From assembly GCF_050920415.1 (NCBI RefSeq), contig NZ_CP169309.1: a stretch of 64,000 bases of DNA; one strand, given 5' to 3'. The position numbers were made by a program, and so were the translations under genes. Numbering within the stretch: position 1 is the first letter of the stretch; every line of letters begins with the position of its first letter. Positions 1 through 64,000 of the stretch are shown here, piece by piece. A model generated the notes under the pieces. It saw nothing but the letters and a program-made list of their open reading frames with translations. It was not told the origin of the DNA and did no database searches. Origin of the DNA: Escherichia coli (GTDB lineage: Bacteria; Pseudomonadota; Gammaproteobacteria; Enterobacterales; Enterobacteriaceae).

Positions 1-39
1 GGTTATCAGCAGAACGGGAAGGCCCACGGCGGCAATCCG

Positions 40-549
40 TTAGTTGCCCCGCAGCAGACGCATCATGTCTTCTTGCTTCTCGTCTTCTTCCTCTTCTTCG
101 TCATCGTCATAAGAGAGGCCGAGTTTCTGCATCAACTCATCAATACGATCCAGTTTGGCATCCACCCAGGATTGCTCTTCGGCGCTCAGGGTTTCGCCTG
201 CCTCCAGACGTTCCAGCAGCGCATCCAGACGCTCATCCGTTTCCAGTAACTCCAACTCCGCCTGCGGTGAAAGCATAGGTTTCTCACTCTTCGGTTTGTG
301 CTGTTTGGTGACTTTTTCAGTCACGCCCAATGGAATAGGGGTTTTACTGCCAATACGTGGATCTTTCGGTGCGTTCTGGCCTTTGCTGCCTGACGTGGTG
401 TTACCGCCCGCTGCGCGGCTGCCCGGCGCATGACCACGACGTTTTTTCTGACGCTTACGGTCACGAGCTTCCTGATCCAGCTCCTCGCGTGTTTTTCGAC
501 GCGCTTTTGCATGACCTTTGCTGCGTGAGTTTGAAGATGATGGTTTCAT
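40..549 (-). CDS. yihI: Der GTPase-activating protein YihI (start moved to internal MKPSSS Met; track ORF 40..612 is an upstream extension)
   Basis: Highly basic N-terminus and acidic [11 protein letters not shown]-terminus matching my memory of E. coli YihI; ATG (cat on plus) at 547-549. Confidence 0.85.
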
Positions 550-617
550 AATGGTTCGTCTTTTAGCCGTTTTATTCAGTATAGATTTGCGGCGGAATCT
601 AACAGAAAGCAAGCAAA

Positions 618-860
618 GAAAAAAGGCGACAGATTACTCTGTCGCCTTTTTTCCTGACTCATAACCCTTAACGGGTCTTACAATCCTTGCAGGCCGCCAA
701 CACACCCTGTTTTTCCATTAGCCGGAACAATCCGTGTTGATTCCATTTCCGTTTAATTACGTCTCCGGACGTTTGTCTTCCTGACAATCCTCTGTCTTCG
801 CCTCCTGGCGCTCCTGACCCTCATCCTGAGTCATTGTTCCTGTTAGCGTCCTCGCTCTAT
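618..860 (-). ncRNA. csrC: CsrC small RNA (CsrA-sequestering)
   Basis: Reverse complement begins ATAGAGCGAGGACGCTAACAGG, carries multiple GGA-containing repeats, and ends in a GGCGACAGAGTAATCTGTCGCC hairpin plus U-run; sits in the yihI-engB intergenic region as in K-12. Confidence 0.75.
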
Positions 861-1130
861 GGGTGCTACTTTACGCCTTTGCTTTAAACAAACAATCAAC
901 CGCCATCAGTATTTGCACATTTTCAGAGTTTTATATAAAAGCAATTAACTGATTTATATAGTTTATTTGACATGCATCGCAGAATTTTCTCTGCTATTTC
1001 GCATAAAGACTATCGGCAATGTCTCACAAAGCGTATGGCTTTTACTTACAACGCTCACGCCGAAAAATCCGCCTTTTATTATGGTTCAGGTATAATCGCC
1101 GCAAAGCTTTGACTGACGGAGACGACCGCT

Positions 1131-1763
1131 TTGACTAATTTGAATTATCAACAGACGCATTTTGTGATGAGTGCGCCTGATATTCGCCACCTACCTTCCG
1201 ATACCGGAATTGAAGTGGCTTTTGCAGGCCGTTCCAACGCAGGTAAATCCAGCGCGCTGAACACGCTGACTAACCAGAAAAGCCTGGCGCGGACCTCAAA
1301 AACCCCAGGGCGCACCCAGCTTATCAACCTGTTTGAAGTGGCTGACGGCAAGCGTCTGGTTGACCTGCCCGGCTATGGCTACGCGGAAGTCCCGGAAGAG
1401 ATGAAGCGCAAATGGCAACGCGCGCTCGGCGAATACCTCGAAAAACGTCAGAGCCTGCAAGGCCTGGTGGTACTCATGGATATTCGCCATCCGTTGAAAG
1501 ACCTCGATCAGCAGATGATTGAGTGGGCGGTAGACAGTAATATCGCCGTACTGGTGCTGCTGACCAAAGCGGACAAACTGGCAAGCGGCGCACGTAAAGC
1601 ACAATTGAATATGGTGCGTGAAGCAGTGCTGGCGTTTAACGGTGATGTGCAGGTTGAAACGTTCTCTTCGCTGAAGAAGCAAGGCGTGGACAAGCTGCGG
1701 CAGAAACTGGATACCTGGTTTAGCGAGATGCAGCCTGTCGAAGAAACGCAGGACGGCGAATAA
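1131..1763 (+). CDS. engB: Ribosome biogenesis GTP-binding protein EngB/YsxC (TTG start)
   Basis: 210 aa ORF with P-loop GRSNAGKSS and the rest of the GTPase fold; length matches E. coli EngB. Confidence 0.9.
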
Positions 1764-1779
1764 TTTTCTTGCCTTAATG

Positions 1780-1866
1780 CTTGTGCCGGATGTGGCGTAT
1801 CCGGCCGGTAAATTCAATAGATTACAATTCTACCGTTGGCCTGATAAACATGGCGCATCAGGCATT
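1780..1866. repeat. REP-like palindromic units downstream of engB
   Basis: gccggatgtggcgtatccggcc and ggcctgataaacatggcgcatcaggc palindromes. Confidence 0.4.
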
Positions 1867-1888
1867 ACAGATCTTTTCTTTCGCCCAA

Positions 1889-1997
1889 TAAAAAACGCCC
1901 CAGTCATTACTGACTGGGGCGGCTAAAATATTCAGCCAAATCCGATTACGTGAAGTAAAAGGTCTGAAAGATAGAACATCTTACCTCTGTACCCTAC
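1889..1997 (-). ncRNA. spf: Spot 42 small RNA
   Basis: Reverse complement reads GTAGGGTACAGAGGTAAGATGTTCTATCTTTCAGACC...CCCCAGTCAGTAATGACTGGGGCGTTTTTTATTGGGC; matches the Spot 42 sequence and terminator from memory, between polA and engB. Confidence 0.85.
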
Positions 1998-2144
1998 GCG
2001 ACTAACTTTACTCTTTTTTGTTCAGTTCAGAAAGCATTTTTTGTAATTTTTTTTCAGTTGTTGCATAGGAATTTCTAATAGCCATCACAAAACGTGACAG
2101 CTTATGTTGCTTACTTACGAAAAAAGGGCATGTTCAGGCGAATC

Positions 2145-4931
2145 TTAGTGCGCCTGATCCCAGTTTTCGCCACTCCCCACTTCCACCAGCAACGGCACAT
2201 CCAGACGAGTACAATTCTCCATCAGTTGATGGATTTTCTTCGCTACCGCCTCAAGATCATCTTTATGAACTTCAAATACCAGTTCATCGTGTACCTGCAT
2301 AATCATACGCACACGCGGTTGCTCAGCTTGTAACCACGCATCAACGGCAATCATCGCTCGTTTGATAATGTCGGCGGCGGTTCCCTGCATTGGCGCGTTA
2401 ATGGCTGCACGTTCAGCCGCTGCACGACGAGCACCATTGCTGGATTTGATATCCGGCAGATACAGACGGCGTCCGTCCAGCGTTTCAACGTAGCCCTGCT
2501 CTTTCGCCTGAGCACGGGTGCGTTCCATATACTCCAGCACGCCAGGGTAGCGTTCGAAGTAAAGGTCCATGTACTTCTGCGCTTCTTTACGCGGAATGTT
2601 CAATTGTCGCGCCAGACCGAAAGCACTCATGCCATAAATCAGACCAAAGTTGATCGCTTTCGCGCTACGGCGTTGCTCGCTGGTGACGGTTTCCAGTGGC
2701 AAACCAAACACTTCTGCCGCCGTAGCCCGGTGGATATCTTTTCCTTCCGCGAATGCGGTCAGCAAGCCTTTGTCACGCGAGAGATGCGCCATAATGCGCA
2801 GTTCAATCTGCGAGTAGTCCGCCGAGACAATCACATAATCCTCTGGCGCAATAAACGCCTGGCGGATACGACGACCTTCTTCGTTACGCACCGGAATGTT
2901 TTGCAGGTTAGGATCGGTTGACGATAAACGTCCCGTTGCGGTTACTGCCTGGTGATAAGAGGTATGTACACGCCCGGTTTTCGGGTTGATCATCAGCGGC
3001 AGCTTGTCGGTGTAGGTCGATTTCAGCTTCGCCAGACCACGATACTCCAGAATCACTTTTGGCAACGGATAGTCCAGCGCCAGTTCTTCCAGTACCTCTT
3101 CCGACGTTGACGGCGCACCACCCGGCGTTTTCTTCAGCGGTTTAATGCCCTGTTTTTCAAACAGAATGGTTTGTAACTGCTTGGTGGAAGAAAGGTTAAA
3201 TTCTTCACCTGCAATTTCATGCGCTTTCTTTTCCAGCTCAGCCAGACGTAGAGTGAGCTCTTCAGAATGATTATGAAGCACTTTCGGATCGATCTTCACA
3301 CCGTTACGTTCAATGCGTGAAAGCACCGGCACCAAAGGCATTTCGATATTCTCGAAGACGTTCAACGGCCCTTTGTGTTTTTGCAGATCCGGCCACATTT
3401 TCAGATGCAACTGCAAGGTGACATCTGCATCTTCGGCGGCGTAACGTCCGGCCTCTTCGAGGGCAATCTGGTTAAAGGTCAGTTGATTTTTGCCTTTACC
3501 AGCAATCTCTTCAAAAGTGATGGTTTTGTGCTTCAACCAACGTTCCGCGAGGCTGTCCATATCGTGACGTCCGGCAACGCTATTGAGAATGTAGGACTCC
3601 AGCATGGTATCAAACGCAATCCCACGTAGTTCAATGCCGTAGTTCGCCAGAATACCGCGATCGTATTTCAGGTTTTGCCCGACCTTCAGCGCCTTTTCAT
3701 CTTCCAGCAGCGGTTTTAGCAACTCGAGTGCACGCTCGCGAGAGATTTGATCGGGCGCATCAAGATAATCATGAGCAACCGGAATATATGCCGCTACGCC
3801 TGGCTCGATAGCAAAAGAAAGCCCGACCAGGTTAGCAGAGATGTTATCAAGGCTGTCGGTTTCGGTATCAAATGCAAATACCGGCGCTTTTTCCAGCTTC
3901 GCAATCCACTCTTTCAGTGTTTCTTCATCAAGGATGGTGACGTAGTTGTCATAAGAAATCACCGTTGCCGTCACTTCTGGCGCTTCGTCTACAACACTGG
4001 TTTGCTGCGGCTTCGCGGCTGGTTTTTCCCCTTTGGCCTGTAGCCATTTTCCCGCTTCGACATCAGCAGTCCAGCGTTTGAACTCATACTTTTTGAACAG
4101 CCCTAACAACTCTTCTGCCGCCGGTTGCTGCACTTCCAGTTGTTCACAGGTCAGCTCCAGTTCAACGTCGGTTTTAATCGTCGCCAGCTGGTATGAGAGA
4201 TAAGCCACTTCTTTGTTTTGCTCGAGCTTCGCCGCCATTGTTTTCGCGCCACGGAAGCTTAGGCCAGCAATTTTTTCCGGCTCGGCATACAGCGTATCCA
4301 GCCCGCCAAGACCCTGCAGCAGTGCCTGCGCGGTTTTTTCACCAACGCCCGGTACGCCAGGAATGTTATCAGAGGAGTCCCCCATCAGCGCCAGGAAGTC
4401 GATGATCAGTTCTGGCGGTACGCCGTACTTATTCACCACCTCTTCCGGGCCGAGGATGGTATTCGTCATGGTATTGATAAGCGTAATATTTGGCGTCACC
4501 AGCTGCGCCATATCTTTATCGCCTGTGCTTATCAGCACCGGACGTCCGGCTTTTTCGGCTTCCCGCGCCAGAGTACCGATAACGTCGTCCGCTTCTACGC
4601 CAGAAACCGCCAGCAGCGGCAGTCCCATCGCTTTAACCATCGCGTGCAGGGGTTCGATTTGTGCTCGCAGATCGTCCGGCATTGGCGGGCGATGTGATTT
4701 GTAATGTTCAAACAGTTCATCACGAAAGGTTTTTCCCTTGGCGTCAAAGACCACCGCTGCATGCGTCGGTTTATATTGCATGATCAGACTGCGCAGCATG
4801 TTGAGGACACCATACATCGCACCGGTCGGCTCGCCTGCGCTGTTAGTCAGCGGGGGAAACGCGTGATATGCGCGATAAAGATAAGATGAACCATCTACAA
4901 GGATAAGTGGATTTTGGGGGATCTGAACCAT
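2145..4931 (-). CDS. polA: DNA polymerase I
   Basis: 928 aa ORF; 5'-3' exonuclease N-terminus, 3'-5' exonuclease and polymerase domains recognisable; length equals E. coli PolA. Confidence 0.97.
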
Positions 4932-5294
4932 AATGTCCGTGCCTGTTTATCAGATTATGGGTAAAGGATGCCACAGACAGGATGAAAACATGAGTTTTTC
5001 ACCGCTTTTCGTGAAAATCTTTTGTAGATCTTCTGGATCGCTCGCAAATCGTCATGTGGATAACTTTGTGCATAAATTATTTACATCGCTTTTAATTTAT
5101 TATCATGCTTTTTACAGCATGATGTTTGTCTTTGCTTTTCATACAGTTAAATATAAAGCCATCCCTAATAATTGTGATAATGGGATTTTTTCTAATGTGG
5201 ATAGATATGAATTATTTTTCTCCTTAAGGATCATCCGTTATTTGGGGCGTTTTCTGCTAAAATCGGCGCCTTGCGCTTCTTTAGCGCACTGTCT

Positions 5295-6227
5295 ATGGCT
5301 AACCTTTTGAATAAATTCATTATGACGAGAATACTCGCTGCGATAACCCTTTTGCTGAGTATCGTATTGACCATTTTGGTCACTATTTTTTGCTCCGTCC
5401 CGATCATCATTGCCGGGATTGTAAAACTATTGCTACCTGTGCCAGTCATTTGGCGAAAGGTTTCGCGTTTTTGTGATTTTATGATGTATTGCTGGTGTGA
5501 AAGTCTGGCGGTATTACTGCATCTGAACCCACACCTGCAATGGGAAGTTCACGGGCTGGAAGGGTTAAGTAAGAAGAACTGGTATCTGCTTATTTGTAAC
5601 CACCGTAGTTGGGCAGATATTGTCGTACTGTGCGTGCTGTTTCGTAAGCACATTCCGATGAATAAATATTTCCTCAAGCAGCAGCTTGCCTGGGTACCAT
5701 TTCTTGGCCTGGCATGCTGGGCGCTGGATATGCCGTTTATGAAGCGTTATTCCCGCGCTTATTTATTACGTCATCCGGAACGACGTGGTAAAGATGTTGA
5801 AACCACCCGGCGTTCTTGTGAAAAGTTTCGCCTGCACCCCACCACCATTGTCAATTTCGTTGAAGGCTCCCGTTTCACGCAAGAAAAACATCAGCAAACC
5901 CACTCCACTTTTCAAAACTTGTTGCCACCAAAGGCAGCAGGCATTGCGATGGCGCTAAATGTACTGGGTAAACAATTCGATAAACTGCTTAATGTTACGC
6001 TGTGTTATCCGGACAATAACCGTCAGCCGTTCTTCGATATGTTAAGCGGTAAACTGACGCGAATTGTCGTACATGTGGATTTACAGCCTATTGCCGATGA
6101 TTTACATGGCGACTACATCAATGACAAAAGCTTTAAGCGCCATTTTCAGCAATGGCTGAACTCACTGTGGCAGGAAAAAGACCGACTTCTGACGTCGTTG
6201 ATGTCATCACAGCGTCAGAATAAGTAA
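5295..6227 (+). CDS. yihG: Putative acyltransferase YihG (PlsC family), start at internal MANLL Met
   Basis: N-terminal TM segment, NHRSWADI acyltransferase motif; conserved position next to polA. Confidence 0.8.
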
Positions 6228-6267
6228 GTTTTACTCGCCTCTGAATGAGCAGAGGCGAGTGAGTATT

Positions 6268-7698
6268 TTAATGAACAAAACGTCCGGCACGAGACATAAA
6301 TTCTTCTTCGCTCATTTCCTGTCCGTTAAAAACAACTTTACCCGGTGTATAACGCAGTTGCAGCGAGGCGGTATTGTTGTCAATCGTGATTAACTGAAAC
6401 ATCTGACCTAATGTCATCATCCCGCTGATTTGTTTATCAGCCCGCTTTTGCGCTTTTTCAGCATCCATGCCTTCAGATAAATTAAGCTGTTTTGCGGTTT
6501 CTGTGACAACATTAAGCGGTAACTTCACGTCAAAATTGAGCGATTTAATATCTTTGTTTGTGGATGATGAAGATTTGGCTGGGTCGGCAATACTGATATC
6601 CAGATTGGCATTTAGTTCGCCGAGTGCGTTCTTCCATCTTACCGGTTGTTTAATGGTCGGCTCACTTTTTTGTAATAATGGTAAATACTCTTTGAACAAT
6701 GCAGCATTCACTTCTTGCAGAGCAACTTCATCGTTTGCTAACTCAGGGTGTGCAGCAAGCTGCTTCTGCATCGCAATGTTATACTGAATGATAAATTGGC
6801 GCACCGCTGAGGGATCAATAGATTCCGCAATCAAGGACCACTCACCACTACCGAGTTGCTGATTTCCTTTTGTTAACTTATCAAGTTCGTAGGTCAGATT
6901 GACATTGATATAATCTTTGTCTTTAACGCGATCCAGCCTGGTTTTTGCAACGAAAGCATCGATTTGGGCAACGTCTTCTCCCTGATTGATAATGTTAATC
7001 TGATTGAATTTCGACTCGCTTTCGCCAACCGGAAATTTCTTTTCTTCTAATCGCGTCAGAGAATCAATGGTAAAACTTTTCGCCGTTACTTTGTTCAATG
7101 GCGATAATTCCAGAACAATATCTTCGACTTTGCCTTCAATATCCAGGTTAGACAATGAGCTACCATCACCATTAAAAGTAAACTGGCCTTCACCAAAAGA
7201 AAACTTTCCATATTTTGCAGGGGCAACATCTAATGTCGTGGAGAATGAGCCACCAAACGCGAATCGCAATGTCGCTTCCACGGGCGATTTATTTTTTGCG
7301 GCGATAAATAGCGGTTGTGTCAGTTCATTATTCACTAAGTTCACTTTTGCCGCTGCCAGTGCGGGGATGACATTACCACGCATTAACATTGTGATGGGCA
7401 ACGGACCGTGCTCAACATCCACATCAAATGCAACTTTCTGGCCTGGCTTGATATTGAGATCGGGTGCACCGTTATCAAATGTCATTTGCATTTGAAAATG
7501 AGAATTAAAAAAGCCTTTGTCAAAGTTTTTATAACTTAACGTCATATCGTAGGCATGTTCACCTTTCTTTTTAGCATCGTTAAAATCTTTAATGAACTTT
7601 TCGACACCAGGCTGAATTTGCGTACCTGTGTACCATGTGCCACCACCCCAGATTACGGCTAACGCAACAATAACACCTGTAGCTGACTTACGTATCAT
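6268..7698 (-). CDS. yihF: DUF945-family protein YihF (start at internal MIRKSATG Met, 476 aa)
   Basis: Signal-anchor N-terminus, size and position between yihG and dsbA as in K-12. Confidence 0.75.
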   Translation of the reverse strand: MIRKSATGVIVALAVIWGGGTWYTGTQIQPGVEKFIKDFNDAKKKGEHAYDMTLSYKNFDKGFFNSHFQMQMTFDNGAPDLNIKPGQKVAFDVDVEHGPLPITMLMRGNVIPALAAAKVNLVNNELTQPLFIAAKNKSPVEATLRFAFGGSFSTTLDVAPAKYGKFSFGEGQFTFNGDGSSLSNLDIEGKVEDIVLELSPLNKVTAKSFTIDSLTRLEEKKFPVGESESKFNQINIINQGEDVAQIDAFVAKTRLDRVKDKDYINVNLTYELDKLTKGNQQLGSGEWSLIAESIDPSAVRQFIIQYNIAMQKQLAAHPELANDEVALQEVNAALFKEYLPLLQKSEPTIKQPVRWKNALGELNANLDISIADPAKSSSSTNKDIKSLNFDVKLPLNVVTETAKQLNLSEGMDAEKAQKRADKQISGMMTLGQMFQLITIDNNTASLQLRYTPGKVVFNGQEMSEEEFMSRAGRFVH

Positions 7699-7801
7699 AT
7701 AAATATTCCCTGATAAAACAGCAAAACTTTGAATATCCACTTATGCTGAAATAATGTCCAGCGGCAGGACGCATTATCAGAATGTATTTATATTTATTAA
7801 A

Positions 7802-7835
7802 TAATAAAAAAAGCCCGTGAATATTCACGGGCTTT
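7802..7835 (-). terminator. Intrinsic terminator downstream of dsbA
   Basis: Perfect hairpin gcccgtgaatattcacgggc flanked by A-run and T-run, immediately 3' of the dsbA stop. Confidence 0.55.
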
Positions 7836-7852
7836 ATGTAATTTACATTGAA

Positions 7853-8479
7853 TTATTTTTTCTCGGACAGATATTTCACAGTATCAGCATACTGCTGAAC
7901 AAAAACATCCATATTGCTGGTATCCATACCCTGCGGATTCAGCTGATATTTACCATTAACAAACATCGCCGGAACGCCACGCAATTGCACGTCAGCTGCA
8001 GCTTTTTCCTGCTGAGCGACCAGGGATTTCACCACGAAGCTGTTCCACGCCGCGTCGTACTCTTCACCTTTAATACCTGCGTTGATAAATACATCGCGGA
8101 TATCAGATGCTGAACGAATGGTCTGGGTTTTCTGTACGCCTTCAAACAGCGGAACAGTGACTTTGTCTTCCACGCCCAGTGCCATCGCCACTGCCCATGC
8201 CTGAGTCAGATCTTTGCCCAGGTCACCCCCCATGAAGTTGACGTGGTATTTAGTCATCTTCACGCCTTCCGGCAGTTTTTTCTTCACGTTATCAGAAATA
8301 TGCAGAACTTCTTCAAACTGATAGCAGTGCGGGCAGAAGAAAGAGAAAAACTCCAGCACTTGCGGCGCGCCAGCTACCGGTTTTTCCAGGGTAGTGTACT
8401 GTTTACCATCTTCATACTGCGCCGCCGATGCGCTAAACGCTAAAACTAAACCAGCCAGCGCCAGCCAAATCTTTTTCAT
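7853..8479 (-). CDS. dsbA: Periplasmic thiol:disulfide oxidoreductase DsbA
   Basis: 208 aa, signal peptide, CPHC active site ([12 protein letters not shown]). Confidence 0.95.
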
Positions 8480-8495
8480 GATCTACTCTCTCCGA

Positions 8496-9482
8496 TTAAT
8501 ACATAGGTGTTAATTGCAAAGGGGGTTCTTGTAGAACTTTTGCCTGTTCTATAAAAGTCGCCGTCTGTCGCAGCCAGTAATCTTCCCCGGTTAACCACGG
8601 GAAATTTTTCGGGAACGCGGGATCAGCCCAACGCCGCATTAGCCAGGCAAGATAATAAACCAAACGCATGGCGCGTAAAGGTTCAATCAGTCCGATTTCA
8701 GCGGTGTCGAACTCGCTAAATTCTTCATAAGCTTCAATAATAGTTTCCAGTTGCATCCGCTGCTCGGCTTTATCGCCATTGAGCAACATCCACAAATCCT
8801 GAATAGCCGGACCATTACGTGCATCATCCAGATCAACAAACATTGGACCATCGCGCCAGAGGATATTCCCGGCGTGGCAGTCTCCATGTAGCCGCAGAAC
8901 GGTGAAATCTTCCCGCCAGTGTGCTGTAACGGCGGCGATCAGCTCATCTGTCGCTTTCAGGAATGCCGCTTTCAACCCGGAAGGTATCAGTGTAGCGTCC
9001 TCAAACAGCTTGCGTGGCTCAATGAGATATTCATTCAGACCGATGGTCGGGCGATGGATAAAAAGCTGTTTGCGCCCCGTCTGGTGCATACACCCTAAAT
9101 AACGCCCAACAGCTTCCATCTGATCGATATTATCAGCTTCGAACTGGCGACCACCGACGCTTGGAAAAACAGCGAAATAAAATCCCTGATGATTCAATAA
9201 AGTCTGACCGTTAAAGGCCACAGGCGCTGCGACCGGAACTTCATCGTTAACCAGCTGCAACGCAAATTGATGTTCTTCGAGGATTTGATCGGCTGTCCAA
9301 CGTTCAGGGCGATAAAATTTGACGACAAAACGTCGACGATCTTCGTCCTGAAATTGATAGACACGGTTTTCATAGCTGTTAAGCGGGGTAAGACCGGAAT
9401 CCACCCGGATCCCATGCTCAAACAGAGCGTCCATGATGGTATCCGGGTGTAGTGTCTGGAAAGTAAAAGCGCTGTTGTTCAT
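8496..9482 (-). CDS. srkA: Stress response Ser/Thr kinase SrkA (YihE)
   Basis: 328 aa, kinase-like fold with HGDCHAGN motif; position downstream of dsbA. Confidence 0.9.
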   Translation of the reverse strand: MNNSAFTFQTLHPDTIMDALFEHGIRVDSGLTPLNSYENRVYQFQDEDRRRFVVKFYRPERWTADQILEEHQFALQLVNDEVPVAAPVAFNGQTLLNHQGFYFAVFPSVGGRQFEADNIDQMEAVGRYLGCMHQTGRKQLFIHRPTIGLNEYLIEPRKLFEDATLIPSGLKAAFLKATDELIAAVTAHWREDFTVLRLHGDCHAGNILWRDGPMFVDLDDARNGPAIQDLWMLLNGDKAEQRMQLETIIEAYEEFSEFDTAEIGLIEPLRAMRLVYYLAWLMRRWADPAFPKNFPWLTGEDYWLRQTATFIEQAKVLQEPPLQLTPMY

Positions 9483-9558
9483 CCCATCATCCGGAAAACA
9501 TTACGAATGATGAAGGATATCATTTCACGATGATTTTGGTGGCACCGCTTACAAGCTT

Positions 9559-9828
9559 TTACTCTTTAATTACGCCGCGAGCGCGTAACAGCGCCGTTTT
9601 GAAATCTTCTTCATAATCTTTCTGCAAACCCGGGATCACCGCACCTTTCGCAGAATCACGCATTTTCAGGTGATAGATCAGAATGTCATCCGTCAAATCC
9701 GCCAGTTCGCCGTCAAAACCTGACTCTTTCGCCAGTTTCTGCAAAAATTGCAGCAGGTTAAGGTCTGGCTCTTTTTGCCAGGCTGGCTGGAGGAGTTCAA
9801 TAACTTCATTCAGACGTTTACATTTCAT
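9559..9828 (-). CDS. yihD: Small protein YihD (start at internal MKCKRL Met)
   Basis: 89 aa ORF in conserved position between srkA and mobA. Confidence 0.8.
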
Positions 9829-9897
9829 AGTAATGCTCCTTACTCTTGAGACAGACACGTTAGCAGGGTCAATCCCACAATAAAAGAGGCGATATCG

Positions 9898-10482
9898 GTG
9901 AATCTGATGACGACGATAACAGGCGTTGTGCTGGCGGGCGGTAAAGCCAGACGAATGGGCGGCGTAGATAAAGGATTGCTTGAATTAAACGGCAAACCAT
10001 TATGGCAACATGTCGCTGACGCGCTTATGACGCAGCACTCTCACGTCGTGGTTAATGCTAATCGTCATCAGGAAATCTATCAGGCAAGCGGTCTGAAAGT
10101 GATTGAAGATACACTGGCGGATTACCCAGGCCCTCTGGCAGGAATGCTTTCAGTAATGCAGCAGGAAGCGGGGGAGTGGTTTTTGTTTTGCCCATGCGAT
10201 ACGCCTTACATTCCCCCTGATTTAGCTGCCCGGCTTAATCATCAGCGCAAAGATGCGCCTGTCGTGTGGGTCCACGACGGTGAACGCGATCACCCGACTA
10301 TTGCTCTGGTAAACCGCGCAATTGAGCCTTTATTACTGGAATATCTGCAAGCAGGAGAACGCCGGGTAATGGCATTTATGCGTCTGGCTGGCGGTCACGC
10401 GGTCGATTTCAGCGATCATAAAGATGCATTTGTAAACGTGAATACGCCAGAGGAGCTTGCCCGATGGCAGGAAAAACGATGA
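9898..10482 (+). CDS. mobA: Molybdenum cofactor guanylyltransferase MobA
   Basis: 194 aa; [14 protein letters not shown] nucleotide-binding motif. Confidence 0.9.
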
Positions 10483-10991
10483 TACCGTTACTCGCCTTTG
10501 CCGCGTGGAGCGGCACTGGAAAAACTACGCTGCTGAAAAAACTGATCCCGGCATTATGCGCCAGAGGGATCCGTCCAGGGCTGATTAAGCATACGCACCA
10601 TGATATGGATGTTGATAAACCGGGCAAAGATAGCTATGAGCTGCGCAAGGCTGGCGCGGCACAAACCATCGTTGCCAGCCAGCAGCGATGGGCCTTGATG
10701 ACGGAAACACCAGACGAAGAAGAGCTGGATCTACATTTTCTCGCAAGTCGAATGGATACCTCAAAGCTGGATTTGATTCTGGTCGAAGGGTTTAAGCATG
10801 AAGAGATCGCAAAGATTGTGCTGTTTCGCGATGGAGCCGGACATCGACCGGAAGAATTAGTGATAGACAGACATGTTATTGCTGTAGCCAGTGATGTGCC
10901 GCTTAATCTTGATGTCGCGTTACTGGATATTAATGATGTTGAGGGGCTGGCTGATTTTGTGGTGGAGTGGATGCAAAATCAGGACGGATAA
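10464..10991 (+). CDS. mobB: Molybdopterin-guanine dinucleotide biosynthesis adapter MobB
   Basis: 175 aa; Walker A GTGKTT; overlaps mobA 3' end. Confidence 0.9.
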
Positions 10992-11047
10992 GCAAGAGTA
11001 GTCTGGATCAGACGCGCCAGCGTCGTATCCGACCTTTTTCTGCACCA

Positions 11048-11080
11048 GCGCAAAAAGGCCCAGTCTTCCGACCGGGCCTT
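11048..11080 (-). terminator. rrn operon T1-like terminator downstream of 5S rRNA
   Basis: Hairpin aaggcccagtcttccgaccgggcctt; on the minus strand it is followed by a T-run. Confidence 0.5.
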
Positions 11081-11092
11081 CTGCTTAATTTG

Positions 11093-11212
11093 ATGCCTGG
11101 CAGTTCCCTACTCTCGCATGGGGAGACCCCACACTACCATCGGCGCTACGGCGTTTCACTTCTGAGTTCGGCATGGGGTCAGGTGGGACCACCGCGCTAA
11201 GGCCGCCAGGCA
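11093..11212 (-). rRNA. rrfA: 5S ribosomal RNA
   Basis: 120 nt; reverse complement starts TGCCTGGCGGCC and ends ...GGGAACTGCCAGGCAT. Confidence 0.9.
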
Positions 11213-11305
11213 AATTCTGTTTCATCAGACCGCTTCTGCGTTCTGATTTAATCTGTATCAGGCTGAAAATCTTCTCTCAATCCGCCAAAACATCTTCGGC
11301 GTTGT

Positions 11306-14208
<2,903 letters not shown>

Positions 14209-14391
14209 TCACAACCCGAAGATGTTTCTTTCGATTCATCATCGTGTTGCGAAAATTTGAGAGACTCACGAACAACTTTCGTTGTTCAGTGTTTCAATTT
14301 TCAGCTTGATCCAGATTTTTAAAGAGCAAAACTTCGCAGTGAACCTTTGCAGGTACACTCTGAAGTATTTTTTATTTAATCACTACAGAGA

Positions 14392-14467
14392 TGGTGGAGC
14401 TATGCGGGATCGAACCGCAGACCTCCTGCGTGCAAAGCAGGCGCTCTCCCAGCTGAGCTATAGCCCC
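14392..14467 (-). tRNA. alaT: tRNA-Ala (anticodon UGC)
   Basis: Reverse complement GGGGCTATAGCTCAGCTGGGAGAGCGCCTGCTTTGCACGCAGGAGGTCTGCGGTTCGATCCCGCATAGCTCCACCA, an exact canonical 76 nt sequence. Confidence 0.95.
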
Positions 14468-14509
14468 ATAACATGTAGTTAAAACCTCTTCAAATTTGCG
14501 GTGCAAATT

Positions 14510-14585
14510 TGGTAGGCCTGAGTGGACTTGAACCACCGACCTCACCCTTATCAGGGGTGCGCTTAACCACCTGAGCTACAAGCCT
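14510..14585 (-). tRNA. ileT: tRNA-Ile (anticodon GAU), apparently 1 nt shorter than canonical in the D-arm
   Basis: Reverse complement AGGCTTGTAGCTCAGGTGGTTAAGCGCACCCCTGATAAGGGTGAGGTCGGTGGTTCAAGTCCACTCAGGCCTACCA; canonical as I recall has GGTTAGAGCGC. Confidence 0.85.
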
Positions 14586-14653
14586 GTAGAGGTTTTACTG
14601 CTCATTTTCATCAGACAATCTGTGTGAGCACTGCAAAGCACAGTTCTTTAAGG

Positions 14654-16190
<1,537 letters not shown>

Positions 16191-16313
16191 AAAAGTTTGA
16201 TGCTCAAAGAATTAAACTTCGTAATGAATTACGTGTTCACTCTTGAGACTTGGTATTCATTTTTCGTCTTGCGACGTTAAGAATCCGTATCTTCGAGTGC
16301 CCACACAGATTGT

Positions 16314-16333
16314 CTGATAAATTGTTAAAGAGC
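16314..16333 (-). promoter_or_regulatory. rrn leader boxA antitermination element
   Basis: Reverse complement TGCTCTTTAACAATTTATCA in the 16S leader. Confidence 0.6.
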
Positions 16334-16365
16334 AGTGCCGCTTCGCTTTTTCTCAGCGGCGCGGG

Positions 16366-16400
16366 GTGTGCATAATACGCTTTCCCGCTCCAGAGTCAAG
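16366..16400 (-). promoter_or_regulatory. rrn P2 promoter
   Basis: Reverse complement TTGACTCTGGAGCGGGAAAGCGTATTATGCACACC (-35 TTGACT, -10 TATTAT). Confidence 0.6.
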
Positions 16401-16491
16401 CATTTTTTTGCTTTTCTCTGTCGAGATTCTCAGGAGAATCTCGCTGACCCGGCGGCGTGTTTGCCGTTGTTCCGTGTCAGTGGTGGCGCAT

Positions 16492-16560
16492 TATAGGGAG
16501 TTATTCCGGCCTGACAAGAGGAAATTTAAAATAATTTTCCGACCGCGCATTTTTTACTCT
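16492..16560 (-). promoter_or_regulatory. rrn P1 promoter with AT-rich UP element
   Basis: Reverse complement GGAAAATTATTTTAAATTTCCTCTTGTCAGGCCGGAATAACTCCCTATAATGCGCCACCACT (-35 TTGTCA, -10 TATAAT, GC-rich discriminator). Confidence 0.6.
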
Positions 16561-16566
16561 TTATGC

Positions 16567-17112
16567 TTATTTCAGCGTCGGTTTGTCGGTTAAATGGGCG
16601 ATTTCTCGGGCGAAATTCTCCACCTGCTGCCAATCGGTATAGACAACTTCTTTGCGCGTATCCGTTTCACCGCCTGACATCTTCATAATCAGCTTGATCA
16701 TAAAGCGGTCGTACCAGCGGTAACGTGGATAACGTAGCGCCCCGGCAATGACGGCACAGCGATCGGGACGCCATTGTGAACTCATCAGAAACTTCCGCGC
16801 GTAGCTGTTGGTCTGTGGAGTACGCTTCTCCGGTTTACGCGCCACCAGGTTTACGGAGTAAAAGGCGCTCGGCATCGAATTCAGCCGCGTCGCATGCTTT
16901 TTGACAAATTCCTGGAACGCAGAGTGGTAGTGACCATAGCGAATAGAAGCACCAATGACCACGCGATCGTAGTTTTCCCACTGGGGTTCTTCAATGCGAT
17001 GCACATTAGCGACATCTGCCTGGATCCCCAGTTCTTTCAGTTCCGAAGCCAGGTAGGCGGCAATCTCGCGCGTTTGTCCGTCCCTTGTTGAGAAAAGAAT
17101 TAATGTTTTCAC
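16567..17112 (-). CDS. hemG: Protoporphyrinogen IX dehydrogenase (menaquinone-dependent, flavodoxin-like)
   Basis: 181 aa flavodoxin-like ORF immediately upstream of the rrn promoters, as in K-12. Confidence 0.9.
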
Positions 17113-17123
17113 GTATTACTCCA

Positions 17124-18575
17124 TCATTCACGCCAGAAAGTCGGGGTAAAGAGCACCAGCAATGTAAAGACCTCGAGACGACCAAACAGCATGTTGGCAA
17201 TCAGGATCCATTTAGCCACCGGGTTCATACTGGTAAAGTTATCAGCAACCACGCCAAGCCCTGGCCCCAGGTTATTCAATGTCGCAACAACCGAGGCAAA
17301 GGCAGAAAAGTCATCCACACCCGTGGCGATAATCGCCAGCATACTGACAATAAACACCAATGCATAGGCGGAGAAAAATCCCCAAACGGCTTCGAGGATA
17401 CGTTCCGGCAGTGCGCGATTCCCCAGCTTAATGCTATACACGGCGTTCGGATGCACCAGTCGTTTCAGCTCACGGTTCCCCTGCTTAAACAGCAGCAGAA
17501 TGCGGATCACTTTCAGGCCACCGCCCGTAGACCCGGCGCAACCGCCAATAAATGCTGAACATAAAAGCAGTACCGGCAAAAAGAGCGGCCAGCGGGCAAT
17601 GCTGTCAGTCGTAAACCCGGCGGTTGTCGCCATCGACACCACCTGAAAAAACGCCTGGTTAATTGTCATCAGCGCCGAACTATAGACATTATGAAACCAC
17701 AGCACGAGGGTACAAATAACCACCAGCGTAAACTGTACGCCGATAAACATGCGAAATTCCGGATCGCGCCAATAAACCTTCAGACTACGCCCACTTAACA
17801 GCGAAAAGTGCAGACCGTAGTTACAGCCGGAGATCAGCAGGAAGATAGCAATGATGGTGTTAATAGTCGGGCTGTCGAAATAACCGATACTGGCATCATG
17901 TGTCGAGAAGCCGCCAATAGCGATAGTCGCAAAGCTATGGCCGATGGCATCAAAGGCATCCATTCCGGCAAACCACAACGCCAGCGCACAGGCGACGGTC
18001 AGCAAGACATAAATCAACCACAGGGTTTTCGCCGTTTCCGCAATTCGCGGGCGCATTTTGTTATCTTTCAGCGGGCCGGGCATTTCTGCGCGATAGAGCT
18101 GCATCCCACCCACGCCGAGGATAGGCAGTATCGCAACCGCCAACACGATGATCCCCATCCCGCCAAACCATTGCAGCATCTGGCGATAAAAGAGGATGGC
18201 GTGAGGGAGCGAATCCAGCCCCACCAGCGTAGTGGCTCCCGTGGTGGTCAGGCCAGAGAAAGATTCAAAAAATGCATCGGTAATCGTGAGGTTTGGGCTT
18301 TCCGAGAAGATAAAAGGGAGCGCACCGACGCTACCCAGCACGGTCCAGAACAGCACCACTATCAGAAACCCTTCACGGGATTTCAGTTCGCCCTTCTCTT
18401 TGCGGTTCGGCCACCACAGCATAGAGCCAATGGCGAGGGCGACAAAAAAGGTCTGGGTAAAAGCGCGGCCCGCTCCATCCCGGTAGATGAGTGCTACCAG
18501 CCCAGGGATAATCATGGTCCCTGAAAATAAGATGACCAGTAGTCCAACGATTCGGGTAATGGCGCGAAAATGCAT
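17124..18575 (-). CDS. trkH: Trk system potassium uptake protein TrkH
   Basis: 483 aa polytopic membrane protein of the TrkH/KtrB family. Confidence 0.9.
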   Translation of the reverse strand: MHFRAITRIVGLLVILFSGTMIIPGLVALIYRDGAGRAFTQTFFVALAIGSMLWWPNRKEKGELKSREGFLIVVLFWTVLGSVGALPFIFSESPNLTITDAFFESFSGLTTTGATTLVGLDSLPHAILFYRQMLQWFGGMGIIVLAVAILPILGVGGMQLYRAEMPGPLKDNKMRPRIAETAKTLWLIYVLLTVACALALWFAGMDAFDAIGHSFATIAIGGFSTHDASIGYFDSPTINTIIAIFLLISGCNYGLHFSLLSGRSLKVYWRDPEFRMFIGVQFTLVVICTLVLWFHNVYSSALMTINQAFFQVVSMATTAGFTTDSIARWPLFLPVLLLCSAFIGGCAGSTGGGLKVIRILLLFKQGNRELKRLVHPNAVYSIKLGNRALPERILEAVWGFFSAYALVFIVSMLAIIATGVDDFSAFASVVATLNNLGPGLGVVADNFTSMNPVAKWILIANMLFGRLEVFTLLVLFTPTFWRE

Positions 18576-18613
18576 CTCTGCCGCTTCCTTAGTTCTGCAA
18601 AACGAAGTGGGGA

Positions 18614-19231
18614 TTATTCTTCAATCGCTAACAATTGCAATGAACCACGGCTAAAATCCGCCAGCTTTGCGGAAAATTCAGCCACTTTCGCCGCCGGAAG
18701 CGCCACCCGCAGCAGAACGAATGCCTGATAATCACTGTTGATAATTTTGCCGCCACACTGCCCCAGCAACGCTTCAATGCCGGTTAACTGACTATATTCA
18801 CATTGCAAAGTATATTCGGTTAATGGCGTCTTGCGTTGGGTCGTTAGCTGGCGCAGTGCCTGATTCACGCCGCCGCCATACGCTTTCACTAACCCACCGG
18901 TGCCCAGCAATATGCCGCCGTAGTAGCGCACCACCACGGCGGTAATTTCCCCGACGCCGCTGCCCATAAGTTGGGCGAGCATCGGTTTACCTGCCGTTCC
19001 CGCCGGTTCCCCGTCATCAGAGAAACCCAGTTGTTGAGAATCATCCGGTGCGCCAGCTACCCACGCCACACAATGGTGGCGAGCATCGGGATGCTCTGCC
19101 CGCACCGATTCAACAAACGCTTTTGCCGCCTCGACGCCATCGGTATGCGCCAACAGCGTAATGAAGCGGCTTTTTTTGATCTCTTCAACAACCGTGACCG
19201 GTGCCGCAGGAATTAACCAGCTTTCCATCAC
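18614..19231 (-). CDS. yigZ: IMPACT-family protein YigZ
   Basis: 205 aa; overlaps pepQ stop; conserved pepQ-yigZ-trkH-hemG arrangement. Confidence 0.85.
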
Positions 19232-20559
19232 GCCAGTTTCAGATCCCGGGTCATGTTTTCCACGTTGTTTTCGTGGATCACCACGTTGTCTTCGATACGA
19301 ATGCCGCCGAACGGTTTCAGTGCTTCAATTTTCTGCCAATTGAAGTGTTTGCTGAACTGCCCTTCACGCCACGGTGCCAGCAGCGATTCGATGAAGTAGA
19401 TACCCGGTTCGATGGTTAAGACCATGCCCGGCTGGAGAATACGGGTGCAGCGCAGGTACGGATATTTTGCCGGTGCCGCGAGGTGCGTACCGCTATCATC
19501 CTGCATAAAACCGGCCACGTCATGCACCTGCAGGCCCAGCGGATGGCCGATACCGTGCGGCATAAACGGTCCGGTAAGATCATTTTCGACCATCGCCTCT
19601 TCACTCATATCGGTGATGATTTGATGTTTACGCAGCAGTTTGGCGATACGCTGATGGAACTGGATGTGGTAATCCACATAGCTGACGCCTGCTTTCATGG
19701 TAGCGATCAGCGCCAGTTGTTCATCATTTACGTCTTTCACCAGCTGTGCGTAGTCGTTGTCGCTTTTTGCCGACCAGGTACGGGTCAAGTCAGCCGCATA
19801 GCCGTTATATTCTGCCCCGGCATCCAGCAGGAAGCTGCGCATCTCTTCCGGAGCCTGATGGTCCAGTTTGGTGTAATGCAGTACCGCAGCATGTTCGTTG
19901 AGCGCCACAATGTTGCTGTAAGGCACGTCGGTATCACGATGACCGGTCGCGGTCAGATAGGCAATGTTGATATCGAACTCGCTCATGCCAGAACGGAACG
20001 CTTCTTCTGCCGCGCGATGACCGTTGACCGCCATTTTCTGCGCTTCACGCATACAGGCCAGTTCGTACTCGGTTTTGAAGGAGCGGTAGTAATGCAGGTA
20101 GTCGATCACCCCTTTCGGGTTGATATTGCTGGCCTCAATACCCAGTTGCAGCGCACGTTCCGGCACCGGGCCGATATACCCGATATTGCCGCGCGCAGCT
20201 GGCAACAGGCTACCAATGCCATCGGCTTTCGGCAGCGCAATTACTTCCACGTCCTCAGTCCAGAAGGAGGTCGGCAGTGGTTCGACGTTGTGCCAGTAAT
20301 CAACCGGCAGATAAAACCACAGTTTCGGCTTGTTCACGCCATCTACCAGCAACCAGCAGTTTGGCACCTGGGTTACCGGCACCCACGCTTTGAATTGCGG
20401 GTTCACTTTAAAAGGATAGGGATGATCGTCGAGAAAAACGTTGAACAGTTCGCCGGAGTGAATAAGTAACGCATCCAGTTTGAAGCGCGCCAGCGCATCG
20501 CGAGTCCGTTCCTGTAAGGTAGCTATATGATTTTTATAGAGCGAGGCCAGTGATTCCAT
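19228..20559 (-). CDS. pepQ: Xaa-Pro dipeptidase (prolidase)
   Basis: 443 aa M24-family metallopeptidase; divergent from fadB. Confidence 0.9.
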
Positions 20560-20705
20560 TTTTTACCCTTCTGTTTTTTGACCTTAAGTCTCCGCATCTT
20601 AGCACAACGTTAATACAGAGCGTGATTTCTGCCGAGCGTGATCAGATTGGCATTTCTTTAATCTTTTATTTGCATATTTTTAACACAAAATACACACTTC
20701 GTTTC

Positions 20706-20722
20706 ATCTGGTACGACCAGAT
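20706..20722. promoter_or_regulatory. FadR operator in the fadBA promoter
   Basis: ATCTGGTACGACCAGAT dyad about 25 bp upstream of the fadB start, matching the FadR box pattern. Confidence 0.6.
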
Positions 20723-20747
20723 CACCTTGCGGATTCAGGAGACTGAC

Positions 20748-22937
20748 ATGCTTTACAAAGGCGACACCCTGTACCTTGACTGGCTGGAAGATGGCATTGC
20801 CGAACTGGTATTTGATGCCCCAGGTTCAGTTAATAAACTCGACACTGCGACCGTCGCCAGCCTCGGCGAGGCCATCGGCGTGCTGGAACAGCAATCAGAT
20901 TTAAAAGGGCTGCTGCTGCGTTCGAATAAAGCAGCCTTTATCGTCGGTGCTGATATCACCGAATTCTTGTCCCTGTTCCTCGTTCCTGAAGAACAGTTAA
21001 GCCAGTGGCTGCATTTTGCCAATAGCGTGTTTAATCGCCTGGAAGATCTGCCGGTGCCGACCATTGCTGCCGTCAACGGCTATGCGCTGGGCGGTGGCTG
21101 CGAATGTGTGCTGGCGACCGATTATCGTCTGGCGACGCCAGATCTGCGCATCGGTCTGCCGGAAACCAAACTGGGCATCATGCCGGGCTTTGGCGGTTCT
21201 GTACGTATGCCACGTATGCTCGGTGCTGATAGTGCGCTGGAAATCATTGCCGCCGGTAAAGATGTCGGCGCGGATCAGGCGCTGAAAATCGGTCTGGTGG
21301 ATGGCGTAGTCAAAGCAGAAAAACTGGTTGAAGGCGCGAAGGCAATTTTACGTCAGGCCATTAACGGCGACCTCGACTGGAAAGCGAAACGTCAGCCGAA
21401 GCTGGAACCGCTAAAACTGAGCAAGATTGAAGCCACCATGAGCTTCACCATCGCTAAAGGAATGGTCGCACAAACAGCAGGGAAACATTACCCCGCACCC
21501 ATCACCGCAGTAAAAACCATTGAAGCTGCGGCCCGTTTTGGTCGTGAAGAAGCCTTAAACCTGGAAAACAAAAGTTTTGTCCCGCTGGCGCATACCAACG
21601 AAGCTCGCGCACTGGTCGGCATTTTCCTTAACGATCAATATGTAAAAGGTAAAGCGAAGAAACTCACCAAAGATGTTGAAACCCCGAAACAGGCCGCTGT
21701 GCTGGGCGCAGGCATTATGGGCGGCGGCATCGCTTACCAGTCTGCGTGGAAAGGCGTGCCGGTTGTCATGAAAGATATCAACGACAAGTCGTTAACCCTC
21801 GGCATGACCGAAGCCGCGAAACTGCTGAACAAGCAGCTTGAGCGCGGCAAGATCGACGGTCTGAAACTGGCTGGCGTGATCTCCACGATTCATCCAACGC
21901 TCGACTACGCCGGGTTTGATCGCGTGGACGTTGTGGTAGAAGCGGTTGTCGAAAACCCGAAAGTGAAAAAAGCCGTGCTGGCAGAAACCGAGCAGAAAGT
22001 ACGCCCGGATACCGTGCTGGCTTCCAATACTTCAACCATTCCTATCAGCGAACTGGCCAACGCGCTGGAACGCCCGGAAAACTTCTGCGGGATGCATTTC
22101 TTTAACCCAGTGCACCGGATGCCGTTGGTGGAAATTATTCGCGGTGAGAAAAGCTCCGACGAAACCATCGCGAAAGTTGTCGCATGGGCGAGCAAGATGG
22201 GTAAAACGCCAATTGTGGTTAATGACTGCCCCGGCTTCTTTGTTAACCGCGTGCTGTTCCCCTATTTCGCCGGTTTCAGCCAGCTGCTGCGCGACGGCGC
22301 GGATTTTCGCAAGATCGACAAAGTGATGGAAAAACAGTTCGGCTGGCCGATGGGTCCGGCATACTTGCTGGATGTCGTGGGCATTGATACCGCGCATCAC
22401 GCCCAGGCAGTGATGGCAGCAGGTTTCCCGCAGCGGATGCAGAAAGATTATCGCGATGCCATCGACGCACTGTTTGATGCCAAGCGTTTTGGTCAGAAGA
22501 ACGGCCTCGGTTTCTGGCGTTATAAAGAAGACAGCAAAGGTAAGCCGAAGAAAGAAGAAGATGCCGCCGTTGACGACCTGCTGGCAGAAGTCAGCCAGCC
22601 GAAGCGCGATTTCAGCGAAGAAGAGATTATCGCCCGCATGATGATCCCGATGGTCAACGAAGTGGTGCGCTGTCTGGAAGAAGGCATTATCGCCACTCCG
22701 GCAGAAGCGGATATGGCGCTGGTCTACGGCCTGGGCTTCCCTCCGTTCCACGGCGGCGCGTTCCGCTGGCTGGACACCCTCGGTAGCGCAAAATACCTCG
22801 ATATGGCACAACAATATCAGCACCTCGGCCCGCTGTATGAAGTGCCGGAAGGTCTGCGTAATAAAGCGCGTCATAACGAACCGTACTATCCCCCGGTTGA
22901 GCCAGCCCGTCCGGTTGGCGACCTGAAAACGGCTTAA
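20748..22937 (+). CDS. fadB: Fatty acid oxidation complex alpha subunit (start at internal MLYKGD Met; track ORF 20550.. is an extension)
   Basis: 729 aa; enoyl-CoA hydratase N-domain plus 3-hydroxyacyl-CoA dehydrogenase; RBS aggag before the ATG at 20748. Confidence 0.95.
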
Positions 22938-24110
<1,173 letters not shown>

Positions 24111-24116
24111 CCACTT

Positions 24117-25600
<1,484 letters not shown>

Positions 25601-25670
25601 GATCTAAATGCCACTGTATAAAGTTTTAGTTGCCGTTCTTCCCGCCTGTCAGGGGCGGGTTTTTTATATC

Positions 25671-26372
25671 TCAGATAAACGCAAACGCATCGCCAAACAG
25701 GCGGTCTTCCCGCGCATTACGCTCACTGCAAAACAGGTCACGGGCAATTTTCGCCATCTCAAAACGCCCGGCAATGTAGATATCATGCTCTGCCAGGGTA
25801 CCGTGATCTTGCAATACCGCCGTTAACACGGTGCCAGTACGCCCACGCCAACCCGCTTCCGGTTGTTCAACCACCGGCACCACTTGCAGACCAGGATGCT
25901 TCAGCGAAAGCGCCTCAAGCTCGGAGAGATCATAAAGATGCTGCTCTTCACGCCCGCCCCAGTAAATGGTGATATCACGGTTTGGGTTACGCGCCAGCGC
26001 CGTCAGCAAAATCGAGCGCGCATAAGAGAAGCCTGTACCGCCCGCAATCAAAATCATCGGACGCTCTTCATCATCGCGCAGCCACGCTTCTCCGTGGGGA
26101 ATATCGACCACGATTTGATGATCTTTGAGGATGCGGTCCATGACTGCTTTCGCGTAAAGGTTGATTTCAGAAGCGCCAATATGCAGCTCGATAAACTCTT
26201 TTTCATCCGGCGTCGAAGCCATTGAGAATGGACGTTTATCGCGCTCATCCATCACCACCATCAAATACTGACCAGCACGAAAAGAAAAGGCCGCGTCTGG
26301 CACGATGCGGACACGATATACGGTATCGGTGATAGCTTCTACCGAGGTCACTTTACAGCTTAAGGTTGTCAT
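25671..26372 (-). CDS. fre: NAD(P)H-flavin reductase (start at internal MTTLSCKV Met)
   Basis: 233 aa ferredoxin-NADP reductase-like fold; conserved position next to ubiD. Confidence 0.9.
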
Positions 26373-26417
26373 GCGCTTTCTCTGTCGGATCGATAAATAG
26401 GGCAAAACAAACGCGCA

Positions 26418-27911
26418 TCAGGCGCTTTTACCGTTGTTAAAAATAGCCAGTTCATCCCAGATGGCGTCAATATGCGCGACAACATCCGGATCTTTTTTGA
26501 TGGGACGTCCCCATTCACGCTGGGTTTCCCCTGGCCATTTATTCGTGGCATCCAGCCCCATTTTTGAACCCAGCCCGGAGACAGGCGAGGCAAAATCCAG
26601 ATAATCAATAGGCGTATTTTCGACCAACACCGTGTCCCGCGCCGGGTCCATACGGGTGGTAATCGCCCAAATCACATCGTTCCAGTCGCGTGCGTTGACG
26701 TCATCATCGCAAACGATCACAAATTTAGTGTACATAAACTGGCGTAAGAACGACCAGACGCCCATCATGACGCGCTTCGCGTGTCCGGCGTACTGTTTTT
26801 TGATTGTCACTACCGCCAGACGATATGAACAGCCTTCCGGCGGCAGGTAAAAATCGACAATTTCCGGGAACTGTTTTTGCAGAATCGGCACGAACACTTC
26901 GTTCAACGCTACGCCCAGTACCGCGGGTTCATCTGGCGGACGCCCGGTATAGGTGGAATGGTAAATCGCATCTTCACGCTGGGTAATATGCGTCACGGTG
27001 AATACCGGGAAACTATCGACTTCGTTATAGTAACCGGTGTGGTCGCCATACGGCCCTTCCGGCGCCGTTTCACCTTGTTCGATATACCCTTCCAGCACAA
27101 TCTCCGCACTGGCGGGCACTTCAAGGTCATTGGAGATACACTTCACCACTTCGGTCTTGGTGCCGCGCAGCAATCCGGCAAACGCATACTCTGAAAGCGT
27201 ATCCGGAACGGGGGTGACTGCACCGAGAATCGTGGCGGGATCAGCACCCAGCGCCACAGAAACCGGGAAACGTTCGCCCGGATGCGCCGCACACCACTCC
27301 TGATAATCCAGCGCGCCGCCGCGATGCGACAGCCAGCGCATAATCAGTTTGTTTTTACCAATTAGCTGCTGGCGATAAATGCCCAGATTCTGCCGCTCTT
27401 TATGCGGGCCGCGCGTCACTGTCAGCCCCCAGGTAATCAGCGGCGCGGCATCTTCCGGCCAGCAGGTCATAATGGGAATGCGATTGAGATCGACGTCATC
27501 GCCAGAGACGATTTTTTGTTGGCAGGGCGCACCACGCAGTCGCTTTGTCGGCATGTTCAATACTTGTTTAAACTGCGGCAGTTTATCAAACAGGTCGCGG
27601 AAACCTTTTGGCGGCTCCGGCTCTTTCAGAAAAGCCAATAATTTACCCACTTCACGCAGCGCCGAAACATCTTCCTGCCCCATGCCCATCGCCACGCGCT
27701 TCGGCGTACCGAACAGGTTGCAAAGCACCGGCATTGAGTACCCTTTAGGGTTTTCGAATAACAGCGCAGGCCCACCGGCACGCAAAGTGCGGTCAGCAAT
27801 TTCAGTGATTTCCAGATGCGGATCCACCGGGAGCGTGATACGTTTTAGCTCACCCTGCTGTTCAAGCAGCGTCAGGAAGTCGCGTAAATCGTTATATTTC
27901 ATGGCATCCAT
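26418..27911 (-). CDS. ubiD: 3-octaprenyl-4-hydroxybenzoate decarboxylase
   Basis: 497 aa UbiD-family ORF. Confidence 0.95.
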
Positions 27912-28032
27912 TGTAGCCTCTTAGTCTGCGCCCATTATACGGCGTTCATCTTTGCGATGCTGTAAATTTGTTAAATTAGCGTGAACTCTGACGGTATAAC
28001 GCAAACCGGGGAATATAATTAACTTAGCGTAA

Positions 28033-29345
<1,313 letters not shown>

Positions 29346-29386
29346 CCTGTACTCCATATGACAACCGCCCTGACGGGCGGTTGAAT

Positions 29387-30163
29387 TTATTCTTCAGTTT
29401 TTTCGCTTTCTGCTTCAGCGTCGTTTTCCTCTTCCCGGTTTCGACCCTTACCAACGTAAAAGCGTGAGAAGAAGACACCGATTTCAAACAGGCAGTACAT
29501 CGGGATCGCCAGCAGCGTTTGCGAGAAGACATCCGGCGGCGTCAGCAGCATCCCGACAACAAATGCGCCAACCAGCACATACGGACGTTTTTTGCGTAAG
29601 TCTTCTGGCGAGGTAATTCCCATCCAGCACAGCAGCACAATTGCCACCGGCACTTCAAAGGAGACACCAAACGCCATAAACAGCGCCATAACGAAGCTTA
29701 AATAGCTGGCGATGTCGGTGGATACCTGTACCCCTTCCGGCGCGGTATTGGCAAGGAAGCCAAATGCCAGCGGAAAGACCACAAAGTAGGCGAACGCCAT
29801 GCCGATATAAAACAACAGAGAGCTGGAAACCAGCAGCGGCACCACCAGGCGACGTTCATGCTTATACAGCGCTGGGGCGATAAACGCCCAGACCTGATAG
29901 AGAATCACCGGCGCTGACAGAATCAGCGACACCATAAAGGTCAGCTTGATCGGCGTAAAGAACGGCGAGGCCACGTCAGTGGCGATCATCGTTGAGCCTT
30001 GCGGCAACTGCTTGATCAATGGCGCGGATACCAGGTGATAGATGTCATTGGCGAAATAGACCAGACACAGGAATATCACGATCACCGCGATAATGCAGTT
30101 CAGCAGACGCTTACGCAGCTCAATCAGATGCGTGATAAGCGGTTGAGTATCTTCTACAGACAT
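29387..30163 (-). CDS. tatC: Twin-arginine translocase subunit TatC
   Basis: 258 aa six-TM protein beginning [21 protein letters not shown]. Confidence 0.95.
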
Positions 30164-30175
30164 GTTTACGGTTTA

Positions 30176-30682
30176 TCACTCGACGAAGGGGGAAGGTGCA
30201 GCGGTTTTCGGTTCAGCGTCCGCAGCAGGTTTTACCACCGGCTCTGGCGTGGTTTCTGGCTTCTGTTCCGGCGAACTGGCCTGCGTTTGTGCAGCGGCAG
30301 GCGTTACGCCTTCATGCGCAGCTTCATTATCTTTCACCACCGGGTTATGGATGGTGTGCGCTTCATCGCTCGCCTTTTCAGGATCGTTTGCAACGTAGGA
30401 ACGCTTCATCGACTCCGCGGCCTGGCGTAGTTCATCCATCGACGCTTTCAGTTCGGGCGTCAGGTTAGTGAGGCTCGCCTTTTCAACCTTTTTCAGGCTG
30501 TCCTGAAACTCCTGGAGTTTTAACTCCTGGGTCAGTTCGTTCTGCACCGTTGTCGCCAGTGAACGCAACGCGCGAATCCAGCCAGCTACCGTTTTTACCG
30601 CCACAGGCAGTCGTTGCGGCCCCAGAACGACGAGGCCGATGATGAACACCAATAGCAGTTCGCTAAAACCGATATCAAACAC
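30176..30682 (-). CDS. tatB: Twin-arginine translocase subunit TatB (C-terminal tail differs from K-12 as I recall it)
   Basis: Begins [26 protein letters not shown]; ends ...APSPFVE instead of the remembered ...APSPSSSDKP. Confidence 0.9.
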
Positions 30683-30685
30683 GGA

Positions 30686-30955
30686 TTACACCTGCTCTTT
30701 ATCGTGGCGCTTCGCGTCTTCTGTTTTAGCCTGTTCCTGATTCGTATCCGCCTGCTTATCGGCGATAGTTTTCGCAGTAAAATCAGCATCCTGACTGGTT
30801 TTATCCTGCTTTGGTTCATCATCGCTCATTGCTTTTTTAAAGCCTTTGATCGACGCACCAAGATCGGAACCGATGGAGCCGAGCTTTTTGGTGCCAAAAA
30901 GCAGTACAACGATGACGGCAATAATCAATAACTGCCAAATACTGATACCACCCAT
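30686..30955 (-). CDS. tatA: Twin-arginine translocase subunit TatA (start at [10 protein letters not shown])
   Basis: 89 aa single-TM protein with the TatA hinge motif. Confidence 0.9.
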
Positions 30956-31033
30956 ACATGTTCCTCTGTGGTAGATGATGATTAAACAAGGCCGCATTAT
31001 ACGTTACACGGCCCGCCTTGAGCGATGAAAAAA

Positions 31034-33276
<2,243 letters not shown>

Positions 33277-33289
33277 TTCCGGTCTCCTG

Positions 33290-34045
33290 TCAGAACTTAT
33301 AACCACGATGCAGCGCCACAACCCCTGCCGTCAGGTTGTAATAGTCGACACTTTCGAATCCAGCATCCTGCATCATAGCTTGCAGGGTGTCCTGATCGGG
33401 ATGCATGCGGATAGATTCAGCAAGATAACGGTAGCTGTCAGCGTCGTTCGCGACCAGTGAGCCAATACGCGGCAGCACATGGAAGGAGTAAGCGTCATAG
33501 GCCTTACTTAACGGCTCGATAATCGGCTTCGAGAACTCAAGCACCAGCAGTCGGCCGCCAGGTTTCAGAACGCGATACATTGAACGCAGAGCTTTATCTT
33601 TGTCAGTGACGTTACGCAGACCAAACGAAATGGTGATGCAATCAAAGGTGTTATCCGGGAACGGCAGCGCCTCAGCGTTCGCCTGAACATACTCAACGTT
33701 GCCAATCACACCAATATTACGCAGCTTCTCGCGGCCCATTTTGAGCATGGATTCATTGATATCAGCAAGGACCACTTTGCCAGTTTCACCCACCAGGCGG
33801 GAGAATTTCGCTGTCAGGTCGCCAGTACCGCCTGCCAGATCCAGCACGGTCTGCCCGCGGCGTACGCCACTGCAATCAATCGTGAAGCGTTTCCACAAAC
33901 GATGTATGCCAAAAGACATCAAATCATTCATGACATCGTATTTCGATGCCACGGAATGGAAAACGTGGGCGACCATATCCGCTTTTTGTTCCTTCGCGAC
34001 GGTCTGAAAACCAAAGTGCGTCGTTTCTTGTGACTTATCCACCAT
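33290..34045 (-). CDS. ubiE: Ubiquinone/menaquinone C-methyltransferase UbiE
   Basis: 251 aa SAM-dependent methyltransferase with the LDLAGGTGD motif. Confidence 0.95.
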
Positions 34046-34139
34046 CTCAATGCCTGCTCATCAAAAAATTGTTCCAGAAGTGTAACAGATTGGGCGTCGA
34101 TGCCCTAGATTTCTACCCGGCTTAACTACCCCCAATGGG

Positions 34140-35567
34140 CTAGCGCGACTGCTGATTATATTCATCATCGCGTTGATAAGCTTCATCATTCGGCTGCTCC
34201 GGTACCGACCGCAGTCGATACTCTTCATCCTGGCTCACCGCTTGTTCAGCCAAATCCGGATTAATCTCGCGTTTAATTTCTACTCCTAAACCGCGAAACG
34301 CTTCTGCTTGCGCCAGCACATTTCCGCGACCTGAAGAGAGTTTTTTCATTGCCTGGCGATAGTTATCCTGCGCTTTGTCGAGACTTTGACCAATCGCGGA
34401 CATATCATCGACAAACAAGCGCATTTTGTCGTACAACTTGCTGGCACGATCGGCTATTTTCTGAGCGTTGCGGCTTTGATGCTCATAGCGCCAGAGGTTG
34501 GCGATAGTGCGCAGCGCCACCAGCAGCGTGGTCGGGCTAACCAGCATGATATTGTTTTTCAACGCTTCGGTGATCAGCTCCGGCTGGCGGTCAAGCGCCA
34601 GTAAAAATGCGGGCTCAACAGGGATAAACATCAGCACGTAATCCAGGGTTCGTAGCCCCGGCAGCTGTTGATAATCTTTACGTCCCAGCAAGCGGATGTG
34701 GTTACGCACCGACGCGATATGTTCCTGTAGCGAGCTTTCGCGGGTGTAGTCGTCTTCTGCGTTGAAATAGCGTTCATAGGCGACCAGCGTCATTTTGGCG
34801 TCGATCACCACATCTTTTCCGTGCGGCAACCGCACGATGACATCCGGCTGCATCCGCGAGCGGGCGTCATTTTCGATGCTGACCTGGGTTTCATATTCAT
34901 ACCCTTCACGCAGACCGGAAGCCTCCAGCACACGCGTCAATACTACCTCGCCCCAGTTGCCCTGGGTTTTATTGTCGCCTTTCAGCGCACGCGTCAGGTT
35001 GATCGCTTCCTGGGCCATTTGCGCGTTGAGCTGCTGGAGATTGCGTATTTCGTGAGTCAGGGTATGGCGTTCTTGTGCTTCTTTACCGAAACTGTCCTGA
35101 ACCTGACGACGAAAATCGTCCAGTTGTTCACGTAGTGGCGACAACAGGCTGTTCAGACTCTGACGGTTTTGCTCATCAACCCGGCGATTGCTGTGCTCGA
35201 AAATACGGTTGGCGAGGTTTTCAAACTGCTCACTGAGGCGCTGTTCGCTGTTGATCATTTGGCGAATTTTATCGTCAGCATGTTGCTGTACAGCCTCCAT
35301 TCGCGTGGTGACTTCACGCAGATCCGCCTCCAGCGAGGTGTTAATGCTTTGCAGACTGCGCACTTCATTATTGAGTAACTCGCACTCAGCACGCCAATGT
35401 TCGCTTTGGGTAATTTGTTGTTTTGCCGCACTTAACTCCGCGACCATCTCTTCACGTTCAGCGAATTGCTCGGCTTTTTGCTGCGCATGCTGATAACTGG
35501 CAATCAGCCAGCCAATCGCCACGCTCACCAACGCAATAACTGCGTAAACCATGATTGAGATATCCAC
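34140..35567 (-). CDS. rmuC: DNA recombination protein RmuC (GTG start giving 475 aa; track ORF extends further upstream)
   Basis: N-terminal TM helix, long coiled-coil region and RmuC C-domain. Confidence 0.85.
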   Translation of the reverse strand: MDISIMVYAVIALVSVAIGWLIASYQHAQQKAEQFAEREEMVAELSAAKQQITQSEHWRAECELLNNEVRSLQSINTSLEADLREVTTRMEAVQQHADDKIRQMINSEQRLSEQFENLANRIFEHSNRRVDEQNRQSLNSLLSPLREQLDDFRRQVQDSFGKEAQERHTLTHEIRNLQQLNAQMAQEAINLTRALKGDNKTQGNWGEVVLTRVLEASGLREGYEYETQVSIENDARSRMQPDVIVRLPHGKDVVIDAKMTLVAYERYFNAEDDYTRESSLQEHIASVRNHIRLLGRKDYQQLPGLRTLDYVLMFIPVEPAFLLALDRQPELITEALKNNIMLVSPTTLLVALRTIANLWRYEHQSRNAQKIADRASKLYDKMRLFVDDMSAIGQSLDKAQDNYRQAMKKLSSGRGNVLAQAEAFRGLGVEIKREINPDLAEQAVSQDEEYRLRSVPEQPNDEAYQRDDEYNQQSR

Positions 35568-35782
35568 AACGCCTCCAGCCTCATTACTTACCCGCACAAA
35601 ATAGAATTGTGCTGTACAAACGTCCAGTTTGAAAGAAGTTTCCTGCGAGGCGCTACGCAAAACGATCCTTAATTTTTATTATTTTATCCCACAATATGAG
35701 ACGTAGTTTATATTGTGGGATATATCACCTTTTCCCCACGTCATTATGTGGAACACTTCAGCAATATCATCAGGAGAAACGT

Positions 35783-36550
35783 ATGGCAGATACCTCTTCA
35801 ACCACCGCTGGCGCACAAACGTTATTACGCGGGCTGGCGGTTCTTAATGCTGTTTATAACGGCTGCCATGACCTGAAAAGTATCGGCGAGTTCACCGGCA
35901 CGACCCGGAGCACAACCCATCGTTTAGTCACCGTTCTGGTGGAACAACGCTACCTGCGCCACGTCCCAACGCAGGGCTACCAACTGGGCGCCAAACTGAT
36001 CGAATTCGGTGCCAGAGCGCTGGAAAGCACCTCGCTGTACGAAGTTGCGCTGCCCGTTTTGCAACGCCTTGCCCGTTACACCCTGGACACCGTGCATCTG
36101 GGGATCGTTGAAGGCGACGAAGTGCTGTATCTGGAGAAGATCAACAGCCAGCGCGGGCTGGAAATGCGCTCACGCCCAGGCCATCGCATGCCACTGGCAA
36201 TCACCGGCATCGGCAAGGCATTGATCCTCAACCGAACAGAAGAAGAGTGGCGCACGCTGTTTAAGACCTGTGGTGATGAAACAAAACTGGGCGCATTTAT
36301 TCAGAACATGCGTCGTTATGCCGCCAGTGGTTTTGCTTTTGATCTGGAAGAGAACGAGCCGACTATCCGTTGCGTTGCAGCGCCGGTTTACAACGCCCGG
36401 GATGAAATTGTGGCGGCTATTTCTGTCGCCAGTACCACTACGTATATGTCACTGGCGCGTCTGGAAGAACTGGCACCTTACGTCAAATCCTGTGCAGAAG
36501 AGATATCCGCTGAACTGGGCTGGGGTAAGCACGTTCACAAAAATAAATAA
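35783..36550 (+). CDS. IclR-family transcriptional regulator (start at MADTSS after an AGGAG RBS)
   Basis: N-terminal HTH (LLRGLAVLNAV...) followed by an IclR-type effector domain; first gene of an accessory cluster. Confidence 0.7.
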   Translation: MADTSSTTAGAQTLLRGLAVLNAVYNGCHDLKSIGEFTGTTRSTTHRLVTVLVEQRYLRHVPTQGYQLGAKLIEFGARALESTSLYEVALPVLQRLARYTLDTVHLGIVEGDEVLYLEKINSQRGLEMRSRPGHRMPLAITGIGKALILNRTEEEWRTLFKTCGDETKLGAFIQNMRRYAASGFAFDLEENEPTIRCVAAPVYNARDEIVAAISVASTTTYMSLARLEELAPYVKSCAEEISAELGWGKHVHKNK

Positions 36551-36573
36551 ACCATGACTAAAGGAAACGGCTA

Positions 36574-37578
36574 ATGTCGGGAAACACCTCATTTATTGCC
36601 CTGGACTGGGGAACGTCATCGCTTCGGGCATGGCGTTTTGGCGACTCACCCAATCCACAAGAAAAACGTGAATTCCCGTGGGGGATCATGAAATTACCCT
36701 CCCAGGCAGCAACACGTGAGGACGCTTTCCACGATACGTTTTTACGTGTCTGCGGCGACTGGCTGGCACAATCCCCATGCCCGATTCTGGCTTGCGGCAT
36801 GATCGGCAGTGCGCAAGGGTGGCAACCCGCAGCTTATTTACCTTGCCCGGTCACTCTCGAGGGTCTGGCAAAGCAGTTGACGCCTGTTATCTACCAGCAG
36901 CAGACAATGCTGCACATCATTCCCGGCGTGATTAAAGAAGGTGAAATGCCCGAAGTGATGCGTGGCGAAGAGACACAAATCTTCGGTGCTATCTCGATGG
37001 AACCGGCCCTGCAAAACGCGCTCCGCCAGGGTATGCCTGTGCTGATTGGCTTACCTGGCACACATGCGAAATGGGCGGTAGTTGAAAACAACACCATTAC
37101 CGATTTTCGAACCTTTATGACAGGCGAGTTATTTGATGTTTTATCCCGCCATTCGATTCTCGGTGCCACCATGCGTTCGGGAGATGAACCGCACTGGGAT
37201 GCCTTCGCCCACGGGCTGACAGCGGCACAAGAGCATCATCAGACCGGATTATTATCGACGCTGTTTTCGACCCGTTCGCGCCTGCTGACCAGTAATCTTA
37301 CGCCGTCCTCACAGGGGGATTACCTTTCAGGATTACTGATAGGCCATGAATTATGCGGTCTGGCATCCAGTTTGCTACGTGATTTACCCGCCACAACACC
37401 GATCGCCTTAATCGGTAGCGCCACTCTGAACAGCCGCTATTCACAAGCATTCAGCCACGTTTTTCCCGACAGACAGCTACACGCCATTCCTAATGCCACT
37501 GAACAGGGGTTATGGCGAATCGCCCACGCTGCCGGGCTACTCTCCACCAACGCCAGGGAATGTACTCATGCCATTTAA
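36574..37578 (+). CDS. 2-dehydro-3-deoxygalactonokinase-like sugar-acid kinase (DgoK family)
   Basis: Motifs IALDWGTSSLRAW, VMRGEETQIFGA, PGTHAKW, DFRTFMTGELF and LSGLLIG parallel E. coli DgoK. Confidence 0.7.
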   Translation: MSGNTSFIALDWGTSSLRAWRFGDSPNPQEKREFPWGIMKLPSQAATREDAFHDTFLRVCGDWLAQSPCPILACGMIGSAQGWQPAAYLPCPVTLEGLAKQLTPVIYQQQTMLHIIPGVIKEGEMPEVMRGEETQIFGAISMEPALQNALRQGMPVLIGLPGTHAKWAVVENNTITDFRTFMTGELFDVLSRHSILGATMRSGDEPHWDAFAHGLTAAQEHHQTGLLSTLFSTRSRLLTSNLTPSSQGDYLSGLLIGHELCGLASSLLRDLPATTPIALIGSATLNSRYSQAFSHVFPDRQLHAIPNATEQGLWRIAHAAGLLSTNARECTHAI

Positions 37579-38197
37579 TACGCTTTTGCAAAAAACCGGG
37601 TTAGTCGCCATTTTACGCGGCGTGAAACCGGATGAGATTGTCGCCATCGGTGAAAAGCTGTATGCCTCTGGATTTCGCCTGATTGAGATTCCCATGAACT
37701 CGCCGGAGCCGTTGCAAAGTATCAGTTTACTGCGCGACGCCCTGCCTAAGGACTGCCTGGTCGGAGCCGGAACTGTGCTTTCGGTGGAGCACGTCGTCGC
37801 GGTTAAAGAGGCTGGAGGCCAGATTATCGTGATGCCGCATTGCGATACTGCGGTGATCCGTCGTGCCCGTGCGCTGGGTATGTATTGTGCGCCTGGCGTC
37901 GCTACGCCCACCGAAGCTTTTGCTGCCATTGAGCATGGTGCTAATGCCATCAAGCTGTTCCCGGCTGAACAAATTACGCCTGAAGTCACCAAAGCCTGGC
38001 GTGCGGTTATTCCACAATCCGTTCCGATGTTACCGGTTGGCGGTATCACTCCGGAAACCATGGCGCGTTATCTGAGCCACGGTGCAAACGGCTTTGGTCT
38101 CGGTTCTGCGCTTTATCGCCCTGGCATGACGCCAGAGCAGGTCTATAAAAATGCAGTACTGTTTATGAACGCATGGACCAATTTAAACAACAACTAA
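37568..38197 (+). CDS. 2-dehydro-3-deoxy-6-phosphogalactonate aldolase-like (DgoA/Eda family; start at MPFNTLLQ)
   Basis: AILRGVKPDEIV..IEIPMNSPEP motifs of KDPGal/KDPG aldolases; ATG overlaps the kinase stop. Confidence 0.7.
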   Translation: MPFNTLLQKTGLVAILRGVKPDEIVAIGEKLYASGFRLIEIPMNSPEPLQSISLLRDALPKDCLVGAGTVLSVEHVVAVKEAGGQIIVMPHCDTAVIRRARALGMYCAPGVATPTEAFAAIEHGANAIKLFPAEQITPEVTKAWRAVIPQSVPMLPVGGITPETMARYLSHGANGFGLGSALYRPGMTPEQVYKNAVLFMNAWTNLNNN

Positions 38198-38221
38198 CTG
38201 ATAAATAAGGATATAAAAACA

Positions 38222-39196
38222 ATGATAAAACATCTTACCTTACCGAAAAAAATGGCTGCAATGGTACTCCTTGCCGGCGCTTCCCTCAGCACTGCGCCTG
38301 TGCAGGCGGCCTCCTACCCAACCAAACAGATCGAGTTAGTCGTACCCTACGCGGCCGGAGGCGGTACGGATCTGGTTGCCCGTGCCTTTGCTGATGCCGC
38401 CAAAAACCATTTGCCCGTCAGCATCGGGGTTATCAATAAACCTGGCGGTGGCGGCGCTATCGGCCTGAGTGAAATCGCCGCTGCCCGCCCTAACGGTTAC
38501 AAAATGGGTTTAGGCACGGTTGAACTGACCACCCTTCCCAGCCTCGGAATGGTGCGTTTTAAAACCAGCGACTTTAAACCCATTGCCCGTCTGAACGCGG
38601 ATCCGGCTGCTATCACCGTCCGTTCTGATGCGCCGTGGAATAGCTATGAAGAATTTATGACTTACGCCAAAGCGAATCCCGGAAAAGTACGCATTGGTAA
38701 CTCAGGCACCGGAGCAATCTGGCATCTGGCGGCAGCTGCACTGGAAGACAAAACGGGCGTGAAGTTTTCTCATGTCCCATATGACGGCGCAGCCCCTGCC
38801 ATTACAGGCCTGTTAGGCGGGCATATTGAAGCGGTTTCCGTAAGCCCAGGTGAAGTTATCAATCATGTGAAAGGCGGCAAGCTGAAGACACTGGTAGTGA
38901 TGGCGGATGAACATATGAAAACCATGCCTGACGTACCGACGTTAAAAGAGAAAGGCGTTGATCTCTCCATCGGCACCTGGCGCGGTCTGATCGTGTCGCA
39001 AAAAACGCCGCAGGATGTGGTTGATGTTCTGGCTAAGGCCGCAAAAGAGACGGCTGAAGAGCCTGCATTCCAGGATGCTCTGCAAAAGTTGAATCTCAAC
39101 TATGCATGGCTTGATGGTGCCAGCTTCCAGACCCAAATCAACGAACAGGAAAAGTACTTTGACGAGTTACTAACTCGGCTGGGCTTGAAAAAATAA
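38222..39196 (+). CDS. tctC: Tripartite tricarboxylate transporter substrate-binding protein (TctC/Bug family)
   Basis: 324 aa with signal peptide; Bug-family periplasmic binding protein features. Confidence 0.7.
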   Translation: MIKHLTLPKKMAAMVLLAGASLSTAPVQAASYPTKQIELVVPYAAGGGTDLVARAFADAAKNHLPVSIGVINKPGGGGAIGLSEIAAARPNGYKMGLGTVELTTLPSLGMVRFKTSDFKPIARLNADPAAITVRSDAPWNSYEEFMTYAKANPGKVRIGNSGTGAIWHLAAAALEDKTGVKFSHVPYDGAAPAITGLLGGHIEAVSVSPGEVINHVKGGKLKTLVVMADEHMKTMPDVPTLKEKGVDLSIGTWRGLIVSQKTPQDVVDVLAKAAKETAEEPAFQDALQKLNLNYAWLDGASFQTQINEQEKYFDELLTRLGLKK

Positions 39197-39212
39197 TCCC
39201 GAGGTACGGTCG

Positions 39213-39719
39213 ATGAACACAAAACAGTCTGTTGCTCAACTCGCCGTACCGCACCGCAAGCGCCTTTCATCCACTGTGGTGGTGGCGCTGTTACTTTGTG
39301 TGGTTGCTGGCGCGGTGATAATTAATGCCGCTGATTTTCCAGCAACTGCCATTGAAACGGATCCCGGTGCAAGTGCCTTCCCTACTTTCTATGCCTGCGC
39401 TCTGATTGTGCTCGCTGTCTTACTGGTGATACGCGATCTTTTGCTGGCAAAACCAGTCCCTTGCGCCAACGCACAGGAAAAACCGGCATTAAGGAAAACG
39501 GCAACAGGAATTGCGGCAACCGCGTTTTATATTGTGGCGATGAGCTACTGCGGTTATCTCATTACTACTCCTGTTTTCCTCATCGTCATTATGACGTTGA
39601 TGGGCTACAGGCGATGGGTACTCACACCGGGTATTGCGCTGCTGTTAACGGCAATCCTCTGGTTGCTGTTTGTCGAAGCGTTACAGGTGCCATTGCCTGT
39701 CGGCACATTTTTCGAATAA
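39213..39719 (+). CDS. tctB: Tripartite tricarboxylate transporter small membrane subunit (TctB-like)
   Basis: 168 aa, four predicted TM helices, located between tctC and tctA. Confidence 0.55.
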   Translation: MNTKQSVAQLAVPHRKRLSSTVVVALLLCVVAGAVIINAADFPATAIETDPGASAFPTFYACALIVLAVLLVIRDLLLAKPVPCANAQEKPALRKTATGIAATAFYIVAMSYCGYLITTPVFLIVIMTLMGYRRWVLTPGIALLLTAILWLLFVEALQVPLPVGTFFE

Positions 39720-39731
39720 CAGGGGCCTGCA

Positions 39732-41222
39732 ATGTTTGAAAGTGAACTTTTAACTCAGGGGTTTTCGACATTACTCAGTAATCCTCAGGCGCTGCTGTTT
39801 GCCACGTTTGGAGTGATGCTGGGTATTATGATTGGCGCTCTGCCTGGCCTGACAGCGACCATGGGTGTGGCGATTTTGCTGCCTTTCACCTACGGCATGG
39901 AGCCTGTTTCTGGCTTATTGATGATTTGCGGTGTCTTTTTTGGTGGTGTGTATGGTGGTTCTATCACCGCAATTTTGCTCAAAATTCCCGGTACACCTGC
40001 CGCCGCTGCCACCGCCATTGACGGATATGAGCTGACGAAGCAGGGAAAAGCCGGGCTGGCGTTAAGTGCCGCCACGTTCTCTTCTTTTAGCGGTGGAACG
40101 CTCAGCATTATCGTATTGATGTTTCTCTCTCCGGTACTTGCCAGTTGGGCGTTGAAATTTAGTGCCTCGGAGTCCTTCGCCCTGGCAACCTTCGGGCTAA
40201 GTATTATTGCCAGTATTTCCGGTGAGTCACTGATTAAAGGGCTGATTGCCGGGGTTGGCGGATTGCTGATCGCAACGATAGGCCTTGATCCAATGGGCGG
40301 TTTTCCACGCTTTACAGGTGGATTTGTGGAGCTGATGAATGTGCCATTTATCCCGGTGATGATTGGTCTGTTTGCTGCTTCAGAAGCATTCCGCTCTATG
40401 GAGCAAAACCAGCAAATTCGTCAGGGGGCGAAGGTGGCTATCGGCAGTCTGTTACTGCCCTGGCAAACACTACGCCGCATCGCATTAACCATTTTGCGCT
40501 CATCAGGATTAGGGGTTTTTATCGGCATGATCCCCGGTGCGGGGGCAGATATTGCAGCTTTTGTTGCCTATAACGAAACTCGTCGTTTCAGTAAGACGCC
40601 TGAAAACTTTGGTAAGGGTGAGATTAAGGCGGTGGCCTCCTGTGAGGCAGGCGCGAATGGCTGCACCGGTGGCGCATTGTTACCTATGCTGACGTTGGGG
40701 ATCCCAGGCGATGCGGTAACTGCCATCATGCTGGGCGCGTTAACGTTACAAGGGATGCAGCCAGGCCCACTGATGTTTACCGACCACGGCGATATGGTTT
40801 ATACGCTGTTTGTCGGCATGATCTTTTGTTACTTCATGCTGCTAGTTCTTGGACTGCTCTCTTTGAAAGTCATCGGTAACGTGGTGAAGATCCCCGGCAA
40901 TATTCTCACGCCGATGATCCTCGCGCTTTGTGTTGTTGGGACTTATGCGCTGAACAACAGCCTGTTTGATGTTGGCATTATGCTGATTGCAGGCGTGGTG
41001 GGCTATTTCATGCAAAAAGGGGGGTATCCGGCGTCACCCGTAGTGCTGGCATTGATTATGGGGCCAATGGCGGAAAGTAATTTTCGCCGTGCGCTGTCGC
41101 TTTCAGGGGGGTCACTCGACTTCCTGTATACCCGACCGATAACCCTGGCATTGCTGACTCTGGCAGCCTTTACGCTACTGACGCCAATAATACGCAAAAT
41201 TATGCGCTTACGGCGTCAGTAA
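39732..41222 (+). CDS. tctA: Tripartite tricarboxylate transporter large permease (TctA family)
   Basis: 496 aa polytopic membrane protein with glycine-rich TctA-like repeats. Confidence 0.75.
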   Translation: MFESELLTQGFSTLLSNPQALLFATFGVMLGIMIGALPGLTATMGVAILLPFTYGMEPVSGLLMICGVFFGGVYGGSITAILLKIPGTPAAAATAIDGYELTKQGKAGLALSAATFSSFSGGTLSIIVLMFLSPVLASWALKFSASESFALATFGLSIIASISGESLIKGLIAGVGGLLIATIGLDPMGGFPRFTGGFVELMNVPFIPVMIGLFAASEAFRSMEQNQQIRQGAKVAIGSLLLPWQTLRRIALTILRSSGLGVFIGMIPGAGADIAAFVAYNETRRFSKTPENFGKGEIKAVASCEAGANGCTGGALLPMLTLGIPGDAVTAIMLGALTLQGMQPGPLMFTDHGDMVYTLFVGMIFCYFMLLVLGLLSLKVIGNVVKIPGNILTPMILALCVVGTYALNNSLFDVGIMLIAGVVGYFMQKGGYPASPVVLALIMGPMAESNFRRALSLSGGSLDFLYTRPITLALLTLAAFTLLTPIIRKIMRLRRQ

Positions 41223-41276
41223 TTGATATCGCTCCCCGACGTTGGGGAGTATGAGACTGATGACAAACGCTAAATT

Positions 41277-41376
41277 GCCTGATGCGCTGCGCTTATCAGG
41301 CCTACCACAGAAATGCAATATATTGAATTTGCATGCTTTTGTAGGCCGGATAAGGCGATCACGCCGCATCCGGCAT
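41277..41376. repeat. RIP-type BIME: two inverted REP units flanking an AT-rich putative IHF-site spacer
   Basis: gcctgatgcgctgcgcttatcaggcctac ... tgcaatatattgaatttgcatg ... taggccggataaggcgatcacgccgcatccggca. Confidence 0.65.
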
Positions 41377-41407
41377 GAACAAAGCACACGTTAACAACAA
41401 TCGGAAT

Positions 41408-41440
41408 GCTCCCCGACGTTGGGGAGCGTTTTTTTATTTC
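41408..41440 (+). terminator. Hairpin plus T-run overlapping the udp 3' end; second copy of a duplicated 19 bp palindrome
   Basis: gctccccgacgttggggag followed by cgtttttttatttc; the identical hairpin also occurs at 41231-41249 just after tctA. Confidence 0.5.
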
Positions 41441-42198
41441 AGCAGACGACGCGCCGCTTCCACCACGATTTTCACCGCATGGCTTTCGGTTTGTTTCATC
41501 GTCTCAGCATTCGGGATCTCTTGCTGGGTACGATTGACGATAACGCCCGCCACCATACCCGCACGCAGGCCCTGGCTTGCACACATGGTCAGCAGGGTTG
41601 CAGATTCCATTTCATAGTTCATTACGCCCATCGCCTGCCACTCTTCCATAGAACCTTTAAAGTGACGGACTACACGACCAGAGTAAGTATCGTAACGTTC
41701 CTGACCTGGGTAGAAGGTATCAGAAGAAGCCGTCACACCAACGTGAGTGGTGGCACCAATTGACTTCGCCGCTTCAACCAGCGCGGTCGTACATTCGAAA
41801 TCTGCGACAGCCGGGAACTCCAGCGGAGCGAAGTGCAGGCTCGCGCCATCCAGACGAACAGACGCCGTGGTCACCAGCACATCACCCACATTAATATGCG
41901 GCTGGATAGCGCCCGTTGTACCGATACGCAGGAAGGTGCGAATGCCCAGCTGTGCCAGCTCTTCAACCGCAATAGAGGTAGACGGGCCGCCGATACCGGT
42001 AGAGCAGACGATAACAGGTTTACCATCCAGCTCTGCACGCCAGGTGGTGAATTCGCGGTGAGATGCCAGCTTAACCGGCTTATCCATCAGCGCGGCGATC
42101 TTTTCCACACGATCCGGGTCGCCAGGGACGATGGCAAGCGTAGCCCCTTGTAAATCGTTTTTAGTGAGGCCGAGATGAAAAACATCATACTTGGACAT
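41434..42198 (-). CDS. udp: Uridine phosphorylase (start at [10 protein letters not shown])
   Basis: About 254 aa PNP/UDP phosphorylase closely matching E. coli Udp. Confidence 0.95.
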
Positions 42199-42271
42199 AT
42201 ACAACTCCTCTGTGAATCGGTTTAGTCAGAAGAAGCAAAAAGACACTTTACCGAAGGGTTTGACATTTTTT

Positions 42272-42340
42272 CGTGACACTCATCACCTTGATGCAAATGC
42301 GTTGCATAAATTTACCCAGCAAAAGTGATGCGAATCACAT
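42272..42340 (-). promoter_or_regulatory. udp promoter region with two CRP-like dyads
   Basis: cgtgacactcatcac and agtgatgcgaatcacat resemble TGTGA-N6-TCACA; the udp promoter is known to be CRP/CytR controlled. Confidence 0.4.
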
Positions 42341-42459
42341 AAATCACTCTTCATTCTGCATGACTGCATAAAAGATGAGCCGATTCAGGCAATGTGATTT
42401 GTTGCATGCTGACTATAGTTAACATTGCGCAACATTTTTATAAGGGTACGGAGAATACC

Positions 42460-43272
42460 ATGGCAACAACACAACAATCTGGATTTGCACCTGCTGCATC
42501 ACCTCTCGCTTCGACCATCGTTCAGACCCCGGATGACGCGATTGTAGCAGGCATCACCTCTATCCCTTCACAAGGGGATAACATGCCTGCTTACCATGCC
42601 AGACCAAAGCAGAGCGATGGCCTACTACCAGTGGTCATTGTAGTGCAGGAAATTTTTGGCGTGCATGAACATATCCGCGATATTTGTCGCCGTCTGGCAC
42701 TGGAGGGGTATCTGGCTATCGCACCTGAACTTTACTTCCGCGAAGGCGATCCGAATGATTTTGCCGATATCCCTACGCTGCTTAGCGGTCTGGTAGCAAA
42801 AGTGCCTGACTCGCAAGTACTGGCCGATCTCGATCATGTCGCCAGTTGGGCGTCACGCAACGGCGGCGATGTTCATCGCTTAATGATCACCGGATTTTGC
42901 TGGGGTGGGCGCATCACCTGGCTGTATGCTGCGCATAACCCGCAACTGAAAGCGGCGGTGGCATGGTACGGCAAACTGACAGGCGATAAGTCGCTGAATT
43001 CACCGAAACAACCTGTTGATATCGCAACCGATCTTAACGCGCCGGTTCTCGGCTTGTATGGTGGTCAGGATAACAGCATTCCGCAGGAGAGCGTTGAAAC
43101 CATGCGCCAGGCGCTGCGGGCTGCTAATGCGAAAGCAGAGATTATCGTCTACCCGGATGCCGGGCATGCATTCAACGCCGATTATCGCCCGAGCTATCAT
43201 GCCGAATCTGCGAAAGATGGCTGGCAGCGAATGCTGGAGTGGTTTAAGCGGTATGGTGGGAAACGGAATTAG
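42460..43272 (+). CDS. dlhH: Dienelactone hydrolase-family protein (start at MATTQQSG)
   Basis: About 270 aa alpha/beta hydrolase with a GFCWGG nucleophile motif; position next to udp as for K-12 ysgA. Confidence 0.85.
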   Translation: MATTQQSGFAPAASPLASTIVQTPDDAIVAGITSIPSQGDNMPAYHARPKQSDGLLPVVIVVQEIFGVHEHIRDICRRLALEGYLAIAPELYFREGDPNDFADIPTLLSGLVAKVPDSQVLADLDHVASWASRNGGDVHRLMITGFCWGGRITWLYAAHNPQLKAAVAWYGKLTGDKSLNSPKQPVDIATDLNAPVLGLYGGQDNSIPQESVETMRQALRAANAKAEIIVYPDAGHAFNADYRPSYHAESAKDGWQRMLEWFKRYGGKRN

Positions 43273-43663
43273 TTTCCTCTTAGTCTATATTTGAGATGGT
43301 GAGTGAACGAATGCGTTTTGCTGCCATCTCTGTCCCCCAAAAAATAATCAGTATGAATTGATTGGAGAGCACGACTCCGCTATTTGACCTTAAGAAAGTC
43401 GGCAAGTCATAGTCATAAATGAGTCTCTTCACTGGCAGACACCTTAAAGATTTACCATCAACTCCCATTCTCAAACAAACATTAATTATTATCAACACAT
43501 TCACATTAATTATAAATTATCTCAGACCTTCCTGATAAAAAGATATTAAAGTGAAACATTTTGTTTTTCACATTTTAGTTCATCCCTATTAGGCGTAAAT
43601 AAAGGTAAAAAATAACAATACTATTTTTCTTTCACAAAAGAATTAACAAAAGGTTTTTCAAGG

Positions 43664-44062
43664 ATGAGTGATATTATTTACCTGACCATAACCGGAGAAC
43701 AACACGGATGTATTTCCTCTCGTTGTGGAACGAGCACATCAATAGGTAATCGCTGGCAGATTGGTCATGAAGATGAAATCTTCGCGTTCTCGCTCTCTAA
43801 TAGTATTACGAATACAGGAAAAGGGTCACATTTGCATGGCCTTAGTTTCTGTAAGTTGATTGACAAAAGCTCCCCGTTACTTATTAACGCTATTAACAAT
43901 AACGAGCAGTTGTTCATGGAGTTTGACTTCTATCGGATCAATAGATTTGGTCGATGGGAGAAATATTACAACATTCAACTCCGCGGCGCGCTCTTATCAG
44001 CAATCAATCACCTGTTTACGGAGAACAATCTGGATACAGAAACCATCACTGTCAGTTATTAA
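43664..44062 (+). CDS. Hcp-like type VI secretion tube protein domain (132 aa, shorter than typical Hcp)
   Basis: IYLTITGEQHGCISSRCGTSTSIGNRWQIGHEDEIFAF, IDKSSPLLINAI, FYRINRFG and ETITVSY follow the Hcp1-family pattern; RBS before the ATG; AT-rich context. Confidence 0.6.
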   Translation: MSDIIYLTITGEQHGCISSRCGTSTSIGNRWQIGHEDEIFAFSLSNSITNTGKGSHLHGLSFCKLIDKSSPLLINAINNNEQLFMEFDFYRINRFGRWEKYYNIQLRGALLSAINHLFTENNLDTETITVSY

Positions 44063-44107
44063 TATATACTCTCCAGGCATCTGATTGCTAATACTGAATT
44101 TAGTTAT

Positions 44108-44812
44108 TTGGCATTTCCCGATAACTACAATCGTCTGTTTATACCACGGCCAAAAACTAAAGATGATAATGGCCTCAAAACACTCAATAGTAAAGCTGTT
44201 GGCAGACTGCTTGCTGCTGGCGGCATATACAATGGGAATATCGAAGGATTCAGGGAAACAGCAAACAAGTTGGGGGGAGATGCACCTGCTGGTTACGATC
44301 AAGTTATGGATAACAAAGGGTTACTCATCGCTGGTGCTTCAATAGTTGCTGGAGCAGTTCTGGGGAGAATGAGACTCCCTGATTTGGAATCACTTGAGCA
44401 TTTCGGAGCCAGAGGAGCAGTATCAGGAAGACCATTTAATCCCGACCTTGCCGGTGGTCCAATAGAAAATCTGACGACAGATGGCGTAACAATCAACAGG
44501 GAAGGTATCGCTATTGTTGAAAAACACATAGCCAGATTTGGTCATGACCCTGTAAATGAAGTGATGATCAATAGACTGAAAGACATTGAGAAAGGAAAAA
44601 TCCCCCCAGAACAAGTAGATCTTAACTTCTATACTCATGAATGTCGGGAATATCAGCGTTACTGTAATCTTGGTTGGGAAACAGGACAACCTGATGGTGA
44701 CGCAGGCTATGCACTCTGGAATCATACGCATACTGCTACTCTAGAAGATTATAAACTTAAGGGAGAACTTAATGACTTATACCACCAGGATGCACTTGAC
44801 TATGATAACTGA
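44108..44812 (+). CDS. Putative toxin/effector domain protein of unknown class
   Basis: 234 codon ORF in the same frame as the Hcp-like ORF, open from the TAA at 44060-44062; no ATG or clear RBS near its 5' end; glycine-zipper-like GLLIAGASIVAGAVLG segment. Confidence 0.4.
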   Translation: MAFPDNYNRLFIPRPKTKDDNGLKTLNSKAVGRLLAAGGIYNGNIEGFRETANKLGGDAPAGYDQVMDNKGLLIAGASIVAGAVLGRMRLPDLESLEHFGARGAVSGRPFNPDLAGGPIENLTTDGVTINREGIAIVEKHIARFGHDPVNEVMINRLKDIEKGKIPPEQVDLNFYTHECREYQRYCNLGWETGQPDGDAGYALWNHTHTATLEDYKLKGELNDLYHQDALDYDN

Positions 44813-45047
44813 AACTGAAATTAACGTACTGAAAGTTATGGCTGAGAAAGATATAAACTGGAACTGGATGAATCTCGATCGCACACTATCTATAAGGCAA
44901 ATTCCAGGATTCGGTAATGTTGTTAACATTGTTAACAAATTAGCTAACGAGGGTTTGGTTATTATTGAGGATAGCGGACATAAGTCTATGCCTCACTACC
45001 ACGTTACTGAAAAGGGATACAATCTCGTGAAAAGTGAGAATAAATAA
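44802..45047 (+). CDS. Small winged-helix-like protein, candidate immunity protein or regulator
   Basis: ATG at 44802 overlaps the upstream stop (ATGATAACTGA); the ~81 aa product has an HTH-like LSIRQIPGFGNVVNIVNKLANEGLV segment. Confidence 0.4.
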   Translation: MITETEINVLKVMAEKDINWNWMNLDRTLSIRQIPGFGNVVNIVNKLANEGLVIIEDSGHKSMPHYHVTEKGYNLVKSENK

Positions 45048-45195
45048 CGTAGCGTTGATTACTGAACAAATCGCTCAGGATTATATTTTGCGAAAAAAAT
45101 GATTCGGTTATTTCTGTGTCTGAACGGCCGCAGATAGCAAAATGGCTTCCGGTGATGGAAGCCATCAGATTATTGGCAAAGTGCGTGTTGTTCAT

Positions 45196-45226
45196 GCCGG
45201 ATGCGGCGTGAACGCCTTATCTGGCC
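45196..45226. repeat. REP element
   Basis: gccggatgcggcgtgaacgccttatctggcc. Confidence 0.7.
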
Positions 45227-45333
45227 AACTAAATCTTGAAAATTCAATAAATTGAATAAATTATGTAGGCCTGGTATCAGGCAGTTTCGCCTCTTTCATC
45301 GTACTGCAATTTACAGTGACTCGTTAATACTCA

Positions 45334-47595
45334 TCATCCCCGACGCAAATTCTGCGCCGCCTGCACCATGTTCGCCAGTGCCGCGCGGGTTTCTGGCCAG
45401 CCGCGCGTTTTCAGGCCACAGTCCGGGTTGACCCACAGACGCTCTGCCGGAATGCGTTGTGCCGCTTTCTTCAGCAGGGACTCAATCCATTCCACGCTCG
45501 GTACGTTTGGCGAGTGAATGTCATAGACGCCAGGACCGATTTCATTCGGATAATCAAACTCTTCAAACGACTCCAGCAACTCCATGTCGGAACGCGAGGT
45601 TTCGATTGTGATGACGTCAGCATCCAGCGCCGCAATCGAATCCATGATGTCGTTGAACTCGCAGTAACACATGTGAGTGTGGATTTGCGTGTCATCTTTC
45701 GCTACGGCAGCGTTGATACGGAAAGCCTCCACGCCCCACTGGAGATAGGCATCCCAGTCGCTGCGACGCAGCGGTAAACCTTCGCGTAGCGCCGGTTCAT
45801 CAATCTGGATGATGCCAATTCCAGCGGCTTCCAGATCGGCCACTTCATCACGAAGCGCCAGCGCAATTTGTTTGGCGATGGTTTCACGGCTGACATCTTC
45901 ACGCGGGAACGACCAGCAGAGAATGGTCACCGGGCCAGTCAGCATCCCTTTCACCGGTTTATCAGTCAGAGATTGCGCATACTTCGCCCACTCCACGGTA
46001 ATCGGTGCCGGGCGGCTAACGTCACCAATAACAATCGGTGGCTTCACGCAGCGGGAACCGTAGCTCTGTACCCAACCGTTTTGCGTAAAGACAAAGCCAT
46101 CCAGGTGCTCGCCAAAGTATTCCACCATGTCATTACGCTCGGCCTCACCATGCACCAGCACATCCAGACCCAGACGTTCCTGCTCAACAATGGCCTGCTT
46201 GATATGTTCTGCAATGCCCGTGCGGTAGTTGTTGGCGTCGAGATTACCCTTTTTGAAATCCAGACGCAGGGTACGGATTTCTGTGGTTTGCGGGAAAGAG
46301 CCAATCGTGGTGGTCGGCCAGGCTGGCAGTTTAAAACGCGCACGCTGGGCTTCAGCACGCACTTCATAAACGTTCGCACGCTGGCTGTCCTGGGCTGTGA
46401 TCGCTGCCAGACGTTTTTCTACCGCCGGATTATGGACGCGGGTTGAGTGACGACGCGCCTGAATCGGAGCGCTCCACTCTGCCAGAGCTGCCGTGTCACC
46501 ACTGTTCAACGCATCGCGCAGCAGCGCCAGTTCATGGCATTTTTGCAGGGCGAAGGCAAACCAGCTTTTCACTTCCGCATCAAGACGCGTTTCCACACTC
46601 AGGTCGATAGGGCTGTGCAGCAATGAGCAGGAAGATGCCACCCACAAATCACGTTTGCCGACAATGTCCTTAATTTGCGCATATTTCTCGGTAAGATCGG
46701 CGCGCCAGACGTTACGACCATTGATAAGACCCGCAGACAGCAGCCAGTCAGAAGGCAGACGCTTGTGCAGTTCAGCAACGTCATCTTTACCATGTACGAG
46801 ATCGACATGCAGCCCCTGAACAGGCAGCGCAGTAATGGTGTCGAGGTTTGGCGTTACGCCTTCAAAATAGGTGGTCAGCAGCAGTTTCACCTGGCCCTGG
46901 AGCGCGTCGTAAGCGGGTTTATAGGCGTCCAGCCACGCCTGCGGCAGTTCCAGTACCAGAGCCGGTTCGTCGATCTGTACCCACTCAATGCCGCGTTTTG
47001 CCAGTTCTGCCAACACTTGCTGATAAACCGGCAGAATGTCGTTTAGCAGGCTCAGGCGATCAAACTGTTCACCTTTCACTTTACCCAGCCACAGGTAGGT
47101 AACCGGCCCCAGCAGCACGGGCTTGACCTTGTGGCCCAGCGCCAGCGCCTCGTCCACTTCCTCCAGCAGTTGCGTCCAGGTCAGTTTGAACTGTTGGCCT
47201 TTAACGAACTCCGGCACCATGTAGTGATAGTTGGTGTTAAACCATTTGGTCATTTCCGCTGCCGCCGCAGGTTCACCAGTCGGTGCACGTCCACGACCAA
47301 TACGGAACAGGGTGTCGATATCTACCGAACCATCTTTGTTCTGGTGACGCGCCGGAACGTTACCCAGCAGCAGGCTGGTGGTCAGGACATGATCGTACCA
47401 GGCAAAATCGCCCACCGGCAGCAGGTCGATACCTGCTTGCTTTTGTTGATCCCAGTGACGGGCACGTAATTCACGCCCAACCGCCAGCAGTTCTTCACGC
47501 GTGGAGTTCCCCGCCCAATAACTCTCTTGCGCTTTTTTCAGCTCGCGACGCAGGCCAACGCGAGGGAAACCGAGGGTGTGATTCAATATTGTCAT
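45334..47595 (-). CDS. metE: Cobalamin-independent methionine synthase
   Basis: 753 aa; N-terminus [29 protein letters not shown] matches MetE. Confidence 0.97.
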
Positions 47596-47747
47596 TTTTC
47601 TTCCTCTAATTATATGTAAATCCTATGGATTTTGAATTTAGGGAAGGCGGCAAGTTTATTCATCCCCGGGAGCTTACTGAAGTAAGTGACCGGGGTGAAG
47701 AAACGCAGCCAACGCACCATAAATTTAAAAGACGAAGGATTTTAGCC

Positions 47748-47770
47748 GTCCAGATGTTTACACATCCATA
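47748..47770. promoter_or_regulatory. Candidate MetJ-box-like repeats in the metE-metR divergent control region
   Basis: cagatgtttacacatcca resembles degenerate tandem AGACGTCT boxes; exact sites uncertain. Confidence 0.3.
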
Positions 47771-47830
47771 ATTGGCGGTTACTGTATATTCCTCAAGCGC
47801 AAATTATTCATGCCGAAGTGAAGGACTTTC

Positions 47831-48784
47831 ATGATCGAAGTAAAACACCTGAAAACGCTACAAGCGTTGCGGAACTGCGGCTCACTCGCAGCCGCTGCGG
47901 CGACGTTGCATCAAACGCAATCCGCCCTGTCTCACCAGTTTAGCGATCTGGAACAACGCCTTGGCTTCCGGCTATTTGTGCGTAAAAGCCAGCCGCTTCG
48001 GTTTACACCGCAGGGAGAAATCCTGTTGCAACTGGCGAATCAGGTGCTGCCGCAAATCAGCCAGGCACTGCAAGCCTGCAATGAACCGCAGCAGACGCGC
48101 CTGCGCATTGCCATTGAGTGCCATAGCTGTATTCAGTGGCTGACGCCCGCGTTAGAAAATTTCCATAAGAACTGGCCGCAGGTGGAGATGGATTTTAAAT
48201 CGGGCGTGACGTTTGACCCGCAGCCCGCGTTGCAGCAGGGTGAGCTGGATCTGGTGATGACCTCCGATATTCTGCCGCGCAGTGGCCTGCATTATTCGCC
48301 GATGTTCGATTATGAAGTGCGTCTGGTGTTAGCGCCTGACCATCCACTGGCGGCGAAAACGCGAATCACGCCGGAAGACCTCGCCAGCGAAACGCTGTTG
48401 ATTTATCCGGTGCAGCGTAGCCGACTGGATGTCTGGCGGCATTTTCTTCAGCCCGCAGGCGTTAGCCCGTCACTGAAAAGCGTCGATAACACCTTGTTGT
48501 TGATTCAGATGGTTGCCGCACGGATGGGCATCGCTGCGCTACCGCACTGGGTGGTGGAGAGTTTTGAACGCCAGGGTCTGGTGGTCACCAAAACCTTGGG
48601 CGAAGGCTTGTGGAGCCGACTGTACGCCGCCGTGCGCGATGGCGAGCAGCGTCAGCCGATTACAGAAGCGTTTATTCGTTCAGCGCGCAATCACGCCTGC
48701 GATCATCTGCCGTTTGTGAAGAGCGCGGAGCGACCCACTTACGATGCACCCACAGTGAGGCCAGGATCACCAGCGCGCCTGTAA
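47831..48784 (+). CDS. metR: LysR-family transcriptional activator MetR
   Basis: 317 aa with an N-terminal LysR HTH; divergent from metE. Confidence 0.95.
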
Positions 48785-49571
48785 TAAACGTTGGCCAGTG
48801 CGGCTGTTGGTGCCAGATAGCCAGGTTAACCAGCAGCCCTGCCGGAACGTGCATATTATTCATAATGCCCAGCGTTCCGGCGTCCACCTGCGTCGCGCCG
48901 TAGTTCCACATAAAGTAGCCAATTCCGGAGGCCACCACGCCAAGAAACACCAGAATGCCCCATTGCAGCGTGGTTTGCGGCATTTTCTGCGCATTTCCCA
49001 GCAAAAACCATGCAATCACTGCCACCAGAAACGCGCCAAGATAGAACCACGCAAAGGCGTTATGCTGTGGCATCGGACGAGTTTCCATCAGGCGTTTGTA
49101 ACCCACCATGCCGATGGCAAAAGTGATATTGGAGAGTTGCACCAGCAGCAGGCCAGTCCAGAAGTGGTCGGTGACCTGATCATAGCGAATAATCCCGGCA
49201 CCAATCACCGCCAACAAGGCGCTAAAAGCATAGCCCCAGCGCAGACGGCGCTTACTCATGATGTCATAAATCAGCGTGATGTAGAGCGGAGTCAGTACGG
49301 TGAACAGCAACAGCTCGGAGACCGTCAGGTAGAGATAGGCGCGAAAACTCAGCATATACATCACGCCAAGCTGCATCGCGCCCACCAGCATATACAGGCC
49401 AACCGTTTTCAGGCTATTGCCACGGGTACGCAGAAACGGCAGAAACACGAGTGCCGCCAGGCCAACGCGCACCAGCACTGCAAAATAGCTATCGACGTGC
49501 CCCGCAAGGTACTCGCCATAAAAGCTAAAGGAGAAGGCCCACAGAATCGTGGTGATGATAAGTAGCGCCAC
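48672..49571 (-). CDS. yigM: DMT/EamA-family transporter YigM (biotin transporter BioP)
   Basis: 299 aa ten-TM EamA-type protein; its 3' end overlaps the metR 3' end. Confidence 0.85.
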
Positions 49572-49646
49572 AATGGAAAACTCTTTGATTAACGAGTATC
49601 CATTGTAGCGAAGTATCAGGTTGACAACTGACCAAATAAAGAACGA

Positions 49647-50447
49647 TTACGATAAATAGAGTTTACGCAGATAATGCGGCACTGCATCCTCGGCGTTAGT
49701 ACCAATCACTTCCAGCTCCGGATGCAGATCTTTCAGACGCTGGTGCGCACTGCCCATAATGCAGCCTTTACCTGCCATCGACAGCATTTCGGCGTCGTTC
49801 ATCCCGTCACCAAAGGCAATACAATCTTTCAGACTGTAGCCCAGTTTCTTCGCCACCGCTTCCAGGGCATGGCCTTTTGAAACGCCGCCCGCCATCACTT
49901 CCAGACAAGTTAGGGTAGAGAAACTGACGTTGACGCGATCGCCCCAACGAGCGTTGATTGCCTGCTCCAGCGGCAGCAGTTGTTCATGAGAATCACAGGT
50001 GAAGAACACTTTGCTGACGCCTTCCGGATCCAGTAATCCTGGCTCATACAGCGCATATTTGAACACCGCTTCTTTAAAAAAGCGCATCTCTTCCGGGCGG
50101 TGGCGATTCATAAACCATTCGTCGTCGCGATAAACGTTAGTAATGATGTCCGGGTTGTCGTTGACCACGCCAAACAGATCGCTGGCAATGTCGCGATCCA
50201 GGTTATGAGCAAAAATCAGATTGCCATCCAGATCGTGAACGCGCGCGCCATTGGAGGTAATCATGTAAGACTTAATCTCCAGATTATCGCGAATTTGCCC
50301 CACATCAACGTGGTGGCGACCGGTCGCAAACACAAAGTTAATGCCGCGCGCGGTGAGCAGCTTCAGAGTTTCTTTGGCGTAAGGGGATAACGTATGGTCG
50401 GGAGAAAGTAACGTGCCATCTAAATCAGACGCAACAACCTGGTACAT
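49647..50447 (-). CDS. yigL: HAD-family Cof-like sugar phosphatase YigL (start at MYQVVASDLDGTLL)
   Basis: DxDGTL HAD motif I; 266 aa. Confidence 0.85.
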   Translation of the reverse strand: MYQVVASDLDGTLLSPDHTLSPYAKETLKLLTARGINFVFATGRHHVDVGQIRDNLEIKSYMITSNGARVHDLDGNLIFAHNLDRDIASDLFGVVNDNPDIITNVYRDDEWFMNRHRPEEMRFFKEAVFKYALYEPGLLDPEGVSKVFFTCDSHEQLLPLEQAINARWGDRVNVSFSTLTCLEVMAGGVSKGHALEAVAKKLGYSLKDCIAFGDGMNDAEMLSMAGKGCIMGSAHQRLKDLHPELEVIGTNAEDAVPHYLRKLYLS

Positions 50448-50454
50448 AAGAAAT

Positions 50455-51477
50455 TTAAACCTCTGTAGAGCGGTTTCCGCTGGGTGAGTTATGCCTGTTG
50501 AAAAAATCAACAATGGCGTGGAGCGCGACTGAGCGCATTGCGTCCTTTTCAAAAAGGATCTCATGGTACGCACCTTTAATTACCAGCGGTCGTCCTCCTT
50601 CGACAGGATGGCCCGCAGCGGTGCGGAGTTCACAAAAACGGTCGTGCATGCGGTTATCCACCACGCGTTCCTCTTCAGCCTGCAAGAGAAGCGTTGGCGT
50701 AGCGTCATCACCCGCTCCGGCTAACACCTGTTCGCCAGCCAGAATACTTTCGCGTACCCAATGGTAGGTCGGCCCACCGACGCGAATCGTTGGGTCATCA
50801 GCATAAAAGCGTAAGTTACGTCGATATCGCTGTCTGCTGTGGGTCAGTACGTTGATAGCAAACGGCAACGCGCGCCAGCGCCCGGTGCCTATTGCATAGC
50901 CATCACGGAAACGTGGATGTGCTTCGGCCCAGTTAAGGATCTGCCGCGCCATAAATGACGGCATACGAATCACGATCCCAAACATTGGTGCAGTTAGCGC
51001 AATGGCGTCACATACACCTGGATGGCGTTGCAGAAATAACGTGGAGATCGCACCGCCCATCGAATGTGCCAGTATATAGCGCTTACGCCACGGACCGGGC
51101 TGGACCTCCTGTTGCCAGAATGCCGCCAGATCATCAACATAATCATTAAAGCGATTAACATGCCCAAGATGCGGATCGGCTAACAGGCGACCGGAACGTC
51201 CCTGCCCGCGATGGTCGATGATTAAGACATCAAACCCCAAATGGAACAGGTCGTAGGCCAGTTCCGCATATTTTACGTAGCTCTCAATACGCCCCGGGCA
51301 GATGACTATCACCCGGTCATGGTGCTGCGCGCGAAAACGGACAAAGCGCACCGGAATGTCATCCACACCAGTAAATTCTGCTTCATCACGCTGACGCCAG
51401 AAATCAGTCAGCGGTCCCATGGTAAAAGCAGCAAACGCGTTTTCTCTTGTTTCCCAGTCTTTTTGCTGCTGAAACAT
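50455..51477 (-). CDS. pldB: Lysophospholipase L2
   Basis: 340 aa alpha/beta hydrolase with a GHSMGG nucleophile motif. Confidence 0.9.
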   Translation of the reverse strand: MFQQQKDWETRENAFAAFTMGPLTDFWRQRDEAEFTGVDDIPVRFVRFRAQHHDRVIVICPGRIESYVKYAELAYDLFHLGFDVLIIDHRGQGRSGRLLADPHLGHVNRFNDYVDDLAAFWQQEVQPGPWRKRYILAHSMGGAISTLFLQRHPGVCDAIALTAPMFGIVIRMPSFMARQILNWAEAHPRFRDGYAIGTGRWRALPFAINVLTHSRQRYRRNLRFYADDPTIRVGGPTYHWVRESILAGEQVLAGAGDDATPTLLLQAEEERVVDNRMHDRFCELRTAAGHPVEGGRPLVIKGAYHEILFEKDAMRSVALHAIVDFFNRHNSPSGNRSTEV

Positions 51478-51587
51478 CGGGTAATCTGCCTCTTAAACCA
51501 CGTAAAATCGTTTTTTTAAGCGTGCCTGACACAACGCTTCGACAGTAGCGTATTGTGGCACAAAAATAGACACACCGGGAGTTCATC

Positions 51588-52208
51588 ATGACCTTAGAAT
51601 GGTGGTTTGCCTACCTGCTAACATCAATCATTTTAAGCCTGTCGCCAGGCTCTGGTGCAATCAACACCATGACCACCTCGCTCAACCACGGTTATCGTGG
51701 TGCGATGGCGTCTATTGCTGGGCTTCAGACCGGACTGGCGATTCATATTGTGCTGGTTGGTGTGGGGTTGGGTACGCTATTTTCCCGCTCAGTGATTGCG
51801 TTTGAAGTGTTGAAGTGGGCAGGAGCAGCTTATTTGATTTGGCTGGGTATCCAGCAGTGGCGTGCTGCTGGCGCAATTGATCTTAAATCGCTGGCCTCTA
51901 CTCAATCGCGCCGACATTTGTTCCAACGCGCAGTGTTTGTGAATCTCACCAATCCCAAAAGTATTGTGTTTCTGGCAGCACTTTTTCCACAATTCATCAT
52001 GCCGCAACAGCCGCAAGTTATGCAGTATGTAGTGCTCGGCGTCACCACCATTGTGGTCGATATTATTGTGATGATCGGTTACGCCACCCTCGCCCAACGG
52101 ATCGCGTTATGGATAAAAGGGCCGAAACAGATGAAGGCATTGAATAAGATTTTCGGCTCGTTGTTTATGCTGGTGGGAGCGCTGTTAGCATCGGCGAGAC
52201 ATGCGTGA
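51588..52208 (+). CDS. rhtB: Homoserine/homoserine lactone efflux protein RhtB (LysE family)
   Basis: 206 aa LysE/RhtB-family membrane protein. Confidence 0.9.
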
Positions 52209-52217
52209 AAAATAATG

Positions 52218-52247
52218 TCGGATGCGGCGTAAACGCCTTATCCGACT
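52218..52247. repeat. REP element
   Basis: gtcggatgcggcgtaaacgccttatccgac. Confidence 0.7.
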
Positions 52248-52269
52248 TACTCTGATGACGCGTCTGGCA

Positions 52270-52890
52270 TCAACGCGAAATAATCAAATGAATACCAAAT
52301 CCGGCAAATAACGCCCCGGCAAAACCATCAATCCACTTCGCCAGACGTTGATAACCACGGCGCATTTGCGGCAGGGCAAACAGGCTGGCAACGACGGTAA
52401 ACCACGCCAGTGTTTCGACAATAATCAACGCGAAAATGCCCCAGCGCTCAGTGGTGCCGACGTTATCGCCGACAAACAGCGAGAATACCGAACCAAAGTA
52501 GATAATCGCTTTCGGATTGGCGAGATTGGTCAGTAAGCCTTTCAGGAAACTGCGCCCGCTTTTTGCCAGTTCTACCTGTGGCGCAGGCGCAGAAACGACC
52601 TCTTTTTTCAGTGCGCTACGCAGCATCTGATAACCCATCCAGCAGAGATACAGGCCACCGCCCACCATAATCAGCGTATGCAGCCAGGCCATTTTTTCGA
52701 TAATTAAATGCAGGCCAAGCAACGCGATCCCTGCCCAGACCATTACGCCGCAGGTAATGCCCAGCACGCCCATCATCGCTTCTTTGCGCGAACGGCTAAC
52801 GGCAGTCTGGGAGACAAAAAAGAAATCGGGACCGGGGCTCATAAGCGCCACGATATGAACCATGGCGACGGTGAGGAATAACATCAACAT
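52270..52890 (-). CDS. rhtC: Threonine efflux protein RhtC (LysE family)
   Basis: 206 aa LysE-family protein convergent with rhtB. Confidence 0.9.
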   Translation of the reverse strand: MLMLFLTVAMVHIVALMSPGPDFFFVSQTAVSRSRKEAMMGVLGITCGVMVWAGIALLGLHLIIEKMAWLHTLIMVGGGLYLCWMGYQMLRSALKKEVVSAPAPQVELAKSGRSFLKGLLTNLANPKAIIYFGSVFSLFVGDNVGTTERWGIFALIIVETLAWFTVVASLFALPQMRRGYQRLAKWIDGFAGALFAGFGIHLIISR

Positions 52891-52953
52891 ACAATTGACT
52901 CGCGGGGAAATCGTTTACGGAGTCTTCATCCTGGCACTTTTTTATGCTGCTGA

Positions 52954-54783
52954 CTACTCTTCGTCATCGCCATCGACATGCGCACGGATAAGTGCCATAA
53001 ACGGTTTGCCAAAGCGTTCCAGCTTGCGCATCCCAACGCCGTTAACGCTGAGCATTTCGCTGGCGGTGATTGGCATCTGTTCCGCCATCTCAATCAAGGT
53101 CGCGTCGTTAAACACCACATACGGCGGGACATTACTTTCATCAGCAATGGATTTACGCAGTTTGCGTAATTTGGCGAACAGTTTGCGATCGTAATTGCCA
53201 CCGAACGATTTCTGCATCGCTTTCGGTTTGAGCGCCACAATACGCGGCACGGCAAGTTGTAAAGAGGATTCGCCGCGCAACACAGGCCGTGCGGCTTCTG
53301 TCAGTTGTAATGCCGAATGCTGGGCGATATTTTGCGTCACAAGGCCGAGATGAATCAGCTGGCGGATCACGCTGACCCAATGTTCATGGCTTTTATCACG
53401 GCCCATGCCATAGACTTTCAGTTTGTCATGACCATAGTCGCGGATACGCTGATTATTAGCACCGCGAATCACTTCCACCACATAACCCATACCAAAACGC
53501 TGATTCACCCGACCAATGGTGGAAAGGGCAATCTGTGCATCGGTTGAACCATCGTACTGTTTCGGCGGATCGAGGCAGATATCGCAGTTCCCGCACGGCT
53601 CCTGCCGCCCTTCGCCAAAATAGTTCAGCAGCACCAGACGACGGCAAGTTTGTGCTTCGGCAAACGCGCCCATCGCATTGAGTTTATGACGTTCGATATC
53701 CTGCAACTGCCCTTGCGGCTTCTCTTCAAGGCAACGGCGCAACCACGCCATATCCGCTGGATCGTAAAACAGCATCGCTTCCGCGGGCAGGCCATCACGC
53801 CCGGCGCGTCCGGTTTCCTGATAATAGGATTCGATATTGCGCGGAATATCAAAGTGAACCACGAAGCGGACGTTAGGCTTGTTGATGCCCATGCCGAACG
53901 CTACCGTCGCCACCACAATTTGCAGGTCATCGCGCTGGAATTTTTCCTGCACGTCCGCACGGACATCGTTTTCAAGCCCGGCGTGATAAGCCGCTGCGCT
54001 GATACCCTTGCTTTGCAGACGCGCGGCGGTGTCTTCTACTTTCGCACGACTATTACAGTAAATAATCCCCGACTTACCGCGTTGTTCCTGCACGTAGCGC
54101 ATCAACTGATCGAGCGGTTTGAATTTCTCCATCAGCATGTAGCGAATGTTCGGGCGATCAAAACTGCTGATTTGAATCAGCGGATCGTTCAGCCCCAGCA
54201 GGCGCACGATATCCTGCCGCGTGGTGTCGTCGGCGGTGGCGGTTAGCGCCATAAACGGCAGAGTAGGAAAACGCTGACGCAGCTGACCGAGGGCAGCGTA
54301 TTCCGGGCGGAAATCGTGGCCCCATTGGGAGATACAGTGCGCTTCATCAACGGCTAATAACACTGGATTCCAGTGCGCCAGATGCTCAAGGAAGTTATCC
54401 AGCATCAGGCGTTCCGGCGCGATATACAGCAGGCGGATTTGCCCGGTACGGCAGCCTGTCATTACTTCAAGCTGCTGCTCGCGGGTTTGCGTCGAGTTAA
54501 GACACGCCGCCGCCACGCCGTTGGCTTGCAGTTGATCTACCTGATCTTTCATCAGTGAAATCAGTGGTGAAACAACCACGGTAAGGCCGTTTAGCAATAA
54601 GGCAGGAATTTGATAGCAAAGGGATTTTCCGCCACCAGTGGGCATGACGACCAGGCAATCGCGACCGGAAAGTACGGTGTCAATAATCTCTTCCTGCCCG
54701 GGGCGAAACTGTTGGTAGCCAAAGGTTTCTTGTAAAACCTGTTTAGCCCCGGACTCCAGATTCAACACTTCCGCCTGCGCCAC
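52954..54783 (-). CDS. recQ: ATP-dependent DNA helicase RecQ
   Basis: 609 aa; DEAH helicase motifs, zinc-binding region and HRDC C-terminus. Confidence 0.95.
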
Positions 54784-54801
54784 ATTAACCCCGATTGCCT
54801 G

Positions 54802-54832
54802 AAATAAAAACAGGCGCTATTTTCAGCGCCTG
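54802..54832 (-). terminator. Intrinsic terminator downstream of pldA
   Basis: Hairpin caggcgctattttcagcgcctg, followed on the minus strand by TTTTTATTT. Confidence 0.5.
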
Positions 54833-54914
54833 CGCGAGAAACTGCAATGCTTTTAGTCTCTGAGAGGGTAATCCTGGATGCTGGATTCCAGTTTTGCCTT
54901 TCAATCAACTCACA

Positions 54915-55784
54915 TTAGAACAAGTCGTTCAGCATAACCCCCACACCCACACGGGTCTGGTTAAAGTTATAGTCTATGAGCGATTCGCCATAACCGCTGT
55001 AAATCTGGGTATAAAGGCGCACATGCCTGGTGATCGGGTAACTTAAGCCTAACTCCGCACCACCGTAACCGGTGTTCCAGTTGTACTGTCCTTTCGCACT
55101 CAGCACCGCATCACCCAGGTGATAGCCGATTTTAAGCTGGTAGTAACCCATATATTTGGTGATATCTGGGTTATCGTCAGTATTCCCCACCACATACCAC
55201 GGCTTCACCTCTACCAGCCAGTTACCGTTTTCTGCCATCAGACGGGTATAAAGGCGGTTCCAGCTGCGGGAAGTCGGGTCTGAACGCCCGTTAGAGTCGT
55301 GGTTATAACCCATCTCCACATCGCGCAGCGTCCAGCCAGCAAAGCGGTAATCGGTGGCAAAGCCAAGGAACAATTGCGGTTCGTAGTTGGTTTCACGAAA
55401 CGGTGAAGACTCTTCGCTGTTGGACAGTTGCCACCAGGATTTTTGCGTGTAAGAAGCCCCCAACACCGAGTTTGGCCCCAATATTCCGCGCCACAGCGGA
55501 AATGCCAGGCTCAACTGGAATTTCACTTCATCCTTACGCGCATTTTCCGCCCAGTCGTAACTGGCAATCGCTTCTTTATTCAGATCGCTGGTTTGGGTGT
55601 AGATGAGGTAGTTGGTGTCATAAGGATAGAGCGTGAAAGGATTGTCATGCTCCTGCAGCATATTCGCGATAATACTGCCACGCACCGCAGGCGTGTCATG
55701 CACCTCTTTCACCGTTGCCTCTTGCGCATACACTGCCATTGGCAACATAAACACCGGCAACAACCAGCCCTGCAGAGTCCGCAT
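54915..55784 (-). CDS. pldA: Outer membrane phospholipase A
   Basis: 289 aa with signal peptide and beta-barrel OMPLA sequence. Confidence 0.95.
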   Translation of the reverse strand: MRTLQGWLLPVFMLPMAVYAQEATVKEVHDTPAVRGSIIANMLQEHDNPFTLYPYDTNYLIYTQTSDLNKEAIASYDWAENARKDEVKFQLSLAFPLWRGILGPNSVLGASYTQKSWWQLSNSEESSPFRETNYEPQLFLGFATDYRFAGWTLRDVEMGYNHDSNGRSDPTSRSWNRLYTRLMAENGNWLVEVKPWYVVGNTDDNPDITKYMGYYQLKIGYHLGDAVLSAKGQYNWNTGYGGAELGLSYPITRHVRLYTQIYSGYGESLIDYNFNQTRVGVGVMLNDLF

Positions 55785-55948
55785 CGGTCGTGTTCTCCGT
55801 AACGAATTATTGATTAGATGAATATTTTTCTGCGGGCTATTTTACATACTTAACTCCTTTGCCGTTAGTTATCCCTTCCTAAAGTAGAAACCAACAAAAA
55901 AGAAGCATAAAATCAACATTTCATTAACCAATGAAGTGTAAGGATGAT

Positions 55949-56416
55949 ATGTCTGCCGTACTGACCGCTGAACAAGCCCTGAAATTAGTGGGTGAGATGT
56001 TTGTTTATCACATGCCATTTAACCGTGCGTTAGGGATGGAACTGGAGCGTTACGAAAAAGAGTTCGCACAGCTGGCCTTTAAAAATCAGCCAATGATGGT
56101 GGGTAACTGGGCGCAAAGCATTTTGCACGGCGGGGTCATTGCGTCGGCGCTGGATGTCGCCGCAGGTCTGGTGTGCGTGGGAAGTACCTTAACCCGCCAC
56201 GAAACCATCAGTGAAGATGAACTACGCCAGCGGCTATCGCGGATGGGGACCATTGATCTTCGCGTCGATTATCTGCGCCCAGGCAGGGGTGAGCGTTTTA
56301 CTGCTACCAGTAGTCTGTTGCGTGCGGGCAATAAAGTCGCCGTCGCCCGCGTTGAATTACACAATGAAGAACAGCTTTATATAGCCAGTGCCACCGCCAC
56401 CTATATGGTAGGTTGA
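55949..56416 (+). CDS. yigI: Hotdog-fold acyl-CoA thioesterase YigI (start at MSAVLTAEQ)
   Basis: 155 aa PaaI-like thioesterase fold. Confidence 0.8.
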
Positions 56417-56467
56417 TAACGTAAAAGCAGGTAAACTGCTGTTACCAATTAAAAATGAGTATTCCCG

Positions 56468-57358
56468 ATGGATGCAAAACAAACGCGGCAGGGCGTATTA
56501 CTCGCTCTTGCCGCTTATTTTATTTGGGGTATTGCGCCAGCGTACTTCAAGCTGATTTACTACGTGCCCGCCGATGAGATCCTGACGCATCGCGTGATCT
56601 GGTCGTTTTTCTTTATGGTGGTGCTGATGAGCATCTGCCGCCAGTGGTCTTATTTAAAAACGCTAATTCAGACGCCACAGAAAATTTTTATGCTGGCCGT
56701 CTCTGCCGTACTGATTGGCGGCAACTGGCTACTGTTTATCTGGGCGGTGAACAATCACCATATGCTGGAAGCGAGCCTCGGTTATTTTATTAACCCACTG
56801 GTGAACATTGTGCTGGGGATGATTTTCCTCGGCGAGCGATTCCGCCGGATGCAATGGCTGGCGGTGATTCTGGCGATATGTGGTGTATTGGTCCAGCTCT
56901 GGACTTTTGGTTCGCTGCCAATCATCGCGCTGGGGCTGGCGTTTAGTTTTGCCTTCTACGGCCTGGTACGCAAGAAAATTGCCGTTGAAGCGCAAACCGG
57001 CATGTTAATCGAAACCATGTGGCTGCTGCCCGTGGCGGCGATTTACCTGTTTGCTATTGCCGACAGCTCAACCAGCCATATGGGGCAAAACCCGATGTCG
57101 CTTAATTTACTGCTGATCGCCGCCGGTATTGTCACCACCGTTCCACTGTTGTGTTTTACTGCGGCTGCGACACGCCTGCGTCTCTCAACGTTAGGCTTTT
57201 TTCAGTACATTGGCCCGACGCTGATGTTCCTGCTGGCTGTGACGTTTTATGGTGAAAAACCGGGTGCCGATAAGATGGTGACCTTCGCCTTTATTTGGGT
57301 GGCGCTGGCAATTTTTGTGATGGATGCGATTTATACGCAGCGTAGAACGTCCAAATAA
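56468..57358 (+). CDS. rarD: EamA-family transporter RarD
   Basis: 296 aa ten-TM DMT-superfamily protein. Confidence 0.9.
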   Translation: MDAKQTRQGVLLALAAYFIWGIAPAYFKLIYYVPADEILTHRVIWSFFFMVVLMSICRQWSYLKTLIQTPQKIFMLAVSAVLIGGNWLLFIWAVNNHHMLEASLGYFINPLVNIVLGMIFLGERFRRMQWLAVILAICGVLVQLWTFGSLPIIALGLAFSFAFYGLVRKKIAVEAQTGMLIETMWLLPVAAIYLFAIADSSTSHMGQNPMSLNLLLIAAGIVTTVPLLCFTAAATRLRLSTLGFFQYIGPTLMFLLAVTFYGEKPGADKMVTFAFIWVALAIFVMDAIYTQRRTSK

Positions 57359-57668
57359 AAAATAAATATATTCTGAAAAAATATGCCGACTCTTGCATGA
57401 GAGTGGGCATATTGCCATGCTGACAGGAGACTCACATAAGGAAAGGCAGAATTTCCAGACGTCGTTGTATATTTTCATTTGCTTTAATAAATTTCATTTT
57501 TGGTAAATTCAGCATTATGTTATTAGCGATGAGCAAGACCAATCATTAACCAAGTTCTCTTCAGAATGTAATGAAAAATGTGAAGTGCATTTCTTTTTTA
57601 AAATTTTTTTACCCTATTATTTCTTATCAAATTAACATTGCCCTTAATTATAAGAAAGGAGAATATAA

Positions 57669-58517
57669 ATGAACAACATATTAGGCTCATCAATTAATAT
57701 GCCCTGTACACTTTTCGAAACTATTACTTTATTCGATGATTTTTCTGCTGATGATATGCAGTATGGGGATATGGAAGAACAAGATTTTCTCTCACTCGGC
57801 TTAAGCGACATCTCTGCAAAAGTTGATCCTTACCGCCTCATTAAATACCATTTTCCTGGGCCGAATTCTACTTATGGTGCTTTTAGTGTTCCAACTTCTG
57901 GAACAAAAATATCACAAAGTGAATGTATTGATATTTTATTTGCAGAAATGAAAGATCTGGCAAAAATGTTTTCCTTTTTTGGACAATACAAAACACTCAT
58001 CCAGGATCTGATTGATCATTTTAGATATGGAAATGGCAACAGTTTCCATAGCCAGGAATTGAACTTATCTTTTCATGAACGAATAAACAAATATGATTAT
58101 AATAGCCCAATACGTGTAATCAAAGAATGTATCGAAAATGATATTTCTTCAACACCTACGATAGGATACCGGCCTCTTCTCCTACAAAAGATTAAGACCG
58201 AATTACTTTCATCAAGACTAAATAAATTCAATGATTTTAAAGATAATTTTAATGGCCTGGGAATCAGCATTCATGATATCTCAGCTCAAAAAATATCTCT
58301 TTTAAATTTTCAAAAATATCCTATGGGCTGGAGCGCTACCATTCATTTCATAGCACAAGACCACTTTGGTTTGGATGTGACTGATATAAAAAACAAGATT
58401 TACAACAAGTATAGATTTTTTCGCATATGGTTCTTTTTACAACGGCATAAAGACTTTGCTTTCAAACCTTTTTTTACCAATTTTAACACTATCGAAAGAA
58501 TCGAAAATTATCTATGA
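57669..58517 (+). CDS. Hypothetical protein (282 aa), AT-rich accessory gene
   Basis: ORF preceded by AGGAGA RBS; low-GC codon usage unlike neighbours; no family recognised. Confidence 0.45.
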   Translation: MNNILGSSINMPCTLFETITLFDDFSADDMQYGDMEEQDFLSLGLSDISAKVDPYRLIKYHFPGPNSTYGAFSVPTSGTKISQSECIDILFAEMKDLAKMFSFFGQYKTLIQDLIDHFRYGNGNSFHSQELNLSFHERINKYDYNSPIRVIKECIENDISSTPTIGYRPLLLQKIKTELLSSRLNKFNDFKDNFNGLGISIHDISAQKISLLNFQKYPMGWSATIHFIAQDHFGLDVTDIKNKIYNKYRFFRIWFFLQRHKDFAFKPFFTNFNTIERIENYL

Positions 58518-58942
58518 AAAGCAAACTCCAGAAAATTATATTATATTTATTTCTTATATGCTGCATCTATAATTTATGGACATTGCGTCCTGTACAGATT
58601 TTGTATACATACTCTGATGCTGGCAATTCAGTCTTTCTGGTCGTTGATCATCTGCCATGGACTGATAGCGATAAAATAAATTGGTATCTGAAGCATCAGG
58701 ATGAAATTAAAAGTCAAAATCCCCTACCAGAAGGTAGTTGGCATACCTGGTATGTTATTGATATCGGTAATGGCTTCACTGACTATAAAAAATATATCGA
58801 AGGGCTGTATGAAGATCTCTACTGTTTCCCGACGATTAAGAGCAATGATAATTGCATCGTAAAAAACTATTTAATGGTTATTAATGAATATCCTTACCGT
58901 AATACTCATTTTTTATTGCTGATAACAATGAGTATCAACTAA
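58514..58942 (+). CDS. Hypothetical small protein with N-terminal signal-anchor (142 aa)
   Basis: ATG overlaps the upstream stop (ATGA); hydrophobic N-terminus KIILYLFLICCIYNLW. Confidence 0.45.
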   Translation: MKSKLQKIILYLFLICCIYNLWTLRPVQILYTYSDAGNSVFLVVDHLPWTDSDKINWYLKHQDEIKSQNPLPEGSWHTWYVIDIGNGFTDYKKYIEGLYEDLYCFPTIKSNDNCIVKNYLMVINEYPYRNTHFLLLITMSIN

Positions 58943-59045
58943 CCCAGGAAAATAAGATAGAGCGAGTGTTCAACCCGCATGACTTTGAAAAAGACAATTT
59001 TCAGCAATAAGCCGGATAAAGAACAATCTTTACCCGGCATTTATA

Positions 59046-59996
59046 TTACAACCAGTTCTTCCGCTTAAAGTAAAGATACGGTGCCAGGCCCGCGAGGATC
59101 ATAAAGATAATCGCGCCTGGGTAGCCGAAGCTCCACTTCAGTTCCGGCATAAACTCAAAGTTCATCCCGTAGCTGGAAGCGACCAGCGTCGGTGGCAGGA
59201 ACACCACGGATACCACCGAGAAGATTTTAATGATGCGGTTCTGCTCGATATTGATAAAGCCCATCGCCGCCTGCATCAGGAAGTTCACCTTCTGGAACAG
59301 GGATTCGTTATGCGGCAGCAGGGATTCGATATCTCGCAGGATTTCACGCGCCTGCTCCAGTTGCCCACCCGGTAAGCGTGCTTTACGTACCAGGAAGTTG
59401 AGCGCGCGCTGGGTATCCATCAGACACAGGCGAACTTTCCAGCCGATATCTTCCAGTTCCGCCAGCGTGGAGAGCGCCTCGTCGTACTCATCGCCCTGAT
59501 GCCCTTCCATAATCACCCGGCTCAACTGCTCCAGGTCGCTGTAGATATTTTCAATTTCATCTGCCAGCTGTTCGATTTTGGTTTCGAACAGATCCAACAG
59601 CAGCTCGTAGGCGTTACCGTCCACCATTGACTGGCTACGGGCGCGCATACGATACAGACGGAATGCAGGCAGTTCACGCTCACGCAGAGTAAACAGACGA
59701 CCATCACGGATGGTAAATGCCACAGTGGAGTTACCGGCGTGATCTTCCGCATCTTCAAAGAAGAAGAAGGAGTGAATATGCAGGCCGTCATCGTCTTCAA
59801 AGAAACGCGCTGATGCTTCGATGTCTTCCAGTTCCGGGCGTGTTGCCAGGCTCTGGCCAAGTTCAGATTGTACGCGCAGTCGCTCGTCGTCGTCCGGTTC
59901 GACAAGATCAATCCATACTGCATTTACAAGGGGTTGTGACTCTTCGACTTCCAGCCGGGTCAGTCGGTTATTTTCCAGTTGAAATGCGCTCAGCAT
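59046..59996 (-). CDS. corA: Magnesium/cobalt transporter CorA (start at [10 protein letters not shown])
   Basis: 316 aa with YGMNF motif and two C-terminal TM helices. Confidence 0.95.
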
Positions 59997-60365
59997 GACC
60001 GGGACTCCCAATGCTTAAAATATCGGACAGTTCGGTGGGCACACAGAAACAAATTGGGTTTCAGACCATTAAACAGCCTGACTCAGCGCGACGGGAAAAA
60101 TTGAGGTCGCTGACAACCGCTAAGGCTATCAGCAAAAAGGGATAGCCTTAGGAGTTGATCCTGGATGACAGGATAATGAGCCAGTATCTACTGGGTGTGT
60201 CCAAGGCGAATGTCCTCTTAGAGTGATCGTGCGCGCATGTTACGCCAGCAAAATTTTGCCGTCAACACGCAACAGAACACCACAGAACAATAGTTGAACT
60301 TCGCGCTTTTTGGTACTCGTCAAGGTCGCTAACAGGATAAAAAAATCCCACATCCAGGACCTATA

Positions 60366-61130
60366 ATGGCGCATCGGCTACTCATTGGTAAAGGAATGAT
60401 CACCTTGAATCTCAAACGGATTTTTCTCGCCCTCACCTTACTTCCCTTGTTTGCTGTTGCCGCTGATGATTGCGCACTATCAGATCCGACACTGACCATA
60501 CAGGCGTATACCGTTAATCCTCAAACAGAGCGGGTGAAAATGTACTGGCAAAAAGCCAATGGCGAAGCGTGGGAAACGTTACATGCGCTGCTGACGGATA
60601 TTAATAGTCAGGGTCAGGTGCAAATGGCGATGAACGGCAGCATCTATGATGAAAGCTATGCGCCGCTCGGTTTGTACATCGAAAACGGTCAGCAGAAGGT
60701 GGCGTTAAATCTCGCTTCAGGTGAAGGGAATTTCTTTATCCGTCCTGGCGGTGTGTTTTATGTCGCGGGAGATAAAGTCGGCATCGTTCGTCTGGATGCC
60801 TTTAAAACCAGTAAAGAGATTCAGTTCGCGGTGCAGTCAGGGCCAATGTTGATGGAAAACGGCGTCATTAATCCGCGTATTCATCCCAACGTCGCCTCAC
60901 GCAAAATTCGTAACGGTGTTGGGATTAATAAACAAGGGAACGCCGTGTTTTTGTTGAGCCAGCAGGTGACAAATTTTTATGATTTTGCCTGTTATGCCAA
61001 AACGAAACTGAACGTTGAGCAACTGCTTTATCTTGATGGCACGATTTCACATATGTATGTGAAAGGCGGGGCAATCCCGTGGCAACGCTATCCTTTTGTT
61101 ACCATGATTTCCGTCGAGCAGAAAAGTTAA
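60366..61130 (+). CDS. yigE: DUF2233-family periplasmic protein YigE
   Basis: 254 aa with signal peptide; conserved position between corA and uvrD. Confidence 0.8.
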   Translation: MAHRLLIGKGMITLNLKRIFLALTLLPLFAVAADDCALSDPTLTIQAYTVNPQTERVKMYWQKANGEAWETLHALLTDINSQGQVQMAMNGSIYDESYAPLGLYIENGQQKVALNLASGEGNFFIRPGGVFYVAGDKVGIVRLDAFKTSKEIQFAVQSGPMLMENGVINPRIHPNVASRKIRNGVGINKQGNAVFLLSQQVTNFYDFACYAKTKLNVEQLLYLDGTISHMYVKGGAIPWQRYPFVTMISVEQKS

Positions 61131-61165
61131 AACAACCGTTTTGTGTCACTGAATATGGTGCAGAT

Positions 61166-61269
61166 GCCGGATGCGGCGCAAACGCCTTACCCGGCCTACA
61201 TGACATTGCAATTTATTGAATCTACATGATTTTGTAGGCCGGATAAGGTGCGCAGCACCGCATCCGGCA
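61166..61269. repeat. RIP-type BIME: inverted REP pair with putative IHF-site spacer
   Basis: gccggatgcggcgcaaacgccttacccggcctac ... tgcaatttattgaatctacatg ... taggccggataaggtgcgcagcaccgcatccggca. Confidence 0.65.
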
Positions 61270-61272
61270 ACG

Positions 61273-63435
61273 TTATACCGTCTCCAGCCGGGCGTAAGCC
61301 GCCACCAGCCATTTAATACCCTGGCCCTGGAATGCCACCTGCAAACGGCTATGCTCACCGCTGCCTTCCATATTGACGATGGTGCCTTCACCAAACTTGG
61401 CGTGGCGTACGCGCTGGCCGAGCTTGTAGCCGCTGTCGTTCTCGACCATCGGCGTACCCATCCGTTGATGGCTGACCGGGCGGCTTACCGTAGCGCGTAA
61501 ACGCACCTCTTCCACACACTCTTCCGGCAGCTCACCAATAAAGCGCGACGGGCGATGGTAAACCTCTTTGCCATACAGACGGCGGGTTTCCGCGTAGGTC
61601 AGTGTCAGTTTCTGCATCGCGCGGGTTACGCCAACGTAGGCCAGACGGCGTTCTTCTTCCAGACGCCCGCCTTCATCCAGCGACATCTGGCTTGGGAACA
61701 TGCCCTCTTCCATACCAACAATAAACACCTGCGGGAATTCCAGACCTTTCGCCGAGTGTAGCGTCATCAGCTGTACCGCATCCTGCCAGGTATCCGCCTG
61801 CCCTTCACCTGCTTCCAGTGCCGCATGGGAGAGGAACGCCTGCAGCGGCATTAAATCTTCGTCTTCTTCGTTGTAGCTGAACTGGCGCGTTGCCGTCACC
61901 AGTTCCTCTAAGTTTTCGATACGCGTCTGGCCTTTTTCGCCCTTCTCCTGCTCGTACATGGTGCGCAGGCCGGAGTCTTTAATTACCCGGTCAGTCTGTA
62001 CATGCAGCGGCATATCGGCAGTTTCTTGCGCTAAGGCGTCGATCAGTTCCATAAACCGTTGCAAAGCGCTGGCAGCACGCCCGGCGAGCGCTTTTTCCTG
62101 CAATAATTCGCGGCACGCCTGCCAGAGTGTTAACTGGCGATCGCGCGATGTCTGACGTACCACGTCCAGCGTCCGGTCACCAATACCCCGCGTTGGCGTA
62201 TTCACCACGCGCTCAAAGGCCGCGTCGTCGTTACGGTTGGCAATCAGGCGCAGATACGAGAGCGCATCTTTGATTTCCTGGCGTTCGAAGAAGCGCATCC
62301 CGCCATAAATACGGTACGGCATACTGGCTTGTAATAACGCCTCTTCCAGCACGCGCGACTGGGCGTTGCTGCGATAGAGAATGGCGCACTCGGCGAGCGC
62401 CCCGCCCTTGTCCTGCCAGGTCTTGATGCGGTTAACCACAAAACGCGCTTCGTCGAGTTCGTTAAAAGCGCAATAGAGGGAAATCGGCTCACCGTCCGCG
62501 CCATCGGTCCACAACTTTTTACCCAAACGCCCGTTGTTGTTTTCAATCAGGGCGTTCGCCGCGCTCAGGATATTGCTGGTAGAGCGGTAGTTTTGCTCCA
62601 GACGGATAGTTTCGGCACCGGGGAAATCATTGAGGAAACGCTGAATATTCTCTACCTGCGCCCCACGCCAGCCGTAGATTGACTGGTCGTCATCGCCAAC
62701 AATCATCACTTTGCCAGTATCGCCCGCCAGCAGGCGGATCCACGCGTACTGAATGTTGTTGGTATCCTGGAATTCGTCCACCAGGATATTGGTAAAACGT
62801 TCGCGGTAGTGTTGCAGGATATGCGGCTTGTTAAGCCACAGTTCGTGGGCGCGTAGCAGTAGTTCAGCGAAGTCCACCAGGCCCGCGCGGTCACACGCTT
62901 CCTGATACGCCTGGTACACCTTCTGCCAGGTCTGCTCCACCGGATTACCGTAGCTTTGAATATGATGCGGACGCAGCCCTTCATCTTTCTGGCTGTTGAT
63001 GTACCACATTGCCTGGCGCGGCGGCCACTGCTTCTCGTCGAGGTTCATGGCTTTGATCAGACGCTTAAGCAGGCGCAGCTGGTCTTCGCTGTCGAGGATC
63101 TGGAAATCCTGCGGCAGGTTGGCGTCCATATGGTGCGCACGCAGCAGACGGTGTGCCAGCCCGTGGAAAGTGCCGACCCACATACCGCCCTGGCTGGTAC
63201 CCATCAGTTGCCCGATACGATGGCGCATTTCCGCCGCCGCTTTGTTGGTAAATGTCACCGCCATAATCGAGTACGGCGAGCAGTTTTCCACGCTCATCAG
63301 CCAGGCGATACGATGCACCAGTACGCGCGTCTTACCACTGCCCGCGCCCGCCAGCACCAAAAGGTTGCTGCGTGGCGCGGCCACCGCTTCGCGCTGTTTG
63401 TCATTAAGGCTGTCGAGCAGGTAAGAAACGTCCAT
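61273..63435 (-). CDS. uvrD: DNA helicase II UvrD (start at MDVSYLLDSL; track ORF has a 62 codon in-frame upstream extension)
   Basis: 720 aa SF1 helicase with Walker A GAGSGKT. Confidence 0.97.
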   Translation of the reverse strand: MDVSYLLDSLNDKQREAVAAPRSNLLVLAGAGSGKTRVLVHRIAWLMSVENCSPYSIMAVTFTNKAAAEMRHRIGQLMGTSQGGMWVGTFHGLAHRLLRAHHMDANLPQDFQILDSEDQLRLLKRLIKAMNLDEKQWPPRQAMWYINSQKDEGLRPHHIQSYGNPVEQTWQKVYQAYQEACDRAGLVDFAELLLRAHELWLNKPHILQHYRERFTNILVDEFQDTNNIQYAWIRLLAGDTGKVMIVGDDDQSIYGWRGAQVENIQRFLNDFPGAETIRLEQNYRSTSNILSAANALIENNNGRLGKKLWTDGADGEPISLYCAFNELDEARFVVNRIKTWQDKGGALAECAILYRSNAQSRVLEEALLQASMPYRIYGGMRFFERQEIKDALSYLRLIANRNDDAAFERVVNTPTRGIGDRTLDVVRQTSRDRQLTLWQACRELLQEKALAGRAASALQRFMELIDALAQETADMPLHVQTDRVIKDSGLRTMYEQEKGEKGQTRIENLEELVTATRQFSYNEEDEDLMPLQAFLSHAALEAGEGQADTWQDAVQLMTLHSAKGLEFPQVFIVGMEEGMFPSQMSLDEGGRLEEERRLAYVGVTRAMQKLTLTYAETRRLYGKEVYHRPSRFIGELPEECVEEVRLRATVSRPVSHQRMGTPMVENDSGYKLGQRVRHAKFGEGTIVNMEGSGEHSRLQVAFQGQGIKWLVAAYARLETV

Positions 63436-63518
63436 TGGCACCGCCGCGTAAAAATAGGTTGGGCGGAGAAGCGCAACGCCCTCCGCCAAAAAGCTGGGTA
63501 TATATACAGATTTGCTGA

Positions 63519-64000
63519 TTATATCAGCGAGGTCAGAGATGCCAACCGGGAAATTTCCAGATGCGGGAGTAAACGGCTGTCCCAGGTTTGCATCAGATCG
63601 CCATTTTCCGGTCTGATCCAACAGGCCTGCATTCCGCTGCGAATTGCCCCACCCACGTCAGTGGTGAGATCGTCCCCGACATGTAAGATCTCGCCGATCG
63701 GCACGTTGAGTTTTTCCGCCGCCAGGAAGTACATATCGCTGAACGGTTTTGAGCGCCCGTGCGGGCCAGCACGCAGCACAAACTCAAAATAATCCCCCAA
63801 ACCAAACAGCTCCGGCTGGGCGTTACCGTTGGTGATCGCCACCAGCGGCCATTTCTTCGCCAGCTGTTTTAAGGTGTCGTGGGTTTGCTGCGGAACGTCG
63901 ATCCGGCTACGCCATTTGGCAAAGTTGATCATTGCCGCGTGTGCGCCTGCACTGGCTTCTTCTGCGCTCAGCCCGGCGTCAAGCATCGCTTGTTCTATTG
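63519..64000 (-). CDS. yigB: HAD-family phosphatase YigB, 3' portion only (5' end lies beyond the window edge)
   Basis: C-terminal HAD motifs ([12 protein letters not shown]); the ORF is open to the window end. Confidence 0.8.

What the first reader, a model, noticed from the sequence alone, without database searches (positions are those of the whole stretch)
43273..43663. About 390 bp strongly AT-rich non-coding leader upstream of the Hcp-like gene
Long A/T tracts (for example ttaattattatcaacacattcacattaattataaatta) precede the Hcp-like gene. This is typical of horizontally acquired, H-NS-silenced promoters and consistent with tight regulation of a toxin cassette. The only ORF call here (43280..43504, minus) looks spurious.
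Basis: inference. Interest (0 to 1): 0.3.

Follow-up and report, generated by a model that had tools for sequence, protein, structure and literature searches.

The report
AT-rich leader of orphan Hcp-toxin cassette
This is the AT-rich, non-coding control region of a small horizontally acquired E. coli type VI secretion toxin–immunity cassette, a kind of DNA the silencer H-NS is known to coat, so it is a real but ordinary feature, and the toxin gene it controls is broken in this strain.

Summary
Observation confirmed. Window 43273-43663 is 32.5% GC against 50.9% for the window. It is the third-lowest of 28 intergenic regions. Only the proximal part (43471-43663) is extreme, at 23.8% GC; the distal part is about 41%.

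The window is E. coli chromosome. A 2.07-kb island (43263-45337, 39% GC) lies between ysgA and metE and is absent from K-12 and Sakai. It carries an orphan Hcp-ET1 effector (Hcp fused to an HNH/colicin-type DNase) and an immunity gene. In this strain the effector is one 1149-bp gene killed by a single nonsense change at 44060.

Only the proximal ~190 bp of the leader travels with the cassette: it is also found in B2 E. coli, in a paralogous Hcp-ET locus, and in Citrobacter. It has two conserved islands:
- a 20-nt core, TAAAGTGAAACATTTTGTTT (43547-43566);
- a region holding a perfect CpxR consensus, GTAAA-N5-GTAAA (43595-43609).

The H-NS reading has published support in the orthologue. In CFT073 ChIP-seq, the two pieces of the orthologous hcp gene and its immunity gene are H-NS/StpA-bound, at occupancy 0.35-0.58 against a cut-off of 0.07.

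No Rfam hit, no stable RNA fold, no ops site and no real gene were found on either strand. Interest is low: this is a known kind of feature with some new regulatory detail.

The parts
43263..45337 (.). Horizontally acquired island between ysgA and metE: an orphan hcp-ET1 effector-immunity cassette (2075 bp, 39% GC). It replaces the 55-bp K-12 segment that holds the shared ysgA/metE terminator.
   Evidence: K-12 homology ends at 43262 and resumes at 45338. The island is absent from K-12 and Sakai. Annotation of a 99.96% identical strain is.
43273..43470 (+). Distal, lineage-specific part of the leader (40.9% GC). It is found only in the ysgA-adjacent E. coli/Shigella lineage and has no detectable function.
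   Evidence: It is not alignable to the B2, L017 or Citrobacter leaders. No plasmid match was found. No terminator-like hairpin was found.
43471..43663 (+). Proximal leader that travels with the cassette (23.8% GC). It is the presumed promoter, operator and 5'UTR region of hcp-ET1.
   Evidence: It is homologous at about 71% in B2 E. coli. It is also recognisable at the paralogous locus L017 and in two Citrobacter genomes. In L017 it begins right after an upstream terminator-like hairpin. The proximal 200 bp is 23-30% GC in every lineage.
43547..43566 (+). Most conserved core of the leader, TAAAGTGAAACATTTTGTTT. It contains the imperfect palindrome or weak hairpin TAAAGTG-AAA-CATTTTG. Its binding factor or function is unknown.
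   Evidence: This is the conservation peak in five independently found lineages, with 10 of 15 positions invariant. In 8 sequences, 98% of cells stay paired, but only through one-sided changes. The hairpin folds at only -1.6 kcal/mol. It occurs at one place per E. coli genome.
43595..43609 (+). Perfect CpxR consensus GTAAATAAAGGTAAA (GTAAA-N5-GTAAA). It lies 55-69 bp upstream of the ATG, in the same orientation as the gene, within the second conservation peak.
   Evidence: There are 2 perfect matches in the 64-kb window against 0.06 expected. In local dinucleotide shuffles of the leader p is about 0.002. It lies in the second conservation peak, 43589-43608. It is perfect in the ysgA lineage, has 1 mismatch in B2, keeps only the first half-site in L017, and is degenerate in Citrobacter. 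As an internal control, the same pattern with 1 mismatch hits upstream of srkA-dsbA at 9548-9562; I recall this as the known Cpx site, which was not checked here.
43607..43612 (+). Poly(A) tract whose length differs between strains (A6 here, A7 to A9 in other strains). It sits at the 3' end of the CpxR-like box.
   Evidence: Alignment of seven ysgA-lineage leaders.
43664..44812 (+). hcp-ET1 (tssD fused to an HNH/colicin-type DNase): one 1149-bp gene inactivated by an in-frame nonsense codon (GAA to TAA) at 44060-44062. The 132-aa 'Hcp-like' ORF and the 234-aa ORF at 44108-44812 are its two halves.
   Evidence: It is colinear and in frame with the intact 382-aa TssD of L010, with no indels and T for G at 44060. 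Pfam T6SS_HCP matches residues 6-135. Residues 249-378 are about 47% identical to S-type pyocin/colicin nuclease domains. PGAP annotates 'internal stop' and 'HNH endonuclease'.
44802..45047 (+). Putative cognate immunity gene (81 aa, overlapping the end of hcp-ET1), presumably co-transcribed from the leader.
   Evidence: PGAP CDS WP_000627422.1 in the near-identical strain. The position matches the immunity genes of Hcp-ET cassettes (10.1101/2024.03.05.583533). No Pfam hit for the overlapping 91-aa ORF 44772-45047.
43280..43504 (-). Spurious ORF (74 aa, GTG start).
   Evidence: No Pfam hit. Never annotated in the RefSeq genomes listed for the leader match. Truncated by a stop in L010-L012, and most differences between strains change the amino acid. 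Public data hold only 'hypothetical, partial' calls in E. coli and Shigella. Absent from the other cassette lineages.
42460..43272 (+). ysgA (dienelactone hydrolase), the upstream host gene. Its last codons are rewritten by the island junction, and it has lost the K-12 terminator.
   Evidence: Pfam DLH, E = 2e-76. Junction comparison with K-12. No terminator-like site between ysgA and hcp.

Best explanation
The interval is the non-coding upstream region of a horizontally acquired, orphan type VI secretion effector-immunity cassette (hcp-ET1 plus immunity gene) inserted between ysgA and metE.

Only its proximal ~190 bp (43471-43663, 24% GC) belongs to the cassette. This part must hold the cassette's own promoter, operator sites and short 5'UTR. 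The distal ~200 bp is lineage-specific filler.

Most likely mechanism:
- Under ordinary growth the AT-rich leader and the AT-rich gene body are coated by an H-NS/StpA filament that keeps transcription low. This is shown for the CFT073 orthologue and inferred for this strain.
- Expression needs a specific factor acting on the two conserved islands of the leader. One is the 20-nt core at 43547-43566, whose factor is unknown. The other is the CpxR-type box at 43595-43609. This step is inferred.
- The inferred model is Cpx-dependent counter-silencing, like that reported for the T6SS2 hcp2B promoter. T6SS2 is the system reported to deliver Hcp-ET1.

In this strain the toxin gene is a nonsense pseudogene. 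The only useful product the leader can still drive is the downstream immunity gene.
For: **Shown**
- The region is AT-rich and non-coding.
- The island is accessory and its boundaries are defined.
- The gene is Hcp plus an HNH/colicin-type DNase with a single nonsense change.
- The proximal leader is conserved and AT-rich in five independently found lineages.
- In L017 the conserved leader starts directly after an upstream terminator-like hairpin, so a promoter must lie inside it.
- There are two conservation peaks.
- The CpxR consensus is perfect and unlikely by chance. The same pattern with one mismatch also hits upstream of srkA-dsbA in this window.

**From the literature**
- The CFT073 orthologous genes hcp_2, c4755 and c4754 are H-NS- and StpA-bound. 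Occupancy is 0.35-0.58 against a 0.07 cut-off and is lost in the hns stpA double mutant (PMC9765446; locus identity).
- The paralogous orphan Hcp-ET c0132 is H-NS bound with weak RNAP.
- H-NS represses T6SS2 hcp2A, hcp2B and clpV2 in APEC (PMC5874247).
- Phosphorylated CpxR binds the hcp2B promoter (PMC6534853).
- Hcp-ET1 is delivered by T6SS2 (PMC6099711 and PMC6730261).
- An Hcp family with a nuclease GO term, which I infer to be Hcp-ET1, is on the same list as T6SS genes that are more highly expressed in HUS-associated than in non-HUS STEC transcriptomes (PMC6033998).
Against: - There are no H-NS data for this strain or for the leader itself; the ChIP values are per gene.
- No match to the H-NS high-affinity motif TCGATAAATT (at most 2 mismatches) lies in the leader, although the window holds 87 such matches.
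- A-tract phasing is not significant (p = 0.07 to 0.41).
- No canonical sigma-70 promoter is conserved in register across lineages, and the transcription start is unknown. The position of the CpxR box relative to the promoter, and so whether it would activate or repress, cannot be stated.
- The CpxR box is perfect only in the ysgA lineage and degenerate in Citrobacter.
- I compared several factor consensus sequences by eye, so the nominal p of about 0.002 should be discounted roughly ten-fold.
- Because ysgA has no terminator, read-through could contribute to transcription.
Confidence: 0.7

Rival explanations
1. The AT-richness is purely compositional. The leader is as AT-rich as intergenic DNA of a ~40% GC donor would be, and it carries an ordinary constitutive promoter. 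H-NS binding, if any, is incidental and not regulatory.
For: - The whole leader is about 8.5 GC points below the island's coding sequence, the same gap as between host intergenic and bulk DNA.
- No H-NS high-affinity motif was found.
- Curvature periodicity is not significant.
Against: - The proximal 190 bp is about 17 points below the island's coding GC.
- The orthologous genes in CFT073 are among the H-NS/StpA-bound set, at up to 0.58 of maximal occupancy.
- A paralogous cassette is bound and has weak RNAP signal.
Confidence: 0.12
2. The leader is mainly a Cpx-regulated promoter. CpxR binding at 43595-43609 is the principal control, as activator or repressor, tying the cassette to envelope stress. 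H-NS plays only a minor role.
For: - The consensus is perfect and improbable by chance.
- It lies in the second conservation peak.
- Its orientation and distance from the start codon resemble the one-mismatch hit upstream of srkA-dsbA in the same window.
- CpxR directly controls T6SS2 hcp2B (PMC6534853).
Against: - The second half-site is lost outside the ysgA lineage.
- The transcription start is unknown.
- The match was noticed after trying several consensus sequences.
- Strong H-NS/StpA occupancy of the orthologue argues that silencing dominates in laboratory conditions.
Confidence: 0.2
3. The conserved core acts at the RNA level. It would be a small hairpin, a regulatory 5'UTR element or an upstream mini-ORF (GTG/ATG-AAA-CAT/CGT-TTT-...) that controls translation or stability of the hcp-ET mRNA.
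For: - The hairpin TAAAGTG-AAA-CATTTTG stays pairable in 98% of cells across 8 sequences; all but one stem substitution toggles between G-U and Watson-Crick pairs.
- A start codon (GTG or ATG) followed by AAA is kept in four of five lineages.
Against: - No Rfam hit.
- Fold z-score is -0.82. Consensus fold energy is -3.2 kcal/mol with no compensatory pairs. The hairpin is only -1.6 kcal/mol.
- The mini-ORF has no Shine-Dalgarno sequence and varies from 8 to 22 codons.
- The mini-ORF is abolished in L017 (GTG TAA), and its substitutions are not at wobble positions.
Confidence: 0.06
4. The cassette is decaying in this strain and the leader is a functionless relic. Any transcription of the region is read-through from ysgA, which lost its terminator when the island inserted.
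For: - The toxin gene has a nonsense codon.
- Relatives carry an IS2 insertion or other internal stops.
- No terminator-like site lies between ysgA and hcp.
Against: - The leader is 96-100% conserved in 385 genomes, including strains with intact genes.
- The core and the CpxR box are intact here.
- The immunity gene is intact and still needs a promoter.
Confidence: 0.1
5. The minus-strand ORF 43280-43504 is a real small gene, and the 'leader' is partly coding.
For: The frame stays open for 62-95 codons in seven strains. Gene callers have occasionally called it.
Against: - No Pfam family.
- The start is not conserved, and L010-L012 have a stop at 43471.
- Most differences between strains change the amino acid.
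- Never annotated by PGAP in the RefSeq genomes listed for the leader match.
- The sequence is absent from all other cassette lineages.
Confidence: 0.03

Closest known systems
H-NS/StpA-silenced xenogeneic AT-rich DNA in E. coli (for example the CFT073 H-NS/StpA filaments of PMC9765446)
   Same: - It is accessory DNA about 12 GC points below the host, with a very AT-rich upstream region.
- The orthologous cassette in CFT073 is H-NS- and StpA-bound, and a paralogous Hcp-ET cassette is bound with weak RNAP.
   Different: - Binding has not been measured in this strain or on the leader itself.
- There is no high-affinity nucleation motif.
- There is no ops site, so the RfaH route of counter-silencing described in that paper does not apply.
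Hcp-ET1 effector / ETi1 immunity cassette of E. coli (Ma et al. 2017, as summarised in PMC6730261, PMC6099711 and 10.1101/2024.03.05.583533)
   Same: An orphan hcp outside any T6SS cluster, with an Hcp domain fused to an HNH/colicin-type DNase, followed by a small immunity gene.
   Different: - Here the effector is a nonsense pseudogene.
- The upstream leader, its conserved core and its CpxR-type box are not described in any paper I could read. The primary paper is not in the library.
T6SS2 hcp2B promoter of avian pathogenic E. coli (repressed by H-NS, bound by CpxR-P; PMC5874247, PMC6534853)
   Same: It is also the AT-rich upstream region of an hcp gene of the T6SS2 system with a GTAAA-N(4-8)-GTAAA box, and dual H-NS/Cpx control is plausible.
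   Different: - I did not obtain the hcp2B promoter sequence, so no sequence comparison was made. A BLAST of the 45-nt core found no second copy in any complete E. coli genome.
- Regulation of this leader is untested.
- The gene here is an effector fusion, not a plain tube protein.

Membership tests
H-NS-silenced horizontally acquired promoter region | AT content clearly above the host genome | tested here: met
   32.5% GC (proximal part 23.8%) against 50.9% for the window. This is the 1.3rd percentile of same-size windows and third lowest of 28 intergenic regions.
H-NS-silenced horizontally acquired promoter region | Belongs to accessory, horizontally acquired DNA | tested here: met
   The island is absent from K-12 and Sakai and its junctions are mapped. 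It is present in 385 plus 461 of 5426 genomes. Cassette relatives occur in Citrobacter.
H-NS-silenced horizontally acquired promoter region | H-NS occupancy in vivo (ChIP) | tested here: inconclusive
   Met for the CFT073 orthologue at gene level: hcp_2 0.58, c4755 0.35, c4754 0.45, against a cut-off of 0.07 (PMC9765446). No data exist for this strain, for the ysgA-lineage allele, or for the leader interval itself.
H-NS-silenced horizontally acquired promoter region | Derepression of the downstream genes when hns (and stpA) is removed | not testable with these tools
   No expression data for this cassette in hns mutants were found. The stored per-gene RNAP table is cut before this locus.
H-NS-silenced horizontally acquired promoter region | High-affinity nucleation motif (TCGATAAATT-like) or intrinsic curvature. 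These are supportive features, not obligatory ones. | tested here: not met
   No match with at most 2 mismatches lies inside 43273-43663, although the window has 87. AA/TT periodicity is not significant.
Hcp-ET1 effector-immunity cassette | N-terminal Hcp (TssD) domain | tested here: met
   Pfam T6SS_HCP, E = 5e-14, residues 6-135 of the intact relative. The window gene is colinear with it.
Hcp-ET1 effector-immunity cassette | C-terminal HNH/colicin-type DNase toxin domain | tested here: met
   Residues 249-378 are about 47% identical to plasmid-borne nuclease domains annotated mostly as S-type pyocin (two as colicin-like tRNase). PGAP names it 'HNH endonuclease' or 'colicin'. Pfam itself gave no C-terminal hit at E of 0.01 or better.
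Hcp-ET1 effector-immunity cassette | Intact effector reading frame | tested here: not met
   In-frame TAA at 44060-44062, where the intact gene has GAA. PGAP annotates 'internal stop' in the near-identical strain.
Hcp-ET1 effector-immunity cassette | Small immunity gene immediately downstream | tested here: met
   An 81-aa ORF at 44802-45047 overlaps the effector stop. Its immunity function was not tested.
CpxR-regulated promoter | GTAAA-N5-GTAAA box | tested here: met
   Perfect match at 43595-43609. Local-shuffle p is about 0.002 before correction for the several consensus sequences tried.
CpxR-regulated promoter | Box placed at a suitable distance upstream of a mapped transcription start | not testable with these tools
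   The transcription start is unknown, and no conserved canonical promoter was found.
CpxR-regulated promoter | Box conserved in orthologous leaders | tested here: inconclusive
   Perfect in seven ysgA-lineage strains, one mismatch in B2, first half-site only in L017, degenerate in Citrobacter.
CpxR-regulated promoter | Binding of phosphorylated CpxR and Cpx-dependent expression | not testable with these tools
   Needs EMSA or footprinting and reporter assays.
Known structured RNA or sRNA (Rfam) | Match to a curated covariance model, or a significantly stable or covarying fold | tested here: not met
   No Rfam hit in the leader at E of 1 or better. Fold z = -0.82. No compensatory pairs.
RfaH-dependent (ops) leader | ops element GGCGGTAGnnTG in the 5' leader | tested here: not met
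   No match with at most 2 mismatches inside 43273-43663.

The most novel reading that the evidence does not exclude
The conserved ~190-bp leader would be a dedicated counter-silencing switch for orphan Hcp-toxin cassettes.
- H-NS/StpA would keep the cassette off.
- Envelope damage, for example from a neighbour's T6SS or other attack, would activate CpxR at the GTAAA-N5-GTAAA box.
- A still unidentified factor would act on the invariant 20-nt core TAAAGTGAAACATTTTGTTT.
- Together they would switch on toxin and immunity as a retaliatory response.

In that case the core would be a new operator shared by Escherichia and Citrobacter Hcp-ET cassettes.
Probability: 0.1. Interest if true: 0.5.

Novelty: new member of a known kind. 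Interest (0 to 1): 0.2.

Why it matters
The significance is modest. The finding adds one more well-documented example of an AT-rich, H-NS-type silenced control region in front of a horizontally acquired weapon gene.

It also corrects the picture of the locus. The 'Hcp-like gene' and the ORF after it are one Hcp-DNase effector gene killed by a single nonsense mutation, with its immunity gene retained.

The useful new details are the exact extent of the portable leader (~190 bp), its invariant 20-nt core, and a perfect CpxR box. Together they give concrete, cheap targets for anyone studying how orphan T6SS effector cassettes are switched on. No open question is resolved.

Tried and rejected
- **Rfam**, permissive search of 42000-46000: the only hits are two sub-threshold ones, which I read as REP-like, at 45190-45272, outside the leader.
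- **RNA structure:** single-sequence fold z = -0.82. The alignment fold is -3.2 kcal/mol with no compensatory pairs. The small core hairpin is only -1.6 kcal/mol.
- **Canonical sigma-70 promoter:** the consensus scan and my own hexamer-score scan found no candidate conserved in register across lineages. By eye I also considered and rejected sigma-54, sigma-E and sigma-28 (TAAAGT as a -35; the -10 is not conserved in this lineage), and Fur, OmpR, PhoP, KdgR, Cra, PurR and IHF sites. These comparisons rest on memory, are not tests, and none was convincing.
- **H-NS high-affinity motif and A-tract phasing:** negative.
- **RfaH ops element:** absent.
- **Intrinsic terminator between ysgA and hcp:** none found.
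- **Minus-strand ORF and small plus-strand ORFs:** no support.
- **Plasmid origin of the leader:** no match.
- **Second copies of the core elsewhere in E. coli genomes:** none at BLAST sensitivity.
- **Metagenome scan with the degenerate 20-mer:** at least 120 hits, mostly chance matches in unrelated environmental contigs. Eleven carried an Hcp-ET relative, and those are circular evidence for the core itself.
- **The primary Hcp-ET paper** (Ma et al. 2017) is not held in the library.
- **The per-gene RNAP/H-NS table for CFT073** is truncated before this locus. Only the list of H-NS-bound genes could be used.
Full report
**1. The observation**

The interval 43273-43663 runs exactly from the ysgA stop codon to the ATG of the hcp gene.
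- It is 32.5% GC, against 50.9% for the window. Only 1.3% of all 391-bp windows are as low.
- Among 28 annotated intergenic regions of at least 80 bp (mean GC 42.6%) it ranks third lowest.
- The AT-richness is uneven. 43273-43470 is 40.9% GC and 43471-43663 is 23.8%.
- TpA steps are 1.76 times the window frequency.

About half of the GC deficit is what any intergenic region of a ~40% GC island would show. The proximal 190 bp goes well beyond that.

**2. What the locus is**

The window is E. coli chromosome. It is 99.96% identical to strain MFDS1022581, apart from an IS2 that strain carries inside the hcp gene.

Island boundaries:
- Homology to K-12 ends at 43262, inside the last codons of ysgA, and resumes at 45338, at the metE stop.
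- K-12 and O157 Sakai have only 39 bp, with a shared terminator hairpin, between the two genes.
- The 2075-bp island is 39% GC.

Gene content:
- The island carries an orphan tssD/hcp gene fused to a C-terminal nuclease, followed by a small ORF.
- Pfam finds T6SS_HCP at residues 6-135.
- Residues 249-378 are about 47% identical to S-type pyocin/colicin nuclease domains. PGAP calls this part 'HNH endonuclease' or 'colicin'.
- This matches the published Hcp-ET1/ETi1 cassette, an orphan T6SS effector-immunity pair reported to be delivered by T6SS2 (PMC6730261, PMC6099711, 10.1101/2024.03.05.583533).

State of the gene in this window:
- Against the intact 382-aa gene of strain WP4-S18-ESBL-07, the window gene (43664-44812) has no indels.
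- It has a single in-frame GAA to TAA change at 44060.
- The 81-aa putative immunity gene (44802-45047) is intact.
- Independent inactivation is common in relatives: W98* in CFT073, an internal stop in strain 2002-3211, and IS2 in MFDS1022581.

**3. Anatomy of the leader**

Distribution of the leader:
- The full 391 bp occurs at 95% identity or better in 385 of 5426 complete E. coli genomes, always between ysgA and the hcp gene.
- In 461 further genomes (B2 strains such as CFT073 and UTI89), only the part corresponding to 43471-43663 is homologous, at about 71%. It lies in front of the same cassette next to metE, but a different island (hxlB-ptsG-tkt) lies to the left.
- The same proximal leader is recognisable at a paralogous Hcp-ET locus (L017, 74% protein identity) and in two Citrobacter genomes found through the protein.
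- In L017 the shared leader begins directly after an upstream terminator-like hairpin, so the cassette's promoter must lie within these ~190 bp.
- The proximal 200 bp is 23-30% GC in every lineage.
- The distal 200 bp is lineage-specific and matches nothing else.

Conserved elements, from the five independently found lineages:
- **Core (peak at 43524-43573).** The core is TAAAGTGAAACATTTTGTTT (43547-43566). It forms an imperfect palindrome, TAAAGTG-AAA-CATTTTG.
  - All but one substitution in its stem toggles between G-U and Watson-Crick pairs. No pair changes on both sides, and the hairpin is worth only -1.6 kcal/mol.
  - An RNA role is therefore unproven, and a protein-binding DNA site is at least as likely.
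- **CpxR-type box (peak at 43589-43608).** This peak contains GTAAATAAAGGTAAA (43595-43609), a perfect CpxR consensus GTAAA-N5-GTAAA.
  - There are two perfect matches in the window against 0.06 expected.
  - In dinucleotide shuffles of the leader itself p is about 0.002. This needs a roughly ten-fold discount because I compared several consensus sequences.
  - As an internal control, the same pattern with one mismatch hits upstream of srkA-dsbA at 9548-9562. From memory this is the known Cpx site; I did not check that here.
  - The box is perfect in all seven ysgA-lineage strains sampled, has one mismatch in B2, keeps only the first half-site in L017, and is degenerate in Citrobacter.
- **Poly(A) tract.** A tract at the 3' end of the box varies from A6 to A9 between strains.

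Negative results:
- No Rfam hit.
- No stable fold, z = -0.82.
- No sigma-70 promoter conserved in register.
- No intrinsic terminator after ysgA.
- No ops element.
- The minus-strand ORF 43280-43504 has no family, no conserved start, a stop in some strains and mostly amino-acid-changing differences.

**4. H-NS**

Sequence alone gives only the generic argument: AT-rich, TpA-rich, foreign DNA. The specific indicators are negative. There is no TCGATAAATT-like site with at most 2 mismatches, and no significant A-tract phasing.

The decisive evidence comes from published ChIP-seq in UPEC CFT073 (PMC9765446, Data set S1).
- The sheet of H-NS-bound genes lists, in chromosomal order: c4738, c4739, rarD, c4754 (258 nt), c4755 (690 nt), hcp_2 (294 nt), c4760, c4761, dsbA.
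- The lengths identify hcp_2 and c4755 as the two pieces of the CFT073 tssD pseudogene next to metE, which has a stop after codon 97 (294 nt with the stop). c4754 is the 258-nt downstream ORF.

| CFT073 gene | WT H-NS occupancy (scale 0-1, cut-off 0.07) | WT StpA occupancy | H-NS occupancy in hns stpA double mutant |
|---|---|---|---|
| hcp_2 | 0.58 | 0.52 | 0.04 |
| c4755 | 0.35 | 0.31 | 0.03 |
| c4754 | 0.45 | 0.41 | 0.02 |

(Values.)

- The strongest signal is on the piece next to the leader.
- A second, non-homologous orphan Hcp-ET cassette in CFT073 (c0132, next to aroP) has an H-NS IP/input of 20.6 and is classed 'H-NS bound, RNAP weak'.
- In APEC, H-NS represses T6SS2 hcp2A, hcp2B and clpV2 (PMC5874247).

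The H-NS interpretation therefore holds for the orthologue. By homology and composition it very probably holds here, but it has not been measured on this allele or on the leader interval itself.

**5. Most likely mechanism**

- An H-NS/StpA filament covers the AT-rich leader and gene body and keeps the cassette nearly silent in ordinary culture. This is shown in the orthologue and inferred here.
- Expression requires a factor acting on the conserved islands. This is inferred.
- The best candidate is CpxR. The box is perfect. CpxR-P binds the promoter of hcp2B, another T6SS2 hcp gene that is also H-NS-repressed (PMC6534853). An Hcp family with a nuclease GO term is more highly expressed, together with T6SS genes, in HUS-associated than in non-HUS STEC strains (PMC6033998).
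- The transcription start is unknown, so I cannot say whether the box would activate or repress. The factor for the 20-nt core is also unknown.
- In this strain the only intact product is the immunity protein, which would explain why the leader is still intact.

The rivals are scored in the structured fields: pure composition, Cpx as the main control, an RNA element or mini-ORF, a relic transcribed by read-through from ysgA, and a real minus-strand gene.

**6. Comparison with what is known, and novelty**

- The cassette is a member of the Hcp-ET1 family, but an inactivated one. The Hcp domain, the nuclease domain and the immunity gene are present; the intact-frame criterion is not met.
- The leader works like other xenogeneic, H-NS-silenced promoter regions. 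The composition and acquisition criteria are met. The ChIP criterion is met only for the orthologue. Derepression is untested.
- It is not an RfaH/ops leader and not a known RNA family.
- Nothing here is a new kind of feature. The new details are the extent of the portable leader, its invariant core and the CpxR box.

**7. Verdict**

It is an ordinary feature of a known kind, and I score interest at 0.2.

Noticed in passing
window 43664-44812 (stop at 44060-44062): The 132-aa 'Hcp-like' ORF and the 234-aa ORF at 44108-44812 are one 1149-bp hcp-ET1 gene. It is interrupted by a single in-frame GAA to TAA change, with no indels relative to the intact 382-aa gene.
   Followed up: yes
window 43255-43280 and 45334-45340, versus K-12 L003 2816-2854: The island replaced the bidirectional ysgA/metE terminator of K-12 and rewrote the last codons of ysgA (…YGGKRN* instead of …YGGKKSL*). 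A 7-bp inverted repeat, GGGAAAC-N7-GTTTCCT (43258-43278), sits across the left junction.
   Followed up: partly
L004 (CFT073), L011, L001, window: The hcp-ET gene has been inactivated independently several times: E133* here, W98* in CFT073, another internal stop in strain 2002-3211, and an IS2 insertion in MFDS1022581. The downstream immunity ORFs stay intact.
   Followed up: partly
L002 3892-5599 versus L010 2594-3977: The same leader and Hcp domain carry two different C-terminal toxin tails. One is 377 aa and is followed by two downstream small ORFs; the other is 382 aa with one 246-bp ORF. The window has the second type.
   Followed up: partly
window 57236-59091: A second low-GC islet (32-33% GC) lies between rarD and corA. 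It encodes a YPO3983-family protein and a DUF943 protein. Its likely CFT073 counterparts, c4738 and c4739 (matched by gene length and chromosomal order), are among the most strongly H-NS/StpA-bound genes nearby, at occupancy 0.63-0.64.
   Followed up: partly
window 35568-41433: There is a roughly 5.9-kb insertion between rmuC and udp that is absent from K-12, Sakai and strain 7/2. It carries an IclR regulator, a 2-dehydro-3-deoxygalactonokinase, a KDPGal aldolase and a TctCBA-type tripartite tricarboxylate transporter.
   Followed up: no
window 56421-56435 and 9548-9562: The only other perfect GTAAA-N5-GTAAA in the window lies just upstream of rarD, which is not a Cpx regulon member that I know of. 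A one-mismatch match sits upstream of srkA-dsbA, which I recall as a known Cpx-regulated promoter.
   Followed up: no
window 45190-45272: Two sub-threshold Rfam hits (naRNA4 and ES036), which I read as REP-derived, lie in the spacer between the immunity gene and metE.
   Followed up: no
window 43607-43612: The poly(A) tract next to the CpxR-like box varies in length between strains (A6, A7, A8, A9). This changes the spacing to whatever lies downstream.
   Followed up: partly
window 43551-43592 and aligned positions in L004, L008, L009, L127, L106, L087, L028: A mini-ORF starts inside the conserved core (GTG or ATG, then AAA CAT/CGT TTT ...). It is 8-22 codons long in most lineages, lacks a Shine-Dalgarno sequence, and is abolished in L017. 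It is probably not functional.
   Followed up: partly
window 24274-25253: An IS621-family (IS110-like) transposase pseudogene lies between fadA and fre.
   Followed up: no
L006 2681-3909: In strain 21AH126 an IS3-family element has inserted about 27 bp into the distal leader, between ysgA and the conserved proximal part. The proximal leader and an intact hcp-ET are left untouched.
   Followed up: no

Follow-up and report, generated by a model that had tools for sequence, protein, structure and literature searches.

An orphan Hcp-toxin fusion gene between ysgA and metE of Escherichia coli, very probably inactivated by a recent nonsense mutation

The stretch of the Escherichia coli genome analysed here (the window: 64,000 nucleotides of contig NZ_CP169309.1, RefSeq assembly GCF_050920415.1) carries at 43664-44812 what is very probably (we put the probability at about 0.93) a recently inactivated orphan gene for a specialised Hcp effector of the Hcp-ET type, lost by ordinary pseudogenisation. 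In its intact form, the gene would encode a protein of 382 aa, composed of an Hcp/TssD domain, a linker of about 100 aa and a toxin domain of 135 aa, and it would be followed by a small immunity gene. A G-to-T transversion at 44060 has turned the codon for Glu133 (GAA) into TAA. Translation from the native ATG would then end within the Hcp fold, leaving a 132-aa fragment that should lack the last strand or strands that the Hcp ring requires. The toxin part would be left with neither a delivery domain nor a ribosome-binding site of its own, such that the effector would be lost, while the intact immunity gene could still protect the cell against kin that deliver the same toxin.

A single stop codon interrupts a continuous reading frame

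From ATG 43664, 132 codons are translated before TAA 44060-44062 is reached, and the same frame is then open from 44063 up to the TGA at 44810-44812. This agrees with the first-pass annotation of this DNA, which had noticed that the ORF downstream of the stop lies in the frame of the Hcp-like ORF and had put their combined length at roughly 380 aa; the actual count is 382 codons. Within 44063-44812, this frame contains its terminal stop only, as compared to 13 and 30 stops in the other two frames, such that the downstream coding frame is genuine. The possibility that the frame relation is coincidental, which had been named as an objection, is countered by the residues that follow the stop, YILSRHLIANTE, because they are the conserved continuation of an Hcp strand.

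The start that ORF callers assign to the downstream ORF, TTG 44108, lies 444 nt (148 codons) 3′ of ATG 43664 and hence is in frame with it. The Shine-Dalgarno duplex calculated for this site has a dG of +0.4 kcal/mol, compared to a mean of −1.8 and a 5th percentile of −6.1 for the background of the window. Judged by its sequence context, TTG 44108 is no credible initiation site, and the initial impression that the downstream ORF has no convincing ribosome-binding site was correct in this respect. The first in-frame ATG, at 44306 (codon 215), is found 66 codons past this TTG and 82 codons past the stop; it had been described as lying about 65 codons in, which holds if one counts from TTG 44108. 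There are two better-paired internal start candidates, ATG 44369 (dG −5.6) and TTG 44384 (dG −6.4), both with poor spacing.

One could imagine that the stop is a programmed one, and that readthrough or recoding provides low levels of the full-length Hcp-toxin protein. The preservation of the frame past the stop would be compatible with this, and nothing else speaks for it specifically. However, the base that follows the stop is a T, and TAA followed by T is the most efficient termination context in E. coli. Furthermore, 808 other genomes simply have GAA at this codon (see below), which argues against a conserved recoding signal, and we thus consider readthrough to be extremely improbable.

Table 1. 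Features of the Hcp-toxin locus, in coordinates of the window
Feature	Position	Strand	Description
Very probable hcp-ET (tssD-toxin fusion) pseudogene	43664..44812	+	382 codons, one internal stop; from translation and orthologues
Hcp/TssD tube-protein domain, residues 1-147	43664..44104	+	TIGR03344, Pfam T6SS_HCP, 6a2v; cut at residue 133
Premature TAA, codon 133	44060..44062	+	Glu to stop by G-to-T transversion at 44060; from alignment
TTG, start of the downstream ORF according to ORF callers	44108..44110	+	Shine-Dalgarno duplex dG +0.4; internal Leu in intact orthologues
Linker, residues 148-247	44105..44404	+	Gly/Ala-rich hydrophobic stretch GLLIAGASIVAGAVLG at about 44318-44365
Predicted C-terminal polymorphic-toxin domain, residues 248-382	44405..44809	+	helical; motif FYTHE[CL]RE...LWNxxHTATLEDY
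Putative immunity gene, intact, 81 aa	44802..45047	+	CDS WP_000627422.1 (RefSeq) in N96 and 2017-02-2CC
AT-rich accessory islet between ysgA and metE	43273..45333		carries the Hcp-toxin pseudogene and the immunity gene

Codon 133 is a glutamate codon in most genomes that carry the locus

A megablast search with 43600-45100 against 5426 complete E. coli genomes detected the locus in 848, on the chromosome in each of them. For the Hcp segment of the islet, the count is 846 of the 5426 genomes, again chromosomal in every case. Within these 846 genomes, we counted alleles by exact matches to the 62-mer 44043-44104 with either GAA or TAA at codon 133. The exact GAA (Glu) version was found in 808 of the 846, and the exact TAA version in 23. 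Comparing orthologous loci for a sense codon at 44060-44062 had been proposed as a check on the idea of an interrupted gene, and it comes out clearly in favour of this idea. The TAA carriers are mostly Shiga toxin-producing (STEC) strains of serotype O121:H19 and bovine isolates, but also include NCTC9064, the O103 strain ML775, N96 and MFDS1022581. In direct alignments, GPT24-02, FDAARGOS_448, CFT073 and 2017-02-2CC have GAA at 44060, and the window and N96 read TAA.

The annotation of these genomes in RefSeq follows the same division. GPT24-02 (98.1% identical) has one continuous tssD of 1149 nt, encoding 382 aa, and FDAARGOS_448 has a tssD of 1134 nt, encoding 377 aa; an intact tssD of 1149 nt is likewise annotated in 2017-02-2CC and PCN033. 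For N96, whose copy is 99.9% identical, RefSeq/PGAP lists these 1149 nt as a pseudogenic tssD and notes an "internal stop", as it does for the copy in ML775. Thus, the proposal that a continuous Hcp-toxin fusion of about 380 aa once existed here and was broken by a nonsense mutation is borne out by orthologues that have GAA at this codon and encode one protein of 382 or 377 aa. With the sense codon in the large majority of genomes and an intact CDS annotated in orthologues, the locus has what is expected of a pseudogene that arose by a nonsense mutation. Among intact alleles, that of 2017-02-2CC comes nearest to the window, and there are 7 differences between the two over 2061 nt (99.7% identical). 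Its protein differs from the 382-codon product of the window by the stop and P208S only, such that the loss of the gene on the haplotype of the window was recent.

A sequencing or assembly error, which had been offered as another way to account for the stop, would mean that the true codon is GAA and the gene intact. A single-base difference from 808 other genomes is indeed the type of change that such an error would produce. However, the identical TAA 62-mer occurs in 23 complete genomes that were sequenced and assembled independently, in several laboratories and on several platforms, and records of the exact 132-aa product come from 50 contigs (those of the intact 382-aa protein of the PCN033 type from at least 1000). 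Moreover, some of the TAA genomes bear later lesions in the gene, an IS2 insertion or a 22-nt deletion, as expected of a dead gene. We therefore regard an error as very unlikely.

The stop falls within the Hcp fold

The intact orthologue belongs to the Hcp/TssD family by the curated cut-off of NCBIfam: TIGR03344 matches it with 125.8 bits, compared to a cut-off of 58.9, over residues 1-147, which correspond to positions 1-161 of the 167 in the profile. Pfam T6SS_HCP (PF05638) covers residues 6-135 (E = 1.3e-13), and solved Hcp structures match at E = 5.5e-14. One of these, 6a2v, aligns over residues 3-145, with residue 145 opposite residue 161 of the 171 in 6a2v. Near the C-terminal end of this alignment, "sYEYILSRH" stands opposite "sYRKVVWEH" of 6a2v, and codon 133 corresponds to the E of this strand. 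Since codon 133 lies inside an Hcp strand, the product from the native start should lack the end of the Hcp fold; it ends at residue 132 in the window, whereas the homology runs to residue 145-147. This also explains why the Hcp part had seemed short, at 132 aa, by comparison with typical Hcp proteins: the stop falls within the Hcp homology, which continues beyond it. In intact orthologues, the Hcp domain is followed by about 235 further aa, giving 377-382 aa in all.

These observations bear on whether the two ORFs could be a functional split pair, with a 132-aa Hcp fragment and a separate toxin fragment that is translated from TTG 44108 by reinitiation, or from ATG 44369 or TTG 44384. A recently split gene pair had been among the explanations put forward at the outset. 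The downstream frame is fully open and differs by one amino acid from the nearest intact allele, there are weak Shine-Dalgarno-like sequences before 44369 and 44384, and PGAP calls a "colicin" CDS of 150-161 aa at this place in O121-type genomes. However, an open frame is also what one expects if the nonsense mutation is recent. TTG 44108 lacks a Shine-Dalgarno sequence, and among the orthologues compared, none is organised as two genes with a genuine, separate start for the second. [quoted passage not shown] A functional split pair is thus very improbable, and the loss of one continuous effector gene is the reading that we follow here.

The C-terminal part carries a widespread toxin domain

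The linker between the two domains is modelled at low confidence. Homologues with a different N-terminal carrier conserve it along with the toxin domain, at a query coverage of 88-98%.

The 135-aa C-terminal domain has the family motif FYTHE[LC]RE ... LWNNAHTATLEDY. When 1.84 billion representative proteins were searched with a profile, the domain was found, at E ≤ 0.001, in 598 clusters (defined at 50% identity). It is almost always located at the C-terminus of its carriers, which reach lengths of up to 5214 aa. In 24 carriers examined with Pfam, the regions upstream of it include Pyocin_S, Cloacin, RHS repeats with PAAR, WXG100, LysM and Peptidase_S8; Cloacin is a colicin-type translocation region. 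The occurrence of the same domain at the C-termini of pyocin-S, colicin-like, Rhs-PAAR and WXG100 carriers argues that it is a polymorphic-toxin module. A toxic activity is what we infer from this architecture and from the context of the gene, and, judging by the carriers, the target of the toxin is probably intracellular.

An AlphaFold model of the toxin domain, made with a diverse alignment of 60 sequences, has a pLDDT of 97.2 and a pTM of 0.91 and shows four long helices and two short C-terminal ones. The residues that are invariant across the family are R9, G34, H41, D72, H78, E79, E82, W105 and H109 of the 135-aa domain; in the numbering of the whole fusion, H41, H78, E79 and E82 correspond to H288, H325, E326 and E329. 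On the intact protein, Pfam-A finds T6SS_HCP alone, even at E ≤ 10, and NCBIfam finds TIGR03344 alone, such that neither has a match to the C-terminal part; PADLOC gives no result for this part either. Searches against PDB sequences with phmmer and with a profile returned nothing significant for the toxin domain.

NCBI names for fragments of the Hcp-toxin protein are "colicin" or "HNH endonuclease". The former fits the carriers of the toxin domain. The latter would imply an HNH or His-Me finger nuclease, with a beta-beta-alpha-metal fold and an H-N-H signature, and neither profile nor fold comparison supports this identity. A match to PF26362 is precomputed for some of the non-Hcp carriers, and our local Pfam search did not reproduce such a match on P0019. 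A possible name for the domain is Ntox32, which Zhang et al. 2012 present as an all-alpha domain with conserved H, K/R, E/D and D/E residues that is found in carriers with Peptidase S8 and RHS; we mention it as an unverified lead.

An intact immunity gene follows in an accessory islet

The 3′ end of the toxin gene is overlapped by a small ORF, which we take to be the immunity gene. An alternative ATG at 44772 would give a protein of 91 aa and has the better Shine-Dalgarno sequence (−8.4, compared to −4.1 at 44802). We nevertheless retained the RefSeq start at 44802, because homology with orphan copies begins at 44803. With Pfam, the 81-aa protein has weak winged-helix matches only (E = 0.07). 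Its protective role is putative and is suggested by gene architecture and context.

Part of this context comes from a comparison with the commoner type of the locus, as found in FDAARGOS_448 and CFT073. There, the last ~80 residues of the toxin differ from those of the window, and the gene is followed by two small ORFs, the first of which is 60% and the second, an orphan, 89-90% identical to the one in the window. The small downstream ORF thus varies along with the C-terminal end of the toxin. By its sequence, the commoner locus has a variant toxin with the immunity gene that belongs to it, and retains an orphan immunity gene in addition, which is the usual arrangement.

We saw no promoter-like site directly ahead of the immunity gene. 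With the stop at codon 133, about 750 nt of untranslated mRNA would lie 5′ of it, and polarity may lower its expression.

Both genes are located in an islet whose GC content (0.34-0.45) is below that of its flanks (0.53-0.57). In E. coli 55989, ysgA and metE are directly adjacent, such that this strain has the empty site. In the stretch of N96 that matches the first 50 kb of the window, the annotation lists no core gene of the T6SS.

The gene has been lost repeatedly

The TAA at codon 133 is not the only lesion at this locus. An exact 64-mer detected a W98* allele (TGG to TAG) in 257 out of 845 genomes, among them CFT073, Nissle 1917 and the type strain ATCC 11775, and nonsense alleles thus occur in at least 33% of the locus carriers ((257 + 23)/846). 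An IS903B-family transposase is annotated inside the matched locus of EC2641, and Shigella carries 142-aa truncations and a fusion with IS1. Since the locus is decaying in many lineages, we take the stop in the window to reflect ordinary gene loss and not a regulatory or recoding device.

Among the strains examined, the TAA is found on three haplotypes. Haplotype A is composed of the window, N96 and MFDS1022581, the last of which has an IS2 insertion in the linker and matches the window at 100% identity to either side of it. Haplotype B, found in the O121 strains, NCTC9064 and ML775, shows no extra lesion, and haplotype C, found in 13E0780, OkiPb01680 and UTAK-1, carries a 22-nt deletion at 43858-43879 in addition to the TAA. 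Haplotypes B and C have three further derived sites in common (43945G, 44109G and 44220T), which suggests that they have one origin. Between haplotypes A and B, 33 sites differ within 1461 nt. Of these, 44042 and 44109 lie closest to the G-to-T change, 18 nt away on its upstream and 49 nt away on its downstream side, and the closest relative of haplotype A, 2017-02-2CC, has GAA. It follows that the TAA either originated by two separate G-to-T changes or was passed between the haplotypes by a conversion tract no longer than 66 nt. The gene offers 146 single-nucleotide routes to a stop codon, 38 of them by G-to-T, and has been inactivated independently many times, such that a coincident second hit at the same codon would be mildly, but not wildly, improbable.

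At least four other independent lesions have struck the same gene, and the immunity gene was kept each time. One can speculate that the orphan Hcp-toxin is lost repeatedly, possibly under selection, with retention of immunity, and that the double hit at codon 133 is due to a hotspot of mutation or to gene conversion over no more than 66 nt. We consider this scenario tentative and rather doubtful.

Relation to known Hcp effectors

The Hcp-ET proteins (Hcp-ET1 to 5), in which Hcp is extended by a C-terminal toxin, form an established class of effectors in Enterobacteriaceae (Ma et al. 2017, according to PMC6730261 and PMC6099711). One criterion used for this class is that an Hcp core is extended at its C-terminus by over 60 aa (PMC8262886). 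The extension of about 235 aa in the intact orthologues exceeds this length, and in the window this applies to the reconstructed frame only. Like Hcp-ET loci, the locus combines an N-terminal Hcp/TssD domain with a predicted C-terminal toxin, lies outside of T6SS clusters, has a small putative immunity gene downstream and is polymorphic between strains, and duplicate or orphan copies of the latter occur as well. It differs from them in that the copy in the window is a pseudogene, and in that its toxin, according to Pfam-A, belongs to none of the five named clans. We also considered whether this might be the Hcp-ET1 locus. However, E. coli 55989, a reported carrier of Hcp-ET1, is empty between ysgA and metE, and the locus of the window therefore is a different one.

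The intact orthologue is almost certainly hcp3 of the porcine extraintestinal pathogenic strain PCN033, as indicated by ORF length, published description and position. Peng et al. 2016 (PMC4882540) described hcp3 as an ORF of 1149 bp far from the T6SS cluster, of which the first half alone is Hcp-like, and the intact tssD of PCN033 is located at the same position between ysgA and metE and is 97.4% identical to the window over 2061 nt. Deletion of hcp3 reduced the invasion of PK-15 cells, intramacrophage replication and the colonisation of mice, whereas the killing of, or competition with, E. coli W3110 was not reduced (PMC4882540). In contrast to the intact gene of PCN033, the allele in the window carries E133*.

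The copies in CFT073, Nissle 1917 and ATCC 11775 resemble that of the window in their proximity to metE, in having the same Hcp domain and in their annotation as a pseudogene with an "internal stop". They differ from it in the lesion (W98*), in the C-terminal end of the toxin and in carrying, next to an immunity gene of their own, an orphan one of the window type; in CFT073, the left flank differs as well. Further parallels are S-type pyocins, colicin-like bacteriocins, Rhs-PAAR proteins and WXG100/LXG proteins, which carry the same 135-aa domain at their C-terminus.

Discussion

In near-identical genomes, RefSeq already treats the stop at codon 133 as the lesion of a pseudogene, and in this sense our finding is a known one. 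For the annotation of the present genome, it means that the 132-aa "Hcp" and the TTG-initiated ORF of 234 aa should be merged into one pseudogene instead of being listed as two proteins.

The more interesting by-product of the analysis is the toxin module. It represents a large family, present in pyocin-like, Rhs, WXG100 and Hcp carriers, that has neither a Pfam model nor a solved relative.

As for the organism, the sequence suggests that this strain has lost one of its weapons for delivery by the T6SS while keeping the antidote, and that this is a common pattern at the ysgA-metE locus.

The nonsense change on diverged haplotypes

The G-to-T change at position 44060 of the window, which replaces a GAA codon of the hcp-toxin fusion by TAA, is present on diverged haplotypes (the window as compared with L007-L013 and L005, copies of the locus from other strains), and the flanking SNPs that differ between the haplotypes carrying it lie at 44042 and 44109. 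The closest relative of the window haplotype, 2017-02-2CC, has kept GAA. Since TAA thus occurs on diverged haplotypes while the nearest relative retains the sense codon, the alignment points either to recurrent mutation at one site or to a gene-conversion tract, which would be at most 66 nt long.

Start of the putative immunity gene

An ATG at 44772, in frame and upstream of the RefSeq start at 44802, is preceded by the Shine-Dalgarno sequence AAGGGAGAA, which is much stronger (dG -8.4) than that at the RefSeq start (-4.1). Initiation at 44772 would give a putative immunity protein of 91 aa and a 41-nt overlap with the toxin gene. Proteins of both lengths are found in databases, and the homology with orphan copies begins at 44803.

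Neighboring accessory and repeated DNA

The spacer that follows the immunity gene consists partly of repeated DNA, and in other haplotypes it carries an annotated 123-nt "hypothetical protein" gene (WP_001230617.1). When the islet between ysgA and metE was used as the query, 5425 genomes gave 71,114 matching places in all, the median genome having 11.

According to the annotation of strain N96, the second accessory block encodes an IclR regulator, 2-dehydro-3-deoxygalactonokinase, an aldolase and a TctABC-type transporter; it is missing from E. coli 55989, where rmuC adjoins udp. The stretch between the end of the permease gene of the tripartite tricarboxylate transporter and udp is approximately 178 nt longer in the window than in N96, and its small ORFs resemble translated REP/BIME-type palindromic repeats.

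Features in and around the islet (window coordinates)
Feature	Coordinates	Location
Second accessory block	about 35780-41222	between rmuC and udp
Stretch with extra DNA relative to N96	about 41223-41433	tctA-like permease to udp
Gly/Ala-rich hydrophobic segment GLLIAGASIVAGAVLG	44318-44365	linker, Hcp-toxin
Partly repeated spacer	about 45050-45333	immunity gene to metE

The linker between Hcp and toxin

The hydrophobic linker segment is conserved along with the toxin in homologs bearing other N-terminal carriers, and its structure is modeled with low confidence. It could be an element for membrane interaction or entry.

Follow-up and report, generated by a model that had tools for sequence, protein, structure and literature searches.

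The convergent genes metR and bioP (yigM) of Escherichia coli share 113 bp at their 3′ ends. Our analysis indicates that this is very probably a genuine, old and annotated tail-to-tail overlap of two unrelated genes, in which the functional ends of both proteins abut, the run-on tails are loosely constrained, the geometry is frozen and transcription is terminated by Rho. We studied the arrangement in a stretch of 64,000 nucleotides from contig NZ_CP169309.1 (RefSeq assembly GCF_050920415.1), referred to below as the window. Here, metR occupies positions 47831–48784 of the plus strand and bioP positions 48672–49571 of the minus strand; the segment that carries both convergent 3′ ends, 48672–48784, follows from the list of open reading frames (ORFs) and from the raw sequence.

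Family models, published genetics and a solved structure of E. coli MetR show that both are real protein-coding genes. The metR ORF, annotated in RefSeq, has an ATG start and encodes a LysR-type regulator of methionine biosynthesis with 317 residues. This protein matches the NCBIfam equivalog NF011950 over residues 1–317 of 317 (741 bits; cutoff 382), contains the Pfam domains HTH_1 (residues 5–63) and LysR_substrate (residues 86–288), and has structural matches in the Protein Data Bank (PDB) entries 5fo5, the DNA-binding domain of E. coli MetR, and 4ab5. The bioP ORF has a GTG start and encodes a 10-helix biotin transporter of the EamA/DMT type with 299 residues, which RefSeq annotates as “bioP: biotin transporter”. 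It matches TIGR00950 (310 bits; cutoff 230) and also Pfam EamA, and its function was assigned by genetics (PMC5120140; PMC4049904). The same two coding sequences are annotated in E. coli MFDS1022581 (NZ_CP169399.1), which is 100% identical, and both genes were annotated in every sampled match among 5,425 complete E. coli genomes. The stop positions given in the original prediction (metR 48784, bioP/yigM 48672) agree with the ORF list and with the RefSeq annotation of the identical strain. Its expectation that the overlap also exists in K-12 is confirmed by the reference annotation of MG1655 (NC_000913.3), which places bioP at 4011076–4011975 (+) and metR at 4011863–4012816 (−) with the same 113 bp in common. 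Between the window and K-12, the overlap differs by one nucleotide, while the surrounding 2.2 kb are about 3.5% diverged.

Some observations on the strain and the neighboring genes are recorded here in their own right. In comparisons with two probes (20000–22200 and 47600–49800), the window is 100% identical to MFDS1022581 and about 96.5% identical to almost all other complete genomes of the set. Only two to four genomes are at least 99% identical to it, which points to a divergent lineage filed as E. coli. In E. coli Z135-6 (NZ_CP159632.1), the match falls into two pieces, and metR is represented by a “hypothetical protein” and a “LysR family transcriptional regulator”; metR is probably disrupted in this genome, and the 3′ end of bioP would be affected too. 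For yigL (49647–50573, minus strand), the longest ORF encodes 308 residues from a GTG start 126 nt upstream of the annotated start of the 266-residue protein, a commonplace discrepancy between a longest ORF and the start codon actually used.

The overlap is conserved across the Enterobacteriaceae, well beyond E. coli, as had been expected. A species scan with BioP, using one genome per GTDB species, yielded 80 Enterobacteriaceae loci with BioP identities of 81–99%, from genera that include Escherichia, Salmonella, Citrobacter, Klebsiella, Enterobacter, Kosakonia, Raoultella, Siccibacter and Trabulsiella. At each of the 80 loci, metR is convergent to bioP, and the starts of the two genes lie exactly 1741 bp apart, with zero indels. 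The coding sequences overlap by 113 bp in 70 species, by 116 bp in seven, by 98 bp in two and by 68 bp in one. Together with the window, these loci provide 81 sequences, in which MetR has 317 residues in 72 cases, 318 in seven and 312 in two, and BioP has 299 residues in 80 cases and 284 in one. The stop codon of bioP (TAA, 48672–48674, minus strand) is made from the MetR codons F281 (TTT) and I282 (ATT) and is invariant in 81/81 sequences. metR ends in tandem stops (TAA TAA, 48782–48787, plus strand); the seven species without the first stop use the second TAA, which results in a MetR of 318 residues and an overlap of 116 bp.

A protein homologue search returned only close BioP relatives (at least 82% identity), truncated forms among them. 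A search of cluster representatives added a distant BioP with 57% identity, whose contig contains the 1741 bp block, a metR with 88% identity, metE and an overlap of 98 bp. Two BioP homologues of about 51% identity are located elsewhere and do not adjoin metR, which shows that the arrangement has a phylogenetic limit. Among the retrieved contigs, CACSKA010000013.1, titled “Chryseobacterium sp. 18061”, carries a typical Enterobacteriaceae bioP–metR block (83% and 92% amino-acid identity to the window, respectively) and is probably contaminated or mislabelled. By chance, the length of the overlap is unsurprising: reading through antisense metR, the bioP frame meets a stop at about 3% of its codons, the metR frame in antisense bioP at about 6.5%, and by our own calculation the chance of stop-free runs of 22 and 15 codons beyond the conserved ends is roughly 0.4–0.5 each. 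The conservation of the stops and of the block is beyond chance.

The two reading frames are arranged such that the first codon positions of metR and bioP face each other, metR position 2 faces bioP position 3, and metR position 3 faces bioP position 2, so that a third-position change that is silent in one gene alters a second position in its partner. In the 81 sequences, entropies outside the overlap are about 0.95–1.03 at third positions and 0.09–0.12 at second positions; averaged over the full overlap, both classes of codon position are intermediate (0.43 and 0.51). Resolved per site, the variable codon position switches sharply at about 48737/48738. In the zone 48738–48784, the constrained protein is BioP, with residues 263–278 in the C-terminal half of its last membrane helix, and residues 303–317 of MetR and the metR stop are passengers. 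bioP third positions have an entropy of 1.07 here and second positions of 0.25 (Mann–Whitney p=1e-4), and MetR residues 303–317 are 55% identical across species compared with 94% for the remainder of the protein. Some MetR sites in this zone take all four second-position bases, for example residue 303 (N/T/S/I) and residue 306 (A/V/G/E), which is the expectation for passive reading of four-fold degenerate BioP sites.

The roles are reversed in the zone 48675–48724, where MetR residues 282–298, the end of the folded regulatory domain, are constrained and BioP residues 283–299 are mostly passengers. Over 48675–48737, metR third positions have an entropy of 0.58 and second positions of 0.10 (p=1e-4). 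MetR residues 281–302, which end in …[RK][SN]AERP across species, are 94.5% identical, BioP residues 278–299 only 72%, and the substitutions in the BioP tail (R/H, D/G, R/K/T and G/D) are images of synonymous changes in metR. Between the two zones lies a junction of about 13 nt (48725–48737), in which MetR A299-E300-R301-P302 is encoded opposite BioP W279-V280-A281-P282. All three codon positions are nearly invariant here in the 81 sequences, and MetR 299, 301 and 302 and BioP 281–282 show no synonymous diversity at all. Both frames are thus constrained only at about 48725–48737 and at a few scattered sites; elsewhere, either BioP (48738–48784) or MetR (48675–48724) is constrained.

For each gene, we also set the synonymous third-position diversity against the value expected from how the same amino acids vary in the rest of that gene. 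BioP residues 263–277 have a diversity of 1.01, against an expected 1.08 (P=0.26), whereas MetR residues 281–302 have a diversity of 0.55, against an expected 1.00, a reduction of about 45% (P<2e-4). The MetR tail therefore imposes no measurable selection on the DNA, while some selection does come from the BioP tail, the stop codon of bioP and the junction. The cost of the overlap falls on one side, on metR 281–302 and not on bioP 263–277. The original prediction that the overlap constrains both genes is correct in outline, but the constraint is not spread evenly: it is split by zone, with about 13 nt fixed in both frames.

Structural data are consistent with this division. The crystal structure of the Neisseria meningitidis MetR regulatory domain (4ab5) aligns to MetR residues 87–296, and its chain ends six residues later, at about residue 302. 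An AlphaFold2 model of MetR, built from a shallow alignment of 36 sequences, had a mean pLDDT of 41 and was set aside; the probable end of the MetR fold was placed by homology and conservation only. For BioP, a model based on 121 diverse sequences reached a mean pLDDT of 89.9. Its last helix is predicted to start at residue 259, and pLDDT is about 85 up to residue 280, 67 for residues 281–290 and 52 for residues 291–299. Alignments with distant BioP homologues stop at about residues 270–285. Natural BioP variants of 284 and 285 residues, which form clusters of 42 and 66 sequences that include Salmonella and which occur in Salmonella serovars and in a gut Enterobacteriaceae isolate, end right after the motif WVAP[RH]S(A); they lack the last 14–15 residues, and the overlap is reduced to about 68–71 bp. 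MetR variants of 312 residues occur in three lineages. We infer that the tails are dispensable.

A few tail residues are more conserved than pure passengers would be. BioP E299 is invariant, with MetR I282 encoded by ATT in 81/81 sequences. MetR D305 is retained, with BioP H276 encoded by CAT in 80/81, and MetR P311 is retained as well. MetR S313 is likewise retained, with BioP V268 encoded by GTG in 78/81 sequences, where GTT or GTC would give a stop in MetR. In view of E299 in BioP and of D305, P311 and S313 in MetR, the tails may carry some minor function.

Termination of the two transcripts was analyzed with terminator scans, RNA folding and published data. A scan of 47500–49900 for intrinsic terminators found none for metR or bioP; the sole terminator-like site, at 48385–48397, lies inside metR and is at chance level (one found, 2.9 expected). 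metR-sense RNA from 48740–48900 folds better than its shuffles (z = −2.8), and the folding of bioP-sense RNA after the stop is unremarkable (z = −1.1). A hairpin at 48841–48882 inside bioP, formed by the inverted repeat CCGGAACG...CGTTCCGG, was rejected as an RNA structure: its pairs are conserved only at codon positions 1 and 2, without compensatory change in 82 sequences, and it is a coding by-product of A-G-T…V-P-A-G codons. No conserved RNA structure was detected at the overlap, with no compensatory pairs in the alignment fold of the 82 sequences, and an Rfam search gave no match in or near the overlap.

Published data identify a factor-dependent terminator on at least one strand. Supplementary file 2 of Adams et al. 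2021 (eLife, PMC7815308) lists a Rho termination region internal to yigM with the best coordinate K-12 4011704 (+), a Rho score of 5.07 and p=1.3e-12. Without bicyclomycin, coverage drops from 98 in the upstream 800 nt to 21 in the downstream 800 nt, whereas with bicyclomycin it changes from 300 to 326. The coordinate corresponds to 48943 (−) in the window, 271 nt upstream of the bioP stop, a position that is coarse given the 800-nt windows. The entries of Adams et al. 2021 (PMC7815308) contain no Rho region on the metR-sense strand and, across three growth conditions, no discrete term-seq 3′ ends for metR or bioP. Just past the bioP stop, the bioP-sense RNA (48500–48671, minus strand) contains a C-rich and G-poor candidate rut-like stretch, with a plus-strand GC skew of +0.18 (top 3% of windows of the same size). 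The metR-sense RNA contains a similar candidate 70–270 nt past the metR stop (48850–49050, plus strand), with a GC skew of −0.23 (lowest 3.5% of windows of the same size). The excess of C over G after both stops would fit Rho loading (rut) sites; it is suggestive only, and both sites are putative. The earlier statement that the genes lack intervening terminators thus holds for intrinsic terminators and conserved hairpins, but not for Rho, as the published Rho-dependent region on the bioP-sense strand shows.

Two further signals were noted in the metE–metR spacer. At 47621–47739 (+), the Rfam family V_AS5, a Vibrio antisense RNA, matches over the full model length below threshold (28.7 bits, with a gathering score of 96; E=0.002); this match may merely mirror conserved promoter or operator sequence. 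In addition, Adams et al. 2021 (PMC7815308) report a term-seq 3′ end at K-12 4012988 (+), corresponding to about 47659 (−), 65 nt upstream of the metE ORF, which could derive from an attenuated metE leader transcript.

These results suggest a scenario in which MetR and BioP reach their functional ends, at about residues 302 and 282 respectively, directly next to each other on the DNA, with zero spacer. Each frame would continue through the antisense of its partner's conserved end to the next chance stop, a run-on that would add a tail of 15 residues to MetR and of about 17–22 residues to BioP. Most substitutions in the overlap leave the constrained partner unchanged and alter an amino acid of the tail. 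Because substitutions are mostly silent in the constrained partner, true dual-coding constraint is limited to the junction of about 13 nt and a few scattered sites, and because any indel frameshifts the conserved C-terminal end of at least one protein, the arrangement looks frozen. In such a hand-over, two disposable tails would absorb most of the cost, and the true double constraint would amount to about a dozen bases. The layout would leave no room for an intrinsic terminator; Rho most likely ends each transcript after the ribosome leaves at the stop, which would also keep long antisense read-through low. We infer both that Rho terminates the metR transcript and how the overlap arose.

Genetic work on the two genes has already touched on the overlap, which is known from the K-12 annotation and was remarked on by Cote et al. 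2016 (PMC5120140). Ringlstetter and Finkenwirth et al. had earlier identified YigM as the biotin transporter. Cote et al. 2016 show that the metR deletion of the Keio collection behaves like a deletion of yigM: it is synthetic lethal with bioA, and in rich medium it increases sensitivity to a BioA inhibitor; they ascribe this phenocopy to concomitant disruption of yigM (PMC5120140). The phenocopy could result from loss of the last BioP helix or, equally, from the kanamycin cassette transcribing into bioP. The Keio metR mutant acts as a biotin-transport mutant (PMC5120140). Any deletion or insertion that falls in the 3′ part of one gene also affects its partner, and knockout phenotypes need clean alleles. 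Conversely, a bioH yigM::Km double mutant that carries the yigM allele of the Keio collection is able to grow on biotin-containing mineral salts medium (PMC4049904); if no methionine was added, this growth bears on the dispensability of the MetR C-terminus.

An annotation artefact, in which a sequencing error, a frameshift or the recent loss of a stop has lengthened one ORF at its 3′ end while the true proteins do not overlap, has next to no probability. It could draw on the Pfam domains, which end at MetR residue 288 and BioP residue 275, before much of the overlap, and on the finding of Palleja et al. 2008 that most annotated overlaps longer than 60 bp are erroneous (PMC2478687). However, the stops are identically placed in 70 of the 80 species within an indel-free block, which effectively refutes misannotation, and no earlier in-frame stop occurs except in rare natural variants. 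The MetR equivalog model also spans residues 1–317, the 94.5% conserved segment 281–302 is homologous to a solved structure up to residue 296, the last BioP helix reaches into the overlap, and deletion of metR breaks bioP function. A convergent overlap of more than 100 bp can therefore be real and stable within a family, and annotation pipelines that flag long overlaps as errors are wrong here. That the whole 113 bp is truly dual-coding is unlikely. Under this explanation, both tails would be functional, for example through a D-x-P-T-x-x-P-x-S-P motif in MetR and, in BioP, a basic cytoplasmic tail with a terminal Glu, and selected throughout. The above-expectation conservation of BioP E299, R291 and R293 and of MetR D305, P311 and S313 speaks for it, as do the 45% lower synonymous diversity of metR opposite the BioP tail and the finding that, within E. 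coli, the DNA around the overlap is more conserved than its flanks. Yet opposite the MetR tail, bioP keeps the same synonymous freedom as elsewhere in the gene (P=0.26), the MetR tail is only 55% identical, MetR of 312 and BioP of 284 or 285 residues exist in nature, and several “conserved” tail residues are forced by partner codons, such as MetR P307 by BioP W274.

Interference between the metR and bioP transcription units, which the original prediction took the overlap to imply, would be plausible in principle. S-adenosylmethionine links the methionine and biotin pathways, as biotin synthesis consumes S-adenosylmethionine. The overlap might serve as a regulatory device in which convergent transcription, through polymerase collisions or antisense RNA cleaved by RNase III, couples metR and biotin uptake. 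The two genes lack a separating intrinsic terminator, their geometry is rigidly conserved, and a preprint by Wang et al. describes RNA polymerase collisions that can drive termination at convergent pairs. Frameshift avoidance explains the conserved geometry more simply, however, and Rho-dependent termination on the bioP-sense strand limits antisense read-through. Moreover, the collision model of that preprint requires a stem–loop, whereas no conserved RNA structure is present at the overlap, and the BioP homologues of about 51% identity are not beside metR. A search for expression data linking metR and bioP found none. Taken together, a regulatory role of this kind is decidedly improbable. Still more specific, and very improbable indeed, is a coupling device in which metR transcription, itself under autoregulation and responding to homocysteine and methionine, lowers or sets the expression of bioP by collision or antisense RNA, with BioP E299 and MetR D305, P311 and S313 acting as functional short motifs; if true, it would link the supply of S-adenosylmethionine to biotin uptake.

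We thus return to abutting functional ends with loosely constrained tails as the preferred reading. By the standards of overlapping genes, the metR/bioP overlap is ordinary and leaves current understanding unchanged; our contribution is to show that the arrangement is rigid throughout the family and that a zoned pattern of selection explains how it is tolerated. The K-12 pair (b3828/b3827) has the same genes, the same 113 bp and the same phase, and nothing substantial sets it apart from the overlap in the window, even though the window belongs to a lineage that differs from typical E. coli by about 3.5%. Rogozin et al in 2002 reportedly described long convergent overlaps that are conserved in prokaryotes, and bidirectional intrinsic terminators between convergent genes are said to have been described by Ju et al in 2019 and are also a subject of the Wang et al. 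preprint. metR and bioP resemble the gene pairs with such terminators in being convergent and in needing two-way termination within a very short space, but they lack the GC-rich hairpin with U and A tracts or a conserved stem–loop, and the data point to Rho instead. In the survey of Palleja et al. 2008, the convergent orientation was the sole one in which long overlaps were judged possibly real (PMC2478687). The metR/bioP overlap shares with the long convergent overlaps of that survey the tail-to-tail arrangement, a length above 60 bp and well-characterised genes; unlike them, it is conserved family-wide and down to 57% BioP identity. The same 2008 study contains an enterobacterial overlap that, like metR/bioP, is conserved throughout the Enterobacteria and varies little in its nucleotides; its genes are co-directional and share 32–56 bp, whereas metR and bioP are convergent and share 113 bp.
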